From an uncultured Rickettsiales bacterium (lineage in GTDB: Bacteria; Myxococcota_A; UBA796; UBA9615): a DNA stretch of 64,000 nucleotides. The translations under genes and the position numbers were made by a program. Location of the stretch: assembly GCA_964512225.1 (NCBI GenBank), contig CAZEKB010000030.1, positions 2,374 through 66,373 on the forward strand. The letters are read 5' to 3'. The notes under the pieces are model-generated. The model ran no database searches. It saw only the letters and a program-made list of their open reading frames with translations, and was not told where the DNA came from. Numbering within the stretch: the stretch's first letter is position 1; each line of letters opens with the position of its first letter. Shown in pieces: positions 1 through 64,000 of the stretch.

Positions 1-539
1 AACGGCGCGCGGGGGAAGCGGTACAGCGTGGTCTCGGTGTCCCCGCGGTGCTTCGTGAGCAGGTAGAGGCTCTCCCCGTCGTGGAACAGCGCCTCGGCGT
101 CGAAGTTGCGAGCGGCGGGCGGGAACTCGGTCTGATCGGGGTACCGGTAGCGGACCGTGCGCTCCACCGCGACCGTCTCGGCGGTCACGTCCGGCTCGGG
201 GACCACGTGCACCGCGAGGTCCTTGCGCTGGTTCGCGTTGTTGCCCACGTCGCCGACGTAGAGCTTGCCGCCGTGGGCCGCGATCGCCTCCCAGTCCCGC
301 GCCGAGGCCCCCGTGACCCGCACGCTGCCCAGGTGCTCGCCGGTGGAGGAGATGGCGTAGAGGACGGGCCCGCCCCCGGAGTCGTTGTGGGTCCAGAACA
401 CCCCGGGCCGGATCGTCGACGCGACGAGCCCGGACGACTCGTCCAGCGCGGGGGCCTCGAGCCGACCGACGGGCTCCACCGTCGGCGTCCCCGCGACGAC
501 GGCGGCGACGAGGGCGAGGAGGGAGACGAGGCGGGACAT
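1..539 (-). CDS. Secreted hypothetical protein (signal peptide, beta-propeller-like motifs), C-terminally truncated by the window edge.
   Basis: Hand translation of the minus strand from ATG at 539..537 gives MSRLVSLLALVAAVVAGTPTVEPVGRLEAPALDESSGLVASTIRPGVFWTHNDSGGGPVLYAISSTGEHLGSVRVTGASARDWEAIAAHGGKLYVGDVGNNANQRKDLAVHVV..., a clear signal peptide followed by protein-like composition. It is not in the ORF track because the window contains no stop for it. It lies antisense to the spurious ORF 48..593 (+) and starts 38 nt after the CapA stop. Confidence 0.6.
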   Translation of the reverse strand, partial: MSRLVSLLALVAAVVAGTPTVEPVGRLEAPALDESSGLVASTIRPGVFWTHNDSGGGPVLYAISSTGEHLGSVRVTGASARDWEAIAAHGGKLYVGDVGNNANQRKDLAVHVVPEPDVTAETVAVERTVRYRYPDQTEFPPAARNFDAEALFHDGESLYLLTKHRGDTETTLYRFPRAP

Positions 540-576
540 GCCGGAGAGGGGGGGGACTCGCGCGCGCAGGCGGCGG

Positions 577-1695
577 CTACGGTCCCCAGGTGACGACGGC
601 CTTGGCCGTGCCCGCGCGGTGCTCGAGGTTCTTGCCCCCGCCGAGCTGCGCGAAGAAGCCCCCGGCCGCGTCGGGCTCGCAGGGTCGCGGCTGGAAGTGG
701 ATCTTCTTGTTGTCGGTGAGGATGCAGGTGAGCTCGAAGCCGTCGAAGCCGTCGGGTCCGAGGTAGGTGCGCAGCATCAGCCCCCACCCGGGGAACTCCT
801 CGTCGTAGCGCCCGGGGGTGCCGAAGACGAAGTTGCCCAGCGAATAGAAGACGGGCTTGCCGTCGATGACGTCGACGCGCTGCGCCATGTGGGAGCCGTG
901 GCCGATGACCGCGTCGTACCCCGCCTCGATCGCCCGTCGCCCCCACTTCTCCTGGCGATCGCGCACGAGGCTGTAGTTGCCGCCCCAGTGGGGGTAGGCG
1001 ACGACCCACTTCGCGCCTGCCGCGCGCGCCCGCTTCAGGCCCTCGGCGAGGTTCGTCCGGCTCAGGGGGGGGAGGCCCGCCCGGTCCGCTTCGGCCTTGT
1101 ACTGCTTGCGCCAGTTGATGCCGAAGCCGACGACGCCGACCTTGCCGTGCTCGGTCTCGATGATGAGCGGGACCATCGCCGTGTCGTGGTCCTTGCCGCC
1201 GCCGAACGGGACCATGCCCGCCGCGGAGATGTGCTCGCGGGAGGCCTCGACCCCCTTCGGGCCGCGATCGAGGAGGTGGTTGTTCGCGAGACTCAGCGCG
1301 TCGAAGCCGACGTCGGCGAGCACCTGGGCCGTCTCCGGCGCGGCGTTGTAGTGCCACCGCTGCTTCGGCCAGTACCGCTTGCGGTCGGCCGTGATCGGGC
1401 CCTCCTGGTTGCCCACCGTGTAGTCCGCCTTCAGCTCCTCGAGCAGGTGCTGGAACGGCCAGTGGTAGGAGTGCTTCTTCAGCTTCTTGCGCACGAACGC
1501 GTCGGCCAGGAGGATGTCGCCGACCCAGACGGTCGTGAACCGGTCGGCCCCGGGCTCGAGGCCCGCGGTCTCGTCGGGCGCAGGCGCGCTCTTCGGCTCG
1601 GAAGAGTCTGCGCCGCAACCGACGAGGGCCGCGGCGAGGGCGAGGGCGACGGCGCACCGTCGGGCGGATCGAGGGGGGGGGCGGCGAGCGGACAC
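577..1695 (-). CDS. CapA/PgsA-family poly-gamma-glutamate biosynthesis (metallophosphatase-fold) protein, secreted or lipoprotein.
   Basis: This is the C-terminal 372 aa of ORF 577..4164. It carries CapA motifs (VGNQEGPIT, LANNH, GYDAVIGHGSHM, YSLGNFVF) and a signal peptide RRCAVALALAAALVGCG. A GTG start at 1695 is inferred; the upstream part of the long ORF has junk composition. The start is uncertain. Confidence 0.8.
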   Translation of the reverse strand: MSARRPPPRSARRCAVALALAAALVGCGADSSEPKSAPAPDETAGLEPGADRFTTVWVGDILLADAFVRKKLKKHSYHWPFQHLLEELKADYTVGNQEGPITADRKRYWPKQRWHYNAAPETAQVLADVGFDALSLANNHLLDRGPKGVEASREHISAAGMVPFGGGKDHDTAMVPLIIETEHGKVGVVGFGINWRKQYKAEADRAGLPPLSRTNLAEGLKRARAAGAKWVVAYPHWGGNYSLVRDRQEKWGRRAIEAGYDAVIGHGSHMAQRVDVIDGKPVFYSLGNFVFGTPGRYDEEFPGWGLMLRTYLGPDGFDGFELTCILTDNKKIHFQPRPCEPDAAGGFFAQLGGGKNLEHRAGTAKAVVTWGP

Positions 1696-1827
1696 GGCGC
1701 GAGTGTATACCGTGCTCCGTACCCCGGAGTTCCAGGCCCATGCGCCCTCTCGATCGTCCCGCAGTCCTCGCCTTCGCCCCGGCCGCCCCCCCTGCGGGTG
1801 CTCGCGCCGGGCGCCCACGCCGGTAGC

Positions 1828-3201
1828 ATGAGCGTCATGCCCGACCCCGAGCACCTGCCCGACCTGTCCCTGGACCCGGACGCCTCGACCGAGGACGAGG
1901 TGAACACGGACACGCACGCCGCGGTGACCGACGACGCCGTCGCCTCCGAGTGGGGCGGGGGCGCCGAGGGGCTCACGGTCCCCGCCTCGCCGGCGATGAC
2001 GATGGTCGCGATCCTGCGCAGCTGGACCCGGGCGGAGGGCCCCGACATGGCGGCGGTGGCCGACGCGCTCACGAGCGGGTCGCCGACGGTCGACCAGTTC
2101 CTCGCGGAGGGCGCCGAGGCCCGAGAGTTCGGACGCGCGCTGCTGTCCGGGGAGGTCTACGGCCTCGGCGCGGCCACGGACGAGGGTCGCGCCATCCCCA
2201 AGTCGCGCTGGCTCGCGCTCGCGAAGACCTCCCCCGAGGCCTTCGTCTGGCACGTGCCCCCGCCCTACGTCCTGCCCTTCGACACCGACGCGCAGGCCCG
2301 GACGTTCGCCGACGAGCTCCTGCCCTGGGTGGAGCGGGCGGACCTCCGGGTCACCCTGAACTGGCTCGGCGCCCCGGGGTTCCTGGACGACGACGACGCC
2401 GTCGATCGCATCTCCGACCTCGTGCGCGCCCAGGCGGCGATCGTCGGGTGGGGGCAGTCCGTGGACGCGCTCGAGGCGATGGTCCGGCGCGGCGGTCGGT
2501 GGCGCGCGGCGCGGACCCTGGAGCGCCTCCTGCGCGATCTGCAGCCCGACCGCGACGAGGCCGCGACGATCCAGCGGGTGGCGCGCAAGTGCATGGACGC
2601 CCAGCTGTTCGCCCGGATCGCCCGGGAGTCCCCCTGGAGACGGGACGACGCGATGCTCGCCGACCTCGCGGATCGGGTGCCGACCTCGTCCCTGGTGCGC
2701 GGGTTCTTCGACGACGACGTGGTCCGCCGCGCCCACCTGCGGGGAGCCGCCGCGGATCGGGTGCTGCGCACGGCCTGGCGGGCCCTGTCGGGGCGACAGG
2801 ACGGCGCCGCCCTGGTCGCGGCCGCGCGGCTGGTGATGCGGGAGGCCCGCGCGGGCCGCAACGCGGAGCTCTGTCGGGAGATGGTCCGGGCCCTCGCGGA
2901 CGTGCACGGCGACGCCGCGGTCGAGGCGATCACGGCGATCTTCTTGTCCGGGATCCACCGATCTCCGAGCGGCCCCGCCCTGCAGCGATTCCTCCTCGCG
3001 CGTCCCGAGGCCGCCCTCACGGCCGCCCTCGCGGAGCTGCCCGAGTGGGTGCCCGGGTTCGACGCCTCGGCGATGGAGCGGCTGGCCTACCGCTGCGTGG
3101 AGCTGTTGGACGACGAGGCCCGCGGGCGGGTCCGCGATCTCGCCGAGGTCTCCGACGGCGTCGCCGCCAAGCGCGTGCTCCGGGAGCTCGACGAGGTCTG
3201 A
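1828..3201 (+). CDS. Hypothetical alpha-helical protein (457 aa).
   Basis: This is the in-frame tail of ORF 385..3201, starting at MSVMPDPEHLPDLSLDP. Composition is Leu/Ala/Asp/Glu-rich and protein-like, unlike the Arg/Pro/Gly-rich upstream part. No recognisable domain. Confidence 0.5.
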   Translation: MSVMPDPEHLPDLSLDPDASTEDEVNTDTHAAVTDDAVASEWGGGAEGLTVPASPAMTMVAILRSWTRAEGPDMAAVADALTSGSPTVDQFLAEGAEAREFGRALLSGEVYGLGAATDEGRAIPKSRWLALAKTSPEAFVWHVPPPYVLPFDTDAQARTFADELLPWVERADLRVTLNWLGAPGFLDDDDAVDRISDLVRAQAAIVGWGQSVDALEAMVRRGGRWRAARTLERLLRDLQPDRDEAATIQRVARKCMDAQLFARIARESPWRRDDAMLADLADRVPTSSLVRGFFDDDVVRRAHLRGAAADRVLRTAWRALSGRQDGAALVAAARLVMREARAGRNAELCREMVRALADVHGDAAVEAITAIFLSGIHRSPSGPALQRFLLARPEAALTAALAELPEWVPGFDASAMERLAYRCVELLDDEARGRVRDLAEVSDGVAAKRVLRELDEV

Positions 3202-3354
3202 TCGGCTCCAGCAGGGTGCTGAAGAACGCCTCCCCTCGAACCGGGAGGGCTCGCCCCGCCGCAGCTCCGCTCGCTGCGCTCGCTGCCTGACGCCGCGCGG
3301 GGCGACCCTCCCGGCGGGTCGGCTCCTCGGTAGGACCCGAGACTTCCCGGCAGG

Positions 3355-3508
3355 CGGCAAGAACTCGGGCGTTTCACCGAACCGGGCCGGTTCTTGCCGG
3401 GGTTGCGGCAAGAACTCGGGCGTTTCACCGAACCCGGCCGGTTCTTGCCGGGGGTTGCGGCAAGAACTCCGCCGTTTCACCGAACCGGGGTGGGTTCTTC
3501 CGGGGCGC
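3355..3508. repeat. Tandem array of three ~51-52 bp hairpin units (REP/BIME-like), core AACTCGGGCGTTTCACCGAACCGGGC flanked by the inverted repeat GGCAAGAAC...GTTCTTGCC.
   Basis: Read directly: GCGGCAAGAACTCGGGCGTTTCACCGAACCGGGCCGGTTCTTGCCGGGGTT occurs three times, with the third copy degenerate. Each unit holds a 9-bp perfect inverted repeat. Spurious ORFs (3087..3428 -, 3394..3594 +, 3455..3661 +) read through it. Confidence 0.8.
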
Positions 3509-3514
3509 CCTCTA

Positions 3515-4697
3515 AACGGCCGAACAGCGGTTTGCTGCCTCACACAAATCAAGCAGCCCTCCCCAGCCCTGCCTGCGCTCCTGTTCGTGTGTAGGCCTCG
3601 AGGTAGCGCTTGGCCTCGCGGACGAGGGTCTCGATGTCGGGACATCGATGGTTCCTCGTGACGGCGGTGTGGACGTCGAGCCAGACACGCTCGATGGGGT
3701 TCCCCTCCGGCGAATAGGGCGGCAGAAAGCAGAGCTCGATCTTGCCGCCGAGCGCCTTCAGGGCCCTCCGGGTCTTCTTGCTTCGGTGGATGATGTAGTT
3801 GTCGACGACGAGGTGCACGGTGCCGTGCAGGCGGTAGCGGCTCGCGAGTTCGTGCAGGAGCTTGATGAAGAGGTCGCTCGCCTTGCTGGGGCCATCGACG
3901 GCCACGAGGGTCTTCGTGGCCGGGTTGTAGGCGCCTGCGATGTAGTGCTTCTTGTTCCTGCCGGGCGTCATGACGGTCTCTCTCAGGCCCCGAGGCGCCC
4001 AGTCCGGGCCGAGCTTCGGCAGCAGGTGGATGTCGACCTCGTCGGCGTACAGGACCACGTCGCCTTTCGGGACGGCCGCGAGCCACCGAGCCAGTCGTCG
4101 GAGCTGCTCGGCTTGGTCCGCGGGAGCGAGGGCGATGGTCTGCTGTGGTCGGACTCGACGGCACCCGGCCTCTCGAAGCAGCGACCCATCTGCGAGACGC
4201 TCACTGCGACTCCGTACCGCCGTCGCACCTCGTGGCAGACCAGCTCGATGGACCATGTGGAGCGCATCCACCCGAAACGTCCGGGCTGCTCGGCCACCAG
4301 CGCGGGGAGAGCCGCGACGATCTCCATACGACGAGCCAGCCGATGTGTACCCGCCCGGCGGCGGTCTCGCAGACCATCCAGACCTCCGTCACGAAGCAGA
4401 TACTCGGTCCGCTGAACGGTCGAGCGAGCGCAAGCAAGGACGGAAGCAACCCGGCGCTGCGACAGGCCCGCAGCCCGCGCCAGCAGAATGGAAGCCCGTC
4501 GTCGCTCCACGAAGGACGGGGAGTGGTCTCGGAGGAGAACGAGGTCGTCCTCCAGGGCGAGGATCTTCACTACGATGGGGGTCACGGCAGCCTTCCGTGC
4601 GGGGTGGATGGTGTCGCAACCCCCTTCTCTCACGATTGGCTGTCGTTTTCGAGCCCCTCTCTCCATTGGAGGGGCCTCACATCGCTGGGAAGCCCTC
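3515..4697 (-). mobile_element. IS630-family (Tc1/mariner superfamily) insertion sequence, ~1.18 kb, with TA dinucleotides at both junctions (right junction inside CTAG).
   Basis: It contains both halves of an IS630 DDE transposase. Junctions read cTAaacgg at 3513-14 and cctcTAgg at 4698-99. Imperfect terminal inverted repeats are only loosely matched by eye (AACGGCCGAACAGCGGTTTG versus the reverse complement of CAGCGATGTGAGG). Boundaries are good to about +/-10 bp. Confidence 0.7.
3549..4666 (-). pseudogene. IS630-family DDE transposase split into two overlapping frames. orfA (3983..4666) holds the HTH/winged-helix N-terminus; orfB (3549..4271) holds the DDE catalytic domain.
   Basis: orfA reads LARAAGLSQRRVASVLACARSTVQRTEYLLRDGGLDGL...WSIELVCHEVRRRYGVAVSVSQ (paired HTH). 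orfB reads LLREAGCRRVRPQQ...VVLYADEVDIHL...LVVDNYIIH...PPYSPEGNPIERVW (D, D, E triad). The frames switch near 4185-4195 by a -1 shift with no slippery heptamer, so a frameshift mutation or a sequencing error is likelier than a programmed frameshift. Confidence 0.8.
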
Positions 4698-5476
4698 TAG
4701 GCGAGCGCCGCCAGGAGCGCGCTCAGGGTCGCGTCTTCGTCGGCGCGCGACGTGTCCACGTGCACCTCGGCGGTGCGATACAGCGGCTCCCGGGCGCCGA
4801 GGATCGCGCGCAGCTCCTGCATGGCGTCGGCGCGCCCCGCGACCGGCCGGCGGTCCCCCTGGGCGAGGACCCGGTTCATGTGGTCCGCGGGGCTCGCCTG
4901 CAGCCACACCGACCGACACCGCGATCGCACGACGTCGAAGGCGGGCGCGTTCTGGACCACGCCCCCCGAGAGCGCGACCACCAGGGGACGCCCCTCGTCC
5001 AGGAGGCGGCGCAGCGACGCGGCCTCGAGGCGACGGTAGTAGGCCTCGCCGTGCAGGGAGAAGATCTCGCCCACGGACATCCCCGCGACGTCCTCGATCG
5101 CCTCGTCCAGCTCCACGAAGTCGACGCCCAGAGCCCCCGCGAGCCGTCGCCCGAGCGTGGTCTTGCCCGCCCCGCGCAAGCCGAGCAGGGCGACGACCTC
5201 CGGCGGCGGTTCGACGACCCGGCCCGGCCGCTCCTCTACGAGCCGGGCCACGTCCACGTCCAGGGCCCGAGCCACCGAGGCGAGACGTCCGATGGAGATG
5301 TTCCCCCGTCCCGCCTCGAGCTCCGATACGAACCGGGGGCTCAGGCCCGACTCCGCGGCGAGCCGGCGAGCCGTCCACTGCAGCTGCATCCGTCGCTCAC
5401 GCACCCGGCGGGCGACCCGCGCAAGGATCGCGACGGCCTCGGGCCGGGGGGCCCTCCCGCGGGGTTCGGGGGTCAT
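4697..5476 (-). CDS. boxR: BoxR/BzdR-type transcriptional regulator: N-terminal XRE-family HTH plus a C-terminal shikimate-kinase-like effector domain.
   Basis: C-terminal 259 aa of ORF 4697..6901. HTH segment: QLQWTARRLAAESGLSPRFVSELEAGRGNISIGRLASVARALDV. Shikimate-kinase Walker A segment: LLGLRGAGKTTLGRRLAGALGVDFVELDE...LSGG. It is divergent from boxC across an 81-bp AT-richer gap. The domain architecture matches the benzoyl-CoA-responsive regulators BzdR/BoxR. Confidence 0.8.
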   Translation of the reverse strand: MTPEPRGRAPRPEAVAILARVARRVRERRMQLQWTARRLAAESGLSPRFVSELEAGRGNISIGRLASVARALDVDVARLVEERPGRVVEPPPEVVALLGLRGAGKTTLGRRLAGALGVDFVELDEAIEDVAGMSVGEIFSLHGEAYYRRLEAASLRRLLDEGRPLVVALSGGVVQNAPAFDVVRSRCRSVWLQASPADHMNRVLAQGDRRPVAGRADAMQELRAILGAREPLYRTAEVHVDTSRADEDATLSALLAALA

Positions 5477-5495
5477 GGGTGCGCAGTATATTGCT

Positions 5496-5509
5496 ATGTC
5501 GATCGTCAT
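5496..5509. promoter_or_regulatory. Candidate operator: 14-bp near-palindrome ATGtCGATCGtCAT in the boxR-boxC divergent intergenic region.
   Basis: Read directly; 12 of 14 positions are self-complementary around the CGATCG core. The surrounding 5477..5557 is locally AT-richer (gcagtatattgctatg...gaagcattatcttgcatctc) and also contains TGCA/GCAT half-sites. Coordinates are +/-1. Confidence 0.3.
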
Positions 5510-5557
5510 GGAAGCATTATCTTGCATCTCCCGAGATCGCTGCGTATCTTCCGCGCC

Positions 5558-7213
<1,656 letters not shown>

Positions 7214-7276
7214 CCCCGCAACGACCGTTACCTACAACACTCACGCGGCTCACGCCGCGACGAATCGGAGCCCTCG

Positions 7277-8719
<1,443 letters not shown>

Positions 8720-8723
8720 TTCG

Positions 8724-10277
<1,554 letters not shown>

Positions 10278-10314
10278 GCGTTCGTCTGGTATAGAGCCGC
10301 CCGATGGAGGTGTC

Positions 10315-10998
10315 GTGAAGGAGTTGGTCCAGAGTTCGGTGGTCAGCGGCCCCGGACCGAAGAGCGAAGAACGCATCCAGCGGCAGACGATCGCGCGGAT
10401 GTTCGAGTCCGGGTTCCTGGAGTTCTTCTCGCGCGTGCACCCGGCCGTGCCCGCCCTTCTCTACGTCCCGATCGTCGCGTTCATGGTGTGGACGGCCACA
10501 TCGATCGTGACGCCCGCCGCCGTCGGGGCCGGGGTGCTCGGGGGCCTCTTCTTCTGGACGACGCAGGAGTACCTGCTGCACCGCTTCCTGTTCCACTTCC
10601 CCCGGCTCGGGCCCCTGTCCGAGTGGCTGTACTTCTACACCCACGGGATTCACCACCTCTTCCCCGACGACAAGTGGCGGCTCGTGATGGTCCCGCCGAT
10701 CTCGATCCCCTTGGCGGTCGTCTTCTGGCTGCTCTTCGCCGCGATCCTGCCCGCGGGCATCGCTCACGCCGCCTTCGCGGGCTTCACCCTCGGGTACCTG
10801 GCCTACGACTACACGCACTACGCGACCCACCACGTGGCCCCCCCGAAGCACCCCCTCCTCGCGCCGGTCGCGGCGGTGATGCGCAAGCAGCGCAAGCGAC
10901 ACCTCACGCACCACTTCGGCGACCCCGAGCGCGGCTTCGGCGTGAGCACCGGGTTCTGGGACCACATCTTCCGCACGGTCAACCCGAAGGCTCCCTGA
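10315..10998 (+). CDS. Fatty-acid hydroxylase / sterol-desaturase-family integral membrane protein (227 aa).
   Basis: Three His boxes are present (HRFLFH, HGIHHLF, HYATHH/HLTHHF) with hydrophobic segments. GTG start, with the Shine-Dalgarno sequence GGAGG 5 nt upstream. Confidence 0.8.
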   Translation: MKELVQSSVVSGPGPKSEERIQRQTIARMFESGFLEFFSRVHPAVPALLYVPIVAFMVWTATSIVTPAAVGAGVLGGLFFWTTQEYLLHRFLFHFPRLGPLSEWLYFYTHGIHHLFPDDKWRLVMVPPISIPLAVVFWLLFAAILPAGIAHAAFAGFTLGYLAYDYTHYATHHVAPPKHPLLAPVAAVMRKQRKRHLTHHFGDPERGFGVSTGFWDHIFRTVNPKAP

Positions 10999-11010
10999 CC
11001 GAGCTCCGGC

Positions 11011-11805
11011 TCAGCCGCGCTTGCGCTGCGTCGCCCGCACGAGCCACCGCACCAGCCAGGGCGCGACGGCGTGCGTCCACATGAAGAGCTGGAGCATGAA
11101 CGGCGACACCACGGTGTCGCGCGGCCTGCGGATGGCGGACAGGATCACGTCGGCGCACCGCTCGGGGGAGCTCACGGGGATGAGGCGCGCGATCGTCGGG
11201 ATGTGCTCCCGGCTGCCGGGGTTGACGTCGAAGTAGCTGCTGGTGACCTCCCCGAGCACGACGTGGCAAGAGCGCACGCCCGTCCCCAGCAGGTCCATCC
11301 GCAGAGCCTCGTGCAGCCCGCGCAGGGCGTACCTCGCGCTCGCGTACCCGGTGCAGCCCCCCCACGGCATGATCCCCGCGGGCGAGTTGATGTGGAGGAT
11401 CAGCCCCGAGCGACGCTCGAGCATCGCCGTCATGAACGCGTGGGTCGCGTGGAACGCCGACAGGTACGGCGCCCCGATCATCGTCTTCACCTCGGCGGGC
11501 GCCGTGTCCTCGATGTAGAGCCAGCGGCCCGCGCCCGCGCAGTTGACGATCACGTCGGGGGTCCCGTGAGCCTCGATCACGCGCTTCGCCAGGGCCACCA
11601 CCGCGTCCCCGTCGGCCCCGTCCACCGGCTCCACGACCGCCGTACCGCCGGCGGCGCCGATCTCCGTGGCGAGCTCCTCCAGCACCGGCCGGCGGCGGGC
11701 GCAGACGACCACTCGCCAGCCCGCGGCGGCGAGCTTCACGGCCGTCGCACGGCCGATCCCGCTGGAGGCCCCGGTGACGACGGCCAGGTTCGAACGTCCG
11801 GTCAT
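11011..11805 (-). CDS. Short-chain dehydrogenase/reductase (SDR), 264 aa.
   Basis: Tail of ORF 11011..14112 starting at MTGRSNLAVVTGASSGIGRA (TGxxxGxG), with NCAG and a YxxxR/K-type active-site region (YASARYALRG). Confidence 0.85.
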   Translation of the reverse strand: MTGRSNLAVVTGASSGIGRATAVKLAAAGWRVVVCARRRPVLEELATEIGAAGGTAVVEPVDGADGDAVVALAKRVIEAHGTPDVIVNCAGAGRWLYIEDTAPAEVKTMIGAPYLSAFHATHAFMTAMLERRSGLILHINSPAGIMPWGGCTGYASARYALRGLHEALRMDLLGTGVRSCHVVLGEVTSSYFDVNPGSREHIPTIARLIPVSSPERCADVILSAIRRPRDTVVSPFMLQLFMWTHAVAPWLVRWLVRATQRKRG

Positions 11806-11859
11806 GGGCAGGGATTCTAGAGGACGGATACCCTCGAGGAGGAGGTCCCCCTGGCGACC

Positions 11860-12702
11860 GTGGCCCTCAAGCTGCTCCCGCTCCTCTGCGCCGCCTTCGT
11901 GCTGCTCGGCTGGACCCTGCCGTGGGGGTGGGACGCCGGGTGGATGCAGCCCTGGCACGACGCGCTCTCGGCCTGGCTGGGGGCGGCGCCGTCTCCCGAG
12001 ACGAGGCGCCTGGAGGCCCTGTTGTTCGGCATCCTCGGCGGCTCCATCGCCGGGAAGTGGGTGGCTGCGGGCTGGATCGCGGAGATGCTGCGACGCACTC
12101 GGGACCGGGCCCTCTGGCGACTCTCCTGGGCCGGCCTGCTGGCCTGGTTCGCCCTGGACTCGGGCGTGTCCGCGGCCCTCGGCGCGGGCTTCAACGTCAC
12201 CCTCGTGAACCTCCTGCCGCTGGTCGTCGTCGGCGGGTGCCTCCTCGCCGCGGGCCCGGGCACCGTCGCGCCGAAGACGCCCCCCCGAGCACGCCCCGAC
12301 GCGGTGGTCTCGGCGATCCTCGTCTTCTTCGCGGGCACGGGCCTCCTGTTCGCCCTCGGTCCTCGCAGCCTGCCTCTCCTGCTGTGGAACACGGCCATGG
12401 AGAGCCACCTGCTCGCCGGCGTGCTCACGGTCGAGGCCGAGCGCGTCCAGCGCCTCCTGGGAGGAGCGATCGGGGGGACGGTCTTCGCGCACTTCGTCCT
12501 CCTGCTGGGCGCTCATCGCGCGGCGCCCGAGGCCCCGTGGGTCCGGGCCGCGGTGGCCACGTCGATCGCCGCGTGGGTGATCCCCGATGCGCTCGCGTCC
12601 ATCGCTCACGGGGCCTGGTACAACCTCGTCTACATCGACGCCCCCTGCGTCGTCGGCGTCGCGGTCGCCGTCGCCTTGCTGCGGCGTCGGGCGGTGATGT
12701 AG
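11860..12702 (+). CDS. Hypothetical Trp-rich polytopic membrane protein.
   Basis: ORF 11860..12702 reads LLPLLCAAFVLLGWTLPWGWDAGWMQPW, with several hydrophobic helices. No known domain. It overlaps the end of the convergent GNAT-MTase gene. Confidence 0.45.
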   Translation: MALKLLPLLCAAFVLLGWTLPWGWDAGWMQPWHDALSAWLGAAPSPETRRLEALLFGILGGSIAGKWVAAGWIAEMLRRTRDRALWRLSWAGLLAWFALDSGVSAALGAGFNVTLVNLLPLVVVGGCLLAAGPGTVAPKTPPRARPDAVVSAILVFFAGTGLLFALGPRSLPLLLWNTAMESHLLAGVLTVEAERVQRLLGGAIGGTVFAHFVLLLGAHRAAPEAPWVRAAVATSIAAWVIPDALASIAHGAWYNLVYIDAPCVVGVAVAVALLRRRAVM

Positions 12703-13838
12703 GCCCGACGGCTCGGGTACTCCACGTCTTCGCCGTACGGCTCGCGCTCGCGTCGCTGGATCGCCGTCCACCCCGCGGCCCCGAGCGCGGCCTCGACGGC
12801 CTCCGGATCGTGGAAGACGAAGTCCACGAGGACCTCGTGCCCCCACCACTCGTCCACCGGCACCACGCGCCCCCCGACGTGGAAAGAGATCGCCACCTCG
12901 CCCCCGGGTCTCACGACCTCGGCGAGGCACCGGAAGACGCCCTCGAGCCGGGCGGCGGGGAGGTTCACGATCGCGTACATCAGGAGCACGGCGCTCCAGA
13001 GACGTCCATCGCTCACGCGGTCCGGAGCCGCGAAGTCCCCGAGCACGAACGGCAGGTCCGGGTGAGCCGCCCGCGCCTGCTCGAGCATGCCCCCGGAGCG
13101 GTCCGCCCCGACCACCTCCGCGACGCCCGCGTCCGCGAGGAACCGGGTCACGTGGCCCGGACCGCAGCCCAGGTCGAGCACCGGGCCGTCGCGGTGGCGA
13201 CTCGCGAGGGCGGCCAGCCACCCCCGATCGAACGGCTTCCCGTCGAGCTCCGAGGCCAGCTTCTCCGCGTAGGCGTCGGCCACCAAGTCGTAGGCCGCGG
13301 CCGCGCCCACGGCACGGGGGGACCGCCGGATCCACGAAGGGTGCATGCGCCCGGTAGGAGGGTAGAGGTCCTCTCCGGCGCGGGCGAAGGCGAGCTTCTC
13401 CAGCAGGCGCGCGGAGGCCGCGTTGTCGGGGTGATGACCCGCGAACACCGCGGTCGCGCCCAGGGGCCCGAACGCGAAGGCCAGGACGTCGCGGGCCGCC
13501 TCCGACGCGTAGCCTCGCCCCCACTCCGCCCTCAGGACGTGCACGCCCAGCTCCCACGGTGCGTCGTCTCGGCCCGACGGCCTCAGCCCCGCGCACCCCA
13601 CGACCCCTCCGTCTTCGGTGCGCTCGACCACCCAGTACTGAACGCCGTGCTCGTGGAGGCACCGCAGCTCGTCGTCGAGCCGGGCGCGCACGGCGTCGTC
13701 GTCCAGCCGGTCGCGGGAGTCGATGAACCGGATCACCTCGGGGTCGCCCCACAGCGCTCGGGCCACGGGGAGGTCCTCGACGGTCCAGGGCCGGAACCGC
13801 AGGCGGTGGGTCCCCCGCGGCAGGGACCCGTCCTTCAT
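12630..13838 (-). CDS. Fusion protein: N-terminal GNAT acetyltransferase plus C-terminal class I SAM-dependent methyltransferase.
   Basis: GNAT part: FRPWTVEDLP...WVVERTEDGGVVGCAGL...EWGRGYASEAARDVLAFAF. MTase motif I: VLDLGCGPGHVTRFLA. Its start codon at 13838 abuts the stop of the upstream radical-SAM gene at 13839. Confidence 0.8.
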   Translation of the reverse strand: MKDGSLPRGTHRLRFRPWTVEDLPVARALWGDPEVIRFIDSRDRLDDDAVRARLDDELRCLHEHGVQYWVVERTEDGGVVGCAGLRPSGRDDAPWELGVHVLRAEWGRGYASEAARDVLAFAFGPLGATAVFAGHHPDNAASARLLEKLAFARAGEDLYPPTGRMHPSWIRRSPRAVGAAAAYDLVADAYAEKLASELDGKPFDRGWLAALASRHRDGPVLDLGCGPGHVTRFLADAGVAEVVGADRSGGMLEQARAAHPDLPFVLGDFAAPDRVSDGRLWSAVLLMYAIVNLPAARLEGVFRCLAEVVRPGGEVAISFHVGGRVVPVDEWWGHEVLVDFVFHDPEAVEAALGAAGWTAIQRREREPYGEDVEYPSRRAYITARRRSKATATATPTTQGASM

Positions 13839-14849
13839 CTACAGGTGCTCGAAGTTGCAGTTCAGCATGTTGCAGGTCCGGGGGCAGTTGTGTGCCTCCC
13901 AGCGTCGGCGCTTGCTCTTCATGCTGTTCCACATCCAGGGGATCGGCTGCTTCAGGACGTGCCCCACGGGGGGCAGCCAGAAGCAGAGGAGCAGGTTTCC
14001 GTAGGGGTCGAGCGAGATGTCCGAGTGGCCCGCGTTGCACGGTAGACCGTTGCTCACGCTGGGCGATCGGAAGTACCTCTTCATTTCCTTCAGCTGACCG
14101 ACGGAGTTGCACACATGTCCATCGGCCTCCTTGATGGAGATCAGGTAGTCCAAGGCGTCGTCGAGCGCGGGAAGGTCTTCCTCACGCGGGAATAGCGGAG
14201 ACTTCACGAACCACTGGGGGTCGTACGTGCGACCGAAGTTGTTGAAGAGCGGCTGATAGACCACCTGATAGCCCCGCTCCAGGGTCCAGTCGGCCATCTG
14301 CTTCATCTCGGAGATCGATCGACGATTGATGATCATCGCGATCACCACGCGAGGCTTCTCGACCATGTCCACGAGGTCCAGCGTCCGCATCACCTTGTCG
14401 TATGTCCCGGCCTCACCCCTCACGTAGTCGTGAGTGGCCGCCGTCGACCCGTCGAGGCTCACGTAGAGGATGTCCAGACCGGCCCCCGCGAGCTGGTCGA
14501 TCTTCTTCGCATTGAAGAGCGTCGCGTTGGTATTGGACGTGACCGTAAAGCCGAGATCCGTCCCGTAGCGGATCAGCTCGATGAGGTCCTTCCTCAGGAA
14601 CGGCTCGCCGCCCGCGAAGTTCAGGCCCACGGGCCCGGCCCAGTCCGCCACCTGCTTGAAGATGCCCTTCCACTCGTTGGTCGTGAGCTCCTCGCCCGGC
14701 TTGATGCGCCAGATGTCGCACATGCGGCAGGGCAGGCAGCAGCGGTCCGTGATGCTCACGTGCATCTGCGTCGGCAGGCCGGGCGCCGCCCGGAGCTTCA
14801 GGGTCTCCGCCGCCGTGGAGGCGAACCTCGCCACGTCGTTCATGAACAT
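13839..14849 (-). CDS. Radical-SAM enzyme with C-terminal SPASM/twitch-type Cys cluster (336 aa).
   Basis: CxxxCxxC motif in ITDRCCLPCRMCD. The C-terminus reads CNSVGQ...CNAGHSDISLDPYGNLLLCFW...NCPRTCNMLNC. Local GC is about 57-60% by hand count. Confidence 0.85.
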   Translation of the reverse strand: MFMNDVARFASTAAETLKLRAAPGLPTQMHVSITDRCCLPCRMCDIWRIKPGEELTTNEWKGIFKQVADWAGPVGLNFAGGEPFLRKDLIELIRYGTDLGFTVTSNTNATLFNAKKIDQLAGAGLDILYVSLDGSTAATHDYVRGEAGTYDKVMRTLDLVDMVEKPRVVIAMIINRRSISEMKQMADWTLERGYQVVYQPLFNNFGRTYDPQWFVKSPLFPREEDLPALDDALDYLISIKEADGHVCNSVGQLKEMKRYFRSPSVSNGLPCNAGHSDISLDPYGNLLLCFWLPPVGHVLKQPIPWMWNSMKSKRRRWEAHNCPRTCNMLNCNFEHL

Positions 14850-14852
14850 GCT

Positions 14853-16115
14853 CTACGTCCCCTCCTCACGCGACCCGGTGCGGTCCTCGTAGACCTGGTC
14901 CCGGCCGGGGCCTCGGTAGACCTCCGGGTAGGGTCGCGCCCCGAAGGGTAGGCCCGGCACCGCGGGGATGTCGTCGCCGTCGAGGCCGCGCCCGGCGAGG
15001 AACTGGTCCACCTCGTCGCGCGTGATCCCCGAGTAGTTGACCGACGACGGGATGAAGCAGGTGCGACAGAAGTCCAGCTCCGAGTAGTCGCCGCGGGCCG
15101 TGAGCTGACGACGACGGTTGAGCACCGGCGAGTCGAGCCAGACCTTCGAGAAGGACGCGTCCGCCAGGGAGCCGACCACGAGGTGGTAGGTGTTGTCCCG
15201 GGTGCAGACGGTCACGCGCCCGTCCGACGCGATGGTGGGCGACTTGAAGAACCCCGAGCACGTCGTGAGCAGGGTGCGGGGGACCTCCGTCCCGACGCGA
15301 CGCTCGGCGTCCGGGTCGATGGGCGACCGGAGCCCCAGGGACGTCATCAGGTCGACGTACACCCGGTTCTGGCGGTCCTGCTCCTCGGGCGTGGGGCAGT
15401 CGAGGCTCTTGAGGAAGATGTAGTTCTCGGGACCGTGAGCGGGCACGTGGAAGCCGGTCGTCTCGATCGGCAGGCCCGCGTCCTCGTACGCCCTCACCCA
15501 GAAGTCGACGAACTCCGGAGCCTCCGCCGCGTTGACGTCCGAGACGATGAACTGCATCGCCAGCTTCGGCCGGCTGGCCCGGGCCGCCCCCTTGAGGCGG
15601 ACCATGCGCAGCGCGTTGCGGGTGGACTTCTCCATGGCATCCAGGCCCTTGATGACGTGGAACGTCTCGGGCCGGATCGCGTCCAGGGTCAGGTGCCAGA
15701 CCTGAGGGACCGAGCGGTCGTTGAGGACCGACCGAGCGATGTGCTCGCTCAGCGGGAAGGTATTGGTATGGACCTCGATCTTCCCGAAGATCTCTCCGTC
15801 GCCGCTGTGCTCCAGGACCGTGGCGTAGATCTCGGTGAACCGGGGGTGGGACAGCGGCTCGCCGAGCCAGAAGAGGATCAGGGCGTCGTACGTGAGCCCG
15901 GCGGCCGACAGATCCTGCATCAGCTCACGGACCATGCCCACCGGCATGTGCTCGTAGACCGCATAGTGCGGGTGCCCGTCGTCGGCCTCGCTCACGGCGC
16001 AGTGCCCGCACTTCAGCGGACACCGGTTCGTGACCTCGAGGACGAGGTAGCTCCCGGGCAGGTTGAGCTTGGCCACGTCGAGCCGTCGGCCGGCCGCTTC
16101 GAAGTGGGCGGTCAA
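14853..16115 (-). CDS. Radical-SAM/SPASM-domain enzyme (420 aa).
   Basis: CxxxCxxC motif in VTNRCPLKCGHCAV. C-terminal Cys-rich region: TTCSGFF...VTVCTRDNTYHLVVGS...DFCRTCFIPSS. Confidence 0.85.
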   Translation of the reverse strand: MTAHFEAAGRRLDVAKLNLPGSYLVLEVTNRCPLKCGHCAVSEADDGHPHYAVYEHMPVGMVRELMQDLSAAGLTYDALILFWLGEPLSHPRFTEIYATVLEHSGDGEIFGKIEVHTNTFPLSEHIARSVLNDRSVPQVWHLTLDAIRPETFHVIKGLDAMEKSTRNALRMVRLKGAARASRPKLAMQFIVSDVNAAEAPEFVDFWVRAYEDAGLPIETTGFHVPAHGPENYIFLKSLDCPTPEEQDRQNRVYVDLMTSLGLRSPIDPDAERRVGTEVPRTLLTTCSGFFKSPTIASDGRVTVCTRDNTYHLVVGSLADASFSKVWLDSPVLNRRRQLTARGDYSELDFCRTCFIPSSVNYSGITRDEVDQFLAGRGLDGDDIPAVPGLPFGARPYPEVYRGPGRDQVYEDRTGSREEGT

Positions 16116-18703
16116 CTCGCCTCCTCGACGCGTGAGCGCTCGACGTCTCGCTGCTCACGCGCTCTGCGCGCCTTCGCCGCGGCCCGCCGCGCGGCCTTCG
16201 CCTGCTCGCCGCGCGCCTGCCCCGACTCCTTGATGAGGGCCATCTCGGCGTCGATCGGCTCGTCGGCCGGCTTCACCACGAACGGCAGGCCCGTCGCCGA
16301 CTGGAACTCGTACAGGCTGTGGTTGAAGCACTGGTCCACGCAGCCTTCCCTGAAGATCTGCTCCCGCATCGCCTGGGCGCGCTCGCTGTAGAAGAGCTGG
16401 TCCAGCGGCTCGTCGAGCGCGGACCCGACCTGGAGCCCCTTCTGGTCCCACACGCAGCACGGCACGAGCTTGCCCTCGTGGTTCACCCCGAACTGCTCGA
16501 TCAGCCCCAGGCAGCGGTAGTGGTCGCGGCGACCGTCCATGTACTCCACGCCGTAGCGGTAGTAGTCCATCCGCTGCCGCACCGTCGGGCTGGTGGCCGC
16601 GATGTGCTCGATGGCGGCCTGGTAGGTCGCCCGCTCGCTCTCGGAGCGGATGTACAGGTGGGGGTAGCCGTTGACGGGCCAGAAGTCGAACGCGATGTCG
16701 CGTTCCCGCGCCAGGTCGTAGACCTTCGCCAGGTCGCCCACGTTTCGATTCGTCACGACGAAGTAGATGTTCAGGTGGATGTCCGTGCGGGCCTGGATCG
16801 CTTCGATCGCGCCCATCGTCTCGGACCAGCAGCCGTCCACGCCGCGGAGCCGATTGTGGGTGTCCTCGAACCCGTCGATCGAGATGCTCAGGCTGCTCAC
16901 GCGGGACTCACGGAGGCGGTCGATGTCCTTGAGCAGCAGCGTGCCGTTGGTCGTGATGTTGACGCCCAGGTCGAGGTTCCGGGCGAACTCGATGATCTCG
17001 TAGATGCGCGGATGCACGAACGGCTCGCCGCCCGTGATCACGAGGGTCTTCACCCCCGCCGCGGGGGCCCGGGAGATGATCGTGATCGCCGACTCGAACG
17101 GCATCATGTCGGTGTAGTGCCACAGGTCGCAGAAGTCGCACCGCAGGTTGCAGCGCTTGTTCAGCAACAGGATCATCGTGCGGGGCTTCTGCCACGTGAT
17201 CTCGCCGGGGATGTGCCGGGTGATCTCGGCCTCCGTGAGTTCGCGACTCACGGCGTCCTCGGCCCAGTGCACGACCTCCGGCTCGGCCCCCTTGAGCAGG
17301 GCGCTCGCGTTGCCCTTGCGCTCCTTGCGCAGGACCTTCAGGCGCGACTTCCGTCGCTCGTCCGCCAGGGAGCTGCCGAGCACCTCCAGCTCGCGCGGGT
17401 CGCGGTTGACGGAGTGGGCGAGCAGCTCGTTGTAGTCGCGGCCGCGGACCTCCGCGCGGCGCTCGTAGAGCTCGATGTACGCCGCGGTCACGGCGTGCCA
17501 GTCGTAGGCGCGCACGAACGTCTGCGCGTGGTGCCCCATCGCGAGGGCCCGGCCCGGCTCCTCCACGAGCGAAGCGACGCGATCGATCATGCCGTCCCAG
17601 TCCCCGTCGTCCACGAGGTGGATGTCGCGCCCGTCGTCCAGGAGGAGGCCCTCGGCGCCCTTGCGGGTGCTCACGACCGCCTTGCCCGCGGCGAAGTACT
17701 CCAGGATCTTCAGGCGGGTGCCACCACCGTCCAGCAGCGGCACGGCGCACAGGTCCGCCGCGGCGATGTGCGTGGCGAGATCGTCGACGCAGCCCGCGTA
17801 GACGAGGTCTTCGTGGACGTACCGGTCCCGGGGCGGGTTCATCCCCGCGGCGAGGACCGTCACGTTCAGCCCCCGCGCCTTCATCCGCGGGAGCAGCTCC
17901 TCGGCGAAGATCCGACAGGCGACCGTGTTGGGCCAGTAGTTCAGCGTGCCGTGGAAGAAGATCAGCGTCTTCTCCGGGGCGATGCCGTACCGCTCCCGCA
18001 CCCCCGCCCCGGTCTTGCGCGAGAAGGTCGCGACGTCGACGCCGTGCGGGATGATCGTGATCTCGTCCGCCTCGAAGTCGTCCTCCAGCATCAACTCACG
18101 GTCCTCACGGCTCACGACGATGACCTCGTCCATGAGGTGGGACAGCTGGAGCTCGATGCCCCGCACGCGCTCCAGGACGTCGGGGTGGAGGTCGATCGTG
18201 TCGGCCATGCGCTTCCACTCGACGTTGTGCTGCACGAGCGAGCACCGGCGGCGGAGCAGACGCGCCGCGACCCAGCACGGCAGGGCGAAGCCGGGGAACT
18301 CCGCCTGGAACCAGTCCGTGCGGTGCTTGCGCCCGACCCACACCGTGCGCAGCCAGAAGTCGGGGTCGACGACGGGGCGGTAGAGGATGTGTTCGTCCCG
18401 GGGGTAGCCGAGCGTATCGAGCAGCGCCTCCACGGCCTGCCAGTAGTCGGGCGCCCCGAGCAGCTCGAGCAGGCGCGAGCGCCGGGTCCCCACCCGGGTC
18501 GCCGCGACGAGGCGGGGGGGGTATTCCAGGAGCTCGTGCCGCCCGTCGACGTACCGGTGGTAGCGGAGGCGGTCCCCGGTCACGACCGTCACGTCGACGC
18601 CGTGCCGGGAGAGACCCTCCGCCGTGCGCACGATCTTCACGGCGGCGCCGTGCACGGCGGGGAGGAGATCTTGGCGGCTGACGATCGTGACGTGCATGCG
18701 CAT
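16112..18703 (-). CDS. Fusion of a GT4-family glycosyltransferase (N-terminal ~420 aa) with a radical-SAM/SPASM domain (C-terminal ~440 aa).
   Basis: The real start MRMHVTIVSRQD (ATG at 18703) lies inside track ORF 16112..18811. GT-B C-terminal signature: LCAVPLLDGGGTRLKILEYFAAGKAVVST. Radical-SAM motif: LLNKRCNLRCDFCD. SPASM region: LVPCCVWDQ...EGCVDQC. Confidence 0.85.
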   Translation of the reverse strand: MRMHVTIVSRQDLLPAVHGAAVKIVRTAEGLSRHGVDVTVVTGDRLRYHRYVDGRHELLEYPPRLVAATRVGTRRSRLLELLGAPDYWQAVEALLDTLGYPRDEHILYRPVVDPDFWLRTVWVGRKHRTDWFQAEFPGFALPCWVAARLLRRRCSLVQHNVEWKRMADTIDLHPDVLERVRGIELQLSHLMDEVIVVSREDRELMLEDDFEADEITIIPHGVDVATFSRKTGAGVRERYGIAPEKTLIFFHGTLNYWPNTVACRIFAEELLPRMKARGLNVTVLAAGMNPPRDRYVHEDLVYAGCVDDLATHIAAADLCAVPLLDGGGTRLKILEYFAAGKAVVSTRKGAEGLLLDDGRDIHLVDDGDWDGMIDRVASLVEEPGRALAMGHHAQTFVRAYDWHAVTAAYIELYERRAEVRGRDYNELLAHSVNRDPRELEVLGSSLADERRKSRLKVLRKERKGNASALLKGAEPEVVHWAEDAVSRELTEAEITRHIPGEITWQKPRTMILLLNKRCNLRCDFCDLWHYTDMMPFESAITIISRAPAAGVKTLVITGGEPFVHPRIYEIIEFARNLDLGVNITTNGTLLLKDIDRLRESRVSSLSISIDGFEDTHNRLRGVDGCWSETMGAIEAIQARTDIHLNIYFVVTNRNVGDLAKVYDLARERDIAFDFWPVNGYPHLYIRSESERATYQAAIEHIAATSPTVRQRMDYYRYGVEYMDGRRDHYRCLGLIEQFGVNHEGKLVPCCVWDQKGLQVGSALDEPLDQLFYSERAQAMREQIFREGCVDQCFNHSLYEFQSATGLPFVVKPADEPIDAEMALIKESGQARGEQAKAARRAAAKARRAREQRDVERSRVEEAS

Positions 18704-18811
18704 TCGGCGCGCCCGGGGAGGCGCGTTGGGTCGCAGTATTGCCGCTGACTTCGGGATCGTCGACCGCGGGCGCCCCCGCACGCGCGCGACTGGTATACCG
18801 CGCCCGATCAT

Positions 18812-20665
<1,854 letters not shown>

Positions 20666-20669
<4 letters not shown>

Positions 20670-21721
20670 GCGACGTCGGAATCCTCGGTCACGGCCGCTT
20701 CGGGGCGGCCCTCGCGAACCTGATCGAGGACGCGGGCCTTCGGTGCGTCGCGTTCGACCCCGCTCGCGAGGTGCCCGCCCACCGCCGCGTCGACTCCCCG
20801 ACCGCGGTCGTCGAGTCGGCGCGGGTGGTCGTGCTCGCCATCCCCGTCGAGCGCTTCGAGCCGCTGCTGGCCGGGCTCGCGGGCCGCTGGACCCCCGAGC
20901 ACCTGGTGATCGACGTCGGGTCCGTGAAGGTGGGCCCGATGGACGTGCTCCGCGCCGCGCTCGGGGACCGGGTGCCTTGGGTGGGCACTCATCCCCTGTT
21001 CGGGCCCGCCAGCCTCGCCCGGGGCGAGCGACCCCTCCGGGTGGTCCTCTGCCCCGCCCCCGAACATCCCCGCGCCGCCGACGAGGCGCAGGCCCTCTTC
21101 GAGCGGATCGGTTGTCGGGTGGAGCGGATGTCCGCCGAGGCTCACGATCGCTCGATGGCGGCCACTCACGCGCTCACGTTCTTCCTCGCCAAGGGGCTGC
21201 TGGACATCGGAGCGGACTTCGGGGCCGACTCGCTCCCGCCGTCGACCCGGGGCGTCGCCCGGGCGATCCGCACCGTCCGCGCCGACGCGGGGCACCTGCT
21301 CGAGGCGCTGCACCGATCGAACCCCTTCGCCGCGGACGCCCGGCGGTCGCTGCTGGACGCCCTCGACGAGATCGATCGGGTGCTGCTGCTCCCGGAGCCT
21401 GCGACCACCACCGACGCCGCCGCGGCCGTGCGCATCCCGGGCCTCGGACCGCAGTCCCCGGAGCTCGCCGAGGTCCGCGACCTGATCGACGAGCTCGACC
21501 TCGAGCTCGTGGCGCTGCTCGCCCGTCGGGGTCGCCTCGCCCGACGCGCGCGCAGGGCCAAGTCCCGCATCGGCCGGGGGGTGAGGGATCCGTCGCGGGA
21601 GGAGGCGCTCCTCGCCGTCCGCAGGGCCTGGGCCGCCGACCGCGACCTCGACCCCGATCGCGTGGCGTCGATCTTCGAAGCCGTCCTGCAGTTCTCGGTC
21701 GCCCTGCAGGAAGACGACTGA
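20666..21721 (+). CDS. tyrA: Prephenate/arogenate dehydrogenase (TyrA) with a C-terminal chorismate-mutase-like helical domain.
   Basis: Rossmann motif ILGHGRFG. The TyrA core is present, and the C-terminus (ELAEVRDLIDELDLELVALLARRGRLARRA...) resembles the AroQ mutase type. The GTG start overlaps the ABC-F stop (GTGA), with the Shine-Dalgarno sequence GGAGGAG 7 nt upstream. An alternative ATG lies at 20642. Confidence 0.75.
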
Positions 21722-21731
21722 GCCCCCGCGG

Positions 21732-22343
21732 CTACTTGGCGTACTTCACGCTGCAGCCGTAGGGCTTCTTGAAGTCCTCGGCGACGGTCTCCCCCGCCGC
21801 GAGGGCGGCGAGGGCGGCGTCGACGTAGTTGACGAGGGCCCCTCCCTCGACCTTGCCCAGCGGGGCGTTGTCGAGCGCGCCCGCGTAGCGAATGGTCCCG
21901 CCCGCGTCGATCACGAACATCTGCGGCGTGGTCCTGGCTCCGTACGCTCGGCCCACGTCGCCCGCCTCGTCGATGAGGACGAGGTGGTCCATCGACCAGT
22001 CCGCCGCTGCCTTCTTGTTCGCCTCCACCCCGTGGCCCTGCTTGCCGGGCGCGCCGGAGTTGATCGCGATCCACACGACGTCGTCCTTGTACCGCGCGGC
22101 CTGGTCGGACAGGGGGCCGTCGCCGTGCGCGTGCTTCACGAACGGGCAGCCCGGGTTGAACCACTCCAGGACCACCGTCTTGCCCCGGAACGCGCTCAGG
22201 GAGTGGGTCGCCCCGTCGAGATCGGGGAGGGTGAAGTCGGGCGCGGCCGAGCCGGGTCCCGCGGCGTCGTCGGCGAGGGCGGGGGAGAGGGCGACGAGGC
22301 CGAGGGCGGCGAGCGCGAGGACGAAGGTGCGGCGGGCGATCAT
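21732..22343 (-). CDS. Secreted thioredoxin-fold protein (TlpA/redoxin-like), 203 aa.
   Basis: Signal peptide MIARRTFVLALAALGLVALSPALA. Redoxin pattern FRGKTVVLEWFNPGCPFV, with a second Cys near the C-terminus. Confidence 0.8.
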   Translation of the reverse strand: MIARRTFVLALAALGLVALSPALADDAAGPGSAAPDFTLPDLDGATHSLSAFRGKTVVLEWFNPGCPFVKHAHGDGPLSDQAARYKDDVVWIAINSGAPGKQGHGVEANKKAAADWSMDHLVLIDEAGDVGRAYGARTTPQMFVIDAGGTIRYAGALDNAPLGKVEGGALVNYVDAALAALAAGETVAEDFKKPYGCSVKYAK

Positions 22344-23227
22344 GGGGAGTCTCCTGGAGGGAGGGGCACGGGGGTGCAGGAGGGGGAGAGCGTGTACGAC
22401 TCGTCGTCGAGTGTGAGGATCCCCCAAGGACCGGCTTGGATTCCCCGATCGAACGGGGGGGCCACCCGCAGCTCGACGTGGTGGCTCGAGGGGTTCTCCA
22501 CCACCGAGCAGCCGTCGGTGCGGTCGTGGCGCAGCCCCACGGTGGGCGACGTGAGCTTCACCGCGCCGCCCGCCTCCGAGAACCGCGCTCCGGGCACGAA
22601 GCCGACGGTCGCCTCCCGACCCCACAGGTGGAGGATCGCCCCCAGCTCGGTGCACACCCACCGGCTCGTCTCGGGCAGCGGCGACGGCAGGGCGGCCCTC
22701 CACTCGGCGAACCGTGCTTCTCGCCCGGCGACGACCGGCGCGGAGTCCGCGACCGCTCCCACCACCACGGTCGAGGCGCGCTCCGCGTCGCCCACGACGC
22801 AGGACTCCTTGCAGACCAACCAGCGCGTCGCCACGCGGAGCTCGGCGGGCCCGGGATCGGCGCCCGCGGTCAGGTCCACGAGCAGGGCGACCGAGCCCTC
22901 CCAGCCGTAGGTCACGAGGCCCGCGGCGTCGACGAAGCGGTGGGGCGCGGGGTACTGCACGGGGTCCACTGTCCAGCCGTCGGGCGCGGACAACGCGACG
23001 GTCGTGGCGAGGCCGGAGTCCCCCGGGTTCTCCCAGTAGATGTGCCACCCCGGCTCCACGACGTAATGGACCGCGACCGTGAGCGTGCCCCCGGGCTCCA
23101 CCACCCCCGCCGACGGCACGACGGTCACGCGGACCTCCGGGTCCCGCTCCTCCGCGGCCGCGATCGAGGCGATCAGGCCCGCCGCGATCAACGCCGGCGC
23201 GATCAGGGCGAGCCGCAGCTGAACCAC
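22340..23227 (-). CDS. DsbD-N (alpha-domain)-like periplasmic thiol:disulfide interchange domain protein.
   Basis: Tail of ORF 22340..23473, starting VVQLRLALIAPALIAAGLIAS and carrying YWENPGDSG. The start is an inferred GTG overlapping the upstream cytochrome gene by about 25 nt; the start is uncertain. Confidence 0.6.
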   Translation of the reverse strand: MVQLRLALIAPALIAAGLIASIAAAEERDPEVRVTVVPSAGVVEPGGTLTVAVHYVVEPGWHIYWENPGDSGLATTVALSAPDGWTVDPVQYPAPHRFVDAAGLVTYGWEGSVALLVDLTAGADPGPAELRVATRWLVCKESCVVGDAERASTVVVGAVADSAPVVAGREARFAEWRAALPSPLPETSRWVCTELGAILHLWGREATVGFVPGARFSEAGGAVKLTSPTVGLRHDRTDGCSVVENPSSHHVELRVAPPFDRGIQAGPWGILTLDDESYTLSPSCTPVPLPPGDSP

Positions 23228-23891
23228 TCCCACAGGACGTAGGCCTCTTCGTCGGACATGTCGGTGTCCTCGGGCATCTCCCCGGCGTAGATCCGACCCC
23301 AGATGAAGGCGTCGTCCCCGAAGCCGCGGAGATCCTCGGCGGTGTCCCAGTCGATGCCGTCGGGGGCGCCGTTGCGTTCGTCGCCCGCGCGGTCGACGCT
23401 GTGACAGCGCGTGCAGTTGTCGGCGAGCACGGCCTCCACGTCCGCCGAGGTGACGGTCGACCCGTCGGGGCACTCGCCGATCTCCTCGGGGACCTCGAGC
23501 GGCGGGTCCGAGACGCAGTTGAGCCAGTCCAGCAGCTTGTCGAGCTCGCCGGTGTCGGGCAGTCGGCCGAGGGGGGGCATCTCGAAGGAGGAGACCCGGG
23601 TCCAGGTGAGGCTGGGCGACGTCCTGGCGGCCGCGAACGTGTCGTAGTTCCGCGTCGCGGGGGCGCCGTGCCGGTCGTCGTTGTCCGAGGCGTGGCAGTA
23701 GAAGCAGTACTCCTCGAAGAACGGCTTCATCTCGAGCTCGTAGTAGTCCTCGCCGGCGGCGGTCGCGTCGCGGCAGTCCCGGAAGCCGCCCAGTCTTCGG
23801 GCAGGTTCGGCTCGCAGCCCTGCGCGGGGAACAGGAGCGCAGGCACGACGACGGCGGCGGCGAGGGTCCACAGGGAGGTGCGCGTGCCCAT
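23203..23891 (-). CDS. Diheme c-type cytochrome with an apparent frameshift between the signal peptide and the heme-binding domain.
   Basis: Frame A (ATG at 23891) gives MGTRTSLWTLAAAVVVPALLFPAQGCEPNLPEDWAASGTAAT. Frame B (23203..23871) gives ...DATAAGEDYYELEMKPFFEEYCFYCH ... CTRCHS, i.e. two CxxCH motifs. A 1-nt offset inside the GC run gcgacgcgaccgccgccggcgag (about 23770-23795) joins them as ...GTAATAAGEDYY.... Confidence 0.6.
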
Positions 23892-24583
23892 CAGAACCTC
23901 GAGATGATGACGGCGGCCGGGATCATGAGGAACCCCGTCGTGAAGGCCGACAGGGTGTGGGCGACGACCAGCCCGTCCCAGTCCTTGGCCGCGAACGCGT
24001 TGGCCATGAGCGCGCCGGTGGCGATGGTCAGCCCCATCGAGATGCCGTGGGCGATGGACAGCGCGATGTGCTTGTCGCGCGTGTTGTCCCACTGGGAGAG
24101 ACCCTTGTCCGCGACGCGCAGGGTGCCCCCGGGCCCCGGCGCCAGCCAGGCCATCACGCCCGCGGCGTAGTAGGTCGAGATCGAGGTCCCCGCGAGGACG
24201 CGGTGGAGGGCGAGGCTCGGCTCCAGCGAGGCGCGCTTGGGCGAGCCCGACTGCAGCGACACCCGGTTGATCATCCCCACGGTCTCGGCCGCGAAGAGCG
24301 TGGACAGCGAGGTCCACGCGAGCACCTGGTGGGCGGTGAGCATGTTGCGGCGCACCTCGAGGCGGTCGAGAGTCTCCCGCAGGGCCTCGGGGGACGAGTC
24401 CCCGCCCGGCTCGGCGGGGTTGTCGGCGGTGGCGGCGTTGCCCGGGGACAGGTCGGCGAGCGAGGCCGCGACGTTCAGGTCGACGTCGAGGTGGAAGCCG
24501 TCGGCCGCCTCGGCCCGGGGGGCGGCGAGGAGGAACAGGGCGACGAGCAGGGACAGTCGGCCCGGGAGGAGTCGGTTCGTCAC
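23891..24583 (-). CDS. Hypothetical integral membrane protein (230 aa).
   Basis: Tail of ORF 23891..25663 from a GTG start at 24583, with the Shine-Dalgarno sequence GGAGG 7 nt upstream. It has a signal/anchor (LLPGRLSLLVALFLLAAPRAEA) and C-terminal transmembrane helices (LSIAHGISMGLTIATGALMANAF..., TTGFLMIPAAVIISRF). Its TGA stop overlaps the ATG of the downstream cytochrome (ATGA). Confidence 0.6.
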   Translation of the reverse strand: MTNRLLPGRLSLLVALFLLAAPRAEAADGFHLDVDLNVAASLADLSPGNAATADNPAEPGGDSSPEALRETLDRLEVRRNMLTAHQVLAWTSLSTLFAAETVGMINRVSLQSGSPKRASLEPSLALHRVLAGTSISTYYAAGVMAWLAPGPGGTLRVADKGLSQWDNTRDKHIALSIAHGISMGLTIATGALMANAFAAKDWDGLVVAHTLSAFTTGFLMIPAAVIISRF

Positions 24584-25680
24584 TTCGCCACCTCCGCTTG
24601 CAGGAACGCGAGCAGGTCGTCGAGCTGCTGGTCGCTCAGGCGCTCCTTCGTATAGAAGGGCATGTAGGCCATGGGGACGCCGTAGGGGCGGGTCCCGTGC
24701 CGGACCGTCTCGTAGAAGCTCCGACCGTCCTCGGCGGTACGGAAGCGGAGCAGCTCCCGGTAGGACGCCTTGTTCGCCCCCAGCCGGTAGGTGCCGGGTC
24801 CTCCCCGGTCGTGGCATACGAGGCAGCCCTCCTTGAAGACGAACTCGCCCCGGGCCGCGTCGCCGGCCCCCGCGTACCCGGCCTCCCGATCGGCGGGCGG
24901 CTCGCCCGTGTGGGCGGGCGACTTCCGGAGGTAGTGCGACTTGACCGCCGCCACGGCTGCGGCTCGGTGGTCGGTGTTCTCCAGCGCGGCGGACACGATC
25001 GTGCGGGCCTCGTCGCTCAGGGCGAGGTCCCCCACCGTCATCTGCAGCGTCCACAGGTACGTGAGGACGGCGTCCATCTCCCAGTCCGCGAGCGTGCGAC
25101 CCTGGGAGCACTCCGCGCTGCAGAGCTGAATCGCCCAGCGGAGGCTCTTGTTCGCGGACTTCACGAGGCTGCCGTACTTCTTGATGTAGTCGTCGTTGAA
25201 CCAGGCCTCGCGGTTGACGATCCCCCACAGGGTCGTGGCCGGCAGGAGCTTGAGCCCGTGCTCGAGCGCGTACGACTGGCGGGCCTCCGGGTCGCTGACC
25301 GCGAGCGACGGGTCCTCGCGCACGACGTTGTGACAGTCGGTGCAGTCGAAGGCCGCCGAGACCCGCGGGCCGGCCTTGCCGAACGGGTCCTCGCCGCGTC
25401 CGCTCAGGACGATGGCCTCGCCCTGGGCCGCCAGCTGCGGGGCGGGCGGCATCCAGTGCTCGGCGGGCGGGTCCCCCAGCGCGCGGAGCAGGTCGCCGAC
25501 CGGGGTCTGCGGGGCGAGCAGGGACGGCGCCTCGGGCGGCTCGGGGGGGGCCTCCGGCTCGGCCGCGGGCGCGTCGGCGGGGTCGGTGGGGGGCTCGGCT
25601 TCGTCGGAGCTCGCGTCGGCTCGAGACCCCAGGACCGCGACCAACAACACGCACCCCAACCACGAAGCGATCCGAGCCAT
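24580..25680 (-). CDS. Secreted diheme cytochrome c (366 aa).
   Basis: The start MARIASWLGCVLLVAVLGSRADA lies inside ORF 24580..25734. Two CxxCH motifs (CTDCHN, CLVCHD). Shine-Dalgarno-like GGGAG upstream. Confidence 0.8.
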   Translation of the reverse strand: MARIASWLGCVLLVAVLGSRADASSDEAEPPTDPADAPAAEPEAPPEPPEAPSLLAPQTPVGDLLRALGDPPAEHWMPPAPQLAAQGEAIVLSGRGEDPFGKAGPRVSAAFDCTDCHNVVREDPSLAVSDPEARQSYALEHGLKLLPATTLWGIVNREAWFNDDYIKKYGSLVKSANKSLRWAIQLCSAECSQGRTLADWEMDAVLTYLWTLQMTVGDLALSDEARTIVSAALENTDHRAAAVAAVKSHYLRKSPAHTGEPPADREAGYAGAGDAARGEFVFKEGCLVCHDRGGPGTYRLGANKASYRELLRFRTAEDGRSFYETVRHGTRPYGVPMAYMPFYTKERLSDQQLDDLLAFLQAEVAK

Positions 25681-25816
25681 ATATCCATCTCCCACCGCAG
25701 AGGCGGCTCCCGAATCATAGCCGGCCCGCCTCACTCGTGCTTTTCGTTGGGTCCCCGCCGGGCTACCCTAAAGAAGTACGAGAAGGAGCCGACACGAGAG
25801 GAGGAGGACGCCCCCG

Positions 25817-27926
25817 GTGAGCGTGGACCCGAAGCCGACGTTGGGCCCGGACCTCTCCGCAACGCTGCGGAGCCAGGGGCGCCTGTTCCGTGCGCTCTCG
25901 AAGCAGTCGACCGACATCCTCTTCGTGCTGGACCACGTGGGCAACATCGGCTTCGTCGGGGAGTCCTGCGAGCCCCGCCTCGGGCTCAAGTCCTCGGAGC
26001 TGATCGGCACCTCCTTCTTCGACCGCGTGCACCCGTCGGAGCGCGTCGGGGTCCTCGAGAAGCTCCGCGAGCTGGGCGCCGACGCGGACAGCTCCCTGCG
26101 CTTCCGATGCCGCTACAAACACGGCGAGGGCCGCCGACTCCGCCTCGCCGCGGAGGCCATCCCCTGCGAGTTCAAGGGGCGACCGTCGGGCGTCCTGCTC
26201 ACGGTCCGGGACGTCACCGAAGAGTCCCGCAAGCGGCGCGAGCTTCAGCGGCGCGAGCGATGGCTCCGGGCCATCACGCGCAACGCGCTCGACATGCTCA
26301 CGATCATCCCCCTGTCGGGCCCTCCCCAGTGGCTCGGCGGGAGCATCGACCGGATCCTCGGCTACGAAGCGAGCGAGCTGCGGGGGCCCGAGGCGTGGGC
26401 GCCCGTGCACCCCGACGACCTCCCCCGCCTCAAGGAGGTGATCGACCGGTGCGCCCGGGAGAAGGGCGCCGCCGTGCGGATCGAGTACCGCATGCAGCGC
26501 AAGGACGGGGCCCACATCCACGTCGAGACGCTGGTGTCGAACTGCCTCGACGACCCTCACGTGCGCGGGCTCATCCTCAATACCCGCGACATCACGGGCC
26601 GCATCCAACGGGACCCCCTCACCGGCCTCGCCAACCGCCGCGTCTTCCTCGACCGCCTGGGCCAGGCCCTGAAGGTGTGCGCCGAGTCGCCCGGGCGGCG
26701 CGTCGCCGTGCTGGTGGTGGACGTCGACCGGTTCAAGTCCGTGAACGACAGCTTCGGGCTCCAGGCGGGCGACGGCCTGCTCGTGGGGGTGGCCGAGCGG
26801 CTCGCGAGCTGGCTCCGACCCGGCGACACCGTGGCGCGCATCGGCGGGGACGAGTTCGCGATGCTCTTCGACGGCATCGCCGACGACGACGAGGTGCAGA
26901 CCCTCGCCGAGGGGGTCCAGCACGGCCTCTCGAGCCCGTTCCAGCTCGACTCGCACACGCTGTTCGCGTCCGCCAGCCTCGGCTTCACGGTGGGTGACGG
27001 CAGCGTGAAGCGGCCGGAGAACCTCCTGGGCAACGCCCTCACCGCCCTCAACCGCGCCAAGGCGGCGGGCCGCGGGCGACGACAGGGCTTCGCGAGCACC
27101 ATGCGCACCGAGGCCCCTGCGCGAGGTCACCATGGAGCTCGACCTGCACCACGCGCTGCGGCGCGGCGAGCTGCTGCTCCACTACCAGCCGATCATCCGG
27201 CTCGACCAGCCCAAGCTGGTGGGCCTCGAGGCCCTCATTCGCTGGCGCAGCGAGGCCCGGGGCTTCGTGCCCCCGTCCGAGTTCATCCCCGCGGCCGAGG
27301 AGGCCGGGCTGATCTTCAAGATCGAGGAGTGGGTGCTGCGCAACGCGTTCCGCCAGAGCGTGCTGTGGCGCAAGACCTATCCCATCGCCGAGGACGTGGT
27401 GCTCGCGGTCAATCTCTCGGCGAAGCAGCTCGCCCGCCCGGAGCTGCCCACCTGGATCGACGACATCCTCGCCGAGACCGGAGCGGACCCGCAGTCGCTG
27501 CGGATCGAGGTCACGGAGAGCGCCTTCATCGACCGCCCCGAGGAGGCGGCCGCGTCCCTGTCGAAGCTCAAGGAGCGCGGGTTCCACCTCGCCCTGGACG
27601 ACTTCGGCACCGGCTACGCCTCACTCGCGCACCTCCACCGCTTCCCCTTCGACACCCTGAAGATCGATCAGAGCTTCATCGCGCGCCTGGGCGACACCGG
27701 CGACGCTCACCGGCTCGTCTCCGCCATCATCGCCATGGCCTCCGGACTCGGCCTGGAGGTCGTGGCCGAGGGCATCGAGAACCGCGAGCAGCTGAGCCTG
27801 CTGCGCGCGATGGGGTGCGTGCAGGGGCAGGGCTACCTGTTCGCCAAGGGCATGTCGGCGATGCGCGTCGGGTCGTACTTCCAACGGATCGGCGAGACGA
27901 CCGAGCCTCTTCGCAGCGTCGGCTGA
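25817..27926 (+). CDS. PAS-GGDEF-EAL c-di-GMP turnover protein whose reading frame is interrupted between the GGDEF and EAL domains.
   Basis: The GGDEF part runs from GTG at 25817 (RIGGDEFAMLF ... NRAKAAGRGRRQGFASTMRTEAP). The EAL part is ORF 27132..27926 (HYQPII ... EGIENREQ ... QGQGYLF). One extra C in the run gaggcccctgcg (about 27111-27119) would give the contiguous linker ...MRTEAPLREVTMELDLHHALRRGELLLHYQP. Confidence 0.8.
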
Positions 27927-27949
27927 GCCCGACCCCCTATAGTGGGGCG

Positions 27950-28966
27950 ATGCTCGCTCGTCCCCTCCGCTGCGCCGCTCTCCTGGCTGCCGGAGCCATG
28001 CTCGGCGCGACCCCCGCCGCGGCCGAAGAGGCAGACGCGCCCGCGACGCCCCCGGCCGAAGAGCCGATGAGCGCGGCGGACCGCTTCGCGGGCACGACCT
28101 TCCTGTACGAGAACGCCTTCTCGATCGGGCACGGGGGCGACCTCGCTCCCGACGCCTCCCGCGTCTACAGCATGTCGTGGATCATCACGCCGTCCTTCGC
28201 GTTCACCGAGGCGTTGTCGACGTCGCTGCGCATCCCCCTCACCGAAGAGCTGACCGAGGGCGGGGATACGTTCGACGACGAGCTCGTCGTGGGCAACGTC
28301 GAGTGGTCCCTCGACGCGTCCCTCCCCACGCCGCCGATCGAGGCCCTCTCCGGGGGCGTCGGCATCGGGCTGGAGCTGCCCACGAGCAAGGTGTCCCGCG
28401 CCGAGTCCCTGATCCTCGGTCTGGGCCCCTACTTCAGCGGGACCGTGACCGCCCCCGTGCTCGACGGGATCGCGCTCGGCTACACGATCGCGCCGTCGCC
28501 GCGGCTGCAGCGCTACACGACCTGGTCGAACCTCACGCCCCGGCCGTGCTCGCCCGCGGCGGGCTGCACCTTCGGCCCCACCGGCACCACGGACACCGGC
28601 TACCGAAACACCGCGATCCGCATCGTCCAGGACTTCTCGCTCTCGGTCACCGGCATGGACGAGCGGCTCAGCGTCTCCGCCGTCTTCCAGCTCGCCCACG
28701 CCAAGCTGCACCCCAAGAGCCCGTCGCCCCGGTACGACGAGGCCTCGCTGTCCCCCCCCGCCAACGCGGGTGGAGACCCATGGACGCTGTCCTACTCGCT
28801 CGTGTTCGACGTCTCCTTCCAGGTCCACCCGTTCCTCGGCCTGTCGGTCGGCGCGTGGACGCCCGGGGGCATGCGCCCCGACGGCGGCTGGTACCTGCCC
28901 CTGGGCAATCGCTTCACGCAGCTGTACTTCGACATCACGCTGTCGCCCGCGGCCCTGGCGCAATGA
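27950..28966 (+). CDS. Secreted hypothetical protein (338 aa), possibly a beta-rich outer-membrane or periplasmic protein.
   Basis: ATG at 27950, sharing by chance the frame of the long artefactual ORF 25817..28966. Signal peptide MLARPLRCAALLAAGAMLGATPAAA. Alternating hydrophobic pattern and an aromatic C-terminus. No known motif. Confidence 0.55.
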   Translation: MLARPLRCAALLAAGAMLGATPAAAEEADAPATPPAEEPMSAADRFAGTTFLYENAFSIGHGGDLAPDASRVYSMSWIITPSFAFTEALSTSLRIPLTEELTEGGDTFDDELVVGNVEWSLDASLPTPPIEALSGGVGIGLELPTSKVSRAESLILGLGPYFSGTVTAPVLDGIALGYTIAPSPRLQRYTTWSNLTPRPCSPAAGCTFGPTGTTDTGYRNTAIRIVQDFSLSVTGMDERLSVSAVFQLAHAKLHPKSPSPRYDEASLSPPANAGGDPWTLSYSLVFDVSFQVHPFLGLSVGAWTPGGMRPDGGWYLPLGNRFTQLYFDITLSPAALAQ

Positions 28967-31665
28967 GGCCCCTGCTGCTCGCGCTCACCCTGCTCGCGGC
29001 GGGGTGTCCGGGCGCCGCGATCCTCGACGACGACGACGTCGCTCCGACCCCCACCGAGCCCGACGCACCGGAGTCTTCGGGCGCCCTCGAGGCGGCGGCG
29101 TGGTGGGGCGAGCTCGTGCTCGGCAGCGGCACGGAGACCGGACGGTGCCTGGCCGTGCAGGTCGACGACGCGGTGGCCCTGGGCCTGTGCGACCTGGGCA
29201 ACGGGCGGGGCTGGACCTACGACGCGGGCGCGCTCACCCTCACGAACGACGGCCTGTGCCTCGACGGCGGGGGCTCCGCGATCCACGCCGCGGCCTGCGA
29301 CGGCGGCTCGGATCAGCGCTGGGTCCACGACGCAGACGGCCGGCTGAGGACCCTGCTCGAGGGCGCCGACACCTGGGACTGCGCTCACGTGGTCGACCGC
29401 ACCGTGTTCCCCACCGTGGAGCGCTGCGACGACGGCCCCGACCAGCGGTGGGCGGTGGAGCCGCGACGGGCGGCCGTCGATCCGAGCTTCCTCGAGGGGC
29501 TGGGCCCCATGCGCGTGCCCGTGCCCCTGAACCCCGTCGCCGCGGTGGAGGCCGGGGCCGCGCCGCTGCTGCTCAGCGAGGAGGGCACGCCGGTGGTCGT
29601 CGCGGGGTCGATCGGGGCGGGCCGGGTCGTCGCGTTCGGCTCCGCCCGGGCGATCCGCGGCAGCGACCCCAACGACAGCTGGGCCCTCTTCTGGGGCCGC
29701 GTCCTCGCGTGGCTCGGAGACGACGAGGACCCCGTGGTGGGCCTCGGCCCCGACGCGACGGGGGCCGATTGGCTGAGCGACCTCGGCGTCACGGCCACCC
29801 CGGGCGTCGACCTGCTCACGGGCTCGCTCGCGGGGCTGGACATCCTGATCGTCGGCGACCGCGAGGGGGGCGGATTCGACCCCGCCGAGGTCGAAGTCCT
29901 GCACGAGTTCCTGCGCGACGGCGGCGGGCTGCTCCTGGCCCGCGACGCCTACCCGGCCGACGCGTACACCGCCGTGCAGCCCCTCGACGAGTACCGCACC
30001 GTCGCCGCCGCCGCCCCCGCGGGGGTGGCCTGGACGTGGTCGACGTCGAACGGCGCGGCCACGGACGTGGACCTGACGCCGACCGCGGAACCCGGCGCGT
30101 TCCACAACCTCACCGCCGCCCTCGAGCTCGCGAGCCGCGCCGAGCAGGACCTCGAGGAGCTCGAGCTCGAGACGTGGCAGGCGCTCCGCCGCGACTCCGC
30201 GGCCCCGGGCAGCGCGGGCACGCGCGGGAGCCGCTGGGGCCGACTCGCGGCCGCCACGGATGCGCTGCGGCGGGAGCTCGGCGGCCTCACGATCTCGGTG
30301 GACGACCCCCTGGACTTCAGCAGCGGTCAGCTCCCGGACCTCGTCCTGAGGGGCGACTACGTGCTCACCGGGGGCCTCGAGCCCGGGGACCCCCGCGTGC
30401 ACGAGTCGGCGGTCGCCTTCCCCGGGCCGATCCTCGACGACGCCGAGCCGGGGAGCGGCAGCGCCCGGATCGTCACCTTCGCGCCCCTGCGCGCGCACCG
30501 CCGGAGCACGGGGCTGTACGCGCTGCCCGGCTCGACGGTCGTCGTGACGGTGCCCTCGACGGCCTTCGAGCGCGGCCTGCACCTGCGCATCGGCGACGCG
30601 CTGCTCGATACGATGCCGGGAGTGGGCGATGCGAACCCCGGCGAGACGCCCCGCTTCCCCCGCCCCTGGACCGCCGCCCGCCTCGAACGCGCCGAGGTCG
30701 CCGTGGCCACGGCCTTCGGGGGGCCGATCTACGTGGACGTGCCCCAGGGCGACGGCGGGGGCCCGGTGACCCTGGAGTTCGAGGGCGTGGTCGGCATGCC
30801 GACCTTCCGCCCGGAGACGACCGACGACGAGTGGGGCGACGTGCAGGTCGCGCACCCCGGCGCCCGGGCCGAGATCGGCGGACAGCACCTCATCGTATCG
30901 GGGCCCGCCGCCGTCCTTCGCCTGGTGGAGACGCCGAGCTCCCTCGCCGCCCAGTTCGACGCCGCGGTCGCCGCCCACGAGACGTTCGCCGCGCTCACGG
31001 AGGGCCTGCGGCGCGCGTCGGAGGCGCTCCCGCACCGGGTGGTCGCCGACCCGCGGCAGGCCACGGGGTTCGCGTCGGGGCGTCCCCTGGAGATGGCCGA
31101 GGCGTGGACCCGCGGGCTGGTGTTCGAGGACCTGCAGCTCGGCAACGAGGCGCTCTTCGACCTGCTCCGCAGGCTCGGGGCGACCTATCGCCGCGACGTG
31201 TGGTCCCCCGCCGGCTGGCGGGGGGCGATGGAGGCGCTGGCCGCGGTGTACGCGTTCGAGGAGGCCACGGGCCTGCCCGGCTCCGAGGCGTGGCAGGGCA
31301 ACATCAACGACACGAGCCGGCAGATCCGTCGCGGGGATTGGTTGGCGGGGGACGCGAGCGGCTGGGACGCGGGCTTGGAGACCACCCTCGAGCTGTTCCT
31401 GATCGTCCGGGACGAGTTCGGCTGGGATCCGATCCTGACGGTCATCGCGGACCTGCGCGCCCTCCCGGGCGACGAACAGCCCGAGGACGGCGCCGCCAAG
31501 CTGCACGAGTGGATCGTCCGCCTCTCGGCGGAGGCCGGGGTGGACGTGGTGGGGCTCTTCCAAGCCTGGCGCTTCCCCATCGACGAGGCCACGCTCGAGG
31601 CCACCGAGGGCCTCACGGAGTGGACGCAGTGGCCGCGCCTCGAGCCCCCGCCGCCCGAAGAGTAG
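28963..31665 (+). CDS. Large lipoprotein (900 aa) with a ricin-B-type beta-trefoil lectin domain and a ThuA/class-I glutamine-amidotransferase-like domain.
   Basis: ATG overlaps the upstream stop (ATGA). Lipobox LLAAGCPG. QxW lectin motifs (DQRWVHD, DQRWAVE) with paired Cys. ThuA-like segment LDILIVGDREGGGFDPAEVEVLHEFLRDGGGLL. The C-terminal ~450 aa is unassigned. Confidence 0.75.
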   Translation: MRPLLLALTLLAAGCPGAAILDDDDVAPTPTEPDAPESSGALEAAAWWGELVLGSGTETGRCLAVQVDDAVALGLCDLGNGRGWTYDAGALTLTNDGLCLDGGGSAIHAAACDGGSDQRWVHDADGRLRTLLEGADTWDCAHVVDRTVFPTVERCDDGPDQRWAVEPRRAAVDPSFLEGLGPMRVPVPLNPVAAVEAGAAPLLLSEEGTPVVVAGSIGAGRVVAFGSARAIRGSDPNDSWALFWGRVLAWLGDDEDPVVGLGPDATGADWLSDLGVTATPGVDLLTGSLAGLDILIVGDREGGGFDPAEVEVLHEFLRDGGGLLLARDAYPADAYTAVQPLDEYRTVAAAAPAGVAWTWSTSNGAATDVDLTPTAEPGAFHNLTAALELASRAEQDLEELELETWQALRRDSAAPGSAGTRGSRWGRLAAATDALRRELGGLTISVDDPLDFSSGQLPDLVLRGDYVLTGGLEPGDPRVHESAVAFPGPILDDAEPGSGSARIVTFAPLRAHRRSTGLYALPGSTVVVTVPSTAFERGLHLRIGDALLDTMPGVGDANPGETPRFPRPWTAARLERAEVAVATAFGGPIYVDVPQGDGGGPVTLEFEGVVGMPTFRPETTDDEWGDVQVAHPGARAEIGGQHLIVSGPAAVLRLVETPSSLAAQFDAAVAAHETFAALTEGLRRASEALPHRVVADPRQATGFASGRPLEMAEAWTRGLVFEDLQLGNEALFDLLRRLGATYRRDVWSPAGWRGAMEALAAVYAFEEATGLPGSEAWQGNINDTSRQIRRGDWLAGDASGWDAGLETTLELFLIVRDEFGWDPILTVIADLRALPGDEQPEDGAAKLHEWIVRLSAEAGVDVVGLFQAWRFPIDEATLEATEGLTEWTQWPRLEPPPPEE

Positions 31666-31752
31666 GCCCCCCCCCGCAGGTCGCCGGTGACCCCTCCCCT
31701 CCACCTGGTGGGCGCCGATCTCCGGGCCCGAACGAGAGCGTCGCCTCTCTCG

Positions 31753-33228
31753 CTAACCGACCATCAGTCGCTGCCACCACGACTGCCTCAGCCCATCCTC
31801 GCCGCTCCTCAGCCAAGTGGCGAACTCACGCGGCGTCTCGACGACGACGATGTTGCCCTGCGCCTTCGCCTTGATGCGTGCGGGGAGCTTCGCCACGAAC
31901 CGATTGACCTCGTAGGACTGGTAGTTCTCAGCGAAGATGATCCGCTTGCGGTCCCGCCCCCATGAGCGGATCTCGGCCTTACCGAGCTGGATGGCATCGA
32001 CCCACTGGGTTCGACCCGAGTCGAACAGTTCCTGGATCGGCTGCCGGGGGAAGCACGCCGGAACCTCTCTGTGAGCCTGGTCGTACAGCTTCATGAAGAC
32101 CCGGCGTGCGGCGAGAAGATCATCGCCGTCGGTCACGTCCTGATCCGCGAGCTCTTTGAGATAGAGGAAGGAGAACCACTTGAAGATGTCGTTCGGCTGC
32201 TCGAGCACCGCTTTGAGGTGGTCCTTCGTCTCCGCGTTGTCGGGGAAGAGGACGTCGAAGTCGAGCATCCGCATCCGGCTGAACGCCCAGGTGTCGTTGG
32301 CCGTGGGCAGCTTATTGCTGGATACGATGATGGCCGGGAATACGCGCTCCTCGCTCCACCACTTCTCCCAGTACTCCTTGTAGACGCGCTCCAAGTCTCC
32401 CTTCTTCGAAGACAGGACGACGTCGTCGAACACCAGCGGGAACGTGGTGCGGGTCTGACCGAGACTCTGGATGTTCGCCTTCTTGAAGGCATCGTTGCCC
32501 AGGAGCCGCCAGCGCCGCCCCGTAAGCAGCCGGAGCGCGAACGTCAAGAACGTGGACTTGCCTGTGTGACTCGGCCCGTGGATGAAGAGGAACAAGGGCC
32601 CCCGCAGATCGACCTGACCGAAGCGCCTCCTCTTGAGCTTCATCAGCTCCGTGGCGAAGGGGGCCGACAGAATGCACAGCAAGGCCTCGAACATCGCCAT
32701 CTTGGCCCTCTTCGGGTAGAGGGAGCTTCCGAGGTCCACCGTTGCCAAGTAGTCCTCGATATTCCTGAGGGCTGCATCGAGTACTTCGGGTGTGGGCAGC
32801 GGCGCGGTGCGGCGGGTGTCCGTCTCCGAGTCGAGGCCCAGGTAGACCATCTGCCGCTCGAGATCGACTTGCATGGCCGGAACCCTTGTTCGACGACTTC
32901 GGAATCCGAGGAGGTCGGAACGGCGCAGTCGGACCGTCCCGTCGGGAGCCTCCGTCGCCTTGTACGGGGAGAGCGCCTGCAACGCTGCATCCTTCGCCTT
33001 CCGCGTTGCATCGCTGGGCAACGCGAATTCGATGATCTCCTCGGGAAGGGCCTGCCCGTCGTGCGGCACCAGCGCCTTCGTGGTCACTTCCTGGAGGGTC
33101 GCTTGCACCACGCGCATGACCTGCTCGTCGTCGCCCTCGGACAAGATCGCCTTCACCCACCGCTCCGCGATTGAGTGAGGCTGCTCGCTGCCGTCTCGGT
33201 CCGCCAGCAGCTCCCTCAAGTCTCCCAA
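31753..33228 (-). CDS. P-loop NTPase with SF3-helicase-like motifs (491 aa), function unknown, translationally coupled to the upstream PLD nuclease.
   Basis: ORF 31753..33228. Walker A PLFLFIHGPSHTGKSTF (the GPxxTGKS pattern of E1/Rep SF3 helicases), Walker B PLVFDDV, and motif-C-like AIIVSSNKLP. The start is TTG at 33228 (Shine-Dalgarno GAGG 6 nt upstream), or TTG at 33219 overlapping the PLD stop (TTGA). Hand-counted GC is about 60-63% against more than 70% in the flanks. The protein is Lys/Phe/Trp-rich. Confidence 0.8.
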   Translation of the reverse strand: MGDLRELLADRDGSEQPHSIAERWVKAILSEGDDEQVMRVVQATLQEVTTKALVPHDGQALPEEIIEFALPSDATRKAKDAALQALSPYKATEAPDGTVRLRRSDLLGFRSRRTRVPAMQVDLERQMVYLGLDSETDTRRTAPLPTPEVLDAALRNIEDYLATVDLGSSLYPKRAKMAMFEALLCILSAPFATELMKLKRRRFGQVDLRGPLFLFIHGPSHTGKSTFLTFALRLLTGRRWRLLGNDAFKKANIQSLGQTRTTFPLVFDDVVLSSKKGDLERVYKEYWEKWWSEERVFPAIIVSSNKLPTANDTWAFSRMRMLDFDVLFPDNAETKDHLKAVLEQPNDIFKWFSFLYLKELADQDVTDGDDLLAARRVFMKLYDQAHREVPACFPRQPIQELFDSGRTQWVDAIQLGKAEIRSWGRDRKRIIFAENYQSYEVNRFVAKLPARIKAKAQGNIVVVETPREFATWLRSGEDGLRQSWWQRLMVG

Positions 33229-33701
33229 GAAGGGCCTCGAGTGAGGTGGCGGTCGTAGCTCTTGAGAAGCCTTGCGAGGACGGGTGAATCGTCTGCGACA
33301 TCGTCCAGGTACCAGACGTAGTTGACCTGGTTGACTCGCCGGGCGGACTCCGTGAGGTTCGGGCTCCCTTGGATGATGCGGCGCTTCCCGTCACCCTCCA
33401 GGATGTAGAACTTCGTGTGCAGGCTCTTCTTCTTGGGGGAGTGCACTCGCAGCCTGCCCTCGGTCATGAGGACCCCGAGCTTCGCGACGAAGTCCGTGCC
33501 CTCCTTCGCCACATCCTGAACCTCCCGATTACTGAGGTTCTCGCCTACGACGACTTCGATGGACTCGTACCCGAGCTTCTCCATCCAATCGACGAGGGTC
33601 TTCGGGCTCGTCACGTAGGAGACGGCTTTCAGCCTCGTGAAGCCCTTGAAGAGGCCTTCGAAGTCCGCTCGTCTCTCGATCACTTTGTCCTTGAATTGCA
33701 T
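33216..33701 (-). CDS. Small phospholipase-D-superfamily (HKD) nuclease, single HKD motif (Nuc/BfiI-like, 161 aa).
   Basis: HKD motif HTKFYILEGDGKRRIIQGSPNLTESA, matching the pattern HxK(x4)D/E(x6)GSxN. ATG at 33701 with a strong Shine-Dalgarno sequence AGGAGGA 8 nt upstream. Its lower GC (roughly high-50s to 60%) matches the adjacent ATPase gene. Confidence 0.85.
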   Translation of the reverse strand: MQFKDKVIERRADFEGLFKGFTRLKAVSYVTSPKTLVDWMEKLGYESIEVVVGENLSNREVQDVAKEGTDFVAKLGVLMTEGRLRVHSPKKKSLHTKFYILEGDGKRRIIQGSPNLTESARRVNQVNYVWYLDDVADDSPVLARLLKSYDRHLTRGPSWET

Positions 33702-33790
33702 ACCGCGGTCCTCCTACACGTTCGACGGGACCCGCCCAGGGCTATTCAGCCCCGTGTCGCGCGCGCCTCCGGATCAGCCTACTGAGGGGC

Positions 33791-33807
33791 GGGACAGAAA
33801 CTGTCCC
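33791..33807. promoter_or_regulatory. Perfect hairpin/palindrome cGGGACAG-aaa-CTGTCCCg about 90 nt upstream of the PLD-nuclease start.
   Basis: Read directly: 8-bp stem and 3-nt loop. No gene ends just upstream on either strand, so it reads as a candidate operator or structured 5'-leader, not a terminator. Coordinates are +/-2. Confidence 0.3.
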
Positions 33808-33954
33808 GGGTAGCTCGCAGCCGCGTCGATCGAGGACCAACGACCAGAACGAGGCTCAGCTCAGGACTCCGGGAACCACCCGCGCGAGGCGTGTGACCAC
33901 CCCCACGAAGCGATGCGTGGCAGCGCCGGAGCGCCCACATCGCAGCGGCGAGAT

Positions 33955-34100
33955 GTCACCGAACCGGGGCAGTTCACCGAACCCGGCGGGTTTCTGCCGC
34001 CTTTGCGGCAACAACTCGGGCGTTTCACCGAACCGGGCGGGTTTCTGCCGCCTCTGCGGCAACAACTCGCGCGGTTCACCGAACCGGGCCGACCGGGCGC
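33955..34100. repeat. Second tandem array (about 3 units of ~51 bp) of the same hairpin repeat family as 3355..3508, sharing the core AACTCGGGCGTTTCACCGAACCGGGC.
   Basis: Read directly: ...GGCAACAACTCGGGCGTTTCACCGAACCGGGCGGGTTTCTGCCGCCTCTGC appears twice, plus partial copies. The imperfect inverted repeat GCGGCAACAAC/GTTTCTGCCGC has 9 of 11 positions paired. It lies in the divergent gap between the PLD gene (-) and the vWA lipoprotein gene (+). Spurious ORFs 33856..34161 and 33913.. read through it. Confidence 0.75.
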
Positions 34101-34159
34101 CGCGAAGCCCGCCGGGGCGGGCCTCGATCCTGCAGGCTCCCTCGGCGGAGGTCTTCATC

Positions 34160-35686
34160 ATGTCTCGTCCCTTCGGTCGTCCCCTTCCCTTCGCCCTGAT
34201 CGCTCTGATCGCCGCCGGGTGCCCCGCCTACGAGATGGACGAGGCCGGCTACGGCCGCGGGGGCGGGGGCGACGACGACGACGGCGCTTGGGGCGACGAC
34301 GACGACGACGACGACGACGGCCCCGACGACGAGGAGCCCACCGAGCCGCCCGAGGACGGCCTCGACGACGTGTGCGAGGGCGCCGCGGACGTACCGGTCA
34401 CGCTGTACATGTCCGCCGACGACTCCAACTCCCAGGCCGCGCCCGTGCTCGCGCGCCACATGATCGACGCGGGCATGCGCTCGCCCGGCCAGGGGGCGCC
34501 GTACGAGTTCCTCAACTACTACGACTTCGACCTCGCGCCCGCGGAACCGGGCAGCGTCCGGCTCGAGGCGCAGATGCGGCCGATCGTGGGCACGGAGGGG
34601 GGCTACTCGGTCCTCGTCGCGGCGGTGGCCGAAGAGCGCACGATCGAAGAGCGGGCAGACCTCAACCTCGTGATGAGCATCGACCGCTCCTGCTCGATGG
34701 GCGGCCTGCCGATCGACCTCGCGAAGCAGTCGATGGAGCAGATGACCGCCTCCCTGCGCGAAGGCGACATCGTCTCGATCGTGGAGTGGAGCGCGCAGGC
34801 GGCGACCATCATCGACGGCCACGTCGTCCAGGGTGCGTCCGACGCCACGCTCGTGCAGATCATCCGGGGCATCAGCGAGGGGGGCGGCACGGACCTGCAC
34901 AACGGCCTGGTCCACGCCTACGAGGTGGCCGCGTCCCACGCGTCGCCCGAGCGCCTCAGCCGGGTGGTGCTGCTGAGCGACGGGGGCGCGAACCTCGGCC
35001 AGACGTCCGCCGAGATCATCGGGGCCGCCGCGGACGACTCGGAGGCCGCGGGCACGTACCTCGTGGGCGTCGGCGCGAGCACGCCCGGCAACTACGCCCA
35101 CGACCTCATGAACGAGGTCACCGACATGGGCAAGGGCTCGTACATCTACATCGACGACCAGGACGAGGCCGAGCACCAGTTCCGGGGCCGCCGCTTCATC
35201 TCCAACCTCGACGTGGCCGCGCTGGATGTGCGCCTCGCGGTCGAGGTCCCCGCGGGGTTCGTCATCGACGAGTTCCACGGCGAGGAGATCAGCAAGAACC
35301 CCGAGGACGTGGAGCCGCAGCACCTCGCGCCCAACGACTCGATGCAGTACCACTTCACCCTCGTGGACTGCCCCGAGGCGCCCGCCGAGCGCGACACGCG
35401 CTTCACCTTCACGATCACGTGGACCGACCCCGTCACCCGCGAGCAGCGCAGCGAAGAGCGCGACCTGCTCCTCGAGGACCTGCTCGGGGGCGACGTCCGC
35501 GCGCTGGTGAAGGCGGACGCCCTGGTCGCCTACGCGGAGGCGCTCCCCCGGGGGTCGCGGACGTCGGAGGATCTCGAGCGCATGGACGCGGCGCTGCAGG
35601 TGGTGCAGGAGGCCGTCCTGGCCTTCCCGCAGGACGCCGACCTCGCCGAAGTCCTCGACCTGCTCACGCGCACCCGCAACCTCTAA
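34160..35686 (+). CDS. vWA-domain lipoprotein (VIT-vWA-like), 508 aa, with an N-terminal poly-Asp tract.
   Basis: ATG at 34160 with the Shine-Dalgarno sequence GGAGG 8 nt upstream. Lipobox LIAAGCPA, then GGGGDDDDGAWGDDDDDDDDGPDDEEP. MIDAS motif DRSCSMGG, plus later vWA signatures (LLSDGGAN). Confidence 0.85.
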   Translation: MSRPFGRPLPFALIALIAAGCPAYEMDEAGYGRGGGGDDDDGAWGDDDDDDDDGPDDEEPTEPPEDGLDDVCEGAADVPVTLYMSADDSNSQAAPVLARHMIDAGMRSPGQGAPYEFLNYYDFDLAPAEPGSVRLEAQMRPIVGTEGGYSVLVAAVAEERTIEERADLNLVMSIDRSCSMGGLPIDLAKQSMEQMTASLREGDIVSIVEWSAQAATIIDGHVVQGASDATLVQIIRGISEGGGTDLHNGLVHAYEVAASHASPERLSRVVLLSDGGANLGQTSAEIIGAAADDSEAAGTYLVGVGASTPGNYAHDLMNEVTDMGKGSYIYIDDQDEAEHQFRGRRFISNLDVAALDVRLAVEVPAGFVIDEFHGEEISKNPEDVEPQHLAPNDSMQYHFTLVDCPEAPAERDTRFTFTITWTDPVTREQRSEERDLLLEDLLGGDVRALVKADALVAYAEALPRGSRTSEDLERMDAALQVVQEAVLAFPQDADLAEVLDLLTRTRNL

Positions 35687-35696
35687 GCTCGCGGGC

Positions 35697-38036
35697 ATGG
35701 GGAAGCTCCGACTCGTCGCCCTCTCGGTCTGTGCGTGGGCCCTCGGCGGCTGCGTCTTCTTCGGGAACCCGTTCGACCTCGACAACGACGGCACGCCCGA
35801 CGTGCGCGACTGCGACAACGGCAGCGCGGTGCTCAACGACCTCGACGAGGACGACGACGGCTGGACGTCCTGCGAGGGCGACTGCGACGACCGTCGAGCG
35901 ACCGTGTTCCCCACGGCCGTAGAGGTCTGCGAAGGCCGCGATACGGACTGCGACGGGGCCGTGCCCGACGAAGAGATCGACATCGACGGCGACGGGTTCG
36001 CGGCGTGCGAAGGCGACTGCAACGAGGCGGCGCGAACGATCTTCCCCGGGGCCGACGAACTCTGCGACGGGCTCGACTCCGACTGCGACGGCTCGGTGCC
36101 CCCCGAAGAGGACATCGACGTCGACGCGGACGGGTTCCCCGCCTGCTCGGACTGCGACGACGGAGACGGAGACGTGTACCCCGGAGCCGCCGAGGCGTGC
36201 GACGGCGTGGACACCGACTGCGACGGCGAGGCGCTGCCCACCGAGGTCGACTTCGACGGCGACGGCTCCTGGGCCTGCGCGGACTGCGACGACCAGAATC
36301 CCCAGGTCCATCCCGGGGCGGACGAAGTCTGCGACGGGCGGGACACCGACTGCGACGGCGCGCTCGGAGCCGCCGAGATCGACGTCGACGGCGACGGCTA
36401 CGGGCCCTGCCAGGGCGACTGCGCGCCGGGCGACCCGAACGCGAACCCCGGGGCCGTCGAGGCCTGCAACGGGGAGGACGACGACTGCGACGGCTCGGTG
36501 CCCCTGGACGAGAGCCTCGACAGCGACGGCGACGGGGTGACGGACTGCGACGACTGCGCGCCCCACGACCCGGCCACGAACCCCGGGGCGGGCGATCCCC
36601 TGCCGCCCCCCACCCCGGAGACGTGCGTCGCCTTCACGGGCGGCCCGATCGCGACCGACTCGGCGGCGCGGGTCCCGGGCACGACCTCCGGGGAGCGGAT
36701 GGGGGACGTGTTGGGCTCCCTCGGCGACGTCGACGGGGACGGCGTGGACGACTTCGCGGTGGCCGCGCCCCTGTACGAAGGCGCGCTCGGCGGCTCGGAG
36801 GGGCGGCTGCTCGTGATCAGCGGGGCGGACGCGCTGCTCGGAGGCGCCGTGGACCCCCTCACGACGATCGGCGCCGACGCCCTCGGAGACCGGGTCGGCT
36901 CGTCCGTCGCCGCCCTCGGGGACCTGGACGGGGACGGCCGGGGCGACTTCGCGGTGGGCGCGACCGGCGTCGACGGACCCGGCGGCTCCAACGCGGGCGC
37001 GGTGGGCGTCTTCTTCGGCTCGGGCATCGCCCGGGGGGTGCCGCTGACGCTCTCCGACGCCGACCTGCTGCTCGACGGCGAGGTCACCCTCGACGCGTTC
37101 GGCACGGCGATGGCCACGGCGGGCGACGTCGATCACGACGGCCTGACCGACCTCGTCGTGGGGGCCCCCGGCTACGACCCGGGCGGCCTGGTCAACGGCG
37201 GCAAGGTCTACGTATTCCGGGGCGCCCGCATCCTGTCCGGGGCGATCCTCGACGCGGGCGACGCGACGATCTCGTTCCTGGGCGCCGAAGCGGGGGACAG
37301 CCTCGGCGACTCGGTCTCGGGCGCGGGTGACGTGGACGGTGACGGCTGCGACGACGTCGTCGCGGGCGCGGAGTGGGCCGGATCGTCCCCCCGGGACGCG
37401 GGACGCGCCTACGTCTGGTCGGGCGGGGACGTGCGGGGCGGGGGCGAGTTCGCGGTGAGCGACGCCCTCGCGTCGCTGGAGGGGGCGGCGTCCTTCGATC
37501 GGGCGGGCTCGGTGGTCGCGTCCGCCGGAGACGTGGACGGCGACGGCCTCGGGGACGTGCTCGTCGCGTCCAGCCAGAGCGCGTCCAACGGCACCCAGGC
37601 GGGCAGCGTGTACCTGCTGCTGGGCTCCTCCCTGAGCGCGGGCGGCGCGATCGGGGCGGGCGACGCGGACGCCCGGTTCATCGGCCCCAACAGCTACGCG
37701 CGGCTCGGGCTCTCGGCCGCGAACGCGGGCGACGTGGACGGCGACGGGCGCGACGACATCCTGCTCGGGGGCGAGCTGAGCGCGAGCGAGGCGGGGATGG
37801 CGACCGTCGTCCTGGGCTGCGAAGCGGTGGCGGGCGGAGTCCTCACCCTGAGCGCGGGGGTGTCCTCCTGGAGCGGCGCCGAGTCGGGCGAGCTGCTGGG
37901 CTCCGCCGTCGCGGGGCTCGGCGACCTCGACGGAGACGGCCTCGACGATCTGCTCGTGGGCAGCCGCGGGTGGGACGACGGCGCGTCCGCGGTCGGCCGG
38001 GCGGACGTCCTGCTGAGCCCCTACGCCGCGCCCTGA
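35697..38036 (+). CDS. Lipoprotein with about 7 MopE-like Cys/Asp metal-binding motifs followed by FG-GAP (integrin-alpha-like) repeats, 779 aa.
   Basis: Lipobox ALGGCVFF. Repeated CxDxDxxxxPGAxExCDGxDxDCDG motifs. Multiple GDVDGDGxxD and VGAPG FG-GAP signatures. Confidence 0.8.
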   Translation: MGKLRLVALSVCAWALGGCVFFGNPFDLDNDGTPDVRDCDNGSAVLNDLDEDDDGWTSCEGDCDDRRATVFPTAVEVCEGRDTDCDGAVPDEEIDIDGDGFAACEGDCNEAARTIFPGADELCDGLDSDCDGSVPPEEDIDVDADGFPACSDCDDGDGDVYPGAAEACDGVDTDCDGEALPTEVDFDGDGSWACADCDDQNPQVHPGADEVCDGRDTDCDGALGAAEIDVDGDGYGPCQGDCAPGDPNANPGAVEACNGEDDDCDGSVPLDESLDSDGDGVTDCDDCAPHDPATNPGAGDPLPPPTPETCVAFTGGPIATDSAARVPGTTSGERMGDVLGSLGDVDGDGVDDFAVAAPLYEGALGGSEGRLLVISGADALLGGAVDPLTTIGADALGDRVGSSVAALGDLDGDGRGDFAVGATGVDGPGGSNAGAVGVFFGSGIARGVPLTLSDADLLLDGEVTLDAFGTAMATAGDVDHDGLTDLVVGAPGYDPGGLVNGGKVYVFRGARILSGAILDAGDATISFLGAEAGDSLGDSVSGAGDVDGDGCDDVVAGAEWAGSSPRDAGRAYVWSGGDVRGGGEFAVSDALASLEGAASFDRAGSVVASAGDVDGDGLGDVLVASSQSASNGTQAGSVYLLLGSSLSAGGAIGAGDADARFIGPNSYARLGLSAANAGDVDGDGRDDILLGGELSASEAGMATVVLGCEAVAGGVLTLSAGVSSWSGAESGELLGSAVAGLGDLDGDGLDDLLVGSRGWDDGASAVGRADVLLSPYAAP

Positions 38037-38045
38037 CCCGACCCC

Positions 38046-39071
38046 TCAGGGGGCGTTGCCGGGTCCTCCGGGGTCCTCGTCGGGATCGTCGTCGTCGGGA
38101 TCGTCGTCGTCGCCGTCGTCGTCGCCCTGCGGGGCTTCGAGGGTGAGCGGCCAGCGGTACTCGCGCCCCCCCACCAGGTACAGGTTCGGCGCACCCGGCT
38201 CCGCCTCGGTCCAGCGGGGCAGGTAGCGGCGGATCCAGGCCGCGCCGGGGAGCCCGGTGGGCATGGCCTCCCAGTCGTCCTCGGAGAAGGTGAACGAGCC
38301 GTCGTCCGGGGTCTCGCACACCACCTGGTACTCGAGGCCGGCCTGCTCGTCCACGAAGTACATCGCGATCTCGACGATCTCGGCGTCCCCCGGGGTCCAC
38401 TCGAACTCGAGGTCGTCGGGCTCGGTGGCGACGATCCGCTCCCCGCCCCGGGGCAACGACGGGGACTCCATGCGGTACTCGGGGTGCATGTACATCACCC
38501 GGGAGGCCTCGCCCTCGAGCATCTGGGTGCCGCCCGCCCACTCGAGGGACAGCGGCACCTCGTCGGGGATCTCCGGGGGCGCGCCGGTCTCGCCGTTGGC
38601 CCAGTAGTAGGGCCACTCGGGGTTGTCCCAGCGCGGCATCTCCATGTCCCAGGGGCCGTTGGACTCGAAGAACCGGACCCACGGGCCCGCGTCCACCGGC
38701 AGGGCGCCCGGGCCGCGCGGGCCGTTGACGGCGAAGCCGCCCTGCCCCGGGGCGTCGGGGGTCGTCACCTCGCAGCCGGGCCCGCGGAAGCCCTCCAGCT
38801 CCTCGTAGAAGTAGCCCCACCCGCCCGAGTAGTGCTGGCCCGAGACCTCGCCCGTGATGAGGACGAAGTAGCCGATGTAGTCGGAGTAGTCGGCCTCGGA
38901 GGCGTCGTCGTCGTCCAGAGCGTCGTCGTCGTCCACGGCGTCGTCGTCGTCCGATGCGGCGTCGTCGTCGTCGGCCGCGGGGGCGGTCGTATCGATGACC
39001 AGGGTGCCGCGACAGCCGAACACCCCGAGCAGGATCAGAGCGGGGACAAGGACGACGAGCGAGCGAGACAT
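38046..39071 (-). CDS. Hypothetical lipoprotein with a poly-Asp linker (341 aa).
   Basis: MSRSLVVLVPALILLGVFGCRG, then ADDDDAASDDDDAVDDDDALDDDDAS. Trp/Tyr-rich body, with a poly-Asp tail DDDGDDDDPDDDDPDED. ATG at 39071. Confidence 0.6.
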   Translation of the reverse strand: MSRSLVVLVPALILLGVFGCRGTLVIDTTAPAADDDDAASDDDDAVDDDDALDDDDASEADYSDYIGYFVLITGEVSGQHYSGGWGYFYEELEGFRGPGCEVTTPDAPGQGGFAVNGPRGPGALPVDAGPWVRFFESNGPWDMEMPRWDNPEWPYYWANGETGAPPEIPDEVPLSLEWAGGTQMLEGEASRVMYMHPEYRMESPSLPRGGERIVATEPDDLEFEWTPGDAEIVEIAMYFVDEQAGLEYQVVCETPDDGSFTFSEDDWEAMPTGLPGAAWIRRYLPRWTEAEPGAPNLYLVGGREYRWPLTLEAPQGDDDGDDDDPDDDDPDEDPGGPGNAP

Positions 39072-39161
39072 CGACACCTCCAGCGGCGGAAGCCTACGGC
39101 TCCCGTCGACGTTCGGACCGGGCATTCGCGACCATGGTCGCGCGATCGACGGCGCCCCGGC

Positions 39162-42100
39162 CTAGAAGTCGATCATCCCCAGCTCGAGGTGGACGGCCCG
39201 GAGGAGGTTGAGGTTCTCCCGGTGGAGGGAGAGCTCGAGCCGCAGCGCGGCGACGTTCGCCTCCAGCTCGGCGATCTCTTCGGCGTCGGCGGTCGGGTCG
39301 AGCAGCTCGATCGCGGCGAGGGCGTGGTCGATGAGGCTCACGAGGCGGTTCGCGCGACCGACCATGCGGGCGGCGATCCCCGTCTCCACCGCGTCCTCGC
39401 CCTCACCCTCGATGTAGGACGCCGCCTCGTAGGTCAGGCCCGTGTCGGGATCGTTGTGGGCGACGACCGGCCGCGTCGTCTCGATCTCGTCGCCGCTGCC
39501 GTCCAGCCAGATGCGCGTCGAGTTGATCAGGGAGCTGTCGAACGTATCCGGCAGCAGCGTGAGCGCGAGCACGATCGTGTGCAGCTGCAGGGTGAAGTCC
39601 GCGGCGGGGTTGATCGGGACCGCCAGCGGCGGGAGGGCGCGATCCGGATCGGCGTAGTCGGGGAAGTAGACGTCGCCGTCGAGCTCGTAGGGCGCGAACG
39701 CCGGCCGCTCGCCCGTGATGAGCGACCCCACGAGGTCCTCGAGCTGGGGGCCGAAGTCGAGCGCGTAGTTCACGCGGTATCGGCGCAGATCCGATGACTG
39801 GTCCTGCCCCAGGAAGTAGGTCGTGGGATCGAAGAGCGCCTCGAGCGCGAGGATCTTCTCGCCCATGAAGCCGAGACGCTGGATGGCGTCGTCCCAGAAG
39901 TAGCCCTCGTCGAAGTCCCAGGCCGTGGAGAGGAAGCGACCGTCGGCGAGCCCCACGAGCTCCGTGCCCGAGAACGACTCCTGCCAGGCCTCCGTGCCCT
40001 CGGGGTCCTCGACCTTCGAGTACGTGCCCGGGATCGGACGCGCGAGGTTGCGCGCGAACACGTTGAAGGTCTCGCGCGCGCCCATCGTGAGGACACGGTA
40101 GGCCTCGTCCGAGTCGTAGTAGGCCGCGTAGTCCTCCTCGCTGAGGTACGAGGCGTTGAACTGCGCGTCCAGGACCCACCACTGGTTGAAGTTGATCATC
40201 GGGTCGAAGAAGGCGTCCCAGATCCACCAGGTGTGCCCGTCGCCGTTGAAGAACTGCGCGTCGCGCGAGAAGTTGTGGAGGATGTAGTTCCGCTCGTAGC
40301 GACCCACGAGGTCGAGCGGGATCTCGTACAGGTCGGCGCCCTCGTCGAAGTACAGGCAGTCGATGTCGGAGCCGACGAACTCGTCGCTGCAGAACTTGTA
40401 GGGGACGACCGGCCACCAGAAGAAGCCGTCGTCGTTCCACACCATGTAGTCGTGGTTGCTGCCCCAGAAGCCCGAGATGTCCCACTCGTCCGACAGCAGC
40501 CGCTGGGGCACGTCGAGGCGATCGTCCAGGGAGCCGAGCACGTCCGGGTACTCGGTGTAGTGGAACGGCCGGGGCTCGCCGTCCTCGCAGTCGTAGAGGA
40601 GCGGGACGGACTCGCCCCACAGCTGCGACTGGTACAGGTCGTTGATGAGGCAGCCGTTCGTATCCGCGAGCTCGTCGCCGTAGAAGACCTCCATCAGGCG
40701 CCCGTAGCCGTACTTGATCGCCGCGCGGTCGTAGGGCTTGACGCCCTCGTGGTCGGAGTTGAAGCGGCTGAGGTAGTCCATCACGGACGACGTCTGGTAC
40801 TGGCGGATCCCGGCCGCGATCTCCTCGGGCGTCTCCGGGTCCAGGTAGCGGACGGCGCGGTCGCCGTCGTCTCGGAGCTCCCAGTACGACGGGCCGTAGT
40901 TGAGGGGGTCGGCGCTGCCCTTGAGGTTGTGGCGCAGGCCGAAGGTGTGGCCCATCTCGTGGGCCACCGTTCCCTTGTAGACGCCCGCGAGGATGTCCCA
41001 GGCGATCTCCTCGGGGTCGACGCCCGCGTACTCGGCGGCGTACCCCACCAGCGACGGGTCCGCGTACTCGCGATGGTACACGCACCGCTCGGCGTTGCGC
41101 TCCATGCGCTTCTTGGACGCGAACCGGCGGCGCTGATCCCGCACGTGCCGGAGCGGCGAGGCGGCCTCCATCATCGCCTCGTTGATGGCGTCGCCCGGCC
41201 GACGACCGGCGAGGATCACGGCCTCGTCGTCCACCAGCATCGACTCGATCGGGGTACCGATGAGCGCATCGAGGCGCTCCTGGGACCGGTCGCGCGAGGC
41301 GGCGGTGGGCGCGAAGTCCACCAGCAGCTCCTGCACGGCCCGCTTGGCGCGCGCGGCCCCCGCGGACGTCCGCTCCATCCCCTCGTACCGGGGGATCGCG
41401 GCCCGGTGGCGCAGCTGCACGTCGTCGGCGAGATCGGCCACCTCGTCCGGCGTGAGCGGGGTCTTGCCCAGCAGCTCGGCGTTGCGCTCTCCCACCCAGT
41501 CGGCGACGTGGTTGCCGACGATGAAGTCGTCCTCGTCGATCTCGCCGTTGAGGAGCTGGACGATGTCCCGGGACCGGGCCGCGTAGGACCGGATCGGCGC
41601 CTCGTAGATGATCGCCGCGGCCGACACCACCTCGCCCGTGATCGGATCGAGCTGCGCGGGGCCGAACCCGAAGGGGTTGCCGCGGCCCGGGTTCTCCACC
41701 GACCACACGAGGTTGTAGCGGAGGTCGCCGAGGCGGGGGGACAGGCCCTCGGGGCCGCACGCGGCGTGGTCGCCCGCCTCCACGGGGTTGTGGCACAGCA
41801 CCACGATCTCGAGGTCCAGGTCGTCGGCGCCGGCGCACGCCGAGTCCTCACCGCCCGCGTCGAGGCACTCCCAGTACCGCAGCCCGTTGACCGTGTCCCG
41901 GAAGGGGACGTTCCACTGGTCCACGACCTCGGCGATCGCGTCGTACAGGCGCTCGTCGAGCCCGGGGGACACGTGGTACGCGATGTTCCGCACGCCGCGC
42001 TCGCGGAACGGCGTGGTGCACTCGCCCTCCAGCGTGTCGCACCGGGAGCCGACGACGTCCGAGCAGCTGTCCGACGCGCCCTCCTCGGGGGCCTCGCACG

Positions 42101-43004
42101 CGCGGCCGTCGTGGGAGTTCGTCCACAGGTTCCAGGTGCCCTGCAGCCGCCGACGGCCCGTGTTGGTCGTCTCGTAGTCCTCGTCGTAGGTCCAGCGCTG
42201 CACGTCGAAGTACCCGAACAGCTCCATGTCCGTGCCCGACCAGCGGATGGCCTCGTAGTCGCGGTCTTCGATCCTGAGGAAGCTGTTGCGCACCACCACC
42301 TCGGCGGCCGTGCAGTCGTCGAAGTGATAGAAGAACCAGCACAGGGGCATGGCGCCGTCTTCGGGCCAGTTGGGGTCGACCTCGCTGATGGGCTCGGCCA
42401 GGAACGCCGACGTGATCTCCAGGTAGTCCTCGCTCACGATCGGCGCGTTGCCCGACGTGCTGTCGGTGACCGCCCAGCTCATCGGCTCGAGGGCGACGGA
42501 CTCCTGGGCGTAGAAGTTCCAGTTCGTGATGACGTTGCTGGTCCAGTCGACGCGCATGTACTCGCGCTCGTGCCACAGCCGGTCGCTGCTGTTCTCCACG
42601 AGCACGTTGCCCTCTTCGCCCGTCGTCGGGTTGTAGTCCCGGCGGATGTCGAAGTGCGACTCGATGGGCCAGGCGGCCACCGGCGAGCCCTCGTACTCCC
42701 CGTCGGGCGCCACGTCCGGGTCCGAGCCCTCGATGCGCTGGTAGGAACGCAGCGCGATGAGGAGGTTCTCTTCGATGCGCCAGCGGATGCGCTCGAGCTC
42801 GCCCTGGTCCCCGATGAAGGTGAACTCGGTCTCGTAGGGCGTGTCGATGACGGTGCGCTGGAAGTACCACTCCCCTTCGAACTGCGACTTCGCGATCGCG
42901 TTCTCCTGCACCTGGATGACGGGCTCGCGGGCCTCGGGGCACGCGGTCAGCGACACGGAAATCACGAGCGCGGCGAACGCCGGCGCGAAGGAACGAAGAT
43001 GCAT
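39162..43004 (-). CDS. Large zincin-type metalloprotease lipoprotein (1280 aa).
   Basis: ATG at 43004 with a Shine-Dalgarno-like AGGAGGG upstream. Lipobox VSLTACPE. HExxH catalytic motif in VAHEMGHTFGLRHN. Size and motifs match the large bacterial Zn-dependent metalloprotease lipoprotein family. Confidence 0.85.
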   Translation of the reverse strand: MHLRSFAPAFAALVISVSLTACPEAREPVIQVQENAIAKSQFEGEWYFQRTVIDTPYETEFTFIGDQGELERIRWRIEENLLIALRSYQRIEGSDPDVAPDGEYEGSPVAAWPIESHFDIRRDYNPTTGEEGNVLVENSSDRLWHEREYMRVDWTSNVITNWNFYAQESVALEPMSWAVTDSTSGNAPIVSEDYLEITSAFLAEPISEVDPNWPEDGAMPLCWFFYHFDDCTAAEVVVRNSFLRIEDRDYEAIRWSGTDMELFGYFDVQRWTYDEDYETTNTGRRRLQGTWNLWTNSHDGRACEAPEEGASDSCSDVVGSRCDTLEGECTTPFRERGVRNIAYHVSPGLDERLYDAIAEVVDQWNVPFRDTVNGLRYWECLDAGGEDSACAGADDLDLEIVVLCHNPVEAGDHAACGPEGLSPRLGDLRYNLVWSVENPGRGNPFGFGPAQLDPITGEVVSAAAIIYEAPIRSYAARSRDIVQLLNGEIDEDDFIVGNHVADWVGERNAELLGKTPLTPDEVADLADDVQLRHRAAIPRYEGMERTSAGAARAKRAVQELLVDFAPTAASRDRSQERLDALIGTPIESMLVDDEAVILAGRRPGDAINEAMMEAASPLRHVRDQRRRFASKKRMERNAERCVYHREYADPSLVGYAAEYAGVDPEEIAWDILAGVYKGTVAHEMGHTFGLRHNLKGSADPLNYGPSYWELRDDGDRAVRYLDPETPEEIAAGIRQYQTSSVMDYLSRFNSDHEGVKPYDRAAIKYGYGRLMEVFYGDELADTNGCLINDLYQSQLWGESVPLLYDCEDGEPRPFHYTEYPDVLGSLDDRLDVPQRLLSDEWDISGFWGSNHDYMVWNDDGFFWWPVVPYKFCSDEFVGSDIDCLYFDEGADLYEIPLDLVGRYERNYILHNFSRDAQFFNGDGHTWWIWDAFFDPMINFNQWWVLDAQFNASYLSEEDYAAYYDSDEAYRVLTMGARETFNVFARNLARPIPGTYSKVEDPEGTEAWQESFSGTELVGLADGRFLSTAWDFDEGYFWDDAIQRLGFMGEKILALEALFDPTTYFLGQDQSSDLRRYRVNYALDFGPQLEDLVGSLITGERPAFAPYELDGDVYFPDYADPDRALPPLAVPINPAADFTLQLHTIVLALTLLPDTFDSSLINSTRIWLDGSGDEIETTRPVVAHNDPDTGLTYEAASYIEGEGEDAVETGIAARMVGRANRLVSLIDHALAAIELLDPTADAEEIAELEANVAALRLELSLHRENLNLLRAVHLELGMIDF

Positions 43005-43095
43005 CAGGCCCTCCTGAGAAGTCCATCTTAGAGAAGTCGCGCGGGGGGAGGCGGGCCGGCGCGTACCGGATGGTCGTCGCGCTATCCTCGGCGCC

Positions 43096-44088
43096 GTGAT
43101 CACGTCGCCCCTGACGGTCGAGCCGCTCCCCCCCGCGCCCACGGATTCGCTGCCCGGCGCGGTCGCCGTCGCGGGGCCGGAGCTGGCCTTCGGGCTGCGC
43201 AGCGGCGGGGTCCTCATCTACACCGACGGCACGCTCCGCCTCGCCGACGGGCGCCGCGTCCCGGACCTGTTCCCGGGCATCTGCCTCGGCGTCCAGATCG
43301 GGCGCACGGGGCTGATCCTGCTGGGGGAGGAGGCGGCCGGCGACTACGGCGAGCCCGCGCCGACCTCGCTGCTGTACCTGCCCACGCGCGACACCGACAC
43401 CCACGTGCCCCCCTTCCGCATCCCCCTGGGGCGGGGATCCTGGTCGATGGTGCGCGGCAGCCGGTCCGACTCCGTGCTGGTCTACGACCGGTCCTCCGTG
43501 ACCGCCCGGGGCGCGATGGCGATCCGCGCGTCCACCGGCGAGCTGCTCTGGCAGACCGCGCACGGGACGGCGTTCCGGCGCATGCGCTGGGCGGGGCCGC
43601 GGGCCCTGGGGATGACCGACGCCGGGGAGCTCGTGGCCGTGCACGGCCGACGGGGCGAGATCGACGAGCGTCGCCGCCTCCCCCCGCCTCCGGAGGGGGG
43701 CCGCTGGACCGCCTGGACGGGCACCCTCGACGACCTGGTCCTCGCGGGGGCGACGCCGTCCCGGTTCGTCGTGGGCCGCGTGGTCGGCGCGGCCCTGCGC
43801 GACGTGCGGGAGGTGCTCGTGGCGGAGGCGATGCCGGACGATCCCGAGCTCCCGCCCGCGGTGGCCGACGTGGAGGATCTGGGCGACGGTCGGCGCCTGC
43901 TCATCCTCGGGGGCGACGGGCAGACCGCCCGCCCCGAGTCCACCGCGTGCGTCGCGGCCGTGGTCGACGACCGGGGCTGGTCCTTCGCCGAGCTCGACCA
44001 CGCCCGGGCCTGCTGCGCGGTGCTCGAGTACGACGGCGGCTGGCTCGTCCAGTGCGGGCACAGCCTGCGCCTGGTGCGCGTGGGCTGA
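43096..44088 (+). CDS. Hypothetical protein (330 aa).
   Basis: ORF 43096..44088 has balanced composition (not Arg/Pro-dominated). It is divergent from the metalloprotease gene. No motif recognised. The antisense ORF 41848..44091 has junk composition. Confidence 0.4.
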   Translation: MITSPLTVEPLPPAPTDSLPGAVAVAGPELAFGLRSGGVLIYTDGTLRLADGRRVPDLFPGICLGVQIGRTGLILLGEEAAGDYGEPAPTSLLYLPTRDTDTHVPPFRIPLGRGSWSMVRGSRSDSVLVYDRSSVTARGAMAIRASTGELLWQTAHGTAFRRMRWAGPRALGMTDAGELVAVHGRRGEIDERRRLPPPPEGGRWTAWTGTLDDLVLAGATPSRFVVGRVVGAALRDVREVLVAEAMPDDPELPPAVADVEDLGDGRRLLILGGDGQTARPESTACVAAVVDDRGWSFAELDHARACCAVLEYDGGWLVQCGHSLRLVRVG

Positions 44089-44097
44089 CAACCCCGG

Positions 44098-46440
44098 TCA
44101 GTCGGCCTTCAGCTGGTCCGCGAACACGGCCGGATCGCTCGTCGGCAGCTTGCACGTGCCCCGCTCGCAGACGTACGCCGTGACCTCCCCGCCCCGGGCC
44201 CGCTTGCCCGCCACCAGGGGGACCACCTCGGCCAGCGCGTCGAGCCGCGACTCGTCGGTCACGACGAGGATCCGGTTGGGCAGGAACGTCCGCCGCAGCT
44301 CGGCGAGCAGGGGCCGAGCGGCGGCGTAGGCGTCGGTCCCGGCGGGGGCCACGAGGATGACCTCCCGCACGCGATCGGCGCGCCAGTCGAGGGCGACGAG
44401 CCCGTCCGACAGCGCCCGGGGCGCGCGCGTGAACATCCCCGACAGCGAGTGCACCGTCGCGTCGGCGCGCTCGCGGTAGGCGTCGTCGGTCGTGAACTCG
44501 GCGAGCCGCAGGAGATTCAGCAGCTGGATCGACGTCCCGGACGGTCGCGCGCCGTCCTGGGCCGGCTTCTCCCGCACCAGGAGCGCCTCGCCGTCGGCCG
44601 GGGTGCGGAAGTAGCCCCCGCCCTCGGCGTCCTCGAAGTGGGCCGCGAGCACGGCGTCCAGCTCGATGGCCGACTTCAGGCGCCCCGGATCGCCCGTCGC
44701 CTCGTAGAGGTCGAGCAGCCCGGCGATGAAGAAGGCGTAGTCGTCCAGGACCCCCTCGGCGCCGAAGACGTCGGCGTTCCAGCTGCGGAACAGGCGTCCG
44801 TCGGGGCGCCGCATCGTCCCGAGCACGAAGTCCGCCGCCCCGGCGGCGGCGGCCGCGCAGGCGGGCTCGGCGAGCACCAGCCCCCCCAGCGCGAAGGCCG
44901 ACAACAAGAGGCCGTTCCAGCCCGCGAGGACCTTGTCGTCGCGCAGCGGGGGGGGGCGCTCGGACCGGGCGGCGTAGAGCTTCGCGCGGGCGGCGTCGAG
45001 CGTGCGGCCCAGGTCCTCGGCGGTGGTCCCGAGGCCCGCGGCCGTCTCCGCGAGGGCGCGCACCGGGTGCAGGATGTTCCGCCCCTCGAAGTTGCCCTTC
45101 GGCGTGACGCCGTAGTGGGACGACACCGCCGCCGCCACGTCGTCGCCGAGGACGGCCGCCAGCTCGGTCGGCGTCCACGTGAAGAACCAGCCCTCCTCCC
45201 GGTGGCCGTCGGGCGTGGGCGAGTCCGCGTCCGTGGCGGAGTAGAAGCCGCCCCCGGGCGCGGTCATCTCGCGCTGGACGTAGCCGAGCACGTCGCGGGC
45301 CACCGCTGCGAACCCCGCGTCGCCGGTGACCTGGAAGCCCTCGAGGTACGCGGGCACGAGCAGCCCCTGGTCGTAGAGCATCTTCTCGAAGTGGGGCACG
45401 AGCCACAGGGGGTCCACCGAGTACCGGTGGAAGCCGCCGCCCACGTGGTCGTACATGCCGCCGTCGGCCATCTTGCGCAGGGTCAGCTCCGCCATCTCGA
45501 GCAGCGAGGCCTCCCCCGTCCGCCGATGGCGACGCAGCAGCCACCGGATCGGCAGGCTGGACGGGAACTTGTTGCCCCGGTTGCCGAGGCCCCCGTGCTT
45601 GGGGTCGAAGCTGGTCCGGTAGGCGCGGATCGCGGTCTCCGCCGCGGCCTCCACGTCCACGTCCCCCACCGCCGCCGGGGGCGCCGACATCTGGCGGATC
45701 CGCTCGGCCAGCTGCTCCCCCGCGGCGGCGACGCGCTCCGGGTTGGTGTCGTAGTGGTCGCGCAGCGCGTGGAGCAGCGTGAGGAACCCGGTGCGGGTCC
45801 CCCGGTCGCCGTCGCGGGGCGGGAAGTAGGTGCCCCCGTAGAAGGGTCGCCGGTCGGGAGCGAGCCACGTGGACATGGGCCACCCGCCGCGCCCGGTGAG
45901 GGCCTGCACCGCGGACATGTACACCGAGTCCACGTCCGGCCGCTCCTCCCGGTCGACCTTGATCGCCACGTACTTGCGGTTGAGCACCTCGGCGATCTCG
46001 AGGTCCTCGAACGACTCCTCCTCCATCACGTGGCACCAGTGACAGGTCGAGTACCCGATCGACAGGAACACCGGCCGCCCCAGCCGCTTCGCCTTCTCGA
46101 AGGCCTCGTCGCCCCAGGGGTGCCAGTCGACGGGGTTGTGCGCGTGCTGCTGCAGGTACGGGCTCGACTCGAGCGCGAGGCGGTTGGTGAACAGCGGGCG
46201 GCCGCGACCGTCGACGTGCCGGGTGCGCGGGCGCCACTCGGGGGGCTTGCCCGCGATGCGCTCGGCGAGGCGGAGGCGGAGGGGGTCGTCCGGCGACTCG
46301 GCGCCCGGGAGGGGATGGAAGACGACATCGTTCACGAGGACGGCTCCGTCGGGGAGGGGTTCGGGAGTGGGGGGCTGGGCGGGCGCTCCCGCGGCGCAAG
46401 CCAGACCGAGGACGAGCAGGGCGGCGATTCGCGGGAGCAC
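44098..46440 (-). CDS. YyaL-family thioredoxin-domain protein (DUF255 plus a six-hairpin glycosidase-like domain), secreted, 780 aa.
   Basis: Signal peptide [18 protein letters not shown]. Thioredoxin-like motif [24 protein letters not shown], plus HFEKMLYDQ and related motifs typical of YyaL/SSP411. Confidence 0.85.
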
Positions 46441-46499
46441 CGCGCCATCCTACGGGGCGTGCCCGGTCGGCCGGTGCCCGCCGCCGCTAAACTGCGCCG

Positions 46500-47675
46500 A
46501 TGCTCGCCCGCACCGCGCTGTGGATCGCCGTCGCCGCGCTCGTCGCTCCCGGAACGGCGGGCGCCGCGTCCGGGGACACCGACGCCTTCGGCTACACGGC
46601 GCGCAGCAGCACGGACGGCGGGTCGCCGTACTCCTACACGTCGGTCACCAGCGGCACGTACCGGGCCCTGCTCGATGAAGACTTCCGCACCGTCCAGCTC
46701 CCGTTCCCGTTCACCTTCTACGGGACCAGCCACGGCTCGGTGGACATCCACAGCAACGGCGCGCTGACGTTCGGCGCGAGCGGGTTCCTGCCCTGGGACC
46801 GCGAGTGCGGCGGGCTCCTGTCCCTCAGCCCTCGGATCTGGGTCTGGTACGACGACCTCGACCCCACCGACATCCCCCTCGTCACGCCGCTGCCGGGGGT
46901 GTACAGCAGCGTCGTCGGCGAAGCCCCGGACCGCGTGTTCGTCGTGGAGTGGTTCCAGATCCCGCTGTACGAGGTCGCCGACCCGCTCAGCTTCGAGGTG
47001 AAGCTGTTCGAGACGGACGGTCGCGTGGAGCTGCACTTCGCCGACACCCAGACCAGCGACGGTTCGCGCAACGGCGGCGCGACGGCGGCGGTGGGCATCT
47101 CCAACGCGGACAGCGACCCCCTGCTCTTCTCCTGCGATCAGGCGGTCCTCTCCGCGGGCTTCGCGGTCACCTTCTATCCGCCCTGCGACGACGTCGACGG
47201 CGACGGGTTCTGCCCCGGCCCCGCGCCCGATCCCGAGGACCGGGACTGCGACGACACCGACCGCCACGTGCACCCCGGCGCGGAGGAGCGCTGCAACGCG
47301 ATCGACGACGACTGCGACGGCGACGTGCCCGACGACGAGCGGGACGGCGACGGCGACGACGAGGCCCCCTGCGCGGGCGACTGCGACGACGAAGAGGCCA
47401 CCGTCCACTCCGGCGCCGAGGAGGTGTGCAACGAGGTCGACGACGACTGCGACGGCGAGGCCGACGAGGACCTCGACTGCGACCCCGTCGACGACGACGA
47501 CGCGGCCGACGACGACACCACCGACGACGACGACGCAGCCGGGGGGATCCCCTACGGCTGCCTCGTGCGCTGCTCGGGAGCGGGGCCCGTCGCCCCGCCC
47601 GGCGCCCTCGCGGCCCTTGCAGTGATCCTGTGGACCGGCCGACGGCGGCGCGACCGGGCCGATCCGGTGCCTTGA
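46500..47675 (+). CDS. Secreted protein with MopE-like metal-binding motifs and a C-terminal MYXO-CTERM-type sorting signal (391 aa).
   Basis: Signal peptide MLARTALWIAVAALVAPGTAGAA. C-terminal CxDxDxDG motifs. Terminal segment GCLVRCSGAGPVAPPGALAALAVILWTGRRRRD (Cys, a hydrophobic helix, then an Arg-rich tail). Confidence 0.7.
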   Translation: MLARTALWIAVAALVAPGTAGAASGDTDAFGYTARSSTDGGSPYSYTSVTSGTYRALLDEDFRTVQLPFPFTFYGTSHGSVDIHSNGALTFGASGFLPWDRECGGLLSLSPRIWVWYDDLDPTDIPLVTPLPGVYSSVVGEAPDRVFVVEWFQIPLYEVADPLSFEVKLFETDGRVELHFADTQTSDGSRNGGATAAVGISNADSDPLLFSCDQAVLSAGFAVTFYPPCDDVDGDGFCPGPAPDPEDRDCDDTDRHVHPGAEERCNAIDDDCDGDVPDDERDGDGDDEAPCAGDCDDEEATVHSGAEEVCNEVDDDCDGEADEDLDCDPVDDDDAADDDTTDDDDAAGGIPYGCLVRCSGAGPVAPPGALAALAVILWTGRRRRDRADPVP

Positions 47676-47724
47676 CGGGGACCGCCGGGCCACGCAGTCT
47701 CACTCGGATCCTTTGGAGTCTTCG

Positions 47725-48450
47725 ATGTCGATCTATCGCCTGACCCTGACCGTCGCCCTCGGCCTCTTCGCCATGGTGGCCTGCAACGACCGGCGCGGCA
47801 GCGGCGGGACCCCCGGCGACGACGACGACGACAGCGCCCCCGTGGACGACGACGACGCGGTCGACGACGACGACGCCACCGGCGACGACGACGACGCCAC
47901 CGACGACGACGACGCGGTCCCCGGCGACGCGCTCGTCTTCAACCAGCTCCCCGTGGGCCTCGACATCCCCGCCCTGAGCGCCTTCTTCGTGTACGAGGTC
48001 GGCGAGCAGGTGGTGAAGCAGGTCGTGGCGGGCGAAGGCGTCAGCTGCGCGGACTTCCAGGCGTGGTCCGTCGAGCTCGAGGAGCTCATCGCGCTGAACC
48101 TCGATCCGGAGCTGTTCAACCAGAGCCGCGACAGCCTGTTCAAGGACTACTTCGAGCCGGGCTGGCACGGCTCCTTCGACGTGACCACGGCGGGTCCGCT
48201 GGTGCCGGGTCCGGTGAACAGCGCGAACATGCAGCTGAACGAGTACTTCGACATCGGGGCGGGCTCCGCGCCCTACCAGGTGGCCGATCAGCTCCAGTCG
48301 GGGACCATCATCTCCGGGGCGATCGACGGGGTGGGCAGCACGGTCGAGGGCTGGGCCCAGCTGCAGGGCAACTGGTACGACTCGACGATCGGGTCCAACC
48401 AGAGCCTCACCTTCTTCATCTCGTTCAACCTCCCCGTCTGCAACATCTGA
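47725..48450 (+). CDS. Hypothetical lipoprotein with a poly-Asp linker (241 aa).
   Basis: MSIYRLTLTVALGLFAMVACN, then GDDDDDSAPVDDDDAVDDDDATGDDDDATDDDDAV. The Shine-Dalgarno sequence GGAG lies 6 nt upstream of ATG. Confidence 0.6.
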   Translation: MSIYRLTLTVALGLFAMVACNDRRGSGGTPGDDDDDSAPVDDDDAVDDDDATGDDDDATDDDDAVPGDALVFNQLPVGLDIPALSAFFVYEVGEQVVKQVVAGEGVSCADFQAWSVELEELIALNLDPELFNQSRDSLFKDYFEPGWHGSFDVTTAGPLVPGPVNSANMQLNEYFDIGAGSAPYQVADQLQSGTIISGAIDGVGSTVEGWAQLQGNWYDSTIGSNQSLTFFISFNLPVCNI

Positions 48451-48457
48451 CGCGACG

Positions 48458-49444
48458 GTGGGTCTCGCCGAGCTGGAGCGCCGCGGGCTGATCGCGCCGG
48501 GCGAGCTCCCCGCCGTGCGCCGGGTGGCCGAGCGGTACGCCGTGGCCGCGACCCCGCACGTGCTCGATCTCATCGACCCGGCCGACCCCGCCGACCCCAT
48601 CGCCGCCCAGTACGTCCCCCGCGGGGCGGAGCTCGTCGTCCGGCCCGAGGAGCTCGCGGACCCCATCGGCGACGGAGCGCACTCCCCCGTGGAGGGCATC
48701 GTCCACCGCCACCCGGATCGGGTCCTCCTCAAGCCGCTGCTCGTATGCCCCGTCTACTGCCGGTTCTGCTTCCGCCGCGAGGTGGTGGGCCCGGGCGGGG
48801 GCTCGCTCTCGGACGACCAGCTGGAGGCGGCGCTGGACTACGTCCGCGGCCGCCCGGGGATCCGCGAGGTCATCCTCACCGGCGGGGACCCGCTCGTGCT
48901 CTCCCCGCGGCGGCTCCGGGGGCTGGTCTCGGCCCTGTCGGCCATCGACCACGTGGACACGCTGCGGGTCCACACCCGCGTGCCCGTGGCGGCCCCCGAC
49001 CGGGTCACGGACGAGCTCGTCGCGGCCCTGGGCGGCGCCACCCCCACGTGGATCGTGCTGCACGCGAACCACGCCCGGGAGCTCACCGACGCGGCCGCGG
49101 CGGCGTGCGCGCGGATCGTCGACGCCGGGCTGCCGATGCTCTCCCAGTCCGTGCTGCTGCGGGGCGTGAACGACGACGCCGAGGTCCTCGAAGCGCTGCT
49201 CCGGGCCCTCGTCCGGGCGCGGATCAAGCCCTACTACCTGCACCACCCGGACCTCGCCCGGGGCACGGGTCACTTCCGCGTGGGCGTGGAGCGCGGGCGG
49301 GCGCTGATGGCGGAGCTGCGAGGCCGGATCTCGGGCCTGTGCATGCCCACGTACGTGCTCGATCTGCCCGGGGGCCGCGGGAAGGTCCCGCTCGAGGACG
49401 CCTACTCGACGACCGCCGCGCCCTGGTCTTCGATGAGCGTGTAG
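48458..49444 (+). CDS. Lysine 2,3-aminomutase family radical-SAM enzyme (KamA/EpmB-like), 328 aa.
   Basis: CxxxCxxC motif CPVYCRFCFRR. Its length and flanking motifs (ILTGGDPL) fit EpmB/KamA. Confidence 0.85.
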   Translation: MGLAELERRGLIAPGELPAVRRVAERYAVAATPHVLDLIDPADPADPIAAQYVPRGAELVVRPEELADPIGDGAHSPVEGIVHRHPDRVLLKPLLVCPVYCRFCFRREVVGPGGGSLSDDQLEAALDYVRGRPGIREVILTGGDPLVLSPRRLRGLVSALSAIDHVDTLRVHTRVPVAAPDRVTDELVAALGGATPTWIVLHANHARELTDAAAAACARIVDAGLPMLSQSVLLRGVNDDAEVLEALLRALVRARIKPYYLHHPDLARGTGHFRVGVERGRALMAELRGRISGLCMPTYVLDLPGGRGKVPLEDAYSTTAAPWSSMSV

Positions 49445-50463
49445 GTCACGCGGACGCGCGTGAGCGGGTCCGGGATGTGCTCGATCGGGAACGTCACCGA
49501 GTTGGCGACCTTGTCGTAGGCCCACGTGCCGTCCTCGGCCTCCACGTCGTCGAGCCACACCTGCAGGGTGCTCTCGTCGGGCACGCGACGGAGGTAGAAG
49601 GAGCGCTTGAGGCCCGCGGCCTCGAGGCCCAGCTCCACGAGGAAGTCGGCCCAGTCGGTCGAGCAGATCGACCAGAAGTTGCCGCCCATGGCGTCGATGA
49701 CCTCGTGATAGGCCTCGCCGTACTGACCCTCGTTGTCGAGGACGCTGCAGCCGTTGGGCTCGTCGCCGACGATGCCCGTGAAGATGATCTGGTCCTGCCA
49801 GGTCCAGGGCCGCAGACCCTGGAGCCACGGGATGTACTCGTCCGGGCCGATCCCGTCGCAGTCGGGGCCGAGCCCGAACGGGGGCACGAAGCTGCCGCTG
49901 TCGTCCTCGTCCGTGACGATGATGACCGACAGGAGGGCGTCGGGCCGGGTGAACCCGTCGTTCCAGCCGCCCTGGCCGGCGCGGGCGTTGAGCGCGGTGA
50001 ACGAGGCCTGCAGCCCCATCTCGCAGCTGCCGCTGCCGCCGGACCCCAGGCGAGCCATCTCGTTGAACGTGCCCACGGGATCGGGCGTATCCCGGGAGAT
50101 CCAGCGGACCCCGTTCTTCTCCACGAGGCGGCCCTGCTCGGAGTCGCTCATGCTGCTGAGATCGCCGTCCACGACGCCGATGTGATAGTCGACGGTCGAG
50201 CCGATGAAGTTGCTGATGAAGCCGTCGAAGTTGGTGGCCAGCTCGTCCTGCTCGCCCTCCATGGAGCACGAGCTGTCCACCACGAAGAGGATGTCCGACT
50301 GGGCGACGGTGCGCTGCTGGTACGCGTCCTCCCACTCCGTGGGGCCGAGCGCGTCGGGCTGCTCGAAGAACGCCGGCTCTTCGTAGATCTGCCGCAGCTC
50401 GTTGTCCGAACAGGCGACCAGGGCGGTGGCCGCGAGGAGGAGCGAGAGGGTGCGTGCGTTCAT
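49402..50463 (-). CDS. vWA-domain lipoprotein (353 aa).
   Basis: MNARTLSLLLAATALVACSD. MIDAS motif ILFVVDSSCSMEGE, and IIVTDEDDSG. Confidence 0.8.
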   Translation of the reverse strand: MNARTLSLLLAATALVACSDNELRQIYEEPAFFEQPDALGPTEWEDAYQQRTVAQSDILFVVDSSCSMEGEQDELATNFDGFISNFIGSTVDYHIGVVDGDLSSMSDSEQGRLVEKNGVRWISRDTPDPVGTFNEMARLGSGGSGSCEMGLQASFTALNARAGQGGWNDGFTRPDALLSVIIVTDEDDSGSFVPPFGLGPDCDGIGPDEYIPWLQGLRPWTWQDQIIFTGIVGDEPNGCSVLDNEGQYGEAYHEVIDAMGGNFWSICSTDWADFLVELGLEAAGLKRSFYLRRVPDESTLQVWLDDVEAEDGTWAYDKVANSVTFPIEHIPDPLTRVRVTYTLIEDQGAAVVE

Positions 50464-50472
50464 GCGGGAGCC

Positions 50473-51807
50473 CTAGTTTGAGATGTCGATCGAGCCGCCG
50501 ATGTTCTGTTCGCCGATCGCGTTCACGAGGCCCTGCGCCTGCTCGTTGGTGAGCTGCTGGTTGTTCGTGACCTGGAAGTTGCCGCCCACGGTCGCCAGGC
50601 CGTGCAGCCCGAGCAGGGTGTTGAGGCTGTCGTTGTTGTCGATGATCAGGTCCGCGGCGATGCTGGTCATGCCCGCCAAGCCGTTCACGTCGACGATCTG
50701 CTCGGCGTTTCGCAGCCGCATCGTGCCCCCGACGGTGGCCACCTGGGACAGGGGCAGCGTGGTGTCGAGGAAGTCCTCGATGATGAGGTCGCCCACCACC
50801 GACCGGAGGTTGTTCAGGCCCGTGATCTCGCTGCTCGCCCCGAACCCCCGGATCTCGAGCTTGCCCTGGATGACGGACACGCCCGCGAACGCCGAATAGG
50901 CCATCGAGTTGCCGCCCTGCACGTAGAGCCCCACGGGCAGGTTGGCGATCTGGGGGAAGCCCGCGAACGAGATCAGGTTCGGGTTGTTCGCGATCCGGAT
51001 CTCGTACCCGGTGCTCCCGATCGGGATCTCCGTGGCGATCTGCGCGAGCTCGTTGAACCCGGCGACCGCGTTCAGCCCCGCGTTGTTCGTGATCTCGATG
51101 ATCCCGCCCAACGTCTGCAGGCTCGGCGGCCCCGAGAAGTTGTTCAGCACCTCGTTGTTGTCGAGGATCAGGTCGCCGCCGATGCTCGTGACGCCGAGCA
51201 GGCCCGTGGTGTCCGCGAGCTGGCTGTTGCTCACGATGATCATGCCCTCGCCGACCACCTCGAGGTTGTTCAGGCCGGTGAGGCTCTGCAGGGAGTGGTT
51301 CTGTTCGACGCGGAGCTCACCGCCGACCGTGCCCAGCGCGGCGAGGTTGGAGATGTTGGCGAGCGCGAAGTTCCGCTCCAGCCGCAGGGACCCCCCGATG
51401 TACTCCAGCCCCTGGAGGCCGTCGAGCGTGACCAGCGACTGGTTCTCGAAGAGCCACACGAAGCCGCTGACGCCGCACAGGCAGTCGAGGCCCTCGAGCG
51501 TGGTGAGGTTGAGTCCGCTGATCCCGAGGTTGCCGTCGACGGCGTCGTAGTCGGCGCAGAAGGCCTCGAAGTCGCTGGGCGAGCTCAAGGGTCCGAAAGC
51601 CAGCTCGCCGCGGAAGACACGGTCGCCATCGAGGCAGCTGCCCGTGCCGTCGTCGTCGTCCGTCGCGTCGTCATCGTCCGTACCGTCGTCGTCGTCGACC
51701 GCATCGTCGTCGTCCGAGCCGCGACCGTCCGTCGGGCAGCCCGTGAGGAGAACCACGAGGGCGCCCGAACCGAACAGGGCAGCAAAGCGCAACAAACCGC
51801 GAATCAT
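50473..51807 (-). CDS. Lipoprotein with leucine-rich / receptor-L-domain-like repeats and a poly-Asp linker.
   Basis: MIRGLLRFAALFGSGALVVLLTGCPTDG, then GSDDDDAVDDDDGTDDDDATDDDDGTGS. About 12 GxLxIxxN-type repeats. ATG at 51807; an alternative GTG lies at 51825. Confidence 0.7.
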   Translation of the reverse strand: MIRGLLRFAALFGSGALVVLLTGCPTDGRGSDDDDAVDDDDGTDDDDATDDDDGTGSCLDGDRVFRGELAFGPLSSPSDFEAFCADYDAVDGNLGISGLNLTTLEGLDCLCGVSGFVWLFENQSLVTLDGLQGLEYIGGSLRLERNFALANISNLAALGTVGGELRVEQNHSLQSLTGLNNLEVVGEGMIIVSNSQLADTTGLLGVTSIGGDLILDNNEVLNNFSGPPSLQTLGGIIEITNNAGLNAVAGFNELAQIATEIPIGSTGYEIRIANNPNLISFAGFPQIANLPVGLYVQGGNSMAYSAFAGVSVIQGKLEIRGFGASSEITGLNNLRSVVGDLIIEDFLDTTLPLSQVATVGGTMRLRNAEQIVDVNGLAGMTSIAADLIIDNNDSLNTLLGLHGLATVGGNFQVTNNQQLTNEQAQGLVNAIGEQNIGGSIDISN

Positions 51808-51901
51808 GAACAAACTCCGGAGCACATTCGGCGGACCCTACCAACGGCCTCGCGGTGGGCCAAGGCGCCATCCGCTCCCGGGCCATCGGCGGCCCGACGG
51901 G

Positions 51902-52933
51902 TCAGATCGTCGAATACCCCTGGGGGTGCGACGTGCGCCACGCCCAGGCGGAGGCGATCATGTCTTCGAGGCTGAACCGGGACGACCAACCGAGGTCCTC
52001 GCGGGCGCGCGTCGTGTCTGCCCAAACGGCGGCGGGATCGCCCGGACGCCGCGGGCCCTCCACGGCGGGGATGTCGATCCCGGTGACCCGCCGGGCCACG
52101 TCCACCACCTCGCGGACGCTCGTCCCCTTCCCCGTCCCGACGTTGCAGACGAACATCCCGCTCGGCGACTTCGCCGTGTACTCGAGCGCGGTCGCGTGGA
52201 CCTCGGCGAGGTCGGAGATGTGCACGTAGTCGCGGATCGCGGTGCCGTCCGGCGTGGGGTAGTCCGTCCCGGCGATCACCACCGGGCCCTTGCGACCCGC
52301 GGCCGCCTCCAATACGAGGGGGACGAGGTTCTCGAGCCGCCGCGCGTGCTCCCCGAGCTTCGCCGACGGGTGGGCGCCCACGGGGTTGAAGTACCGCAGC
52401 GCGGTCACCGACCAGCCGCCCTTCGCGACGAACTCCGACAGCAGCTCCTCGCACAGGATCTTCGTGCGCCCGTACGGGCTCTCGGGCCGCAGCGGGGCGT
52501 CCTCGTCGATCGGCGAGTGGTCCGGCGTGCCGTAGACGGACGCGGACGACGAGTAGACGAGCCGCCGCACCCCGGCCGCGCGCATCGCCTCGCACAGCGT
52601 GGCCGTGCCCCCCACGTTCACCCGCCAGTAGGCCTCGGGGCGGGCCACGGAGTCGGGCACGGACTTGAGCGCCGCGAAGTGCGCGACGGCGTCGAACCGC
52701 CGCCGGCTCAGGACGTTGTGGAGGAGCCGGAGGTCGCCGACGTCCCCGACGACGAGCTCGACGTCCCGACCTCCGAGCCGCGCGGCGGCGTGCACGGCCC
52801 CCGGGTGCCCGTTGCTGAGGTCGTCGATGACGACGGCGTCCCAGCCCTGCTGGAGGAAGGCCACCACGCAGTGCGACCCGATGTAACCCGCGCCGCCGGT
52901 GACGAGAACGCGGGGTCGAAGAACGTCCGGCAT
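51902..52933 (-). CDS. galE: UDP-glucose 4-epimerase GalE (343 aa).
   Basis: Start MPDVLRPRVLVTGGAGYIGSH. Catalytic region YGRTKILCEE (YxxxK). Full-length GalE pattern. Confidence 0.9.
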   Translation of the reverse strand: MPDVLRPRVLVTGGAGYIGSHCVVAFLQQGWDAVVIDDLSNGHPGAVHAAARLGGRDVELVVGDVGDLRLLHNVLSRRRFDAVAHFAALKSVPDSVARPEAYWRVNVGGTATLCEAMRAAGVRRLVYSSSASVYGTPDHSPIDEDAPLRPESPYGRTKILCEELLSEFVAKGGWSVTALRYFNPVGAHPSAKLGEHARRLENLVPLVLEAAAGRKGPVVIAGTDYPTPDGTAIRDYVHISDLAEVHATALEYTAKSPSGMFVCNVGTGKGTSVREVVDVARRVTGIDIPAVEGPRRPGDPAAVWADTTRAREDLGWSSRFSLEDMIASAWAWRTSHPQGYSTI

Positions 52934-52946
52934 GGTCGGGGGTGTA

Positions 52947-53879
52947 TCAACGCGGCTCGTCGAAGTCGAGCGGCGCCACCGCCGCCGCCGCGACGAACCG
53001 ATGAGGATCGGGCGCGCCCGTGAGCCGGCTCCGGAGCGAGCGCGCCCACTCCCGGGGCCGCTCGGTGCGGTAGTAGTCGCGCACCCCCGGGGCGTCCACC
53101 CGCTCGCCCCCGTCGCGCCGCTCCGCCCACCAGCCGCGCACGAGGCCGCGACCCTCGGCGACGCGTCCGCCCGCGGACATGCCCGCGGCCCGGAGCAGTA
53201 CCTGCCACCCCGGCTGGTGGATGTTCCAGGCCCGCCGTCCGCGGCTCTCGGCTCCGGAGACGTCGCCTCGCGCATCCGTGGGGCGGGTGCTGTAGGCGAC
53301 GACGCGCTCGAACAGCGCCGTCTTCCAGCCCTGCACGCGGGCCCCCGCGGTCATGACGGAGTCGGGCGCCCGCGCGTGGCGGACGCCCCCGACCGCGCGG
53401 AAGCACTCCCCTCGCGCGAGGCGGAGGCCGCCGCGCGGCAGATCGATCCGCTGCCCCGACTCCAGGCGCCACGTGCCGTCGGGGTCCTGGGCGGCGAGGG
53501 CGCCGGAGACGATGCCCAGCTCCGGGTCGCTCTCCAGGGCGGCGCGCAGGGCGGACCAGTACGTGGGGCCCACCCGGATGTCGGCGTCGAGGATCCCGGC
53601 GTAGTCGGCCTGCGCGACCGCGTCGGCGGCGGCCGCGTAGCCCGCCGCGACGACGTCCGCGTAGTGGAACCCCATGTACCCGGCGCGACCCTCCAACCGC
53701 ACGACATCGAGGCAGTCGAGGTCCGCCCCGTGGGTCCGGAAGAGGTCGCCCGTGCCGTCGGTGGAGCCGTCGTCCACGACGACCCAGCGGTCGGGGCGCC
53801 ACCGCGAGCGTCGGACGCACGCGACGAGGCCCGCGACGTTGTCGGCCTCGTCGCGCGCCGGGGTCACCAGCACGAACAT
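52947..53879 (-). CDS. Family 2 glycosyltransferase (310 aa).
   Basis: Start MFVLVTPARDEADNV. Motifs VVVDDGSTDGT and ILDADI (DxD). Confidence 0.8.
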   Translation of the reverse strand: MFVLVTPARDEADNVAGLVACVRRSRWRPDRWVVVDDGSTDGTGDLFRTHGADLDCLDVVRLEGRAGYMGFHYADVVAAGYAAAADAVAQADYAGILDADIRVGPTYWSALRAALESDPELGIVSGALAAQDPDGTWRLESGQRIDLPRGGLRLARGECFRAVGGVRHARAPDSVMTAGARVQGWKTALFERVVAYSTRPTDARGDVSGAESRGRRAWNIHQPGWQVLLRAAGMSAGGRVAEGRGLVRGWWAERRDGGERVDAPGVRDYYRTERPREWARSLRSRLTGAPDPHRFVAAAAVAPLDFDEPR

Positions 53880-53886
53880 CGGGGGG

Positions 53887-54207
53887 TCAGGTCTCGAGGC
53901 GGTAGATGAAGGCGCAGGGGAGCTGCACGGTGCGCTTGCCGCCGCCGGGGGCGGGGGCGTCGACGAGCAGCGGGCGCCAGGCCATCGCCCAGGAGCCGTC
54001 GGCGCGCTCCTTGATGGCGGCGAGGTCGGCCTCGTCGTCGCCGGTGAGGTCGTGGCGGAACCAGTCGATCCGGCAGGTGAAGCACGTGCGGACGTCCGTG
54101 TCATCGGGGACGGTGTTGTCGGCGCCGCACCCGGGGCAGTGCACGTGCGGGATGCCCCAGTGGCGCGCGCGGGCGATGAAGCGGCGGGCGATGCGTCGAG
54201 GCCTCAC
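53887..54207 (-). CDS. Small Cys4 zinc-ribbon protein (about 106 aa), translationally coupled to the upstream methyltransferase.
   Basis: The GTG start overlaps the methyltransferase TGA (GTGA). A strong Shine-Dalgarno sequence GAGGAGG lies 7 nt upstream. Cys motifs HCPGCG...(x17)...CFTC. Protein-like tail. Moderate support only. Confidence 0.45.
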   Translation of the reverse strand: MRPRRIARRFIARARHWGIPHVHCPGCGADNTVPDDTDVRTCFTCRIDWFRHDLTGDDEADLAAIKERADGSWAMAWRPLLVDAPAPGGGKRTVQLPCAFIYRLET

Positions 54208-55022
54208 GGGCTCACCTCCTCGCCGGACGGGGCCGCGACGCCCTTCTCGTTCCATCGACGTCGGGAGACGGCGGCCTTCTGGTCGGCGGTGCGCTGCAGG
54301 TTCTTCTCCTCGTGGCGACGCTTGCGGGCGGCCTCGAGGTCCCACCCCAGCGACAGCGCGATGAAGCGGCTGCCCACGGGCAGGCTCGAGGCGAGCTGCA
54401 CGCTGCGGAAGCCCTCGGGCAGGCGGGCTCGGACGAAGTCGCCGAGATCCGAGTCCAGGTCGATCGAGATGACCATGCGGCCGCGCTCTCCGAGCCACCG
54501 CGGGAGCGCCTCGAGGACCGGCGCCACCCCCGCGAAGCCCCGGCCCGCGGCCTGCCCCGGACGCGCCGGGTCGGCGGGGTCCACCGGTCGCTGGGGAGCG
54601 TTCCACCAGATCTGGTCGAAGGACTCGTCCCCCACCACGTCGACCACGTCCCCCACGCGGAACTCGACCCGGTCCTCGAGGCACCCCGCCGCGACGTTGG
54701 CCCGCGCCGCGTCCACGGCCGCGGGGTCCACGTCCACCGCCACCACGTCGGCGCCCCGCGAGGCGGCGACGAGCGCGCCCAGGCCGCAGCCGGTGCCGAG
54801 GTCGAGGATGCGATGTCCCGGCGCCACCATGGGCCCCACCGTCCGGTAGAGGAAGCTCGAGCTCCCGTCGGCCTTCGGGTGGTGTACGCCCGGGGGGACT
54901 TCGAGGGGGTGACCGAGCACCTCCAGCCGGTCGTGGCGGCGCAGCCGTCGACCCCATAGAGCGCGGGTGAGACCGTGCCTCAGCGCGGCCCTGACGCGGC
55001 CTTGGAGGAGGGAGGCGAGCAC
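54204..55022 (-). CDS. Class I SAM-dependent methyltransferase (small-domain, RsmC/PrmC-like), 272 aa.
   Basis: ORF 54204..55022. Motif I ILDLGTGCGLGALVAA, preceded by LEVPPGVHHP. Post-motif IWWNAPQRP at the position of the usual NPPY-type motif. Confidence 0.75.
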   Translation of the reverse strand: MLASLLQGRVRAALRHGLTRALWGRRLRRHDRLEVLGHPLEVPPGVHHPKADGSSSFLYRTVGPMVAPGHRILDLGTGCGLGALVAASRGADVVAVDVDPAAVDAARANVAAGCLEDRVEFRVGDVVDVVGDESFDQIWWNAPQRPVDPADPARPGQAAGRGFAGVAPVLEALPRWLGERGRMVISIDLDSDLGDFVRARLPEGFRSVQLASSLPVGSRFIALSLGWDLEAARKRRHEEKNLQRTADQKAAVSRRRWNEKGVAAPSGEEVSP

Positions 55023-55186
55023 GGCCGGATGGTAGCACCGGCCCCCCGGGATCGCTCCGGCCGCCCCACCGGGCCGATGCGGTGGGCTATCATCTTCAGC
55101 CCGCCCCCGGGGAGGCCTGCAGGGGAGAGCAGGGGGGGGCTGAAATCGAGGAGGACACTCCTCGTGGTATGGAGCGAGGAGCGTTC

Positions 55187-57466
55187 ATGGCCGGCGAACA
55201 GCAACTCTGGGGTGCCCTGGTCAAGGGCTTGACGAAGAAGATCGAAGTCCCGAAGTTCGCGGGACCCCCGGGGTCGGCCCCCACCGCCCGAGCCCCCACC
55301 GCCCCCGCCGCCCCCGCGCGGCGCAGCCCCCCGGGCCGAGGCCGATCCGGCCGTCGCTCCTCCGACGCTGCCGCCGAGACCGGCACGTACGGCGCAGGCA
55401 CGGGCACCTACGCGGCGGCGAGCATGGCCCAGGGCGGCGACGACCGCCCCTCCACCCCCGACGAAGCCGTCCGCGCCATCGCCGAGCACCTCGGGGACGT
55501 GCCCCGCTACACCGTGGACGAGTACCTCGATCGGCACGGCGGAGCCGACGGCCCGGTGGCCGCGCGCCTGACCGCGATGGGGCTGGTGCCCGAGGGGACG
55601 GGCGGAGGCCGCGACTTCTGGTGGCAGGCCATCCAGGCGCACGGCGTGCCGGTGCTCGTGCTCGGAGAGATCCTCCGGTCGGCTCCGGGCATCCCCCAGA
55701 CGTCGGTGGACCGAGGGCCTCTGTTCGACTTCCTGCTCGAGAGCGAGGTCGCGGGCTACCGCGCCGTCAAGGAGGCGGGCCAGGTCTCCCTCCGCACCGC
55801 CACCCGCATCGTCGACGTGCTGGTGGAAGAGGGCGCGATCACCGAAGACGCGGGCGTGGACATCCTGTCTCGCTTCTACGGGATCAACGCGCTCCCCGAG
55901 GGCGGGAACTGGGACCCCGACCTCACGATGGCGTCGACCATCACGCCCGAGCTCTCGGGCGCGTTCCAGCTCCTCCCGCTGGTGGACGCCCAGCACACCG
56001 GCGGTCTCACCCTGCTCGTCGTATCCCACCCGGGCCCGATGGTCCTGGAGGCCGTCGCCCAGATGACCGGCCGCGACGTGGCGCTGTTCATCACCAGCCC
56101 GTCTCGCTTCGAGGAGGCCCGCGCCGACTGGACCACCCGCGCCGCCAAGGCCCGCACGGCCCGCGACCGCAAGGGCCGCGGCCGAGGCCGCAGGAAGAAG
56201 AAGGACGCCGGCTTCCGGCTCGACCAGGACCCGTTCGCGGGCATGACGAGCCCTCCCGAGGTCGCGCGGCTGCTCCTCGAGCGCGCCACCGGCATCAACG
56301 CCACGGACATCCACCTCGAGCCCCAGTCGGACGGCCTCCGCATCCGGTTCCGGCTCGACGGCATCCTCCACGAGGTCAGCCGCCTGCGCTCCGGGCTCGG
56401 CGAGGAGGTGCTCTCCCGCGTCAAGGTGATGGCCGACATGGACATCACCGAGCGGCGGAAGTCCCAGGACGGCCACATCCACCTCGAGCTGAACGGCGAC
56501 CCCTACGACTTCCGCATCGGCACCGTCCCCACGTCGCGGGGCGAGCGGATGGCCATCCGCATCACCGCGGGCAGCAAGGAGGTGCCCACGCTGGACATGC
56601 TCGGGCTCGACGAGGCCGACGAGGAGATGATGCGGGACTTCACGCATCGCTCCCACGGCATCGTGCTCGCGTGCGGTCCGGTCGGCTCGGGCAAGACGAC
56701 CACGCTGTACGCGTCGATCGGCGAGATCGACTCGTCCCAGAAGAACATCATGACGATCGAGGACCCGGTCGAGATCGAGCTGCCCGACGTCTCCCAGGTC
56801 CCCGTGAACTACAAGCTCGGGGTCGACTTCGGTCGCGGCCTCCGGTCCCTGCTCCGCCAGGACCCGAACATCATCCTCGTGGGCGAGGTCCGGGACGAAG
56901 AGACGGCCAAGGTCGCCATCCGCGCGTCCCTCACGGGCCTGCTCGTGTACTCGACGATCCACGCCAACTCGGCGCCGGGCGCGGTCACGACGCTCTACAA
57001 CTTCAACATCCCGCCCTTCCTGCTCGCGAGCACGGTCGTCGGGGTGGTCGCCCAGCGCCTGATGCGGACGATCTGCCCCGCCTGCCGGGCCCCGTTCGAG
57101 CCCGACCCCGCCCTCGTGCAGCAGGCCGGCCTGCCCGCGCCCGGGAGCCCCATCGGGGGCGAAGAAGAAGAGGGCGAGAAGAAGAAGACCAAGGGCAAGA
57201 AGAAGAAGGTCCCCGTCGTCGAGTACTGGCACGGTCGGGGCTGCGATGCCTGCTACGGCACCGGCTACTCCGGGCGCGCGGGCATCTTCGAGATTCTCAA
57301 CGCGACGCAGGCCATGCGGCTGGCGATCAGCGAGCGCGCCCCCGAGTCCGAGATCCGTCGCATGGCGGTCGAGGGCGGGATGCGCACACTCGCGGACGCC
57401 GGGCGCGCGAAGGTGCTCGAGGGTGTCACGACCGTCGAAGAGTTCATTCGCGTCCTGTATCAGTAG
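55187..57466 (+). CDS. GspE/PilB-family secretion ATPase with a ~250-aa N-terminal extension and a Lys/Glu-rich insertion in the C-terminal zinc-binding motif.
   Basis: Walker A ACGPVGSGKTTT, Asp box, and His box TIHANSA. The tetracysteine motif reads CPACR ... GGEEEEGEKKKTKGKKKKVPVV ... CDACYG. ATG at 55187 with the Shine-Dalgarno sequence GAGGAG 5 nt upstream; an alternative ATG lies at 55169. Confidence 0.9.
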   Translation: MAGEQQLWGALVKGLTKKIEVPKFAGPPGSAPTARAPTAPAAPARRSPPGRGRSGRRSSDAAAETGTYGAGTGTYAAASMAQGGDDRPSTPDEAVRAIAEHLGDVPRYTVDEYLDRHGGADGPVAARLTAMGLVPEGTGGGRDFWWQAIQAHGVPVLVLGEILRSAPGIPQTSVDRGPLFDFLLESEVAGYRAVKEAGQVSLRTATRIVDVLVEEGAITEDAGVDILSRFYGINALPEGGNWDPDLTMASTITPELSGAFQLLPLVDAQHTGGLTLLVVSHPGPMVLEAVAQMTGRDVALFITSPSRFEEARADWTTRAAKARTARDRKGRGRGRRKKKDAGFRLDQDPFAGMTSPPEVARLLLERATGINATDIHLEPQSDGLRIRFRLDGILHEVSRLRSGLGEEVLSRVKVMADMDITERRKSQDGHIHLELNGDPYDFRIGTVPTSRGERMAIRITAGSKEVPTLDMLGLDEADEEMMRDFTHRSHGIVLACGPVGSGKTTTLYASIGEIDSSQKNIMTIEDPVEIELPDVSQVPVNYKLGVDFGRGLRSLLRQDPNIILVGEVRDEETAKVAIRASLTGLLVYSTIHANSAPGAVTTLYNFNIPPFLLASTVVGVVAQRLMRTICPACRAPFEPDPALVQQAGLPAPGSPIGGEEEEGEKKKTKGKKKKVPVVEYWHGRGCDACYGTGYSGRAGIFEILNATQAMRLAISERAPESEIRRMAVEGGMRTLADAGRAKVLEGVTTVEEFIRVLYQ

Positions 57467-57493
57467 AAGCATTCCTGAGGAGGAGAAACGAAG

Positions 57494-58615
57494 ATGGCCA
57501 CCAACCAGCCCGCCACGACCGAGGCCGAAGCACCCGCAGAGAGCAGCGGCATGTTCCAGCGGACCATCCCCAAGCGGGAGGTCGCGGACTTCTGCCGACA
57601 GCTGGCGGTCCTGCTCGATGCCGGGATCCCCATGGTGCGAGCCCTCAAGATCCTCGGCCGACGACGGGGCAGCCCCCAGACGATGGCGATGGTCCAGGGC
57701 GTCACCTCGGACGTCGAGTCGGGCGCGGCCTTCTCCACGGCGCTGCGCACCCGCGGCCCGGGGCTGCCCGGTGTCGTGGTGCCCCTCGCCCGCGCGGGTG
57801 AGAAGGCGGGCGAGCTGAGCCGCAACCTCCGGCACCTGGCAGAGACGCTCGAGCACGACGTGGAGGTCGCCGACAAGGTCCGGGCGGCGCTGATCTTCCC
57901 GCTCTTCACGCTCGTCTTCACCGCCTTCGTGGTGGTGGCGATGCTCCTGTGGATCGCGCCGCTGTTCGCGCAGACGCTGGACCAGATCGACGGCATGAAC
58001 ATGGCCGACATGCCGTGGATCAGCCGCGTCGTGTTCAACCTGAGCGACGCGATGCAGTCGGGCACGGTCAAGGTGCTCCTGGTCGTCGTGTTCATCGGCG
58101 GCACGTTCCTGCTCTACCGCGCCGCGACCCACCGGTCGTACCTCCTCGACTTCATGAAGATCCGGCTGCCGATGCTCGGCTACATGGTCACGATGGGCGC
58201 CATGGCGCGCTTCGCCCAGACGCTCTCGGCGCTCCTGCGCACGGGCGTCCCGGTCCTGGAGAGCCTCCGCCTGTCCCGCGCGACGGTCGACAACATGGCC
58301 CTCGAGCAGGCGATCGTGGCCATGGAGACCAGCGTCGAGAACGGCGGCCGCATGAGCACGCCCCTGGAGGAGTTCTGGTACATCCCGGAGATGGCCCGCG
58401 ACATGCTCGTCATCGGCGAGGAGTCCGGGAGCATGGCCGAGATGCTCGAGAACCTCGCGGACGTCTTCCGCGCCGAGGTCGACCGCCTCCAGCGGCGGCT
58501 GATCGCGCTGATTCAGCCCGTGATGACGATGGTGCTCGGCGTCGTGGTGCTCGGCGTCCTGATCTCGATGTTCCTGCCGTACATCACCGTCCTGACCGGC
58601 GGCACCTTCAACTAG
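57494..58615 (+). CDS. GspF/PilC-family inner-membrane platform protein (373 aa).
   Basis: Strong Shine-Dalgarno sequence GAGGAGGAG. T2SS-F domain (FSTALRTRG...GEKAGELSRNLRHLAETLE) with three transmembrane segments. Confidence 0.85.
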   Translation: MATNQPATTEAEAPAESSGMFQRTIPKREVADFCRQLAVLLDAGIPMVRALKILGRRRGSPQTMAMVQGVTSDVESGAAFSTALRTRGPGLPGVVVPLARAGEKAGELSRNLRHLAETLEHDVEVADKVRAALIFPLFTLVFTAFVVVAMLLWIAPLFAQTLDQIDGMNMADMPWISRVVFNLSDAMQSGTVKVLLVVVFIGGTFLLYRAATHRSYLLDFMKIRLPMLGYMVTMGAMARFAQTLSALLRTGVPVLESLRLSRATVDNMALEQAIVAMETSVENGGRMSTPLEEFWYIPEMARDMLVIGEESGSMAEMLENLADVFRAEVDRLQRRLIALIQPVMTMVLGVVVLGVLISMFLPYITVLTGGTFN

Positions 58616-59891
58616 CCGACTCGTCCCCCGCCTGCTCGAGGCGGATCGCCCGGATCGACGTCCAGGAGCTCGTCTCCTCGGCGTCGCGTTCCGCGTCGCC
58701 CACGTCCGCGTCCGTGAGGGCGGGCATCGTCAGGCTGATCGCGTCGGCGGGCTCCGTGGGGTCGTCGGCCGCGCCCGCGGGGAGCGGACGCCGACGGCTC
58801 TCCACCAGCTCGCCGTCGCGCACGAGGTGGGTGAACAGGTCGGGCTCGTCGTCGCGCCCGAACAGGTCGAAGTCGATCGCGCTCGCCGCCAGCGCCTGCA
58901 GCGTCTGCTCCCGGCCCTCCTCCAGGCGGCGCTCCAGCGCCGAGGCCGTGAAGTCGTAGGGACCCCACACGCTGAGCTCCGGGTCCTCGCTCGCCACGAG
59001 GTGCACGACCCCCACCGGAGCCGTGGGCGGCCCCTCCCCCGCCGACGTGCCGTCGGGTGCGCGCAGCGGGTCCGCGGTGCCCGACCAGGCCCGGGAGAAG
59101 AAGAGCTGCAGGGCCGCCTGCATCCGGCCCGCGTAGTCGATCTCGCCGCGCCGACCGACCGCGTCCAGGAACGTGCGGGGGGCTCGCCGCGACTGGGACC
59201 CGAGGTCGACCAGGAGCACCACCACCCGCCGGCCCCGCTGCCTGCGCAGGCACGTGTCGAGGACGTGCTGCAGGGGGGTCTCCGCCACGATGCCCCCGTC
59301 CCAATAGAGGCGGTCGTCGATGCGCACGGAGGGCGCCCCCGGCGGCGACGACGCGCTCGCCACCACGTGCTCGACGGTGACCGGGCCGGTGCGGTCGTCG
59401 AAGAACCGCAGCGAAGCCGCCTCGACGTCGACGGCCCCCACGCTCATCGCGGGCTCCCCGGCCCCCAGGCGATCGAAGTCGACGTGCTTGGCGAGCGTCG
59501 CGCGCAGCGGGTCCAGCGAGTACAGGCTCGTCGCGGCCGCGCTCCCGGGCGGCGCGAGCCCGAGCGGGGGGGGCCGGAGCTCGTAGAACCCGCGCCGCCC
59601 GAACGCGGACGCGCCCGTCATCGCCAGGCGGCCGAAGGTGGACCAGGGCGCGGGGAGCAGCCCGGGATCCAGCACGGAGCGGAACCCGAGCCACAGGGAC
59701 CGGAGCTCGGCCTCGCGCGCTTCAGGAGGGTTGCCCGCGATGACGGCGGCGTTGAGGGCGCCCGACGAGACTCCGACCACCCAGTCCACGGGCACGTCGC
59801 GCTCCTGCAGCGCGGCGTACACCCCGGCCTGGTAAGCGGCGCGCGCGCCCCCGCCTTGGAGGACCAGCACGACGTACGGACGTTCGGTCAA
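58608..59891 (-). CDS. Patatin-like phospholipase (427 aa).
   Basis: Glycine-rich motif VLQGGGARAAYQAGV. Nucleophile elbow GVSSGALNA (GxSxG). Catalytic Asp region DGG. Confidence 0.85.
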   Translation of the reverse strand: MTERPYVVLVLQGGGARAAYQAGVYAALQERDVPVDWVVGVSSGALNAAVIAGNPPEAREAELRSLWLGFRSVLDPGLLPAPWSTFGRLAMTGASAFGRRGFYELRPPPLGLAPPGSAAATSLYSLDPLRATLAKHVDFDRLGAGEPAMSVGAVDVEAASLRFFDDRTGPVTVEHVVASASSPPGAPSVRIDDRLYWDGGIVAETPLQHVLDTCLRRQRGRRVVVLLVDLGSQSRRAPRTFLDAVGRRGEIDYAGRMQAALQLFFSRAWSGTADPLRAPDGTSAGEGPPTAPVGVVHLVASEDPELSVWGPYDFTASALERRLEEGREQTLQALAASAIDFDLFGRDDEPDLFTHLVRDGELVESRRRPLPAGAADDPTEPADAISLTMPALTDADVGDAERDAEETSSWTSIRAIRLEQAGDESAS

Positions 59892-59919
59892 GGACGCCTC
59901 CCCTCGCGGGGGACTCTAA

Positions 59920-62307
<2,388 letters not shown>

Positions 62308-62391
62308 GAAGCCCTCATGGGGGTTTGCCCCCGGGAACGGGGGACGGGGGGCGAATACTAAAGGACGCGTGGACTCGCCGCGACCGAGCCC

Positions 62392-62544
62392 CTAATCCAG
62401 GTCCTGGTCCGGGTCGTCCGTGCGGCTCAGATGCGAGTCGTCGCCCTTGTGGCCGAACGTCAGATTGCAGAGACCCACCACGATCGCGGTGGTGCCGAGG
62501 AACACGATCAGCTCCTGCAGGCTCCATCCTTCGAGCCAGATCAC
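62392..62544 (-). CDS. Possible 50-aa single-helix membrane peptide, translationally coupled to the CoA-transferase gene.
   Basis: The GTG start overlaps the upstream TGA (GTGA). The sequence VIWLEGWSLQELIVFLGTTAIVVGLCNLTFGHKGDDSHLSRTDDPDQDLD has one hydrophobic helix and an acidic tail. It lies in-frame inside the artefactual ORF 62392..63675. Confidence 0.3.
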   Translation of the reverse strand: MIWLEGWSLQELIVFLGTTAIVVGLCNLTFGHKGDDSHLSRTDDPDQDLD

Positions 62545-63692
62545 CGAACCACCCCCGCGCTGCGGAGGGCGGCGACCGCGTCGGGCCCGCGACCGATCTC
62601 GGCGAGGACCTCGTTCGTGTGTTCGCCTTGGGTGGGCGCGGGTCGCTCGGGCGCCGGTCCGAACGGCGACTCCACCCACGTCGCGCCCCCGGAGCGACCC
62701 CGGAGCCCCCGGGCGTCGATGTGCGGGTGTTCGCCGGCCTCGGCGGGCGTGAGGACGGGGGTGACGCAGCAGTCCGCGTCGCCGAGGGCGTCGGTCCACT
62801 CGGCGAGGGTCCGCTCGGCGACGGTCGCGGCCACGTCGGCGTGCAGCGCCGTCTGGCGCTCGCCGGGGTACGGGGGCGCCCCGGCCCACTCGGGGTGCCC
62901 GGCGATCTCGGCGAAGCGGGCGAAGAACTTCGGCTCCAGGGCGCCCACGGCGAGCGTGCGCCCGTCCCTCGTGGCGAAGGTGTCGTAGCAGGCGAGCCCA
63001 CCGGTGAGCAGCGCCCGGCCGCGCTCGTACGGATCCACGGTCCAGCCCGACGTGAACGGCGCGGCCATCACGCCCACCGCGTCCGCCATCGCGATGTCGA
63101 GGTGGGCACCCTCCCCGGTCGCGTGGCGCCGCAGCAGCGCCCCGAGGATCGCCGTCACGGAGGCCCAGGACCCGGCGAGATCGGCCATCGGGATCGCGGT
63201 CATGTTGGCTTTGCGCCCCGCCTCGCCCTGGAGGTAGAGGCCGCCGACGAGCGCCTGGTAGTTCATGTCGTGGCCCGCGGCGGGCGCGAGCGGCCCGGTC
63301 TGCCCATACCCGGTGAGGCTGCACAGGACCACGTCCGGCTTCACGGCGCGCAGCGCGTCGTAGCCGATGCCGAGGCGGTCGATGACGCCGGGCCGGAACT
63401 GCTCGAATACGACGTCGCTGGTCGCCGCGAGGTCGAGGACGATCGCGCGCCCCTCCTCCGTCTTGAGATCGACGGCGATCGACCGCTTCCCGCGGTTGAC
63501 CACGTGGTGCATGGCCGACGCCGCGCCGATCATCGGAGGCATGAAGCGCGCGTAGTCGCCGGGCCCGGTGTCCTCGACCTTGATCACCTCGGCGCCCATG
63601 GTCACGAGGAGCCAGGACGCGAACGGACCCGGCAGCAGGCGCGTGAGATCGAGGATGCGGACGCCGTCGAGGCACGGCTGGGGCAGCGGCAT
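62541..63692 (-). CDS. Family III CoA-transferase (CaiB/BaiF/Frc-like), 383 aa.
   Basis: The start MPLPQPCLDGVRILDLTRLLPGPFASWLLVTMGAEVIKVE lies inside ORF 62541..63896. Classic CoA-transferase III N-terminus and size. Confidence 0.85.
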   Translation of the reverse strand: MPLPQPCLDGVRILDLTRLLPGPFASWLLVTMGAEVIKVEDTGPGDYARFMPPMIGAASAMHHVVNRGKRSIAVDLKTEEGRAIVLDLAATSDVVFEQFRPGVIDRLGIGYDALRAVKPDVVLCSLTGYGQTGPLAPAAGHDMNYQALVGGLYLQGEAGRKANMTAIPMADLAGSWASVTAILGALLRRHATGEGAHLDIAMADAVGVMAAPFTSGWTVDPYERGRALLTGGLACYDTFATRDGRTLAVGALEPKFFARFAEIAGHPEWAGAPPYPGERQTALHADVAATVAERTLAEWTDALGDADCCVTPVLTPAEAGEHPHIDARGLRGRSGGATWVESPFGPAPERPAPTQGEHTNEVLAEIGRGPDAVAALRSAGVVR

Positions 63693-63706
63693 CCGCGGAT
63701 AGTACG

Positions 63707-63991
63707 TCAGTCCCGTGTCATCGACCGGACGCCGCACTCCACGTGGGTGTCGGCGGTGACCTCGTCCGTCCAGAAGTCGAGGCGGAGGGTCTCGTCGCCC
63801 GCGTCCTGGAGGCTCACGAACACCCGGTTCTGCACGCAGTCGACCTCGGACCGACCCTCGACGTCGATGACGAGGTTCTCGAAGTACACCGCGCACCGGA
63901 TGTCGGGCTCGAAGTCGCAGTACAGATCGCCGGTCCCGCGACCGCCCACGTCCACCACGACCTGCGCCCGGCCCCCGCCCTCGGTGCTCAT
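63707..63991 (-). CDS. Small acidic hypothetical protein (94 aa).
   Basis: ORF 63707..63991 reads MSTEGGGRAQVVVDVGGRGTGDLYCDFEPDIRCAVYFENLVIDVEGRSEVDCVQNRVFVSLQDAGDETLRL..., with protein-like composition. No motif. Close to the window edge. Confidence 0.3.
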   Translation of the reverse strand: MSTEGGGRAQVVVDVGGRGTGDLYCDFEPDIRCAVYFENLVIDVEGRSEVDCVQNRVFVSLQDAGDETLRLDFWTDEVTADTHVECGVRSMTRD

Positions 63992-64000
63992 GTCGTACGC

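Follow-up and report, generated by a model that had tools for sequence, protein, structure and literature searches.

The BOX elements of S. pneumoniae and S. suis, with the plan boxA-boxB(n)-boxC, are composite, non-coding sequences dispersed near gene ends; in them a distinct 5' module is followed by a tandem inner module of variable number and by a distinct 3' module, and the terminal modules pair into a stem (PMC3049150). The RUP repeat of S. pneumoniae, like MITEs of the IS630/Tc1 type, is small, with inverted ends, apparent TA junctions and a location beside IS; its proposed insertion sites are IS elements or their vicinity, and IS630-Spn1 its proposed mover (PMC3049150). REP sequences and BIMEs are GC-rich imperfect palindromes which lie outside genes, are restricted to species and serve as IS targets (PMC1525189, PMC2817692); REP copies carry a GT(A/G)G head, alternate in orientation within clusters and have a cognate rayt gene with inverted REPs on its flanks (PMC2817692). 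They usually number more than 100 per genome. MIRU-VNTR loci consist of direct tandem units of 40-100 bp, dispersed between the genes of a high-GC genome, non-palindromic and polymorphic in number between strains (PMC5056196). As to IS630/Tc1 elements, they insert into TA and duplicate it (PMC2170065), and the TA of CTAG is a preferred IS630 target according to the passage of that paper which cites Tenzen and Ohtsubo 1991.

The stretch analysed here (64 kb, 71% GC; hereafter the window) had been described in a first-pass annotation as carrying three hairpin units of about 51 bp. These were confirmed by Tandem Repeats Finder (TRF), by a repeat search and by folding of the DNA. For 3354-3505, TRF gives a period of 51, 2.9 copies and 91% matches (score 246); the repeat search puts the unit starts 51 and 52 nt apart (3354, 3405 and 3457), and array 1 is made of three head-to-tail units of 51, 52 and ~50 bp, the second and third being 98% and 84% identical to the first. 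Unit 1 is an imperfect palindrome with 21-nt arms (3355-3375 and 3379-3399), 76% complementary, around a 3-nt ACC loop, and each unit is an imperfect palindrome of 45-48 nt. Folded as single-stranded DNA, the three units have free energies of -16.4, -18.9 and -11.1 kcal/mol (z = -4.0, -5.4 and -1.6). The outer stem, CGGCAAGAAC/GTTCTTGCCG, is of 10 bp in units 1 and 2 and contains one mismatch in unit 3. With palindromes in tandem, the DNA can equally well form hairpins in a second register, across the unit junction, and this is the favoured fold of array 2. The arrays were identical across independent ENA, JGI and Logan assemblies; they are not assembly artefacts.

Seven occurrences of the core TTCACCGAACCSGG (up to 2 mismatches), all within arrays 1 and 2, plus one stray match, were found in the 64-kb window, for an expected count of 1.3; none of 100 shuffles reached 8. 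The sister array that had been reported 30 kb away, array 2, was also confirmed; TRF gives a period of 51 and 2.3 copies for it at 33972-34089 (score 208). An nhmmer unit profile revealed no solitary unit elsewhere in the window. That the array codes for protein was also considered and discarded, since the 52-nt unit disrupts the reading frame and since arrays are either extragenic or plainly secondary protein tails. The window also contains coding tandem repeats of 132-135 bp (35871-36494 and 47244-47527), Cys/Asp-rich and MopE-like (metal-binding), in two large secreted proteins; these two sets are related to each other.

Array 1 is only the internal part, variable in copy number, of a composite element of 302 bp (3211-3512) in which a 143-bp left module (A) is followed by 2-4 tandem 51-bp units (B) and by a distinct terminal unit (C). 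The coordinates are collected in Table 1. Module A gave nhmmer matches with E = 3e-42 and 3e-39. The C unit of array 1 is 91% identical to the solitary unit of a fourth locus (L085), its tail GGGGCGCCC included. The ends of the element pair with each other, AGGGTGCT/GAAGAAC with GTTCTTC/GGCGCCCT, over 15 bp with a 3-nt bulge, and the fold of the whole element closes on its termini (z = -3.9). On the left, the stop of the 457-aa gene is 9 nt upstream of the element. On the right, the array had been said to end just before the TA junction of an IS630 element, which is correct: that TA is 7 nt past the end of the TRF array, and those 7 nt, CGCCCTC, are part of the repeat element. Integron attC sites have core sites of the form RYYYAAC ... 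GTTRRRY; the arms AAGAAC / GTTCTT fit neither, and this candidate was discarded.

Table 1. Position of the repeat elements and of neighbouring features, in the window or in the contig named
Feature	Sequence	Position	Strand	Remarks
Hypothetical gene, 457 aa	window	1828..3201	+	gene call in L058; no Pfam match
Left module A	window	3211..3353	+	starts GCAGGGTGCTGAAGAAC; 88% identical to L085 9996-10131 (blastn)
Internal hairpin of module A	window	3245-3261 / 3312-3328		inverted-repeat search
9-bp repeat inside module A	window	3264-3286		TRF
B units, 51 and 52 bp	window	3354-3404, 3405-3456	+	
Terminal variant unit C	window	3457..3512	+	ends GGGGTGGGTTCTTCCGGGGCGCCCTC; pairs with start of module A
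TA, left copy of IS630 target duplication	window	3513..3514	.	directly after last base of element
IS630-family IS, 1183 bp	window	3515..4697	-	imperfect terminal inverted repeats (TIR alignment)
boxR-like regulator gene	window	4697..5476	-	HTH_3 + shikimate-kinase domain (Pfam)
Lineage-specific insertion, 2.43 kb	window	31666..34091	.	87 bp + NTPase gene + PLD-like gene + 253 bp + array 2
P-loop NTPase gene	window	31753-33228	-	weak AAA match
Small PLD-like gene	window	33216-33701	-	weak PLDc_2 / DrmC-like match
Array 2	window	33955..34091	+	without module A and terminal unit
Fragment of array 2	window	33955-33972		
Unit without 5' arm, array 2	window	33973-34004		
Full unit, array 2	window	34005-34055		
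Truncated unit, array 2	window	34056-34091		
Ancestral spacer	window	34092..34159	+	upstream of vWA lipoprotein gene (34160-35686)
Array 3, three 51-bp units	L076	10906-11058		found via P0001
Different IS630-family element	L085	8632-9993		good inverted ends; abuts left end of element
Module A copy, 136 bp	L085	9996-10131		88% identical to window 3211-3353
Four-unit array	L085	10132-10334		
Solitary terminal unit	L085	11604-11658		1.27 kb past four-unit array; also delimited as 11605-11657

The reading that we favour, with a probability of about 0.6, takes the array for the middle part, able to expand, of a composite element which is non-coding and MITE-like, has mutually pairing ends and a BOX-like plan, and targets TA in stop codons. 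The order of modules is that of BOX, being A, two B and the terminal unit in the window, and A, four units and the terminal unit at the fourth locus. Both systems are composite, non-coding and dispersed near gene ends, with a distinct 5' module, a tandem inner module of ~45-51 bp variable in number, a distinct 3' module, and terminal modules that pair (PMC3049150). The present element differs from BOX in being GC-rich, in belonging to Myxococcota, in having hairpin-forming inner units and in its number, four loci against >100 for BOX; the likeness is one of architecture, a relation in sequence not being expected and none being seen in the Rfam search of the region. MIRUs are likewise direct tandem units in dispersed intergenic positions (PMC5056196) and lack flanking modules with pairing ends, while the units of the element are palindromic.

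Two further loci were revealed by searching array-encoded peptides in protein databases, which led to P0001 (array 3) and to P0244 (fourth locus, L085-L088). The fourth locus contains the complete set of modules and its surrounding genes are unrelated to the neighbours of array 1. A ~1.24-kb segment of native GC content, with a lipoprotein gene, lies between its array and its terminal unit; in view of that GC content, the locus could represent two separate insertions instead of one element. A 9-bp repeat of module A, GCTGCGCTC (window 3264-3286; L085 ~10050), is length-polymorphic between fourth-locus contigs, P0244 and P0314 differing by 3 aa.

Array 3 is on the same contig as the window (Ga0115651_1000046), where it precedes the first base of the window by ~35 kb and has the orientation of arrays 1 and 2. 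The gene of P0001 spans 10001-11080 of L076, with SelO upstream in the closest homologue. Homologues of P0001 have ~63 more C-terminal residues after ...CFAPERR, the point at which P0001 runs into array-encoded sequence, which indicates that array 3 took the place of the 3' part of this conserved gene. Database proteins of the P0001 type carry artificial FTEPG-repeat tails. The number of units in array 3 differs between contigs: P0311 corresponds to three of them, and P0313, which is shorter by exactly 17 aa, to two.

The element is thus present at four loci at least in one marine Myxococcota population, an uncultured one whose near relatives, by their proteins, carry the label Myxococcota. 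Three of them, arrays 1, 2 and 3, share a chromosome and an orientation, with distances of ~39 and ~31 kb between them. The number of units varies between loci (3, ~2.7, 3 and 4 for arrays 1, 2, 3 and the fourth locus) and between strains, and truncated copies exist: arrays 2 and 3 are without module A, and array 2 is also without the terminal unit. Among the eight units that were aligned, members of the same array have more variants in common than members of different arrays do, a sign of expansion or homogenisation in place.

Beyond these loci, the exact-pattern scans gave only coding or chance matches, which argues for a very restricted family. A tandem-core scan of 185,579 species genomes returned 52 matches, all of them FTEP-type coding or unrelated repeats and none a family member; the 11 matches of a single-unit scan of a metagenome collection were all due to chance or coding; two scans of viral contigs returned no copies. 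An unrelated 23-bp tandem repeat, GATTTCACCGAACCGGGCCGCAC, of a Bryobacterales MAG (L042, 5930-5986) has the 17-nt core TTTCACCGAACCGGGCC in common with the units, probably by chance. Peptide searches were of unequal reach: an exhaustive protein search in one reading frame found two array-coded ORFs, and a six-frame peptide query of a word-indexed protein database found array 3 only, missing P0244, so that silence there is weak evidence. The 4.4 kb left and the ~10 kb right of the window contain no more units, which makes two arrays in 78 kb of unbiased sequence. Several metagenome contigs have one of their ends within array 2 or within module A (L055 1-76, L057 1-76, L061 1-215 and L062 1-159); the element thus breaks short-read assemblies, and its copies may be under-represented in contig collections. 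All in all, the best reading is that of a low-copy, lineage-restricted new family within the MITE/BOX-like composite interspersed repeats. Just right of the window end, a strain-variable block lies beside the same CoA-transferase gene in two contigs (L082 7138-9516 versus L084 1-3054); one version has a 304-aa gene, an Imm33 gene and 189-aa and 180-aa genes, the other has 475-, 336- and 168-aa genes. This block looks like an immunity/toxin-type variable region.

Array 2 had been noted to adjoin an acquired island, and this is borne out by a comparison with two sister species, whose vWA proteins show 76% and 67% identity to that of the window. In both, the M60 peptidase gene is followed by a 67-72-bp spacer and then by vWA, without the PLD/NTPase genes and without any unit. 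When the two regions (L077 and L081) are aligned, the ancestral spacer resumes from GACCGGGCG, at 34092 of the window, right after the truncated unit (...GAACCGGGCC|GACCGGGCG); since the spacer realigns there, 31666-34091 is a lineage-specific insertion of which array 2 is the exact right edge. The GC content of the two island genes is 0.59-0.63, versus 0.71-0.76 around them. Their homologues are fused 'phospholipase D family' ORFs on haloarchaeal megaplasmids (~30% identity), and no PADLOC system matched the NTPase. The PLD-like and NTPase genes overlap by 13 nt. The left junction coincides with the TAG stop of the M60 gene (31663-31665), whereas relatives stop further on, at TGA or TAA; from this exact coincidence, the insertion apparently reshaped the M60 C-terminus. 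At window 31640-31665, the M60-like peptidase ends ...PPPPEE*, earlier than the ...PPPPPEEEEEDP* of the sister species.

Such a structure raises the question of co-mobilisation, i.e. of element modules bounding a cargo (the PLD/NTPase cassette with array 2, or the L085 lipoprotein gene) as in MITE-bounded composite transposons. The island and array 2 are jointly absent from the two sister species, array 2 is the exact edge, the L085 gene has the unit array on one side and the terminal unit on the other, and a weak module-A-like stretch (GCAGGTCGCCGGTGACCCCTCCCCTCC..., 31676..31722, + strand) is found at the left edge of the island. This stretch would put the island inside an element, but it is too weak to be taken for a module A remnant: its local alignment score of 28 has p ~0.06 against random windows, its identity to module A is ~60%, and it is below the nhmmer threshold. 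Against co-mobilisation are also the lack of a terminal module in array 2, the native GC of the L085 inner segment, and the identity of only ~30% between the NTPase and its homologues on haloarchaeal plasmids. The failure of the genome, metagenome and viral scans above to return a copy makes co-mobilisation with widespread elements unlikely, and we consider the cargo reading as a whole improbable.

The IS630-family element at the right end of array 1 is flanked by TA 3513-3514 and TA 4698-4699, and its removal restores C-TA-G. Its transposase gene is split by one frameshift (ORFs 3549-4271 and 3983-~4585); once rejoined, the protein has a DDE_3 domain and is 72% identical, over 100% of the length, to intact 346-aa IS630-family transposases. 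The exact IS product was found only at the array 1 locus, and its closest homologues, 72-80% identical, are on short contigs. The CTAG that was hit is provided by the TAG stop of the boxR-like gene (CTA at 4697-4699). Repeats and IS were also found side by side at the fourth locus: a second, different IS630-family element abuts the element there. It is flanked by TA, and its removal restores CAC-TA-G, in which the stop codon (TAG) of an FKBP gene runs into module A and its initial G. By its DDE_3 transposase, inverted ends, TA duplication and CTAG target (in the window copy and the L085 copy, CTAG being also found for a relative), the neighbouring IS fits the IS630/Tc1-mariner group. Among contigs with identical flanking proteins, there were no IS-less or island-less strain variants.

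The claim that the arrays flank acquired DNA therefore stands for array 2 and gains the second IS630 at the fourth locus; it fails for array 3, which has no IS or GC dip within 10 kb. Whether the hairpin arrays are themselves integration hot spots, as preferred targets or fragile sites for IS and foreign cassettes, has to be weighed from the four loci. All four were changed at an element boundary or inside the element: array 1 has an IS630 on its right, the fourth copy has a different IS630 on its left and an inner segment besides, and the other changes are the island against array 2, absent in sister species, and a gene truncation at array 3. There are 5 CTAG sites in the 64-kb window and 15 in ~120 kb of the population's DNA with the IS removed, at least 7 of these being stop codons; 3 of the 15 adjoin element ends and both IS630 copies are within those three, an excess with p ~0.03-0.04 for a uniform choice among CTAG sites and two events only. 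Targeting of REP by IS is besides well documented (PMC1525189), BIMEs and REPs being targeted by IS1397, IS621 and ISPpu9. The known REP-targeting IS, however, hit the palindromes internally and are members of the IS3, IS110, IS4, IS256 and IS5 families, IS630 not being among them (PMC1525189), whereas both IS630 insertions here are in the junction TA, outside the hairpin units, in a TA/CTAG common to the stop codon. In another Myxococcota genome, a related IS (66% identical transposase) likewise occupies the TA of a CTAG that belongs to a stop codon, and its surroundings are free of repeats. Both copies being in stop-codon CTAG, and the related IS likewise without repeats, the adjacency requires no attraction by hairpins. 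Array 3 is moreover without foreign DNA, and the sample comprises four loci, two of which were found through the arrays themselves. We therefore hold a hot spot made by the hairpins to be rather unlikely. Of the initial proposal that the repeats are preferred integration targets, the association with junctions of change is retained; it is probably explained by a common use of rare TA/CTAG sites at gene ends, and not by hairpins that draw in IS630.

The first-pass annotation had also likened the repeats to REP/BIMEs. Membership of the REP/BIMEs proper, with a RAYT (Y1) transposase as the agent of dispersal, would agree with GC-rich imperfect palindromes beside gene ends, with their restriction to a species and with three arrays within ~70 kb, comparable to REP families clustered around their rayt gene (PMC2817692). 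The comparison breaks down on the details. The units start GCGGCAAGAAC, and no GTAG/GTGG head is present in the eight aligned units; at all four loci they are direct, on the same strand and not alternating, and at 45-51 nt they are longer than REPs; the RAYT motif NP[LV][RK]xG is absent from the six frames of the window and of L058, L076 and L082 (~100 kb); and very few copies are known, at the four loci found. Membership of this family is thus extremely improbable.

A host function in cis is another reading, the array being either a centromere- or iteron-like set of protein-binding sites or an RNA 3'-end hairpin which terminates or stabilises transcripts. The eight aligned units have a nearly invariant 5' arm and core and a variable 3' arm, with an uncompensated G-to-C change in array 2, suggesting recognition of sequence more than of structure. 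The 51-52-bp period is close to five helical turns, and right ends are 0-22 nt past the stop codons of minus-strand genes. In addition, the core contains GTTTCAC (window 3370-3381, and every other unit), identical to a half-site of the universal parS, TGTTTCACGTGAAACA. As the other half-site does not keep its place in the units (GTTTCACCGAAC), binding of ParB to them seems unlikely. Opposed to a host role are the absence of array 2 at the same gene pair in sister species, the destruction of a conserved C-terminus by array 3 and the differences in copy number between strains; scans of the element for T-tail terminators and sigma-70 promoters found none, and the repeat region has no Rfam match. 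We regard such a role as very unlikely.

We return to the composite, MITE-like element and to how it may have inserted. Six of its boundaries can be observed, and they are TA, TA, TA, CA, TG and AA. The three TA are at live stop codons, those of boxR (right end of array 1), FKBP (left end of the fourth copy) and M60 (left edge of the insertion); CA, TG and AA are each one step from TA and are at boundaries where no gene needs the dinucleotide. This pattern would be produced if the element inserted into TA and duplicated it, and if the TA copy that is not under selection then decayed. Empty sites were not recovered for array 1, array 3 or the fourth locus, and the duplication is deduced from these six boundaries, three of which are not TA. 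In its terminal inverted repeats and its small, non-coding and dispersed nature the element conforms to a MITE, but it lacks ends like those of a resident IS: in an end-anchored comparison, its ends show no resemblance to the four ends of the two IS630 copies (p = 0.2-0.9), and the units have no significant similarity to IS630 ends (p = 0.10 and 0.99). No cognate transposase was identified, the ends of neither neighbouring IS630 matching those of the element. This sets it apart from RUP, whose ends match those of IS630-Spn1; RUP and the element are otherwise alike in size, inverted ends, apparent TA junctions and position beside IS, the TA duplication of the element being deduced.

The proposed course of events is as follows. 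The element would transpose into TA dinucleotides, in a 71% GC genome largely within stop codons. It starts with G and ends with C, so that each junction would rebuild a TAG stop; insertion into stop codons may be tolerated because these ends restore TAG at both junctions. With the same geometry, junctions would often read C-TA-G, the preferred IS630 target, which could account for the precise position of two different IS630 copies at the ends of the element. As for the PLD/NTPase island, its most likely landing site was an older copy of the element, now truncated, or the DNA next to it.

Small interspersed repeats are well described in few model bacteria, and hardly in Myxococcota or in uncultured marine lineages; here a BOX-like plan, with pairing end modules and an expandable tandem core, is found in a GC-rich genome of quite another kind. 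In practice, metagenome assemblies break at such elements, and predicted proteins such as P0001 and P0244 acquire spurious tails from them. With rare TA and CTAG sites concentrated in the stop codons of a GC-rich genome, TA-using elements would be funnelled to gene ends, which offers a testable reason why repeats, IS and acquired cassettes accumulate at the same gene ends. A more tentative idea, which we rate as unlikely, goes further: a TA-targeting composite with G...C ends would live inside the stop codons of packed convergent genes, rebuilding TAG on either side, and would seed further change there: its junctions would serve as CTAG landing pads for IS630, breakage and recombination of its tandem hairpin units would truncate genes, and foreign cassettes, the defence-like PLD/NTPase pair for example, would become lodged between its modules. 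If this were true, genes would be gained and lost locally, at gene ends, under the influence of a small non-coding repeat.

What the first reader, a model, noticed from the sequence alone, without database searches (positions are those of the whole stretch)
12630..18703. Lower-GC operon of three radical-SAM/SPASM enzymes (one fused to a GT4 glycosyltransferase) plus a GNAT-methyltransferase fusion, with no visible precursor peptide
Four tightly packed minus-strand genes with stop/start abutting or overlapping (18703->16112, 16115->14853, 14849->13839, 13838->12630): a GT4 plus radical-SAM/SPASM fusion, two standalone radical-SAM/SPASM proteins (CxxxCxxC plus C-terminal Cys clusters), and a GNAT plus SAM-MTase fusion. 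Hand-counted GC is about 57-62% against more than 70% around it. Multiple SPASM maturases usually imply a RiPP or cofactor pathway, but I find no small precursor ORF in the 108-bp upstream gap or between genes. A glycosyltransferase to radical-SAM fusion is unusual. This could be a novel glycosylated or cross-linked peptide pathway with a distal or very small precursor, or a lipid/polysaccharide tailoring pathway; the neighbours are an SDR, a fatty-acid-hydroxylase-family protein and a membrane protein.
Basis: partly seen in the sequence, partly recalled or inferred. Interest (0 to 1): 0.7.

Follow-up and report, generated by a model that had tools for sequence, protein, structure and literature searches.

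The report
Glycosyltransferase-linked radical-SAM sugar-tailoring cassette
Three of the four genes form a conserved but uncharacterised cassette, found only in uncultured bacteria, that most likely builds and radically remodels a sugar on a cell-surface glycan or glycolipid rather than maturing a peptide.

Summary
The four abutting minus-strand genes exist exactly as described, and their domain content is confirmed. The GC claim is overstated. The region is 69.0% GC against 71.4% for the rest, third-position GC is 91-96%, and only gene B is low (62.8%) because of its amino-acid composition.

The conserved unit is three genes: D (GT4 + radical SAM), C and B. The GNAT-methyltransferase A is a lineage-specific passenger.

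None of the three radical-SAM domains has the canonical 7-Cys SPASM motif. None has room for a peptide-recognition domain, and none reaches any curated NCBIfam cut-off. There is no intergenic space for a precursor, and no small ORF is conserved across related loci.

The closest relatives of D's radical-SAM domain are fused to other glycosyltransferase families. Together with orthologue-like copies of B, they lie directly next to Wzm/Wzt polysaccharide exporters in very different organisms. Other related loci carry an NDP-sugar dehydratase, a DegT aminotransferase, PilZ, extra GT4s and B12 radical-SAM genes.

The best reading is an orphan glycan or glycoconjugate tailoring cassette. The RiPP reading is not supported. 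The reaction and product remain unknown. No characterised homologue or paper was found.

The parts
16112..18703 (-). Gene D, 863 aa. It comprises an N-terminal GT4 (GT-B) glycosyltransferase (aa 1-~420, nt ~17444-18703) and a variable helical linker (aa ~421-505). The radical-SAM core has C518xxxC522xxC525 and G558GEP, followed by an abbreviated SPASM/twitch region (C731, C749, C750, C788, C792; aa 506-815, nt 16259-17188). A basic C-terminal helix spans aa 828-862.
   Evidence: Pfam. Invariant residues across 53 homologues. The AF2 model has pLDDT 92.4 and pTM 0.89. By Foldseek the GT half matches MshA/BshA (TM 0.74-0.81) and the radical-SAM half matches BlsE (TM 0.70).
14853..16115 (-). Gene C, 420 aa, with a TTG start overlapping the D stop by 4 nt. 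It is a divergent radical-SAM enzyme with C32xxxC36xxC39 and four invariant C-terminal cysteines (C286, C304, C350, C353).
13839..14849 (-). Gene B, 336 aa. It is a radical-SAM enzyme paralogous to D's radical-SAM domain (27% identity). It carries the cluster motif CCLPCRMC followed by Cx17C...Cx3Cx4C at the C-terminus.
   Evidence: Pfam. Alignment. The best solved relative is BlsE, E 8e-18. It is 33-37% identical over its full length to the stand-alone radical-SAM genes in Wzt-linked loci L095-L098.
12630..13838 (-). Gene A, 402 aa, a GNAT (RimJ/RimL-like) fused to a class I SAM methyltransferase. It abuts B and is probably co-transcribed here, but it is a lineage-specific passenger and not part of the conserved cassette.
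   Evidence: Pfam. A is absent from all other D-C-B loci. The 87%-identical relative L093 has an integrase at this position. The only close homologue, P0251 (61%), sits in an unrelated context.
18704..18809 (.). The 106-bp divergent spacer between D and the ABC-F gene. It is the only place for the cassette's promoter, and it holds no ORF of 15 aa or more.
   Evidence: No sigma-70 consensus match was found, which is uninformative for this high-GC organism.
53893..55022 (-). The ancestral neighbours of the cassette, now 35 kb away: an MTS-type methyltransferase (54204-55022) and a ~105-aa CxxC...CxxC zinc-ribbon protein (53893-54207). In relatives this pair lies immediately upstream of D-C-B. 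A functional link is unproven.
   Evidence: tblastn and gene calls.

Best explanation
D-C-B is a conserved, uncharacterised cassette for glycan or glycoconjugate assembly and radical tailoring.

Shown:
- D carries an intact retaining-type GT4 glycosyltransferase. It is fused to an intact radical-SAM domain with one abbreviated auxiliary-cluster region.
- B is a paralogue of that radical-SAM domain.
- C is a third, more divergent radical-SAM enzyme.
- All three keep CxxxCxxC and 4-5 conserved C-terminal cysteines; D and B also keep GGEP.

Inferred:
- The GT4 domain transfers a sugar from a nucleotide sugar onto a glycan, a lipid-linked acceptor or a small-molecule acceptor.
- The fused radical-SAM domain abstracts a hydrogen from that sugar or from the nucleotide-sugar donor.
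- B and C carry out further radical steps, such as epimerisation, dehydration/deoxygenation, decarboxylation, oxidation or ring contraction. The result would be an unusual sugar unit on a cell-surface polymer or glycolipid.

Gene A (GNAT-methyltransferase) is a locally acquired passenger. At most it adds an acetyl or methyl decoration in this lineage.
For: 1. Independent fusions of the same domain to different GT families. The nearest relatives of D's radical-SAM domain (36-38% identity, 237-246 bits, against 27% to its own paralogue B) are fused to GT2 (P0382, P0439, P0469) or to another GT1/4 (P0397).
2. Those GT2 fusions lie directly after Wzm/Wzt (ABC_tran + Wzt_C), the ABC-transporter-dependent polysaccharide exporter. 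This occurs in two unrelated lineages (34% and 52% GC). They are followed by stand-alone radical-SAM genes that match B over its full length at 33-37% identity (177-211 bits), plus a B12 radical-SAM gene and a GT4.
3. In L015/L034/L036 the cluster holds an extra GT4, an NDP-sugar epimerase/dehydratase, a DegT/EryC1 sugar aminotransferase, a PilZ protein and a HAD hydrolase. L005 has a DeoC aldolase and a GT2. L024-L027 and L033 have extra GT4s and B12 radical-SAM genes; L027 also has a GH4.
4. The GT half matches MshA, BshA and PimA by sequence and fold. The best solved relatives of B and of D's radical-SAM half include the sugar-nucleoside enzyme BlsE.
5. D-C-B keeps together while its surroundings change. 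It lies beside MTase/Zn-ribbon/T2SS genes in L007, L011-L013 and L094, and beside ABC-F in the window and L093.
6. All RiPP hallmarks are absent.
Against: - No member has been characterised, and no paper was found.
- The window has no Wzm/Wzt or other glycan exporter within 64 kb. It has no nucleotide-sugar gene next to the cassette.
- C has no counterpart in the Wzt-linked loci.
- The acceptor, the donor and the radical chemistry are all inferred.
Confidence: 0.62

Rival explanations
1. Glycolipid head-group pathway, a narrower version of the main reading. The GT4 domain glycosylates a membrane lipid, and the radical-SAM enzymes rearrange the sugar. A carbocyclic, ether-linked head group would be one outcome. 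This would parallel calditol synthase Cds in Sulfolobus or HpnI/HpnJ in hopanoid cyclitol ethers.
For: - The GT4 half resembles the lipid or small-acceptor enzymes PimA, PimB and MshA.
- Lipase_3 follows B in L007. A GDSL lipase lies upstream of a GT-only homologue in L048. A fatty-acid desaturase lies near D in L004.
- Solitary D sits in housekeeping-like contexts, as an envelope-lipid gene might.
- The precedent of a GT followed by a radical-SAM ring contraction is reviewed in PMC13459092.
Against: - D, C and B have no predicted membrane segments.
- Hits to the lipid radical-SAM models Tes and HpnH are far below cut-off.
- The lipid-related neighbours are not conserved across loci.
- The direct linkage of close relatives is to Wzm/Wzt polysaccharide exporters.
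Confidence: 0.17
2. RiPP or protein maturation. The radical-SAM enzymes would cross-link or otherwise modify a ribosomal peptide or a secreted protein encoded elsewhere, and the GT4 domain would glycosylate it.
For: - The radical-SAM/SPASM-type fold is shared with SuiB, ChlB, SkfB and anSME.
- In L091/L092 a ~150-aa lipoprotein gene lies between the E-F and C-B radical-SAM pairs.
- Cys-rich MopE-repeat proteins lie nearby in L005 and L092.
- A conserved 105-aa zinc-ribbon protein precedes D in several relatives.
Against: - No small ORF is conserved across loci.
- The window has no intergenic room.
- There is no RRE/PqqD domain, leader peptidase or exporter.
- The 7-Cys SPASM motif is absent.
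- All peptide-maturase NCBIfam models score far below cut-off.
- The lipoprotein has no homologue in the window. The zinc-ribbon gene is 35 kb from the cassette here.
- Relatives are embedded in polysaccharide export loci.
Confidence: 0.1
3. Cofactor or tetrapyrrole-type radical-SAM chemistry (NirJ/AhbC/AhbD, PqqE or MoaA-like), or a viperin-like antiviral nucleotide-modifying system.
For: The top NCBIfam hits for B and D are PqqE, AhbD and NirJ. MoaA and viperin also score, and PADLOC pVip models hit the core.
Against: - All scores are 4-7 times below the curated cut-offs and cover only the common radical-SAM core.
- No heme d1, PQQ or Moco partner genes are adjacent.
- pVip matches cover only profile positions 4-174 of 257, and the context is not a defence island.
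- The GT fusion is unexplained by this reading.
Confidence: 0.04

Closest known systems
Sugar-modifying twitch/SPASM-class radical-SAM enzymes of natural-product pathways: BlsE (cytosylglucuronate decarboxylase), DesII, BtrN
   Same: They share the radical-SAM core plus a short C-terminal Cys-rich auxiliary-cluster region. BlsE is the best or near-best solved relative of B and of D's radical-SAM half. DesII and BtrN appear among C's structural matches. From established knowledge, these enzymes act on sugars or nucleotide sugars and work alongside GT4 enzymes.
   Different: Identity is only 15-22%. The NCBIfam BlsE model scores 71 bits against a 400-bit cut-off. Here the radical-SAM domain is covalently fused to the GT. 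The context is not an antibiotic gene cluster. Three, and in some lineages five, radical-SAM units act together.
Head-group tailoring by a GT followed by a radical-SAM enzyme: calditol synthase Cds (Sulfolobus) and HpnI/HpnJ (hopanoid cyclitol ether)
   Same: The logic of 'glycosylate, then rearrange the sugar by a 5'-deoxyadenosyl radical' is shared (PMC13459092).
   Different: No sequence relationship was tested or seen. HpnJ is a B12-domain radical-SAM enzyme. Its model appeared only for the B12 radical-SAM gene of L097, at 88 bits against a 578-bit cut-off. The substrate here is unknown, and relatives are linked to polysaccharide exporters, not to lipid genes.
Multi-domain enzymes encoded beside Wzm/Wzt in ABC-transporter-dependent O-polysaccharide pathways, such as WbdD and WbbB (recalled from knowledge, not tested here)
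   Same: The relatives P0382 and P0439 are large GT-plus-modifying-domain proteins encoded right after a Wzt that has a C-terminal carbohydrate-binding domain. D has long helices between and after its domains.
   Different: The modifying domains here are radical-SAM enzymes, not kinase/methyltransferase or Kdo-transferase modules. The window's own cassette has no Wzm/Wzt nearby. A chain-terminating role is pure speculation.
RiPP radical-SAM/SPASM maturases (SuiB, CteB, SkfB, PqqE, MftC; mycofactocin also has a GT, MftF)
   Same: The overall radical-SAM plus C-terminal Fe-S domain fold is shared. A GT co-occurs with a radical-SAM enzyme, as in mycofactocin.
   Different: There is no precursor, no RRE and no 7-Cys motif, and all models score below cut-off. 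MftF is a GT2, not a GT4. The radical-SAM domain here is fused to the GT itself.

Membership tests
RiPP radical-SAM/SPASM maturase system | A precursor peptide gene adjacent to, or conserved with, the maturase | tested here: not met
   No ORF of 15 aa or more lies in any gap from 8.5 kb on one side to 9 kb on the other; the largest gap is 106 bp. No non-shadow small ORF is conserved across about 45 loci, apart from a 105-aa zinc-ribbon protein that is 35 kb away in the window.
RiPP radical-SAM/SPASM maturase system | An RRE/PqqD-like leader-binding domain, fused or stand-alone | tested here: not met
   There is no PqqD or RRE Pfam hit at E<=0.01. The cluster motif begins at aa 32 in C and aa 38 in B, leaving no N-terminal domain. 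The D linker is variable and is absent in the 750-aa clade.
RiPP radical-SAM/SPASM maturase system | A score above the curated cut-off for a peptide-maturase NCBIfam model | tested here: not met
   StsB scores 85 against a cut-off of 625, WgkB 65 against 650, MftC 66 against 265, PqqE 94 against 381, SkfB 51-57 against 300 and FxsB 18 against 370.
SPASM domain (two auxiliary 4Fe-4S clusters) | The seven-cysteine motif CX9-15GX4C...CX2CX5CX3C...C | tested here: not met
   Only CX17C...CX2-3C(X4C) is conserved: C286/C304/C350/C353 in C, C731/C749/C750/C788/C792 in D, and five in B. Pfam SPASM scores sit barely above the gathering score, at 22.1, 31.5 and 25.8 against 21.5.
Twitch-domain radical-SAM enzymes (NF033640) | A score above the subfamily cut-off, with a single auxiliary cluster | tested here: inconclusive
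   The HMM scores 53 (B) and 66 (D) against a cut-off of 170. The cysteine count fits one auxiliary cluster, but cluster number needs spectroscopy.
Radical-SAM superfamily | CxxxCxxC, a GGE SAM-binding motif and a partial TIM barrel | tested here: met
   PF04055 scores 83.5 (D), 32.6 (C) and 76.7 (B) against a cut-off of 29.5. The Cys triads are invariant in D and C, and GGEP is invariant in D. B keeps its Cys triad and GGEP across related loci. AF2 models score pLDDT 92.
GT4 (GT-B, retaining) glycosyltransferase | Two Rossmann domains and a C-terminal donor-binding motif ending in the conserved Glu | tested here: met
   Glyco_trans_1_4 scores 64.6 against 27 and Glyco_transf_4 scores 39.2 against 28.5. 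G326-G-G-T-R330, K332 and E335 are invariant. Foldseek matches MshA and BshA at TM 0.74-0.81. Catalytic activity was not tested.
Heme d1 / alternative heme radical-SAM enzymes (NirJ, AhbC, AhbD) | An equivalog score, with partner genes present | tested here: not met
   These models score 72-94 bits against cut-offs of 500-650. No nir or ahb genes lie in the flanks.
Lipid radical-SAM enzymes (Tes/GDGT-MAS, HpnH) | An equivalog score | tested here: not met
   Tes scores 49 (B) and 20 (C) against 450. HpnH scores 54 (D) against 225.
Prokaryotic viperin defence (pVip) | A full-length match and a defence-island context | tested here: not met
   Matches cover only profile positions 4-174 of 257. The NCBIfam viperin model scores 54 against 180.
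ABC-transporter-dependent (Wzm/Wzt) polysaccharide locus | Wzm and Wzt encoded with the GT genes | tested here: not met
   The window has no Wzm or Wzt homologue within 64 kb. The feature is met in the relatives' loci L095-L098, and a Wzm-like gene lies 7-9 kb from D in L028 and L038. Export genes may lie outside the window.

The most novel reading that the evidence does not exclude
GT-fused radical-SAM enzymes and their stand-alone partners may form a previously unrecognised, widespread enzyme class. They comprise D with B and C here, and the GT2-radical-SAM fusions in Wzm/Wzt loci elsewhere. The class would perform radical C-H chemistry on cell-surface glycans. One possible product is an unusual terminal or carbocyclic/deoxy sugar that the Wzt carbohydrate-binding domain reads. 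Another is a new glycolipid head group. This would extend radical-SAM sugar tailoring from antibiotic pathways into envelope polysaccharide biosynthesis of uncultured Myxococcota-like and other bacteria.
Probability: 0.35. Interest if true: 0.7.

Novelty: new variant of a known kind. Interest (0 to 1): 0.55.

Why it matters
Radical-SAM tailoring of sugars is known from antibiotic pathways and from two lipid head groups. It is not known as a recurrent, GT-fused module in cell-envelope glycan loci.

If the inference holds, this family marks an unexplored type of glycan chemistry. Its members are so far seen only in metagenome-assembled genomes, which here include marine and freshwater Myxococcota-like bacteria, and it has relatives in remote phyla. 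It also gives glycobiologists a compact three-gene target to express.

There is a practical caution for genome mining as well. Several 'radical SAM/SPASM' genes in a row do not imply a RiPP. Cysteine-motif counting, a check for an RRE and comparative context separate the two cases cheaply.

Tried and rejected
- Horizontal transfer signalled by low GC: rejected. Third-position GC is native, and the dip comes from amino-acid composition.
- Functional link to the SDR, FA hydroxylase and membrane-protein neighbours: rejected. None is syntenic with D-C-B elsewhere. They adjoin a BoxC/BoxB/aldehyde-dehydrogenase benzoyl-CoA cluster.
- ABC-F as a self-resistance gene: rejected. It is EttA/Uup-like and below every resistance cut-off.
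- GNAT-methyltransferase as a pathway member: rejected.
- The 54-aa ORF at 23727-23891 as a precursor: rejected. It lies inside a cytochrome c/DsbD/AhpC operon and is not called in the 87% relative.
- The zinc-ribbon 105-aa protein as a precursor: unlikely. It is 35 kb away here and has no family hit.
- Defence-system membership: rejected.
- Rfam and tRNA scans of the window found nothing. The promoter/terminator scan was uninformative.
- Six literature searches found no description of a GT-radical-SAM fusion of this kind.
- The AFDB fold library was unavailable.
- Taxon names in the records ('Rickettsiales', 'Enterobacterales' MAGs) look unreliable. The Myxococcota-like assignment of the window is an inference from its relatives' record titles and from MopE-repeat proteins in the window.


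Full report
**1. What is in the sequence**

- D, 16112-18703, 863 aa.
- C, 14853-16115, 420 aa, with a TTG start.
- B, 13839-14849, 336 aa.
- A, 12630-13838, 402 aa.

The junctions are a 4-nt overlap, a 3-nt gap and a 0-nt gap. The same sequence occurs on at least 17 public marine metagenome contigs, with identical gene calls.

Pfam confirms the domain content. D is a GT4 glycosyltransferase followed by Radical_SAM and a marginal SPASM hit. C and B are Radical_SAM plus marginal SPASM. A is a RimJ/RimL-type GNAT plus a class I methyltransferase. None of D, C, B or A has a predicted membrane segment.

**2. The GC claim**

Exact GC is 69.0% for the region and 71.4% for the rest of the window. Only B (62.8%) is clearly low, and A is above average at 74.3%.

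Same-sized windows across the 64 kb have mean 71.2% and SD 1.2%. The stretch at 56-62 kb is just as low. Third-position GC is 0.91-0.96 in all four genes, as in their neighbours. The dip lies in codon positions 1 and 2 and reflects more K, N, I, F and Y residues. The same holds for other strongly conserved proteins such as Lon and BoxB. There is no sign of foreign origin.

**3. Family assignment**

No NCBIfam model comes near its curated cut-off. The best hits (PqqE, AhbD, NirJ, MoaA, StsB, BlsE, Tes, viperin) score 50-94 bits against cut-offs of 170-650, and they cover only the shared radical-SAM core.

Alignments of 53 D homologues and 38 C homologues, and of B with its paralogues, give the following:
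- The CxxxCxxC triad is intact in all three, and GGEP is conserved in D and B.
- Only four or five C-terminal cysteines are conserved, in the pattern CX17C...CX2-3C(X4C).
- The CX2CX5CX3C core of a canonical seven-cysteine SPASM domain is absent.

These are therefore abbreviated, twitch-like domains, probably with one auxiliary cluster. That last point is an inference and needs spectroscopy.

The cluster motif begins at residue 32 in C and residue 38 in B. That leaves no room for an N-terminal peptide-recognition (RRE) domain. The D linker (aa ~421-505) is variable and is missing in the 750-aa clade.

**4. Structure**

AlphaFold models are confident: C has pLDDT 92.2, and D has pLDDT 92.4 with pTM 0.89.

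For D, the GT half matches MshA, BshA, PglA and PimA (TM 0.7-0.8). The radical-SAM half matches BlsE best (TM 0.70), then SkfB and anSME. Sequence searches of the PDB agree.

**5. What is conserved around it**

D belongs to a large family. It has 337 relatives among the scored candidates in the 5.8-billion-protein set. About 40 of the 80 best genome loci hold relatives covering D's full length. All are metagenome-assembled genomes labelled Myxococcota, 'Deltaproteobacteria' or Proteobacteria.

tblastn and all-against-all ORF clustering over about 45 loci show the following:
- D-C-B is the conserved unit in the clade with 56% or more D identity, and also in L020 (42% D identity).
- A is found nowhere else.
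- The BoxC/BoxB/ALDH genes, FA hydroxylase, SDR, the 280-aa membrane protein and the PDH/CM gene are not syntenic with the cassette outside its closest relative.

The 87%-identical relative L093 has the same ABC-F flank, but a phage-type integrase follows B where the window has A. A's only close homologue (61%) lies in an unrelated context.

In L007, L011-L013 and L094 the cassette follows an MTase and a ~110-aa zinc-ribbon gene, next to T2SS E/F genes. The window keeps that MTase/zinc-ribbon/T2SS block at 53.9-58.6 kb, but the cassette has moved 35 kb away. The three genes therefore travel as a unit.

**6. Variants of the system**

In many lineages a ~750-aa D (43% identity) stands alone, next to RNase H, GT2, RNase HII and NQR genes. 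The C-B pair then lies elsewhere (seen in other MAGs of these lineages), together with a divergently transcribed paralogous pair, E (364 aa) and F (256 aa). L005, L015, L034 and L036 carry E and F next to D.

Further associated genes:
- In L015, L034 and L036 the extended cluster adds a GT4, a PilZ protein, an NDP-sugar epimerase/dehydratase, a DegT/EryC1 aminotransferase and a HAD hydrolase.
- L024, L026, L027 and L033 add radical-SAM/SPASM genes, a B12 radical-SAM gene and further GT4 proteins.

**7. The most informative result**

I ran an exhaustive HMMER search of D against 1.84 billion cluster representatives. It found 171 proteins at E<=1e-30. D's radical-SAM domain recurs in other architectures:
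- GT2-radical-SAM-radical-SAM: P0382 (1251 aa) and P0469 (1493 aa).
- GT2-radical-SAM: P0439 (982 aa).
- GT1/4-radical-SAM: P0397.
- Tandem radical-SAM proteins: P0390 and P0421.

P0382 is encoded directly after Wzm and Wzt (with a Wzt_C carbohydrate-binding domain). It is followed by an unknown 354-aa gene and a 317-aa radical-SAM/SPASM gene.

P0439 follows Wzt. After it come a 331-aa radical-SAM gene, a B12 radical-SAM gene, a 318-aa radical-SAM gene and a GT4.

These loci have 34% and 52% GC, so they come from organisms far from the 71%-GC window. Even so:
- D's radical-SAM domain is 36-38% identical (237-246 bits) to the GT2-fused domain.
- B is 33-37% identical over its full length (177-211 bits) to the stand-alone radical-SAM genes.
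- D's radical-SAM domain and B are only 27% identical to each other.

Three observations stand out. The same radical-SAM clade is fused independently to different GT families. A B-type partner is preserved across these loci. The relatives sit inside ABC-transporter-dependent polysaccharide loci. Together these are the strongest evidence that the system acts on glycans. None of these relatives reaches an NCBIfam cut-off either.

**8. Precursor search**

From 8.5 kb on one side of the cassette to 9 kb on the other, the largest non-coding gap is 106 bp, with no ORF of 15 aa or more. Every conserved small ORF across loci is a shadow ORF inside a conserved gene, apart from the zinc-ribbon protein. 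That protein is 35 kb away in the window and has no family hit.

No RRE, leader peptidase or peptide exporter is present. The RiPP reading is therefore not supported. I leave it about 10% because the fold class is shared with RiPP maturases. Lipoprotein and Cys-rich MopE-repeat genes also sit near some radical-SAM pairs.

**9. Mechanism proposed**

Shown:
- An intact GT4 with invariant donor-site residues.
- Three intact radical-SAM active-site motifs, each with one probable auxiliary cluster.
- Tight translational coupling of D, C and B.

Inferred:
- The GT4 domain installs a sugar.
- The fused domain, B and C then carry out radical transformations on that sugar or on its nucleotide-sugar precursor.
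- The product is an unusual residue of a surface polysaccharide or glycolipid.

The chemistry could be epimerisation, deoxygenation, decarboxylation, oxidation or ring contraction. Precedents are BlsE, DesII, BtrN and AprD4 (from my own knowledge) and Cds and HpnJ (PMC13459092). Which of these applies cannot be decided from sequence.

**10. Comparison and novelty**

The parts belong to known superfamilies. The logic resembles sugar-tailoring radical-SAM enzymes and GT-then-radical-SAM head-group pathways. However, no defining feature of any named family is met beyond the superfamily level, and no paper describing this fusion was found. I file it as a new variant of a known kind: a GT-fused, multi-radical-SAM glycan-tailoring cassette.

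Interest is moderate, at 0.55. The finding is not the RiPP pathway hoped for. It is a widespread, uncharacterised and experimentally tractable module that occurs only in uncultured bacteria.

Noticed in passing
window 4145-10277 (+): This is an aerobic benzoyl-CoA (box) pathway cluster. BoxC is fused to a ~480-aa N-terminal extension (TIGR03222, 745 bits against a cut-off of 712). BoxB scores 749 bits (TIGR03225). A 3,4-dehydroadipyl-CoA semialdehyde dehydrogenase scores 675 bits (NF008868). The N-terminal half of the BoxC fusion has no Pfam hit.
   Followed up: partly
window 53893-54207 (-) and 54204-55022 (-): A conserved ~105-aa CxxC...CxxC zinc-ribbon protein has no Pfam, NCBIfam or PADLOC family. 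It is preceded by an MTS-type methyltransferase. In relatives L007, L011-L013 and L094 the pair lies immediately upstream of D-C-B, but here it is 35 kb away. Function is unknown.
   Followed up: partly
L093 13952-15331 (relative with 87% D identity): A phage-type integrase follows gene B at exactly the position where the window has the GNAT-methyltransferase. The junction downstream of B therefore appears to be a rearrangement or insertion point.
   Followed up: no
L091 2552-4420 and 8001-10096; L092; L005 5399-7629: A second, paralogous radical-SAM pair exists: E (~364 aa) and F (~256 aa, sometimes with a separate 117-aa SPASM-like ORF). It is transcribed divergently from C-B or D. In L091 and L092 a ~150-aa lipoprotein gene lies between the two pairs. 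The pair is absent from the 64-kb window.
   Followed up: partly
window 35511-38036 (+) and 46491-47675 (+); L005 2295-4121; L092 3224-5437: Cys-rich MopE-type ('putative metal-binding motif') repeat proteins occur in the window. They also lie next to the E/F radical-SAM pairs in two unrelated loci. Whether this is coincidence or a link was not resolved.
   Followed up: no
L016 12319-13080 and 17 other loci: In lineages where D stands alone, a ~250-aa protein follows D, within 1-70 bp in about 7 loci and 0.8-4.5 kb away in most of the others. It has a C-terminal RNase H domain and an unknown ~115-aa N-terminal half. A GT2 and RNase HII lie a few kb further on.
   Followed up: no
window 21732-25680 (-): This operon encodes a cytochrome c, two unknown proteins (one a 54-aa ORF), a cbb3-type cytochrome-like protein, a DsbD_N protein and an AhpC/TSA redoxin. 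It is conserved in the 87% relative and unrelated to the finding.
   Followed up: no
L095 8137-9201: A 354-aa protein with no Pfam or NCBIfam hit sits between the GT2-radical-SAM-radical-SAM fusion and the B-like radical-SAM gene in the Wzm/Wzt locus. It could be the functional counterpart of C, but tblastn detects no similarity.
   Followed up: partly

Follow-up and report, generated by a model that had tools for sequence, protein, structure and literature searches.

What kind of envelope chemistry is served by an operon that sets two c-type cytochromes and a membrane protein next to a thiol carrier and a redoxin, and do its products form one pathway? The locus lies in a window of 64,000 nucleotides (the whole stretch of DNA that was analysed) from a marine bacterium of high GC content that has not been cultured. 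Each part belongs to a known kind; their combination and the family of the membrane protein are undescribed.

Overall organisation of the locus

Five overlapping genes are located on the minus strand, in the order cytA, mem, cytB, DsbD_N-like and redoxin (Table 1). All five had been reported in the first-pass annotation, and their products are envelope redox proteins, as it claimed. The same order is found in relatives of approximately 80% identity, with L001, L002, L011 and L023 carrying all five genes and L024 part of them. Because of this synteny and a dN/dS of 0.20–0.35 for the operon genes (against L001), they are real genes and not chance open reading frames.

Table 1. Features of the redox operon and its upstream region (window coordinates)
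Feature	Position	Strand	Details
PrxL / PRX_like1-type secreted redoxin, 203 aa	21732..22343	-	Signal peptide; WFNPGCPFV, YGCSVKY
ScsB-α-like (DsbD_N-like) protein, 297 aa	22340..23233	-	Signal peptide; PF11412; CKESC
cytB 3′ fragment, two homologous class I cytochrome c repeats	23203..23793	-	CFYCH, CTRCH
cytB 5′ fragment, 54-codon ORF, lipoprotein signal peptide (LFPAQG followed by C)	23727..23891	-	ATG 23891; out of frame to TGA 23729-23727
Net 7-nt deletion site relative to intact orthologues	23778..23779	-	L001/L002: GCCGTGTCCGGCTTCACCGAGTGC; window: GCGGCTTCCGG followed directly by GACTGC
mem, 230 aa, putative dihaem b-type transmembrane electron carrier	23891..24583	-	GTG start; conserved His, helices
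cytA, secreted dihaem c-type cytochrome, 366 aa	24580..25680	-	Signal peptide; CTDCH and CLVCH
Divergent intergenic region, cytA to PAS-GGDEF-EAL gene	25681..25816		136 nt; presumed promoter region

The GTG start of mem overlaps the stop codon of cytA (GTGA), mem and cytB share 1 nt (TGATG), cytB overlaps the DsbD_N-like gene by 31 nt (conserved in L001), and the ATG start of the redoxin gene overlaps the stop codon upstream of it (ATGA). The ATGA overlap had previously been placed between mem and the second cytochrome, where the junction is in fact TGATG. An RBS-like GGGAGA is located 8 nt upstream of the cytA start codon (ATG 25680). Neither a sigma-70 consensus nor an Rfam element was found in the intergenic region between cytA and the divergent gene.

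The operon joins two modules that are also found apart. Module 1 (cytA, mem and cytB) occurs by itself in L019/L020, and module 2 (the DsbD_N-like protein and the redoxin) by itself in L005–L010, in three unrelated contexts. The five-gene fusion was observed only in three related lineages, in which it is kept at 64–80% identity. The proposal of a single dedicated relay does not fit this distribution, each module occurring alone, and nothing points to the copper or sulfur-compound module also suggested.

The ScsB-α-like protein and the redoxin

The DsbD_N-like protein matches PF11412 (E=2.6e-17, Pfam). This domain contains WHIYWENPGDSG (YWENPGDSG) and a CX3C motif (C141-KES-C145) and is followed by a variable C-terminal domain. 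The sole significant PDB match is ScsB-α (6C29, E=2.5e-9); no DsbD-α structure was matched at E<1. CX3C and a second domain that varies are also the published features of ScsB-α (PMC10907172). The first-pass assignment to DsbD-α was thus correct as to the PF11412 family, but the protein is nearer to ScsB-α. With nDsbD of Escherichia coli it shares PF11412 and the kind of role, a periplasmic immunoglobulin-fold thiol carrier; it differs in having CX3C rather than CX5C and two domains rather than one. The likeness to ScsB and PrxL of Caulobacter crescentus (PMC3322552) and to Proteus mirabilis ScsB-α (6C29) extends to the PF11412 immunoglobulin fold, the CX3C motif in the first subdomain, the variable second domain and the genetic linkage to a cd02969-type redoxin that is exported and whose two cysteines lie far apart. 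However, the window protein is a free-standing polypeptide with a signal peptide of its own and has neither the transmembrane β domain nor the thioredoxin-like γ domain, and the pair is joined in an operon with cytochromes; scsC and copper genes are absent.

The redoxin was correctly described as secreted, with a signal peptide and a Redoxin/AhpC-TSA domain (E=1e-17 to 1e-15, Pfam). C66 sits in NPGCPFV, where a valine replaces the second cysteine of CxxC. The second cysteine, C197, is located in the C-terminal YGCSVKY. In one homologue, an in-frame TGA falls exactly at the position of this C-terminal cysteine and therefore marks the residue as redox-active. In the PDB, it is closest to 2YWI (Geobacillus), 3U5R (Sinorhizobium) and 2CVB (Thermus), with E=1e-19 to 1e-26; all three belong to the same PRX_like1 subfamily and have CPFV and a C-terminal GCSIKW (GCS(I/V)K(W/Y) when the window protein is included). 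These are structural-genomics entries without an assigned function, whereas the window redoxin is exported and paired with a ScsB-α-like gene. HMM classification, which the first-pass annotation had proposed, gave NCBIfam scores that were all far below the cut-offs (41.6 bits for ResA, cut-off 170), and with CPFV in place of CxxC the redoxin is not of the CcmG/ResA/TlpA type.

In Caulobacter, prxL (cd02969) is located near scsB and encodes an exported protein with two distant cysteines (Cho et al. 2012, PMC3322552); ScsB reduces PrxL in vivo, and peroxidase activity of PrxL was not observed (PMC3322552). By analogy, module 2 would act as a thiol-disulfide pair in which the CX3C motif exchanges electrons with C66 and C197, mirroring the way in which full-length ScsB keeps PrxL reduced. 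As the membrane β domain is missing, the reductant would have to come from a donor encoded elsewhere.

The cytochromes and the membrane protein

Both cytochromes match PF13442 and carry two haem motifs, as had been claimed. In its N-terminal domain, which has no relatives in Pfam or the PDB, CytA carries CTDCH (C113) together with the conserved cysteine pair C187-x3-C191; the C-terminal domain is a class I cytochrome c domain with CLVCH (C286) and YMPFY. Each of the two CytB repeats has one CxxCH, a conserved Met-Pro (MPP and EMP) and a conserved Cys pair (C40/C126 and C141/C226 in the repaired numbering). In CytA it is the C-terminal domain that matches PF13442 and CcoP chains; in CytB, both repeats do. 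Unlike CcoP, they do not occur in the setting of a cbb3 oxidase; CytB is a lipoprotein whose repeats each have the additional Cys pair, and the N-terminal haem domain of CytA is without known relative.

In Mem, the signal peptide is followed by a periplasmic linker of low complexity (about 50 residues) and by four charge-poor helices (82–104, 123–147, 172–196 and 204–227), in which charged residues make up 1–5% family-wide. The AF2 model is a four-helix bundle (pLDDT 84). Among 36 diverse members, H85, H172, H209, P149 and G190 do not vary, and R78, H127, R128 and H179 hardly do; the five conserved histidines are paired towards either side of the membrane, with conserved arginines beside them. 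The family is rare (52 representatives in 1.84 billion) and has no Pfam entry. Sub-threshold Pfam matches of the 36 members include 14 weak ones to dihaem-cytochrome families (DUF4079, Ni_hydr_CYTB and Cytochrom_B561); similarity to any haem protein is not significant, and homology to cytochrome b561 was not found by hhalign (probability <1%).

One member (L021/L022) is fused to an N-terminal cytochrome c domain. With the exception of this fusion, which has no YceI neighbour, YceI adjoins mem in 9/9 loci outside the cytA lineages; in two of these, L034 and L036, mem is followed by a one-repeat lipoprotein cytochrome c, and one locus (L012) adjoins rubrerythrins and desulfoferrodoxin. Cytochrome b561/YceI (LcoA/BcnA) protects the envelope against lipid peroxyl radicals (PMC9113575). 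E. coli YceJ-YceI and Burkholderia LcoA-BcnA resemble the mem system in the small four-TM, histidine-bearing membrane protein, in the genetic coupling to a YceI-family protein (in most members of the mem family) and in the proposed protection of the envelope from oxidants (PMC9113575). They differ in that mem lacks detectable homology to b561, that its family has a lipoprotein cytochrome c partner in addition, and that the window lineage has a dihaem cytochrome c in place of YceI.

On this analogy, Mem probably binds two b-type haems and is a carrier comparable with YceJ/LcoA. Module 1 would then be a haem electron-transfer unit, in which Mem has a conserved His pair close to either face of the membrane. 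It would link the quinone pool, or the cytoplasmic side, with the c-type haems in the periplasm, those of CytB (a lipoprotein) and of CytA (soluble), by transferring electrons between them. The pairing of the family, outside the window lineage, with YceI lipocalins and a CytB of one repeat mirrors b561/YceI (LcoA/BcnA).

The deletion in cytB

The signal peptide and the haem domains of CytB are encoded in different frames in the window, as previously noted, and in a single frame in the orthologues. Relative to the frame of the signal peptide, that of the haem domains is −1; it ends at 23203, and gene callers begin the 3′ fragment at ATG 23730 (175 aa). The frameshift is real and lies within the previously indicated 23770–23795. 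It is, however, a net 7-nt deletion at 23779/23778, judged against an intact 231-aa orthologue, and not a 1-nt offset. Resequencing of 23760–23800 had been called for; the deletion allele is real, identical in the ENA, Logan and JGI assemblies, and the truncated 54-aa ORF is present on 20 contigs of these. An intact allele of the window lineage was not found in the 90% cluster of a 15-billion-protein collection. CytB is thus broken by a genuine deletion that splits the signal peptide from the haem domains.

Discussion

Taken jointly, the data are best explained by a translationally coupled five-gene operon for cell-envelope redox chemistry that is built from two separable modules, a reading to which we give somewhat better than even weight. 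It is unlikely that the cytochromes and Mem exchange electrons directly with the thiol pair as one integrated relay, either with the respiratory chain as the reductant in place of the missing DsbD/ScsB β domain or with cytochrome c taking up the electrons of thiol oxidation, as it does for Mia40/Erv1 in mitochondria. The start/stop overlaps that run through all five genes, including the conserved 31-nt overlap, the retention of the fusion in three lineages at 64–80% identity and the need of an α-like protein without β domain for some partner would all suit such a relay. However, the modules alone are far commoner than the fusion, the population has a broken cytB yet an intact thiol pair, and there is no protein with a flavin or quinone cofactor to convert two-electron into one-electron transfer. 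The conserved Met-Pro of the c-type domains is typical of high-potential His/Met haems, which by established redox chemistry cannot reduce a disulfide at about −200 mV; class I haems of this kind are unlikely reductants of a disulfide relay. An accessory role in cytochrome c maturation, with a CcmG/ResA-like redoxin fed by the DsbD-like protein, would account for the weak similarity to ResA and DsbE (NCBIfam) and the adjoining cytochrome genes, but is largely refuted by the low scores and the missing CxxC. Genes for ccm, res, ccs, CcdA and DsbD-β are absent from the window and from every homologous locus, so that the homologues do not sit in maturation loci, and other bacteria have the thiol pair without cytochromes. 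The earlier view that this is not a general maturation system is borne out.

Mem could instead serve in metal binding or transport, or as a scaffold, its histidines binding Cu, Zn or Fe. This is doubtful: five conserved histidines within a small bundle of helices are typical of metal sites, too, the similarity to haem proteins falls short of significance and there are matches to ZIP and MatE (weak, at noise level), but the consistent coupling to c-type cytochromes (with one direct fusion), the paired histidines beside conserved arginines and the YceI linkage parallel to b561 favour a haem carrier. For cytB, a metagenome assembly of 72% GC and a second frameshift 3.3 kb away (an extra C in a C-run of the PAS-GGDEF-EAL gene) could suggest a sequencing or assembly artefact, with the gene intact in the living organism. 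We consider this very improbable, as a 7-nt deletion is atypical of read errors, the three assemblies and the 20 contigs agree, and the protein collection holds no intact allele of the lineage. Programmed −1 ribosomal frameshifting would match the relation of the two frames, which overlap by about 140 nt, and can be given hardly any weight, since no X XXY YYZ slippery heptamer was seen by eye in the overlap, the orthologues are all single-frame and the lesion is a simple deletion.

Within the two-module reading, co-transcription of the five genes may reflect co-regulation rather than a shared pathway, because the fusion occurs only in three related lineages. Most likely, the shared role is to defend the envelope against oxidative damage or to repair it; we infer this from analogy and from the one neighbourhood with rubrerythrins and desulfoferrodoxin. 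Of the five genes, cytB alone is broken and the others look intact, so that decay or dispensability in the window organism may apply to module 1 at least.

Organisation and conservation of the operon

The five genes are packed tightly on the minus strand (21732-25680) in a window of 72% GC. A haem module is formed by the genes for a secreted dihaem cytochrome c (cytA), a His-rich membrane protein with four transmembrane segments (mem) and a lipoprotein dihaem cytochrome c (cytB), and a thiol module by a DsbD_N-like gene, whose product we call the alpha-like protein, and a redoxin gene. The cytA/mem junction is a GTGA overlap, mem and cytB share a single base (TGATG), cytB overlaps the DsbD_N-like gene by 31 nt, and the DsbD_N-like gene and the redoxin gene meet in an ATGA overlap. 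Pfam and NCBIfam place Cytochrome_CBB3/Cytochrom_C matches in cytA and cytB and a Redoxin/AhpC-TSA match in the redoxin gene. The genes are as the first-pass annotation had described them; its account of the junctions and the frameshift needed correction in detail.

Coordinates of the operon genes in the window and of loci pairing mem with a YceI-family gene
Feature	Position	Strand	Remarks
cytA	25680..24580	minus	366 aa
mem	24583..23891	minus	230 aa, GTG start
cytB	ATG 23891 start	minus	split gene
DsbD_N-like gene	23233..22340	minus	297 aa, GTG start
redoxin	22343..21732	minus	203 aa
mem + YceI	L012:6957-8198		
mem + YceI	L034:4042-6211		
mem + YceI	L036:4426-6103		
mem + YceI, six loci	L013-L018 around 8000 (L014 ~6250-7180; L015 ~2675-3870)		Bacteroidia, low-GC members included

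The five operon genes are real and conserved. Among the homologous loci on other contigs (numbered L001-L036), the same five genes are found in L001, a 63.5-kb metagenome contig from a relative at ~83% nucleotide identity, and likewise in L002, L011 and L023. The flanks of L001 match those of the window, with PAS-GGDEF-EAL and M60 peptidase genes at one end and genes for prephenate dehydrogenase/chorismate mutase and ABC-F at the other. In a third lineage (L024), mem, cytB and the DsbD_N-like gene are present with 64% identity. The dN/dS values of all five genes, in pairwise comparison with L001, lie at 0.20-0.35; the neighbouring dehydrogenase has 0.14. A sigma-70 scan found no promoter-like site, a terminator scan gave one terminator-like match in the 5' coding region of cytA, no more than in shuffled sequences, and an Rfam scan of window positions 21000-28000 gave no match.

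The most conserved block of the region lies at 13839-18811 (minus strand), where a glycosyltransferase fused to a radical SAM/SPASM domain is accompanied by two more radical SAM genes, with 90-95% protein identity in L001. The operon-bearing contig L011 (GTDB record CAZUHI010000047.1) is recorded as 'uncultured Rickettsiales bacterium' and has 72% GC; MopE and FG-GAP genes flank the operon in L001, its near-identical counterpart, and a related protein is labelled Myxococcota. The Rickettsiales label of L011 looks wrong.

The five-gene arrangement is a lineage-specific fusion of the three-gene haem module and the two-gene thiol module, since each also occurs alone. The DsbD_N-like gene and the redoxin gene are found without any cytochrome in three unrelated contexts (L005/L006, L007/L008 and L009/L010), and cytA-mem-cytB stands by itself in L019 and L020 at 45-50% identity.

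The thiol module

The alpha-like protein matches PF11412 (DsbD_N) with 63.4 bits against a gathering cut-off of 25 (E=2.6e-17). Its CX3C motif (C141-KES-C145) lies in the first, N-terminal subdomain, and both cysteines are invariant in 14 homologues; the C-terminal part of the 297-aa protein, about 120 aa, is variable. A profile of the protein and 13 homologues has one significant match among solved structures, 6C29 (E=2.5e-9), which is the alpha domain of Proteus mirabilis ScsB; none of the DsbD-alpha structures was matched. ScsB-alpha is defined by a CX3C motif in the first subdomain and a variable second part (PMC10907172), and the alpha-like protein has the motif, its position and the variable second part in common with it. 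Its length and its variable C-terminal part would also fit the two tandem immunoglobulin-like subdomains of ScsB-alpha. The classification therefore keeps the earlier 'DsbD-alpha-like' protein in the PF11412 family and moves it nearer to ScsB-alpha. Unlike full-length ScsB or DsbD, it has PF11412 only, without the transmembrane beta domain and the thioredoxin-like gamma domain, and the window ORFs that were scanned against Pfam contain neither a DsbD nor a CcdA domain.

The redoxin has an N-terminal hydrophobic signal ending ALA|DD and only two cysteines, C66 (NPGC66PFV) and C197 (YGC197SVKY). Its closest solved relatives, 2YWI, 3U5R and 2CVB, are uncharacterised; like it, they carry CPFV and a C-terminal GCS(I/V)K(W/Y). 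The peroxidatic motif PxxxTxxC is absent: the sequence around C66 reads LEWFNPGC, with no Thr at -3 and no Pro at -7, which sets the protein apart from peroxiredoxins of the AhpC/PrxQ/Tpx kind. Nor is the protein of the CcmG/ResA/TlpA type, as it has CPFV and not CxxC and its NCBIfam scores fall far short of the cut-offs (41.6 versus 170 bits for ResA and 20.6 versus 123 bits for DsbE). By its motifs, the redoxin is assigned to the PRX_like1 (cd02969)/PrxL type. Members of that family are redoxins of the thioredoxin fold with one Cys aligned with the first of CxxC, no second one, a distant Cys and no PxxxTxxC.

The same pairing of redoxin and alpha-like gene is seen in L001 and in L005-L010. 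The PRX_like1 type was named PrxL by Cho et al. 2012 (PMC3322552), who described a family with a distant second Cys, exported proteins and prxL genes near scsB. The two distant PrxL cysteines are kept reduced in vivo by ScsB; peroxidase activity was not detected, and the function is unknown (PMC3322552). Given the likeness of the alpha-like protein to ScsB-alpha and the PrxL type of the redoxin, the window encodes a known donor-substrate pair in stand-alone form.

In the JGI contigs L005 (7575-7612) and L006, a PrxL homologue has an in-frame TGA exactly at the conserved C-terminal Cys. It reads YG[TGA]PVSYAKP followed by a stop, carries CPYC as its active-site motif and is cut short by gene callers; 17 nt downstream there is a perfect hairpin of 8 bp. 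This homologue is probably a selenocysteine variant. If so, the C-terminal Cys position of PrxL would be marked as catalytic.

The cytochromes and the deletion in cytB

Both cytA and cytB encode class I c-type cytochromes, the export signal of cytB being now out of frame. The CxxCH motifs begin at C113 and C286 in cytA and at C63 and C160 in cytB (repaired numbering), and PF13442 matches them with 39.9 and 35.7 bits, the cut-off being 27. The C-terminal domain of cytA is CcoP-like; no known relative was found for its N-terminal haem domain. The halves of cytB are 28% identical and both match the same domain, so that cytB arose by tandem (internal) duplication; single-repeat homologues of ~100 aa with one CxxCH are present in marine metagenomes (L025-L033). 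Each repeat of cytB combines CxxCH with a conserved Met-Pro and a conserved Cys pair.

The frame of cytB is broken, as the first-pass annotation had proposed, and all five database homologues (226-232 aa) join the lipoprotein signal peptide and both haem domains in a single frame, which disposes of the idea that orthologues lack the signal peptide and that these are two separate genes. The offset is, however, not of 1 nt. DNA alignment with L001 and L002 shows that 7 nt are absent from the window between 23779 and 23778, and cytB is 689 nt long in the window and 696 nt in those relatives; the lesion is therefore a 7-nt deletion that shifts the frame by one, and a 1-nt sequencing slip is ruled out by the size of the gap. 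The signal-peptide frame ends at a TGA after 54 codons. This TGA overlaps the haem-frame ATG 23730 of a 175-aa haem fragment (ATGA, 23727-23730), so translational coupling could yield a signal-less 175-aa product. Inspection of the frame overlap by eye showed no slippery heptamer, and programmed frameshifting is rejected.

The deletion allele is genuine rather than artefactual. Three assemblies agree completely with the window: ENA scaffold SUTE22-1_SAMN10231912_METAG-scaffold_66, an independent Logan assembly of SRR8062325 and JGI contig Ga0105015_1000229. The truncated 54-aa ORF occurs on 20 contigs (whose underlying assemblies may share read sets), and no intact cytB from this lineage is among the members of the 90%-identity cluster to which the 175-aa fragment belongs. 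As a haem part without a signal peptide cannot reach the periplasmic haem-attachment machinery, cytB is most likely non-functional in this population. Apart from the deletion, the haem part is free of lesions, and its dN/dS (0.22) is not above that of its neighbours, so the deletion is probably recent; the test has low power, and dN/dS itself cannot date the event because most of the divergence is older than the deletion. We regard the frameshift as a natural loss-of-function allele, ordinary pseudogenisation of local interest only.

The PAS-GGDEF-EAL gene (25817..27914, plus strand) is also frameshifted, with CCCC at 27114-27117 where L001 has three C. As a result, the 704-aa protein is divided between frame 2 (the PAS-GGDEF part) and frame 3 (the EAL part, 264 aa), and the extra C is present in the Logan assembly too. 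Together with cytB, this makes two broken genes among the 14 that were compared with L001.

The membrane protein

An exhaustive profile search of 1.84 billion proteins found 52 representatives of the mem family. Across 36 diverse members H85, P149, H172, G190 and H209 are invariant, and R78, G103, N106, H127, R128, Y138 and H179 nearly so. Four segments of the family have 1-5% charged residues, against 21-46% in the loops, and the AF2 model from the 36-sequence alignment is a four-helix bundle (pLDDT 84), replacing an earlier model from seven sequences (pLDDT 53). In a relative of mem (P0066, L021:1642-2505), a class I cytochrome c domain (CSACH) is inserted between the signal peptide and the four-helix membrane domain. 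The signal peptide and this fusion before TM1 place the pre-TM1 segment of mem in the periplasm; the periplasmic face would consequently be close to H85 and H172/H179, and the cytoplasmic face to H127 and H209. This layout of histidines is that of dihaem transmembrane b cytochromes, on which basis mem is a putative dihaem b-type cytochrome.

The window protein has no Pfam or NCBIfam match, and a PDB sequence search with the mem profile returned nothing significant. Among the 36 members there are 14 weak Pfam matches to dihaem-cytochrome families, all below threshold; those to PF01292 occur in only five of the 36. Comparison of the family by hhalign with E. coli YceJ, and with a CybB/YceJ/YodB profile, gave probabilities below 1%. 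We therefore do not file mem under the prokaryotic cytochromes b561 (PF01292; CybB/YceJ/LcoA).

Outside the cytA lineages, and apart from the cytochrome c-mem fusion of L021/L022, which has no YceI neighbour, a YceI-family gene adjoins mem in nine of nine loci examined (L012, L034, L036 and L013-L018). A one-repeat lipoprotein cytochrome c follows in L034 and L036, and in L012 the neighbours of the pair include two rubrerythrin-like genes and a desulfoferrodoxin gene. The linkage parallels that of cytochrome b561 and YceI, as in E. coli yceJ-yceI and in Burkholderia LcoA-BcnA, a cytochrome b561-YceI lipocalin system that protects the envelope from lipid peroxyl radicals (PMC9113575).

Proposed function of the two modules

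On balance, we lean towards a two-module reading of the operon. In the thiol module, the CX3C cysteines of the alpha-like protein would undergo thiol-disulfide exchange with C66/C197 of PrxL, drawing reducing power from a donor encoded elsewhere. The haem module would pass electrons one at a time; its endpoints would be periplasmic c-type haems and, on the membrane side, the quinone pool or the cytoplasmic face. The two modules fit envelope protection or repair under oxidative stress, and their co-transcription in this lineage may reflect common regulation.

An integrated relay, with direct electron transfer between the haem and thiol modules, is possible and not favoured; we hold it to be rather unlikely. 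The conserved Met-Pro motifs suggest high-potential His/Met haems, and such haems cannot reduce disulfides. Flow in the reverse direction, from thiols to cytochrome c, has a mitochondrial precedent; it finds no support at this operon. That the haem module serves as the electron partner of the alpha-like/PrxL pair, in a relay wired to the respiratory chain, seems improbable to us. If true, a thiol relay would run via a new b-type membrane cytochrome and cytochromes c, replacing the membrane domain of DsbD/ScsB/CcdA and the cytoplasmic thioredoxin; such a relay would be the bacterial equivalent of the Mia40/Erv1-cytochrome c link in mitochondria and would point to a function for PrxL. A cytochrome maturation system is rejected, as ccm, resBC and ccsBA genes are absent from the window and from every homologous locus, which agrees with the first-pass annotation. 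Its suggestion of a copper or sulfur-compound module fails for want of supporting neighbours: the MopE-motif and DUF255 genes, the only ones of their kind, are ~20 kb away. The latter encodes a 780-aa DUF255/Thioredox_DsbH protein (44101-46440, minus strand) and the former a protein with MopE-type putative copper-binding motifs (46500-47672, plus strand); no link between either and the operon was found.

The soluble components are all of known kinds: class I cytochromes c, PrxL and an Ig-fold thiol carrier of the ScsB-alpha type. Three things appear to be undescribed, namely the cassette of PrxL and a stand-alone alpha-like protein, the family of His-rich membrane proteins partnered with YceI and lipoprotein cytochromes, and the fusion of the haem and thiol modules. 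The mem family belongs to no Pfam family and is tightly linked to YceI and lipoprotein cytochromes c, which suggests that YceI-type systems of envelope protection have a second partner, one that evolved independently. PrxL, a widespread exported redoxin of no known function, is seen here in a two-gene cassette with a stand-alone ScsB-alpha-like protein, and this cassette, together with the probable selenocysteine variant, offers concrete handles for PrxL biochemistry.

Follow-up and report, generated by a model that had tools for sequence, protein, structure and literature searches.

Two overlapping reading frames in a low-GC island, very probably the halves of one nuclease–helicase gene of family PF27394

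The R-protein of NgoAVII/CglI carries a B3-like DNA-binding domain, and its N/H partner is an SF2-type helicase-like ATPase; McrBC is made up of the AAA+ GTPase McrB and the PD-(D/E)xK nuclease McrC. Nuclease–NTPase defence systems, those with a PLD-type nuclease included, form an established class, and PLD enzymes work via a covalent phosphohistidine intermediate (bioRxiv 10.1101/2025.07.10.664194). In SauUSI and MtsD, dimerisation of the PLD domains is required, each PLD dimer has one active site, and cutting is ATP-dependent and controlled by the ATPase (bioRxiv 10.64898/2026.09.23.753747). Staphylococcal mobile elements encode self-loading replicative helicases, among them Cch of SCCmec and SaPIbov Rep. 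These two have been grouped with MCM/SF6 and work at iteron origins of elements that replicate; the SaPI Reps bind the iterons through a C-terminal winged helix (PMC9371898).

Here we describe a locus in a 64-kb stretch of DNA (the window) that an earlier note had read as a two-gene module, a single-HKD PLD nuclease translationally coupled to an SF3-like NTPase and matching no named system. We found no significant match to the systems of PADLOC-DB v2.0.0 (2023) either: the PLD ORF gave only weak matches at the level of the motif, and the NTPase had 0 model matches. The family is nevertheless already catalogued, as the uncharacterised Pfam entry PF27394, and a literature search on Aq_aa27/PF27394 and on PLD combined with an SF3 or replicative helicase returned no description of it.

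The locus and its low-GC island

Both minus-strand ORFs, the 13 nt that they share (33216-33228) and the three NTPase motifs given by the earlier note were reproduced (Table 1). The neighbours on either side, a ricin-lectin/M60 peptidase and a vWA protein, are encoded on the plus strand, and the gap upstream of the nuclease ORF measures 458 bp, again as the note had it. The palindrome reported in this gap is present and may be an operator; it was absent from the output of an inverted-repeat search over 33650-34250, and no terminator-like T-run follows it. The repeat array reported beside it is also there, as a 51-nt tandem array at 33962-34089, but a related 51-nt array was found at 3354-3489, so that the array in the gap is a dispersed host repeat. 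No Rfam match and no consensus promoter or terminator were identified at the locus.

The low GC content was borne out by a windowed profile, with values of 0.59-0.65 over approximately 31700-33800 and of 0.70-0.78 in the flanks. The 1949-nt locus has a GC content of 62.2%, compared with 71.4 ± 2.5% in 1164 non-overlapping windows (z = -3.7), and this is the minimum of the whole 64 kb. GC3 was 0.82 and 0.86 in the two ORFs, whereas it was 0.95-0.96 in three neighbouring genes; GC1 and GC2 differ too, and amino-acid composition therefore accounts for part of the dip. No direct or terminal repeats flank the island, no tRNA was found anywhere in the window, and no integrase, methyltransferase or element genes lie within ±10 kb, and the locus does not form part of a prophage or ICE. 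Composition and context together show that the gene arrived by horizontal transfer, alone on its island.

The same sequence is carried by at least 20 contigs from at least 7 samples, and eight aligned copies were 100.000% identical over up to 2749 nt. This recurrence and perfect identity mean that the sequence is not an assembly error. Sequence variants in the cluster differ solely in the annotated start codon.

Table 1. Features of the split gene and its surroundings (positions in the window)
Feature	Position	Strand	Description
Low-GC island (~62%)	31700..33800		holds only the split gene; no flanking direct repeats, tRNA or integrase
N-terminal fragment ORF	33216..33701	-	ATG start, 161 aa, HTKFYILEGDGKRRIIQGSPN
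C-terminal fragment ORF	31753..33228	-	TTG start, 491 aa; GPSHTGKS / LVFDD / IIVSSN
Alternative start, C-terminal fragment	TTG 33219	-	488 aa; chosen by one gene caller
Frameshift site	33229..33236	-	net -1 nt (1-nt or 4-nt deletion), inter-domain linker
Possible restart signals, second fragment	33216..33238	-	sequence read; GAGG (33238-33235) precedes TTG (33228-33226) by 6 nt; second TTG (33219-33217) runs into PLD stop TGA (33218-33216) as TTGA
Ribosome-binding site AGGAGG	33715-33710	-	8 nt before the gene's ATG (33701-33699)
Perfect 8-3-8 palindrome cGGGACAG-ttt-CTGTCCCg	33790..33808	-	cGGGACAGtttCTGTCCCg; ~90 nt upstream of the start codon

The two open reading frames

The 161-aa ORF is a complete single-HKD PLD domain, with native residues from 1 to about 155, as the earlier note had recognised from its motif. 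The signature H-x-K-x4-D/E ... G-S-x-N on a PLD fold is present as H95-T-K97-FYIL-E102 ... G112-S-P-N115; the catalytic H95, K97, S113 and N115 are intact, and H, K, S and N of the motif are invariant in 73 sequences. In a Foldseek search the best match of the domain was the NgoAVII R-protein (4rct, E 2.6e-5, 22% identity), with SauUSI second and Zucchini and Tdp1 (E ~8e-3) among the further matches; the probability was 1.0 for NgoAVII R, Zucchini and Tdp1. Profiles of Pfam, NCBIfam, PHROGs and PADLOC gave only sub-threshold matches on both ORFs. For the PLD ORF these included Pfam PLDc_2 (19.1 bits, cutoff 27) and the PADLOC/NCBIfam models ZacB (1.1e-4), DrmC (5e-4) and DpdK, the last three confined to the HKD motif region (E 1e-4 to 0.06). 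Each chain has one HKD motif, and by analogy with Nuc, BfiI and MtsD we infer that the PLD domains pair into an active dimer.

The C-terminal fragment consists of a helical linker, a small alpha/beta domain, an AAA+ ATPase resembling replicative helicases and a C-terminal alpha/beta domain. Its ATPase motifs are Walker A GPSHTGKS, Walker B LVFDD, KEYWEKWW and motif C IIVSSN, and R476 (fused numbering) is a candidate Arg finger. The fused model had a pLDDT of 87.6 and a pTM of 0.78. The best fold matches of the helicase part were Cch and SaPIbov Rep, to which the sequence identity is merely 11-12%, and phage primase-helicases were also found. When PDB sequences were searched with the family profile (hmmsearch), the one match was to the P-loop of FtsE (E 0.14). 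The NTPase of the second ORF is of the replicative AAA+ helicase-like kind found in viruses and MGEs. The term "SF3-like" of the earlier note comes close to this, but the nearest folds, Cch and SaPIbov Rep, are placed with MCM/SF6 (PMC9371898).

Homologues measure 641-658 aa, which matches 161 + 491 aa, and at least 345 are single proteins of 640-660 aa; the reconstructed fusion aligned end to end with fused homologues at 34-44% identity. In a three-frame translation, ..DRHLTRG of frame 0 and PFLGDLRELL.. of the -1 frame matched the continuous family junction, H-x-x-x-C-S-L-F-M-G-D-L, for which junction sequences were taken from 44 fused genes. Since the two frames are colinear with the continuous junction of the homologues, a net -1 indel split the gene at the site given in Table 1. 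The last few codons of the 161-aa ORF are out of frame (..SWET and the stop codon), and the split lies between the last PLD helix and the linker helix, at the domain boundary. It is almost certain that both ORFs are halves of one split gene of the PF27394 family; the 13 nt that they share were left behind by an indel that shifted the frame in the domain linker. The translationally coupled two-gene module of the earlier note has to be abandoned, the two parts being fused in nearly every one of the 345 or more relatives. Programmed -1 frameshifting finds no support in the sequence at the site, which has no X XXY YYZ heptamer and no homopolymer longer than CCC.

Family PF27394 and its genomic contexts

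The window protein is a member of PF27394 (Aq_aa27): its 491-aa ORF (P0001) carries a precomputed Pfam PF27394 "Aq_aa27" match, and phmmer comparisons with eight members gave E-values of 5.5e-94 to 5.7e-65. The name refers to an Aquifex aeolicus ORF, which lies on plasmid ece1. An exhaustive search returned 844 family representatives. Members of about 650 aa are built of an N-terminal single-HKD PLD domain, a helical linker, an AAA+ ATPase of the Cch/SaPI-Rep type and a C-terminal alpha/beta domain. The two parts thus travel together in other genomes, as the earlier note had expected, although as one polypeptide and not as separate genes. NCBI names the members "phospholipase D family protein" or "tyrosyl-DNA phosphodiesterase"; PF09565 RE_NgoFVII matches some of them, and weak PF06087 matches occur in many.

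The distribution of the family is patchy in taxonomy, with one copy per genome in 48 genomes, and family genes were found on 23 plasmids, mostly haloarchaeal (megaplasmids). No conserved partner gene was found among 150 neighbour ORFs from 27 loci, many of which are housekeeping genes. Family genes often adjoin restriction-modification, toxin-antitoxin, Druantia or Abi genes. One island holds SIR2, an SMC-like ATPase, ParE, a Type IIG RM enzyme, HEPN_AbiU2 and DruA..DruE (L070); other copies adjoin AbiEii and MNT (L069) or a DUF3427 PLD-helicase, Fic and CcdA (L003), are flanked by a Type IIG enzyme and an SF1-helicase-PLD gene (L029), or form a HicB-HicA-gene insert within an arg operon (L068). 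Type IIG methyltransferase neighbours recur, but they are stand-alone RM enzymes, complete on their own (PADLOC E = 0), which indicates co-location and not partnership. One haloarchaeal copy lies beside a Mre11/Rad50/NurA/HerA-like cluster. The window copy has no defence genes among its neighbours within ±10 kb.

Decay is frequent in the family (L064, L067, L065): in L064 the PLD core is deleted, and L067 is truncated and disrupted by an IS3 insertion. In addition, a stop codon cuts the frame of L073 short at motif C.

Possible function and comparison with known systems

Overall, the locus is probably best explained as a split PF27394 nuclease–helicase gene that was horizontally acquired and whose product would act on invading DNA. 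A role in defence or against mobile elements, which the earlier note had proposed, is plausible by guilt by association from the contexts of the homologues, and we see as much to be said for it as against it. The fused enzyme would be a self-contained ATP-dependent nuclease–helicase. Like the ring-forming proteins closest to it in structure, its helicase module may assemble into oligomers and load on DNA, and PLD domains of neighbouring protomers would then pair to form the active site; with a single HKD motif per chain two PLD domains would have to pair, and cutting would be gated by assembly on DNA. In the window copy, the net -1 indel at the domain boundary would leave a 161-aa nuclease fragment and a helicase fragment of 488 or 491 aa, the latter of which could restart at a TTG overlapping the nuclease stop.

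This copy could be still working or a young pseudogene, and we can suggest only tentatively that it is functional. A recently inactivated gene, the decaying and now functionless remnant of a costly or toxic nuclease–helicase, seems to us possible but rather doubtful. It would agree with the frameshift itself, with the decay elsewhere in the family (L064, L067, L073), with restart codons that are both TTG and weak, and with a solitary locus without partner genes. However, there is just one lesion in 1.95 kb, at the one spot that leaves both domains intact, and the strong AGGAGG ribosome-binding site is still in place. All 61 invariant columns of a 73-sequence alignment that includes the window copy keep the family residue (among them H95, K97, N115, K382, D426/D427, N463 and R476), and divergence is not in excess, with deviations at 38 of 180 conserved columns compared with 37-41 in intact divergent members. 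The identical sequence was also recovered in several samples from two projects, although a clonal population would fit this too. Intact catalytic and invariant residues in both halves would likewise be expected of a genuine two-subunit system, a separate nuclease and NTPase translationally coupled as a defence module, with the split adaptive or tolerated, but we consider such a system unlikely. The split lies exactly at the domain boundary, stop and start overlap as TTGA with GAGG ahead of the first TTG, and a two-gene layout is common in known nuclease–NTPase systems (bioRxiv 10.1101/2025.07.10.664194). In one other member (L065) the same junction was hit independently, by a 1-nt insertion followed by a restart at the conserved ATG, and its NTPase stands as a representative of its own in the 50%-identity library; this is, however, a single contig of unknown coverage, and the only true second split among the NTPase-only representatives that we checked, which begin at the junction Met. 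Two others were rejected as such, one being in-frame and fused with a miscalled start (P0232/L066) and one lying at a contig end and just 36% identical (P0221/L073). Nearly all of the 120 matches listed (at least 345 overall) are fused, and the colinear flanking residues and the out-of-frame PLD tail point to a recent lesion and not to an evolved gene boundary. An SD-like motif preceded the junction Met in 3 of the 44 fused genes, compared with 15% at control Met codons; with no SD in the other 41, internal initiation is not a family feature.

Two further explanations concern the family as a whole. A DNA-repair enzyme, in which a Tdp1-like phosphodiesterase and a helicase would clear protein-DNA adducts or blocked ends, is highly unlikely. 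The second of the NCBI names, the PF06087 matches, the Tdp1 structures found by Foldseek and the copy beside the Mre11/Rad50/NurA/HerA-like cluster would suit it, but nuclease-type PLDs (NgoAVII R, SauUSI) fit the domain better, and Tdp1 has two HKN motifs in one chain where there is one HKD here. In addition, a patchy, plasmid- or island-borne and often decaying distribution is unlike that of a core repair gene, and the label "tyrosyl-DNA phosphodiesterase" is probably over-specific. Least probable of all is a "PLD-Rep": the solitary 2-kb islands would be minimal mobile elements, and the protein their initiator (of the rolling-circle type) or transposase, in which the HKD would nick via a covalent phosphohistidine, replacing the HUH endonuclease, and a captured self-loading replicative helicase would unwind. 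Its analogues would be Helitron RepHel and proteins that combine HUH-Rep with an SF3 helicase, and the order of nuclease, linker, helicase and C-terminal domain parallels that of Rep proteins. The top folds are those of MGE replication initiator-helicases (Cch, SaPIbov Rep) and phage primase-helicases, and some family genes lie on plasmids or form small insertions within housekeeping operons (L068). Against this, it is a single-copy gene in each of the 48 genomes, the island has no flanking or terminal repeats, the 51-nt array in the window belongs to the host, and tandem repeats or iterons within 600 nt were not enriched (5 of 35 family loci, about 3 expected). No family member was found in IMG/VR or among GenBank phages, and a viral origin was rejected for this reason as well; 21 of the 23 host plasmids were typed as non-mobilizable, and those listed are records of 99-540 kb, presumed to have replication genes of their own.

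If the PF27394 family does act in defence, it would give the PLD nuclease-motor enzymes of restriction and defence, already known with SF1 and SF2 motors, a new type of motor, a replicative helicase that forms rings and was captured from mobile elements, and it would be a further case of immunity built out of the parasites' own replication machinery. As a single gene with cultured hosts (for example Natrinema pellirubrum DSM 15624; Haloplanus and Halobaculum plasmids) it is directly testable, and the window copy and the independent L065 are natural domain-boundary splits with which to test whether nuclease and motor work in trans. For annotation, the lesson is that the apparent "operon" of this locus is a frameshifted gene.

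The analogies to NgoAVII/CglI and McrBC drawn by the earlier note fail on defining features. The NgoAVII R-protein is structurally the closest to the PLD domain of the window, but the 161-aa PLD ORF has no extra domain such as the B3-like one, the ATPase is AAA+ and not an SF2 subunit, and a methyltransferase is absent, so restriction of the NgoAVII/CglI type was rejected. McrBC was rejected because the window nuclease is a PLD and not PD-(D/E)xK, and no McrB or McrC profile match was obtained in Pfam, NCBIfam or PADLOC. MANTIS/Gao_RL, a four-gene system with PLD plus SF2, was rejected as well. Mokosh, Azaca, DISARM DrmC and Dpd DpdK share the logic of a PLD nuclease with an NTPase (bioRxiv 10.1101/2025.07.10.664194), but their helicases are of the SF1/SF2 type, and they have additional components of which the window locus has none. 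Cch and SaPIbov Rep have iterons and an element and are without a nuclease, whereas the window gene has a fused PLD nuclease and its locus has neither iterons nor element genes. SauUSI, a Type IV restriction enzyme, and MtsD of MANTIS resemble the window gene in having an N-terminal single-HKD PLD in one chain with an ATPase motor, although no SRA-type or other target-recognition domain is recognisable in the window protein and the MtsABC partners are absent. Their motor is an SF2 helicase-like ATPase, whereas that of the window gene is an AAA+ replicative-helicase module; within PF27394 itself, nearly all other members are single polypeptides, and the window copy is split into 161 + 491 aa.

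One gene divided by a frameshift

The two ORFs at the locus had been read in the earlier note as a two-gene module. When the 491-aa ORF was used as a query, the homologues retrieved were 641–658 aa long, i.e. 161 + 491, and bore the precomputed Pfam family PF27394 (“Aq_aa27”), some of them also PLD-type matches (PF09565, PF06087). A profile search gave at least 345 family members, almost all of 640–660 aa, and an exhaustive search 844 representatives at E ≤ 1e-3. The junction is unbroken in the homologues (...H-x-x-x-C-S-L-F-M-G-D-L-x-E-L...), whereas in the window frame 0 reads ...DRHLTRG(PSWET-stop) and the −1 frame (SR)PFLGDLRELL...; the reconstructed fusion aligned with the family over its full length, apart from a single-residue gap where the frames meet. 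Since the homologues are fused and the junction is colinear across frames, the 13-nt overlap of the ORFs is the trace left by a net −1 indel, a deletion of 1 nt or 4 nt, located in the predicted model exactly between the last PLD-domain helix and the linker helix. The locus is thus a single frameshift-split gene of the PF27394 family, and the two-gene reading was wrong.

Profile libraries gave only sub-threshold matches to the window ORFs, and the family profile found no relative in the PDB by sequence. Using a 73-sequence alignment, AlphaFold2 modelled the fused protein with a pLDDT of 87.6 and a pTM of 0.78, and the NTPase ORF alone with 88.5 and 0.86. Foldseek matched the N-terminal domain to PLD nucleases (NgoAVII R-protein, E 2.6e-5, 22% identity; SauUSI, Zucchini and Tdp1). 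The domain calls made in the earlier note are reasonable. Matches in BFVD were phage DUF927, P4, D5 and NrS-1-type primase-helicases. PMC9371898 places Cch and the SaPIbov-type Rep among the MCM-like (SF6) self-loading helicases, and the SaPI1/SaPI5 Reps in SF3; the label “SF3-like” was therefore near but inexact. Here an HKD nuclease stands where a mobile-element replicative helicase normally has a primase or origin-binding head. The family is already catalogued, with no function assigned.

Positions of the features discussed (window positions unless a locus is named)
Feature	Position	Strand	Remarks
PLD ORF	33216..33701	minus	ATG start, 161 aa, single HKD motif HTKFYILEG...GSPN
NTPase ORF	31753..33228	minus	TTG start, 491 aa; GPSHTGKS, LVFDD, IIVSSN
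Net −1 indel	33229-33236		
Perfect 8-3-8 palindrome cGGGACAGtttCTGTCCCg	33790-33808		upstream gap, ~90 nt upstream of gene start
51-nt tandem array	33962-34089		upstream gap
Related 51-nt array	3354-3489		
Milder GC dips	14001-16000, 50001-52000, 60001-62000		0.66-0.67 vs window mean 0.71
Type IIG RM enzymes	L027 6-2270; L029 3496-6597; L048 6478-9852; L070 6874-9972		upstream of family gene
Split relative	L065 466-2497		JGI 3300038620, single contig
Elusimicrobia copy	L064 3677-5404		HKD core deleted (PLD residues ~30-140)
Truncated fragment	L067 6420-8891		IS3-disrupted; directly downstream of IS3-type transposase
Copy with premature stop	L073 16-900		stop at motif C
Three-gene insert	L068 9486-12019		Dehalococcoidales MAG
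Dense defence island	L070 1-21971		
Match between P0010 contig and window	L016 7073-7301; window 31724-31952		ENA ERZ23498668 scaffold_14816

Composition and surroundings

The sequence-level observations of the earlier note (ORFs, motifs, overlap, opposite-strand neighbours, gap, palindrome and repeat array) were all reproduced, and its low-GC island was confirmed. The gene stretch has the lowest GC in the 64-kb window, 62.2% against 71.4 ± 2.5% in 1164 non-overlapping windows of the same length (z = −3.7). GC3 was 0.82–0.86, compared with 0.95–0.96 in three adjacent genes; GC1 and GC2 were also below those of the adjacent genes, so part of the dip is due to amino-acid composition. The gene looks foreign, yet mostly adapted already to host composition.

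Both flanking genes, a ricin-lectin/M60 peptidase and a vWA protein, lie on the opposite strand. In the 458-bp upstream gap, the palindrome is followed by no T-run and could be a regulator binding site. The 51-nt unit, present in ~2.5 copies in each of its two arrays with a common core AACTCGGGCGTTTCACCGAACCGGGC and a GC-rich hairpin inside, is a REP-like repeat dispersed through intergenic regions of the host genome and lies outside the low-GC island. No tRNA or Rfam match was found in the window and, in agreement with the earlier note, no integrase or methyltransferase, nor any phage/ICE gene, within ±10 kb of the gene.

At least 20 contigs, drawn from at least seven samples of two projects, carry the sequence, which is therefore real; eight aligned copies, up to 2749 nt, were 100.000% identical, which indicates a clonal population. 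In a 423-aa protein on another contig (P0010), a phosphodiesterase-like N-terminal part is followed by the final 65 aa of the window NTPase, which are 100% identical. Of that contig, the window is matched only by the last 229 nt, up to the contig's edge. An assembly chimera is the probable cause; a rearranged variant is less likely.

Working copy or pseudogene

We consider it quite possible, though short of an even chance, that the split copy still functions. There is only one lesion across 1.95 kb, and the family residue is kept at all 61 invariant columns of the 73-sequence alignment, window copy included (among them H95, K97, S113, N115, K382, D426/D427, N463 and R476). At 180 conserved columns, defined on the other 72 sequences, it has 38 mostly conservative deviations, against 37–41 in intact divergent members. 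A strong AGGAGG lies 8 nt 5' of the ATG and GAGG 6 nt 5' of the TTG at 33228; a second TTG, at 33219-33217, shares nucleotides with the stop codon (TTGA). A divergent member (L065) is split likewise, apparently by an independent event, an extra C directly 5' of the conserved junction ATG, which leaves a 203-aa PLD ORF and a 482-aa helicase ORF overlapping by 29 nt. That the copy is a pseudogene is only slightly less likely. Both restart codons are TTG, and an SD-like motif precedes the junction Met in only 3/44 family genes, against 15% at control Met codons, and so is not a family trait. In the window the two frames still align colinearly across the junction, which suggests a recent lesion, and decay is frequent in the family (L064, L067 and L073). 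The identical copies offer no polymorphism for gauging selection. The remaining probability falls to the possibility that the distinction is meaningless, for example with partial function.

Distribution, neighbours and possible role

The family occupies 48 loci among 185,579 species genomes, one per genome, the majority in Dehalococcoidia and Elusimicrobiota and sporadic ones in Bacillota, Ignavibacteriales, Gemmatimonadaceae, WOR-3, Paceibacterota, Actinomycetota, Bacteroidota and Thermoplasmatota archaea. It was also found on 23 plasmids, chiefly haloarchaeal megaplasmids, labelled “PLD family protein” or “tyrosyl-DNA phosphodiesterase”. The latter RefSeq name (on NZ_CP147876.1, NZ_CP024045.1, NZ_CP119781.1 and others) is probably over-specific because it is based on weak Tdp1-type PLD similarity and disregards the 490-aa helicase module. 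Searches of IMG/VR and of GenBank phages yielded none.

Among 150 neighbour ORFs at 27 loci there was no conserved partner gene, and numerous ORFs were housekeeping genes. Defence-type genes recur beside family members. The L070 island holds SIR2_2, an SMC/AAA_23 ATPase, ParE, HEPN_AbiU2, FRG, DruA and a DruE-like 1851-aa helicase, and a 1032-aa MmeI/Type ISP-like (Type IIG RM) enzyme stops 29 nt before the family gene. AbiEii and nucleotidyltransferase toxin-antitoxin genes are found at L069; DUF3427 PLD-helicase, Fic and CcdA at L003; at L029, a Type IIG enzyme precedes the family gene and an SF1-helicase-PLD gene follows it; helicase and nuclease clusters occur on haloarchaeal plasmids. At L068, HicB, HicA and the family gene are inserted between argJ and argB/argD/argG, a clean case of a small accessory insert splitting a housekeeping operon, here for arginine. 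In 4 of ~35 loci, in differing taxa, the gene directly upstream, with the same orientation, encodes a Type IIG (MmeI/Eco57I/Type ISP_C) enzyme. At least two of the four matched PADLOC's full-length Type IIG models with E = 0; the pairing is therefore more probably island co-location than a functional link. The defence role proposed in the earlier note is a reasonable hypothesis, which the recurring neighbours suggest through guilt by association.

The fold suggests a Rep-like initiator or transposase, but several findings speak against one: the occurrence of just one copy in each genome, iterons that are not enriched (5/35 loci against ~3 expected), the identity of the window array as a host repeat and the lack of element ends at the window locus. 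A Tdp1-like repair enzyme, to which weak profile matches and one neighbourhood point, fits poorly, as the patchy, decaying distribution agrees badly with it.

Each family chain has one HKD motif, so that two PLD domains would have to pair for an active site, as they do in BfiI, SauUSI and MtsD (bioRxiv 10.64898/2026.09.23.753747); here the domains of two chains would pair. Relatives of the helicase module form rings that load themselves on DNA (PMC9371898). The simplest model would be a self-contained ATP-dependent nuclease-helicase whose assembly on DNA licenses cutting, presumably of invading DNA. Neither catalytic centre varies across the family, which argues that nuclease and ATPase activities are both under selection. 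Membership in NgoAVII/CglI, McrBC, MANTIS, Mokosh, Azaca, DISARM and Dpd was rejected on the defining features of these systems, and, in line with the earlier note, no named system in PADLOC-DB v2 was matched. The proposed role agrees with nuclease-NTPase systems as a class of defence systems (bioRxiv 10.1101/2025.07.10.664194), and in its architecture, a PLD nuclease joined to a Cch/Rep-like AAA+ helicase, the family offers a new variation on the known nuclease-motor theme.
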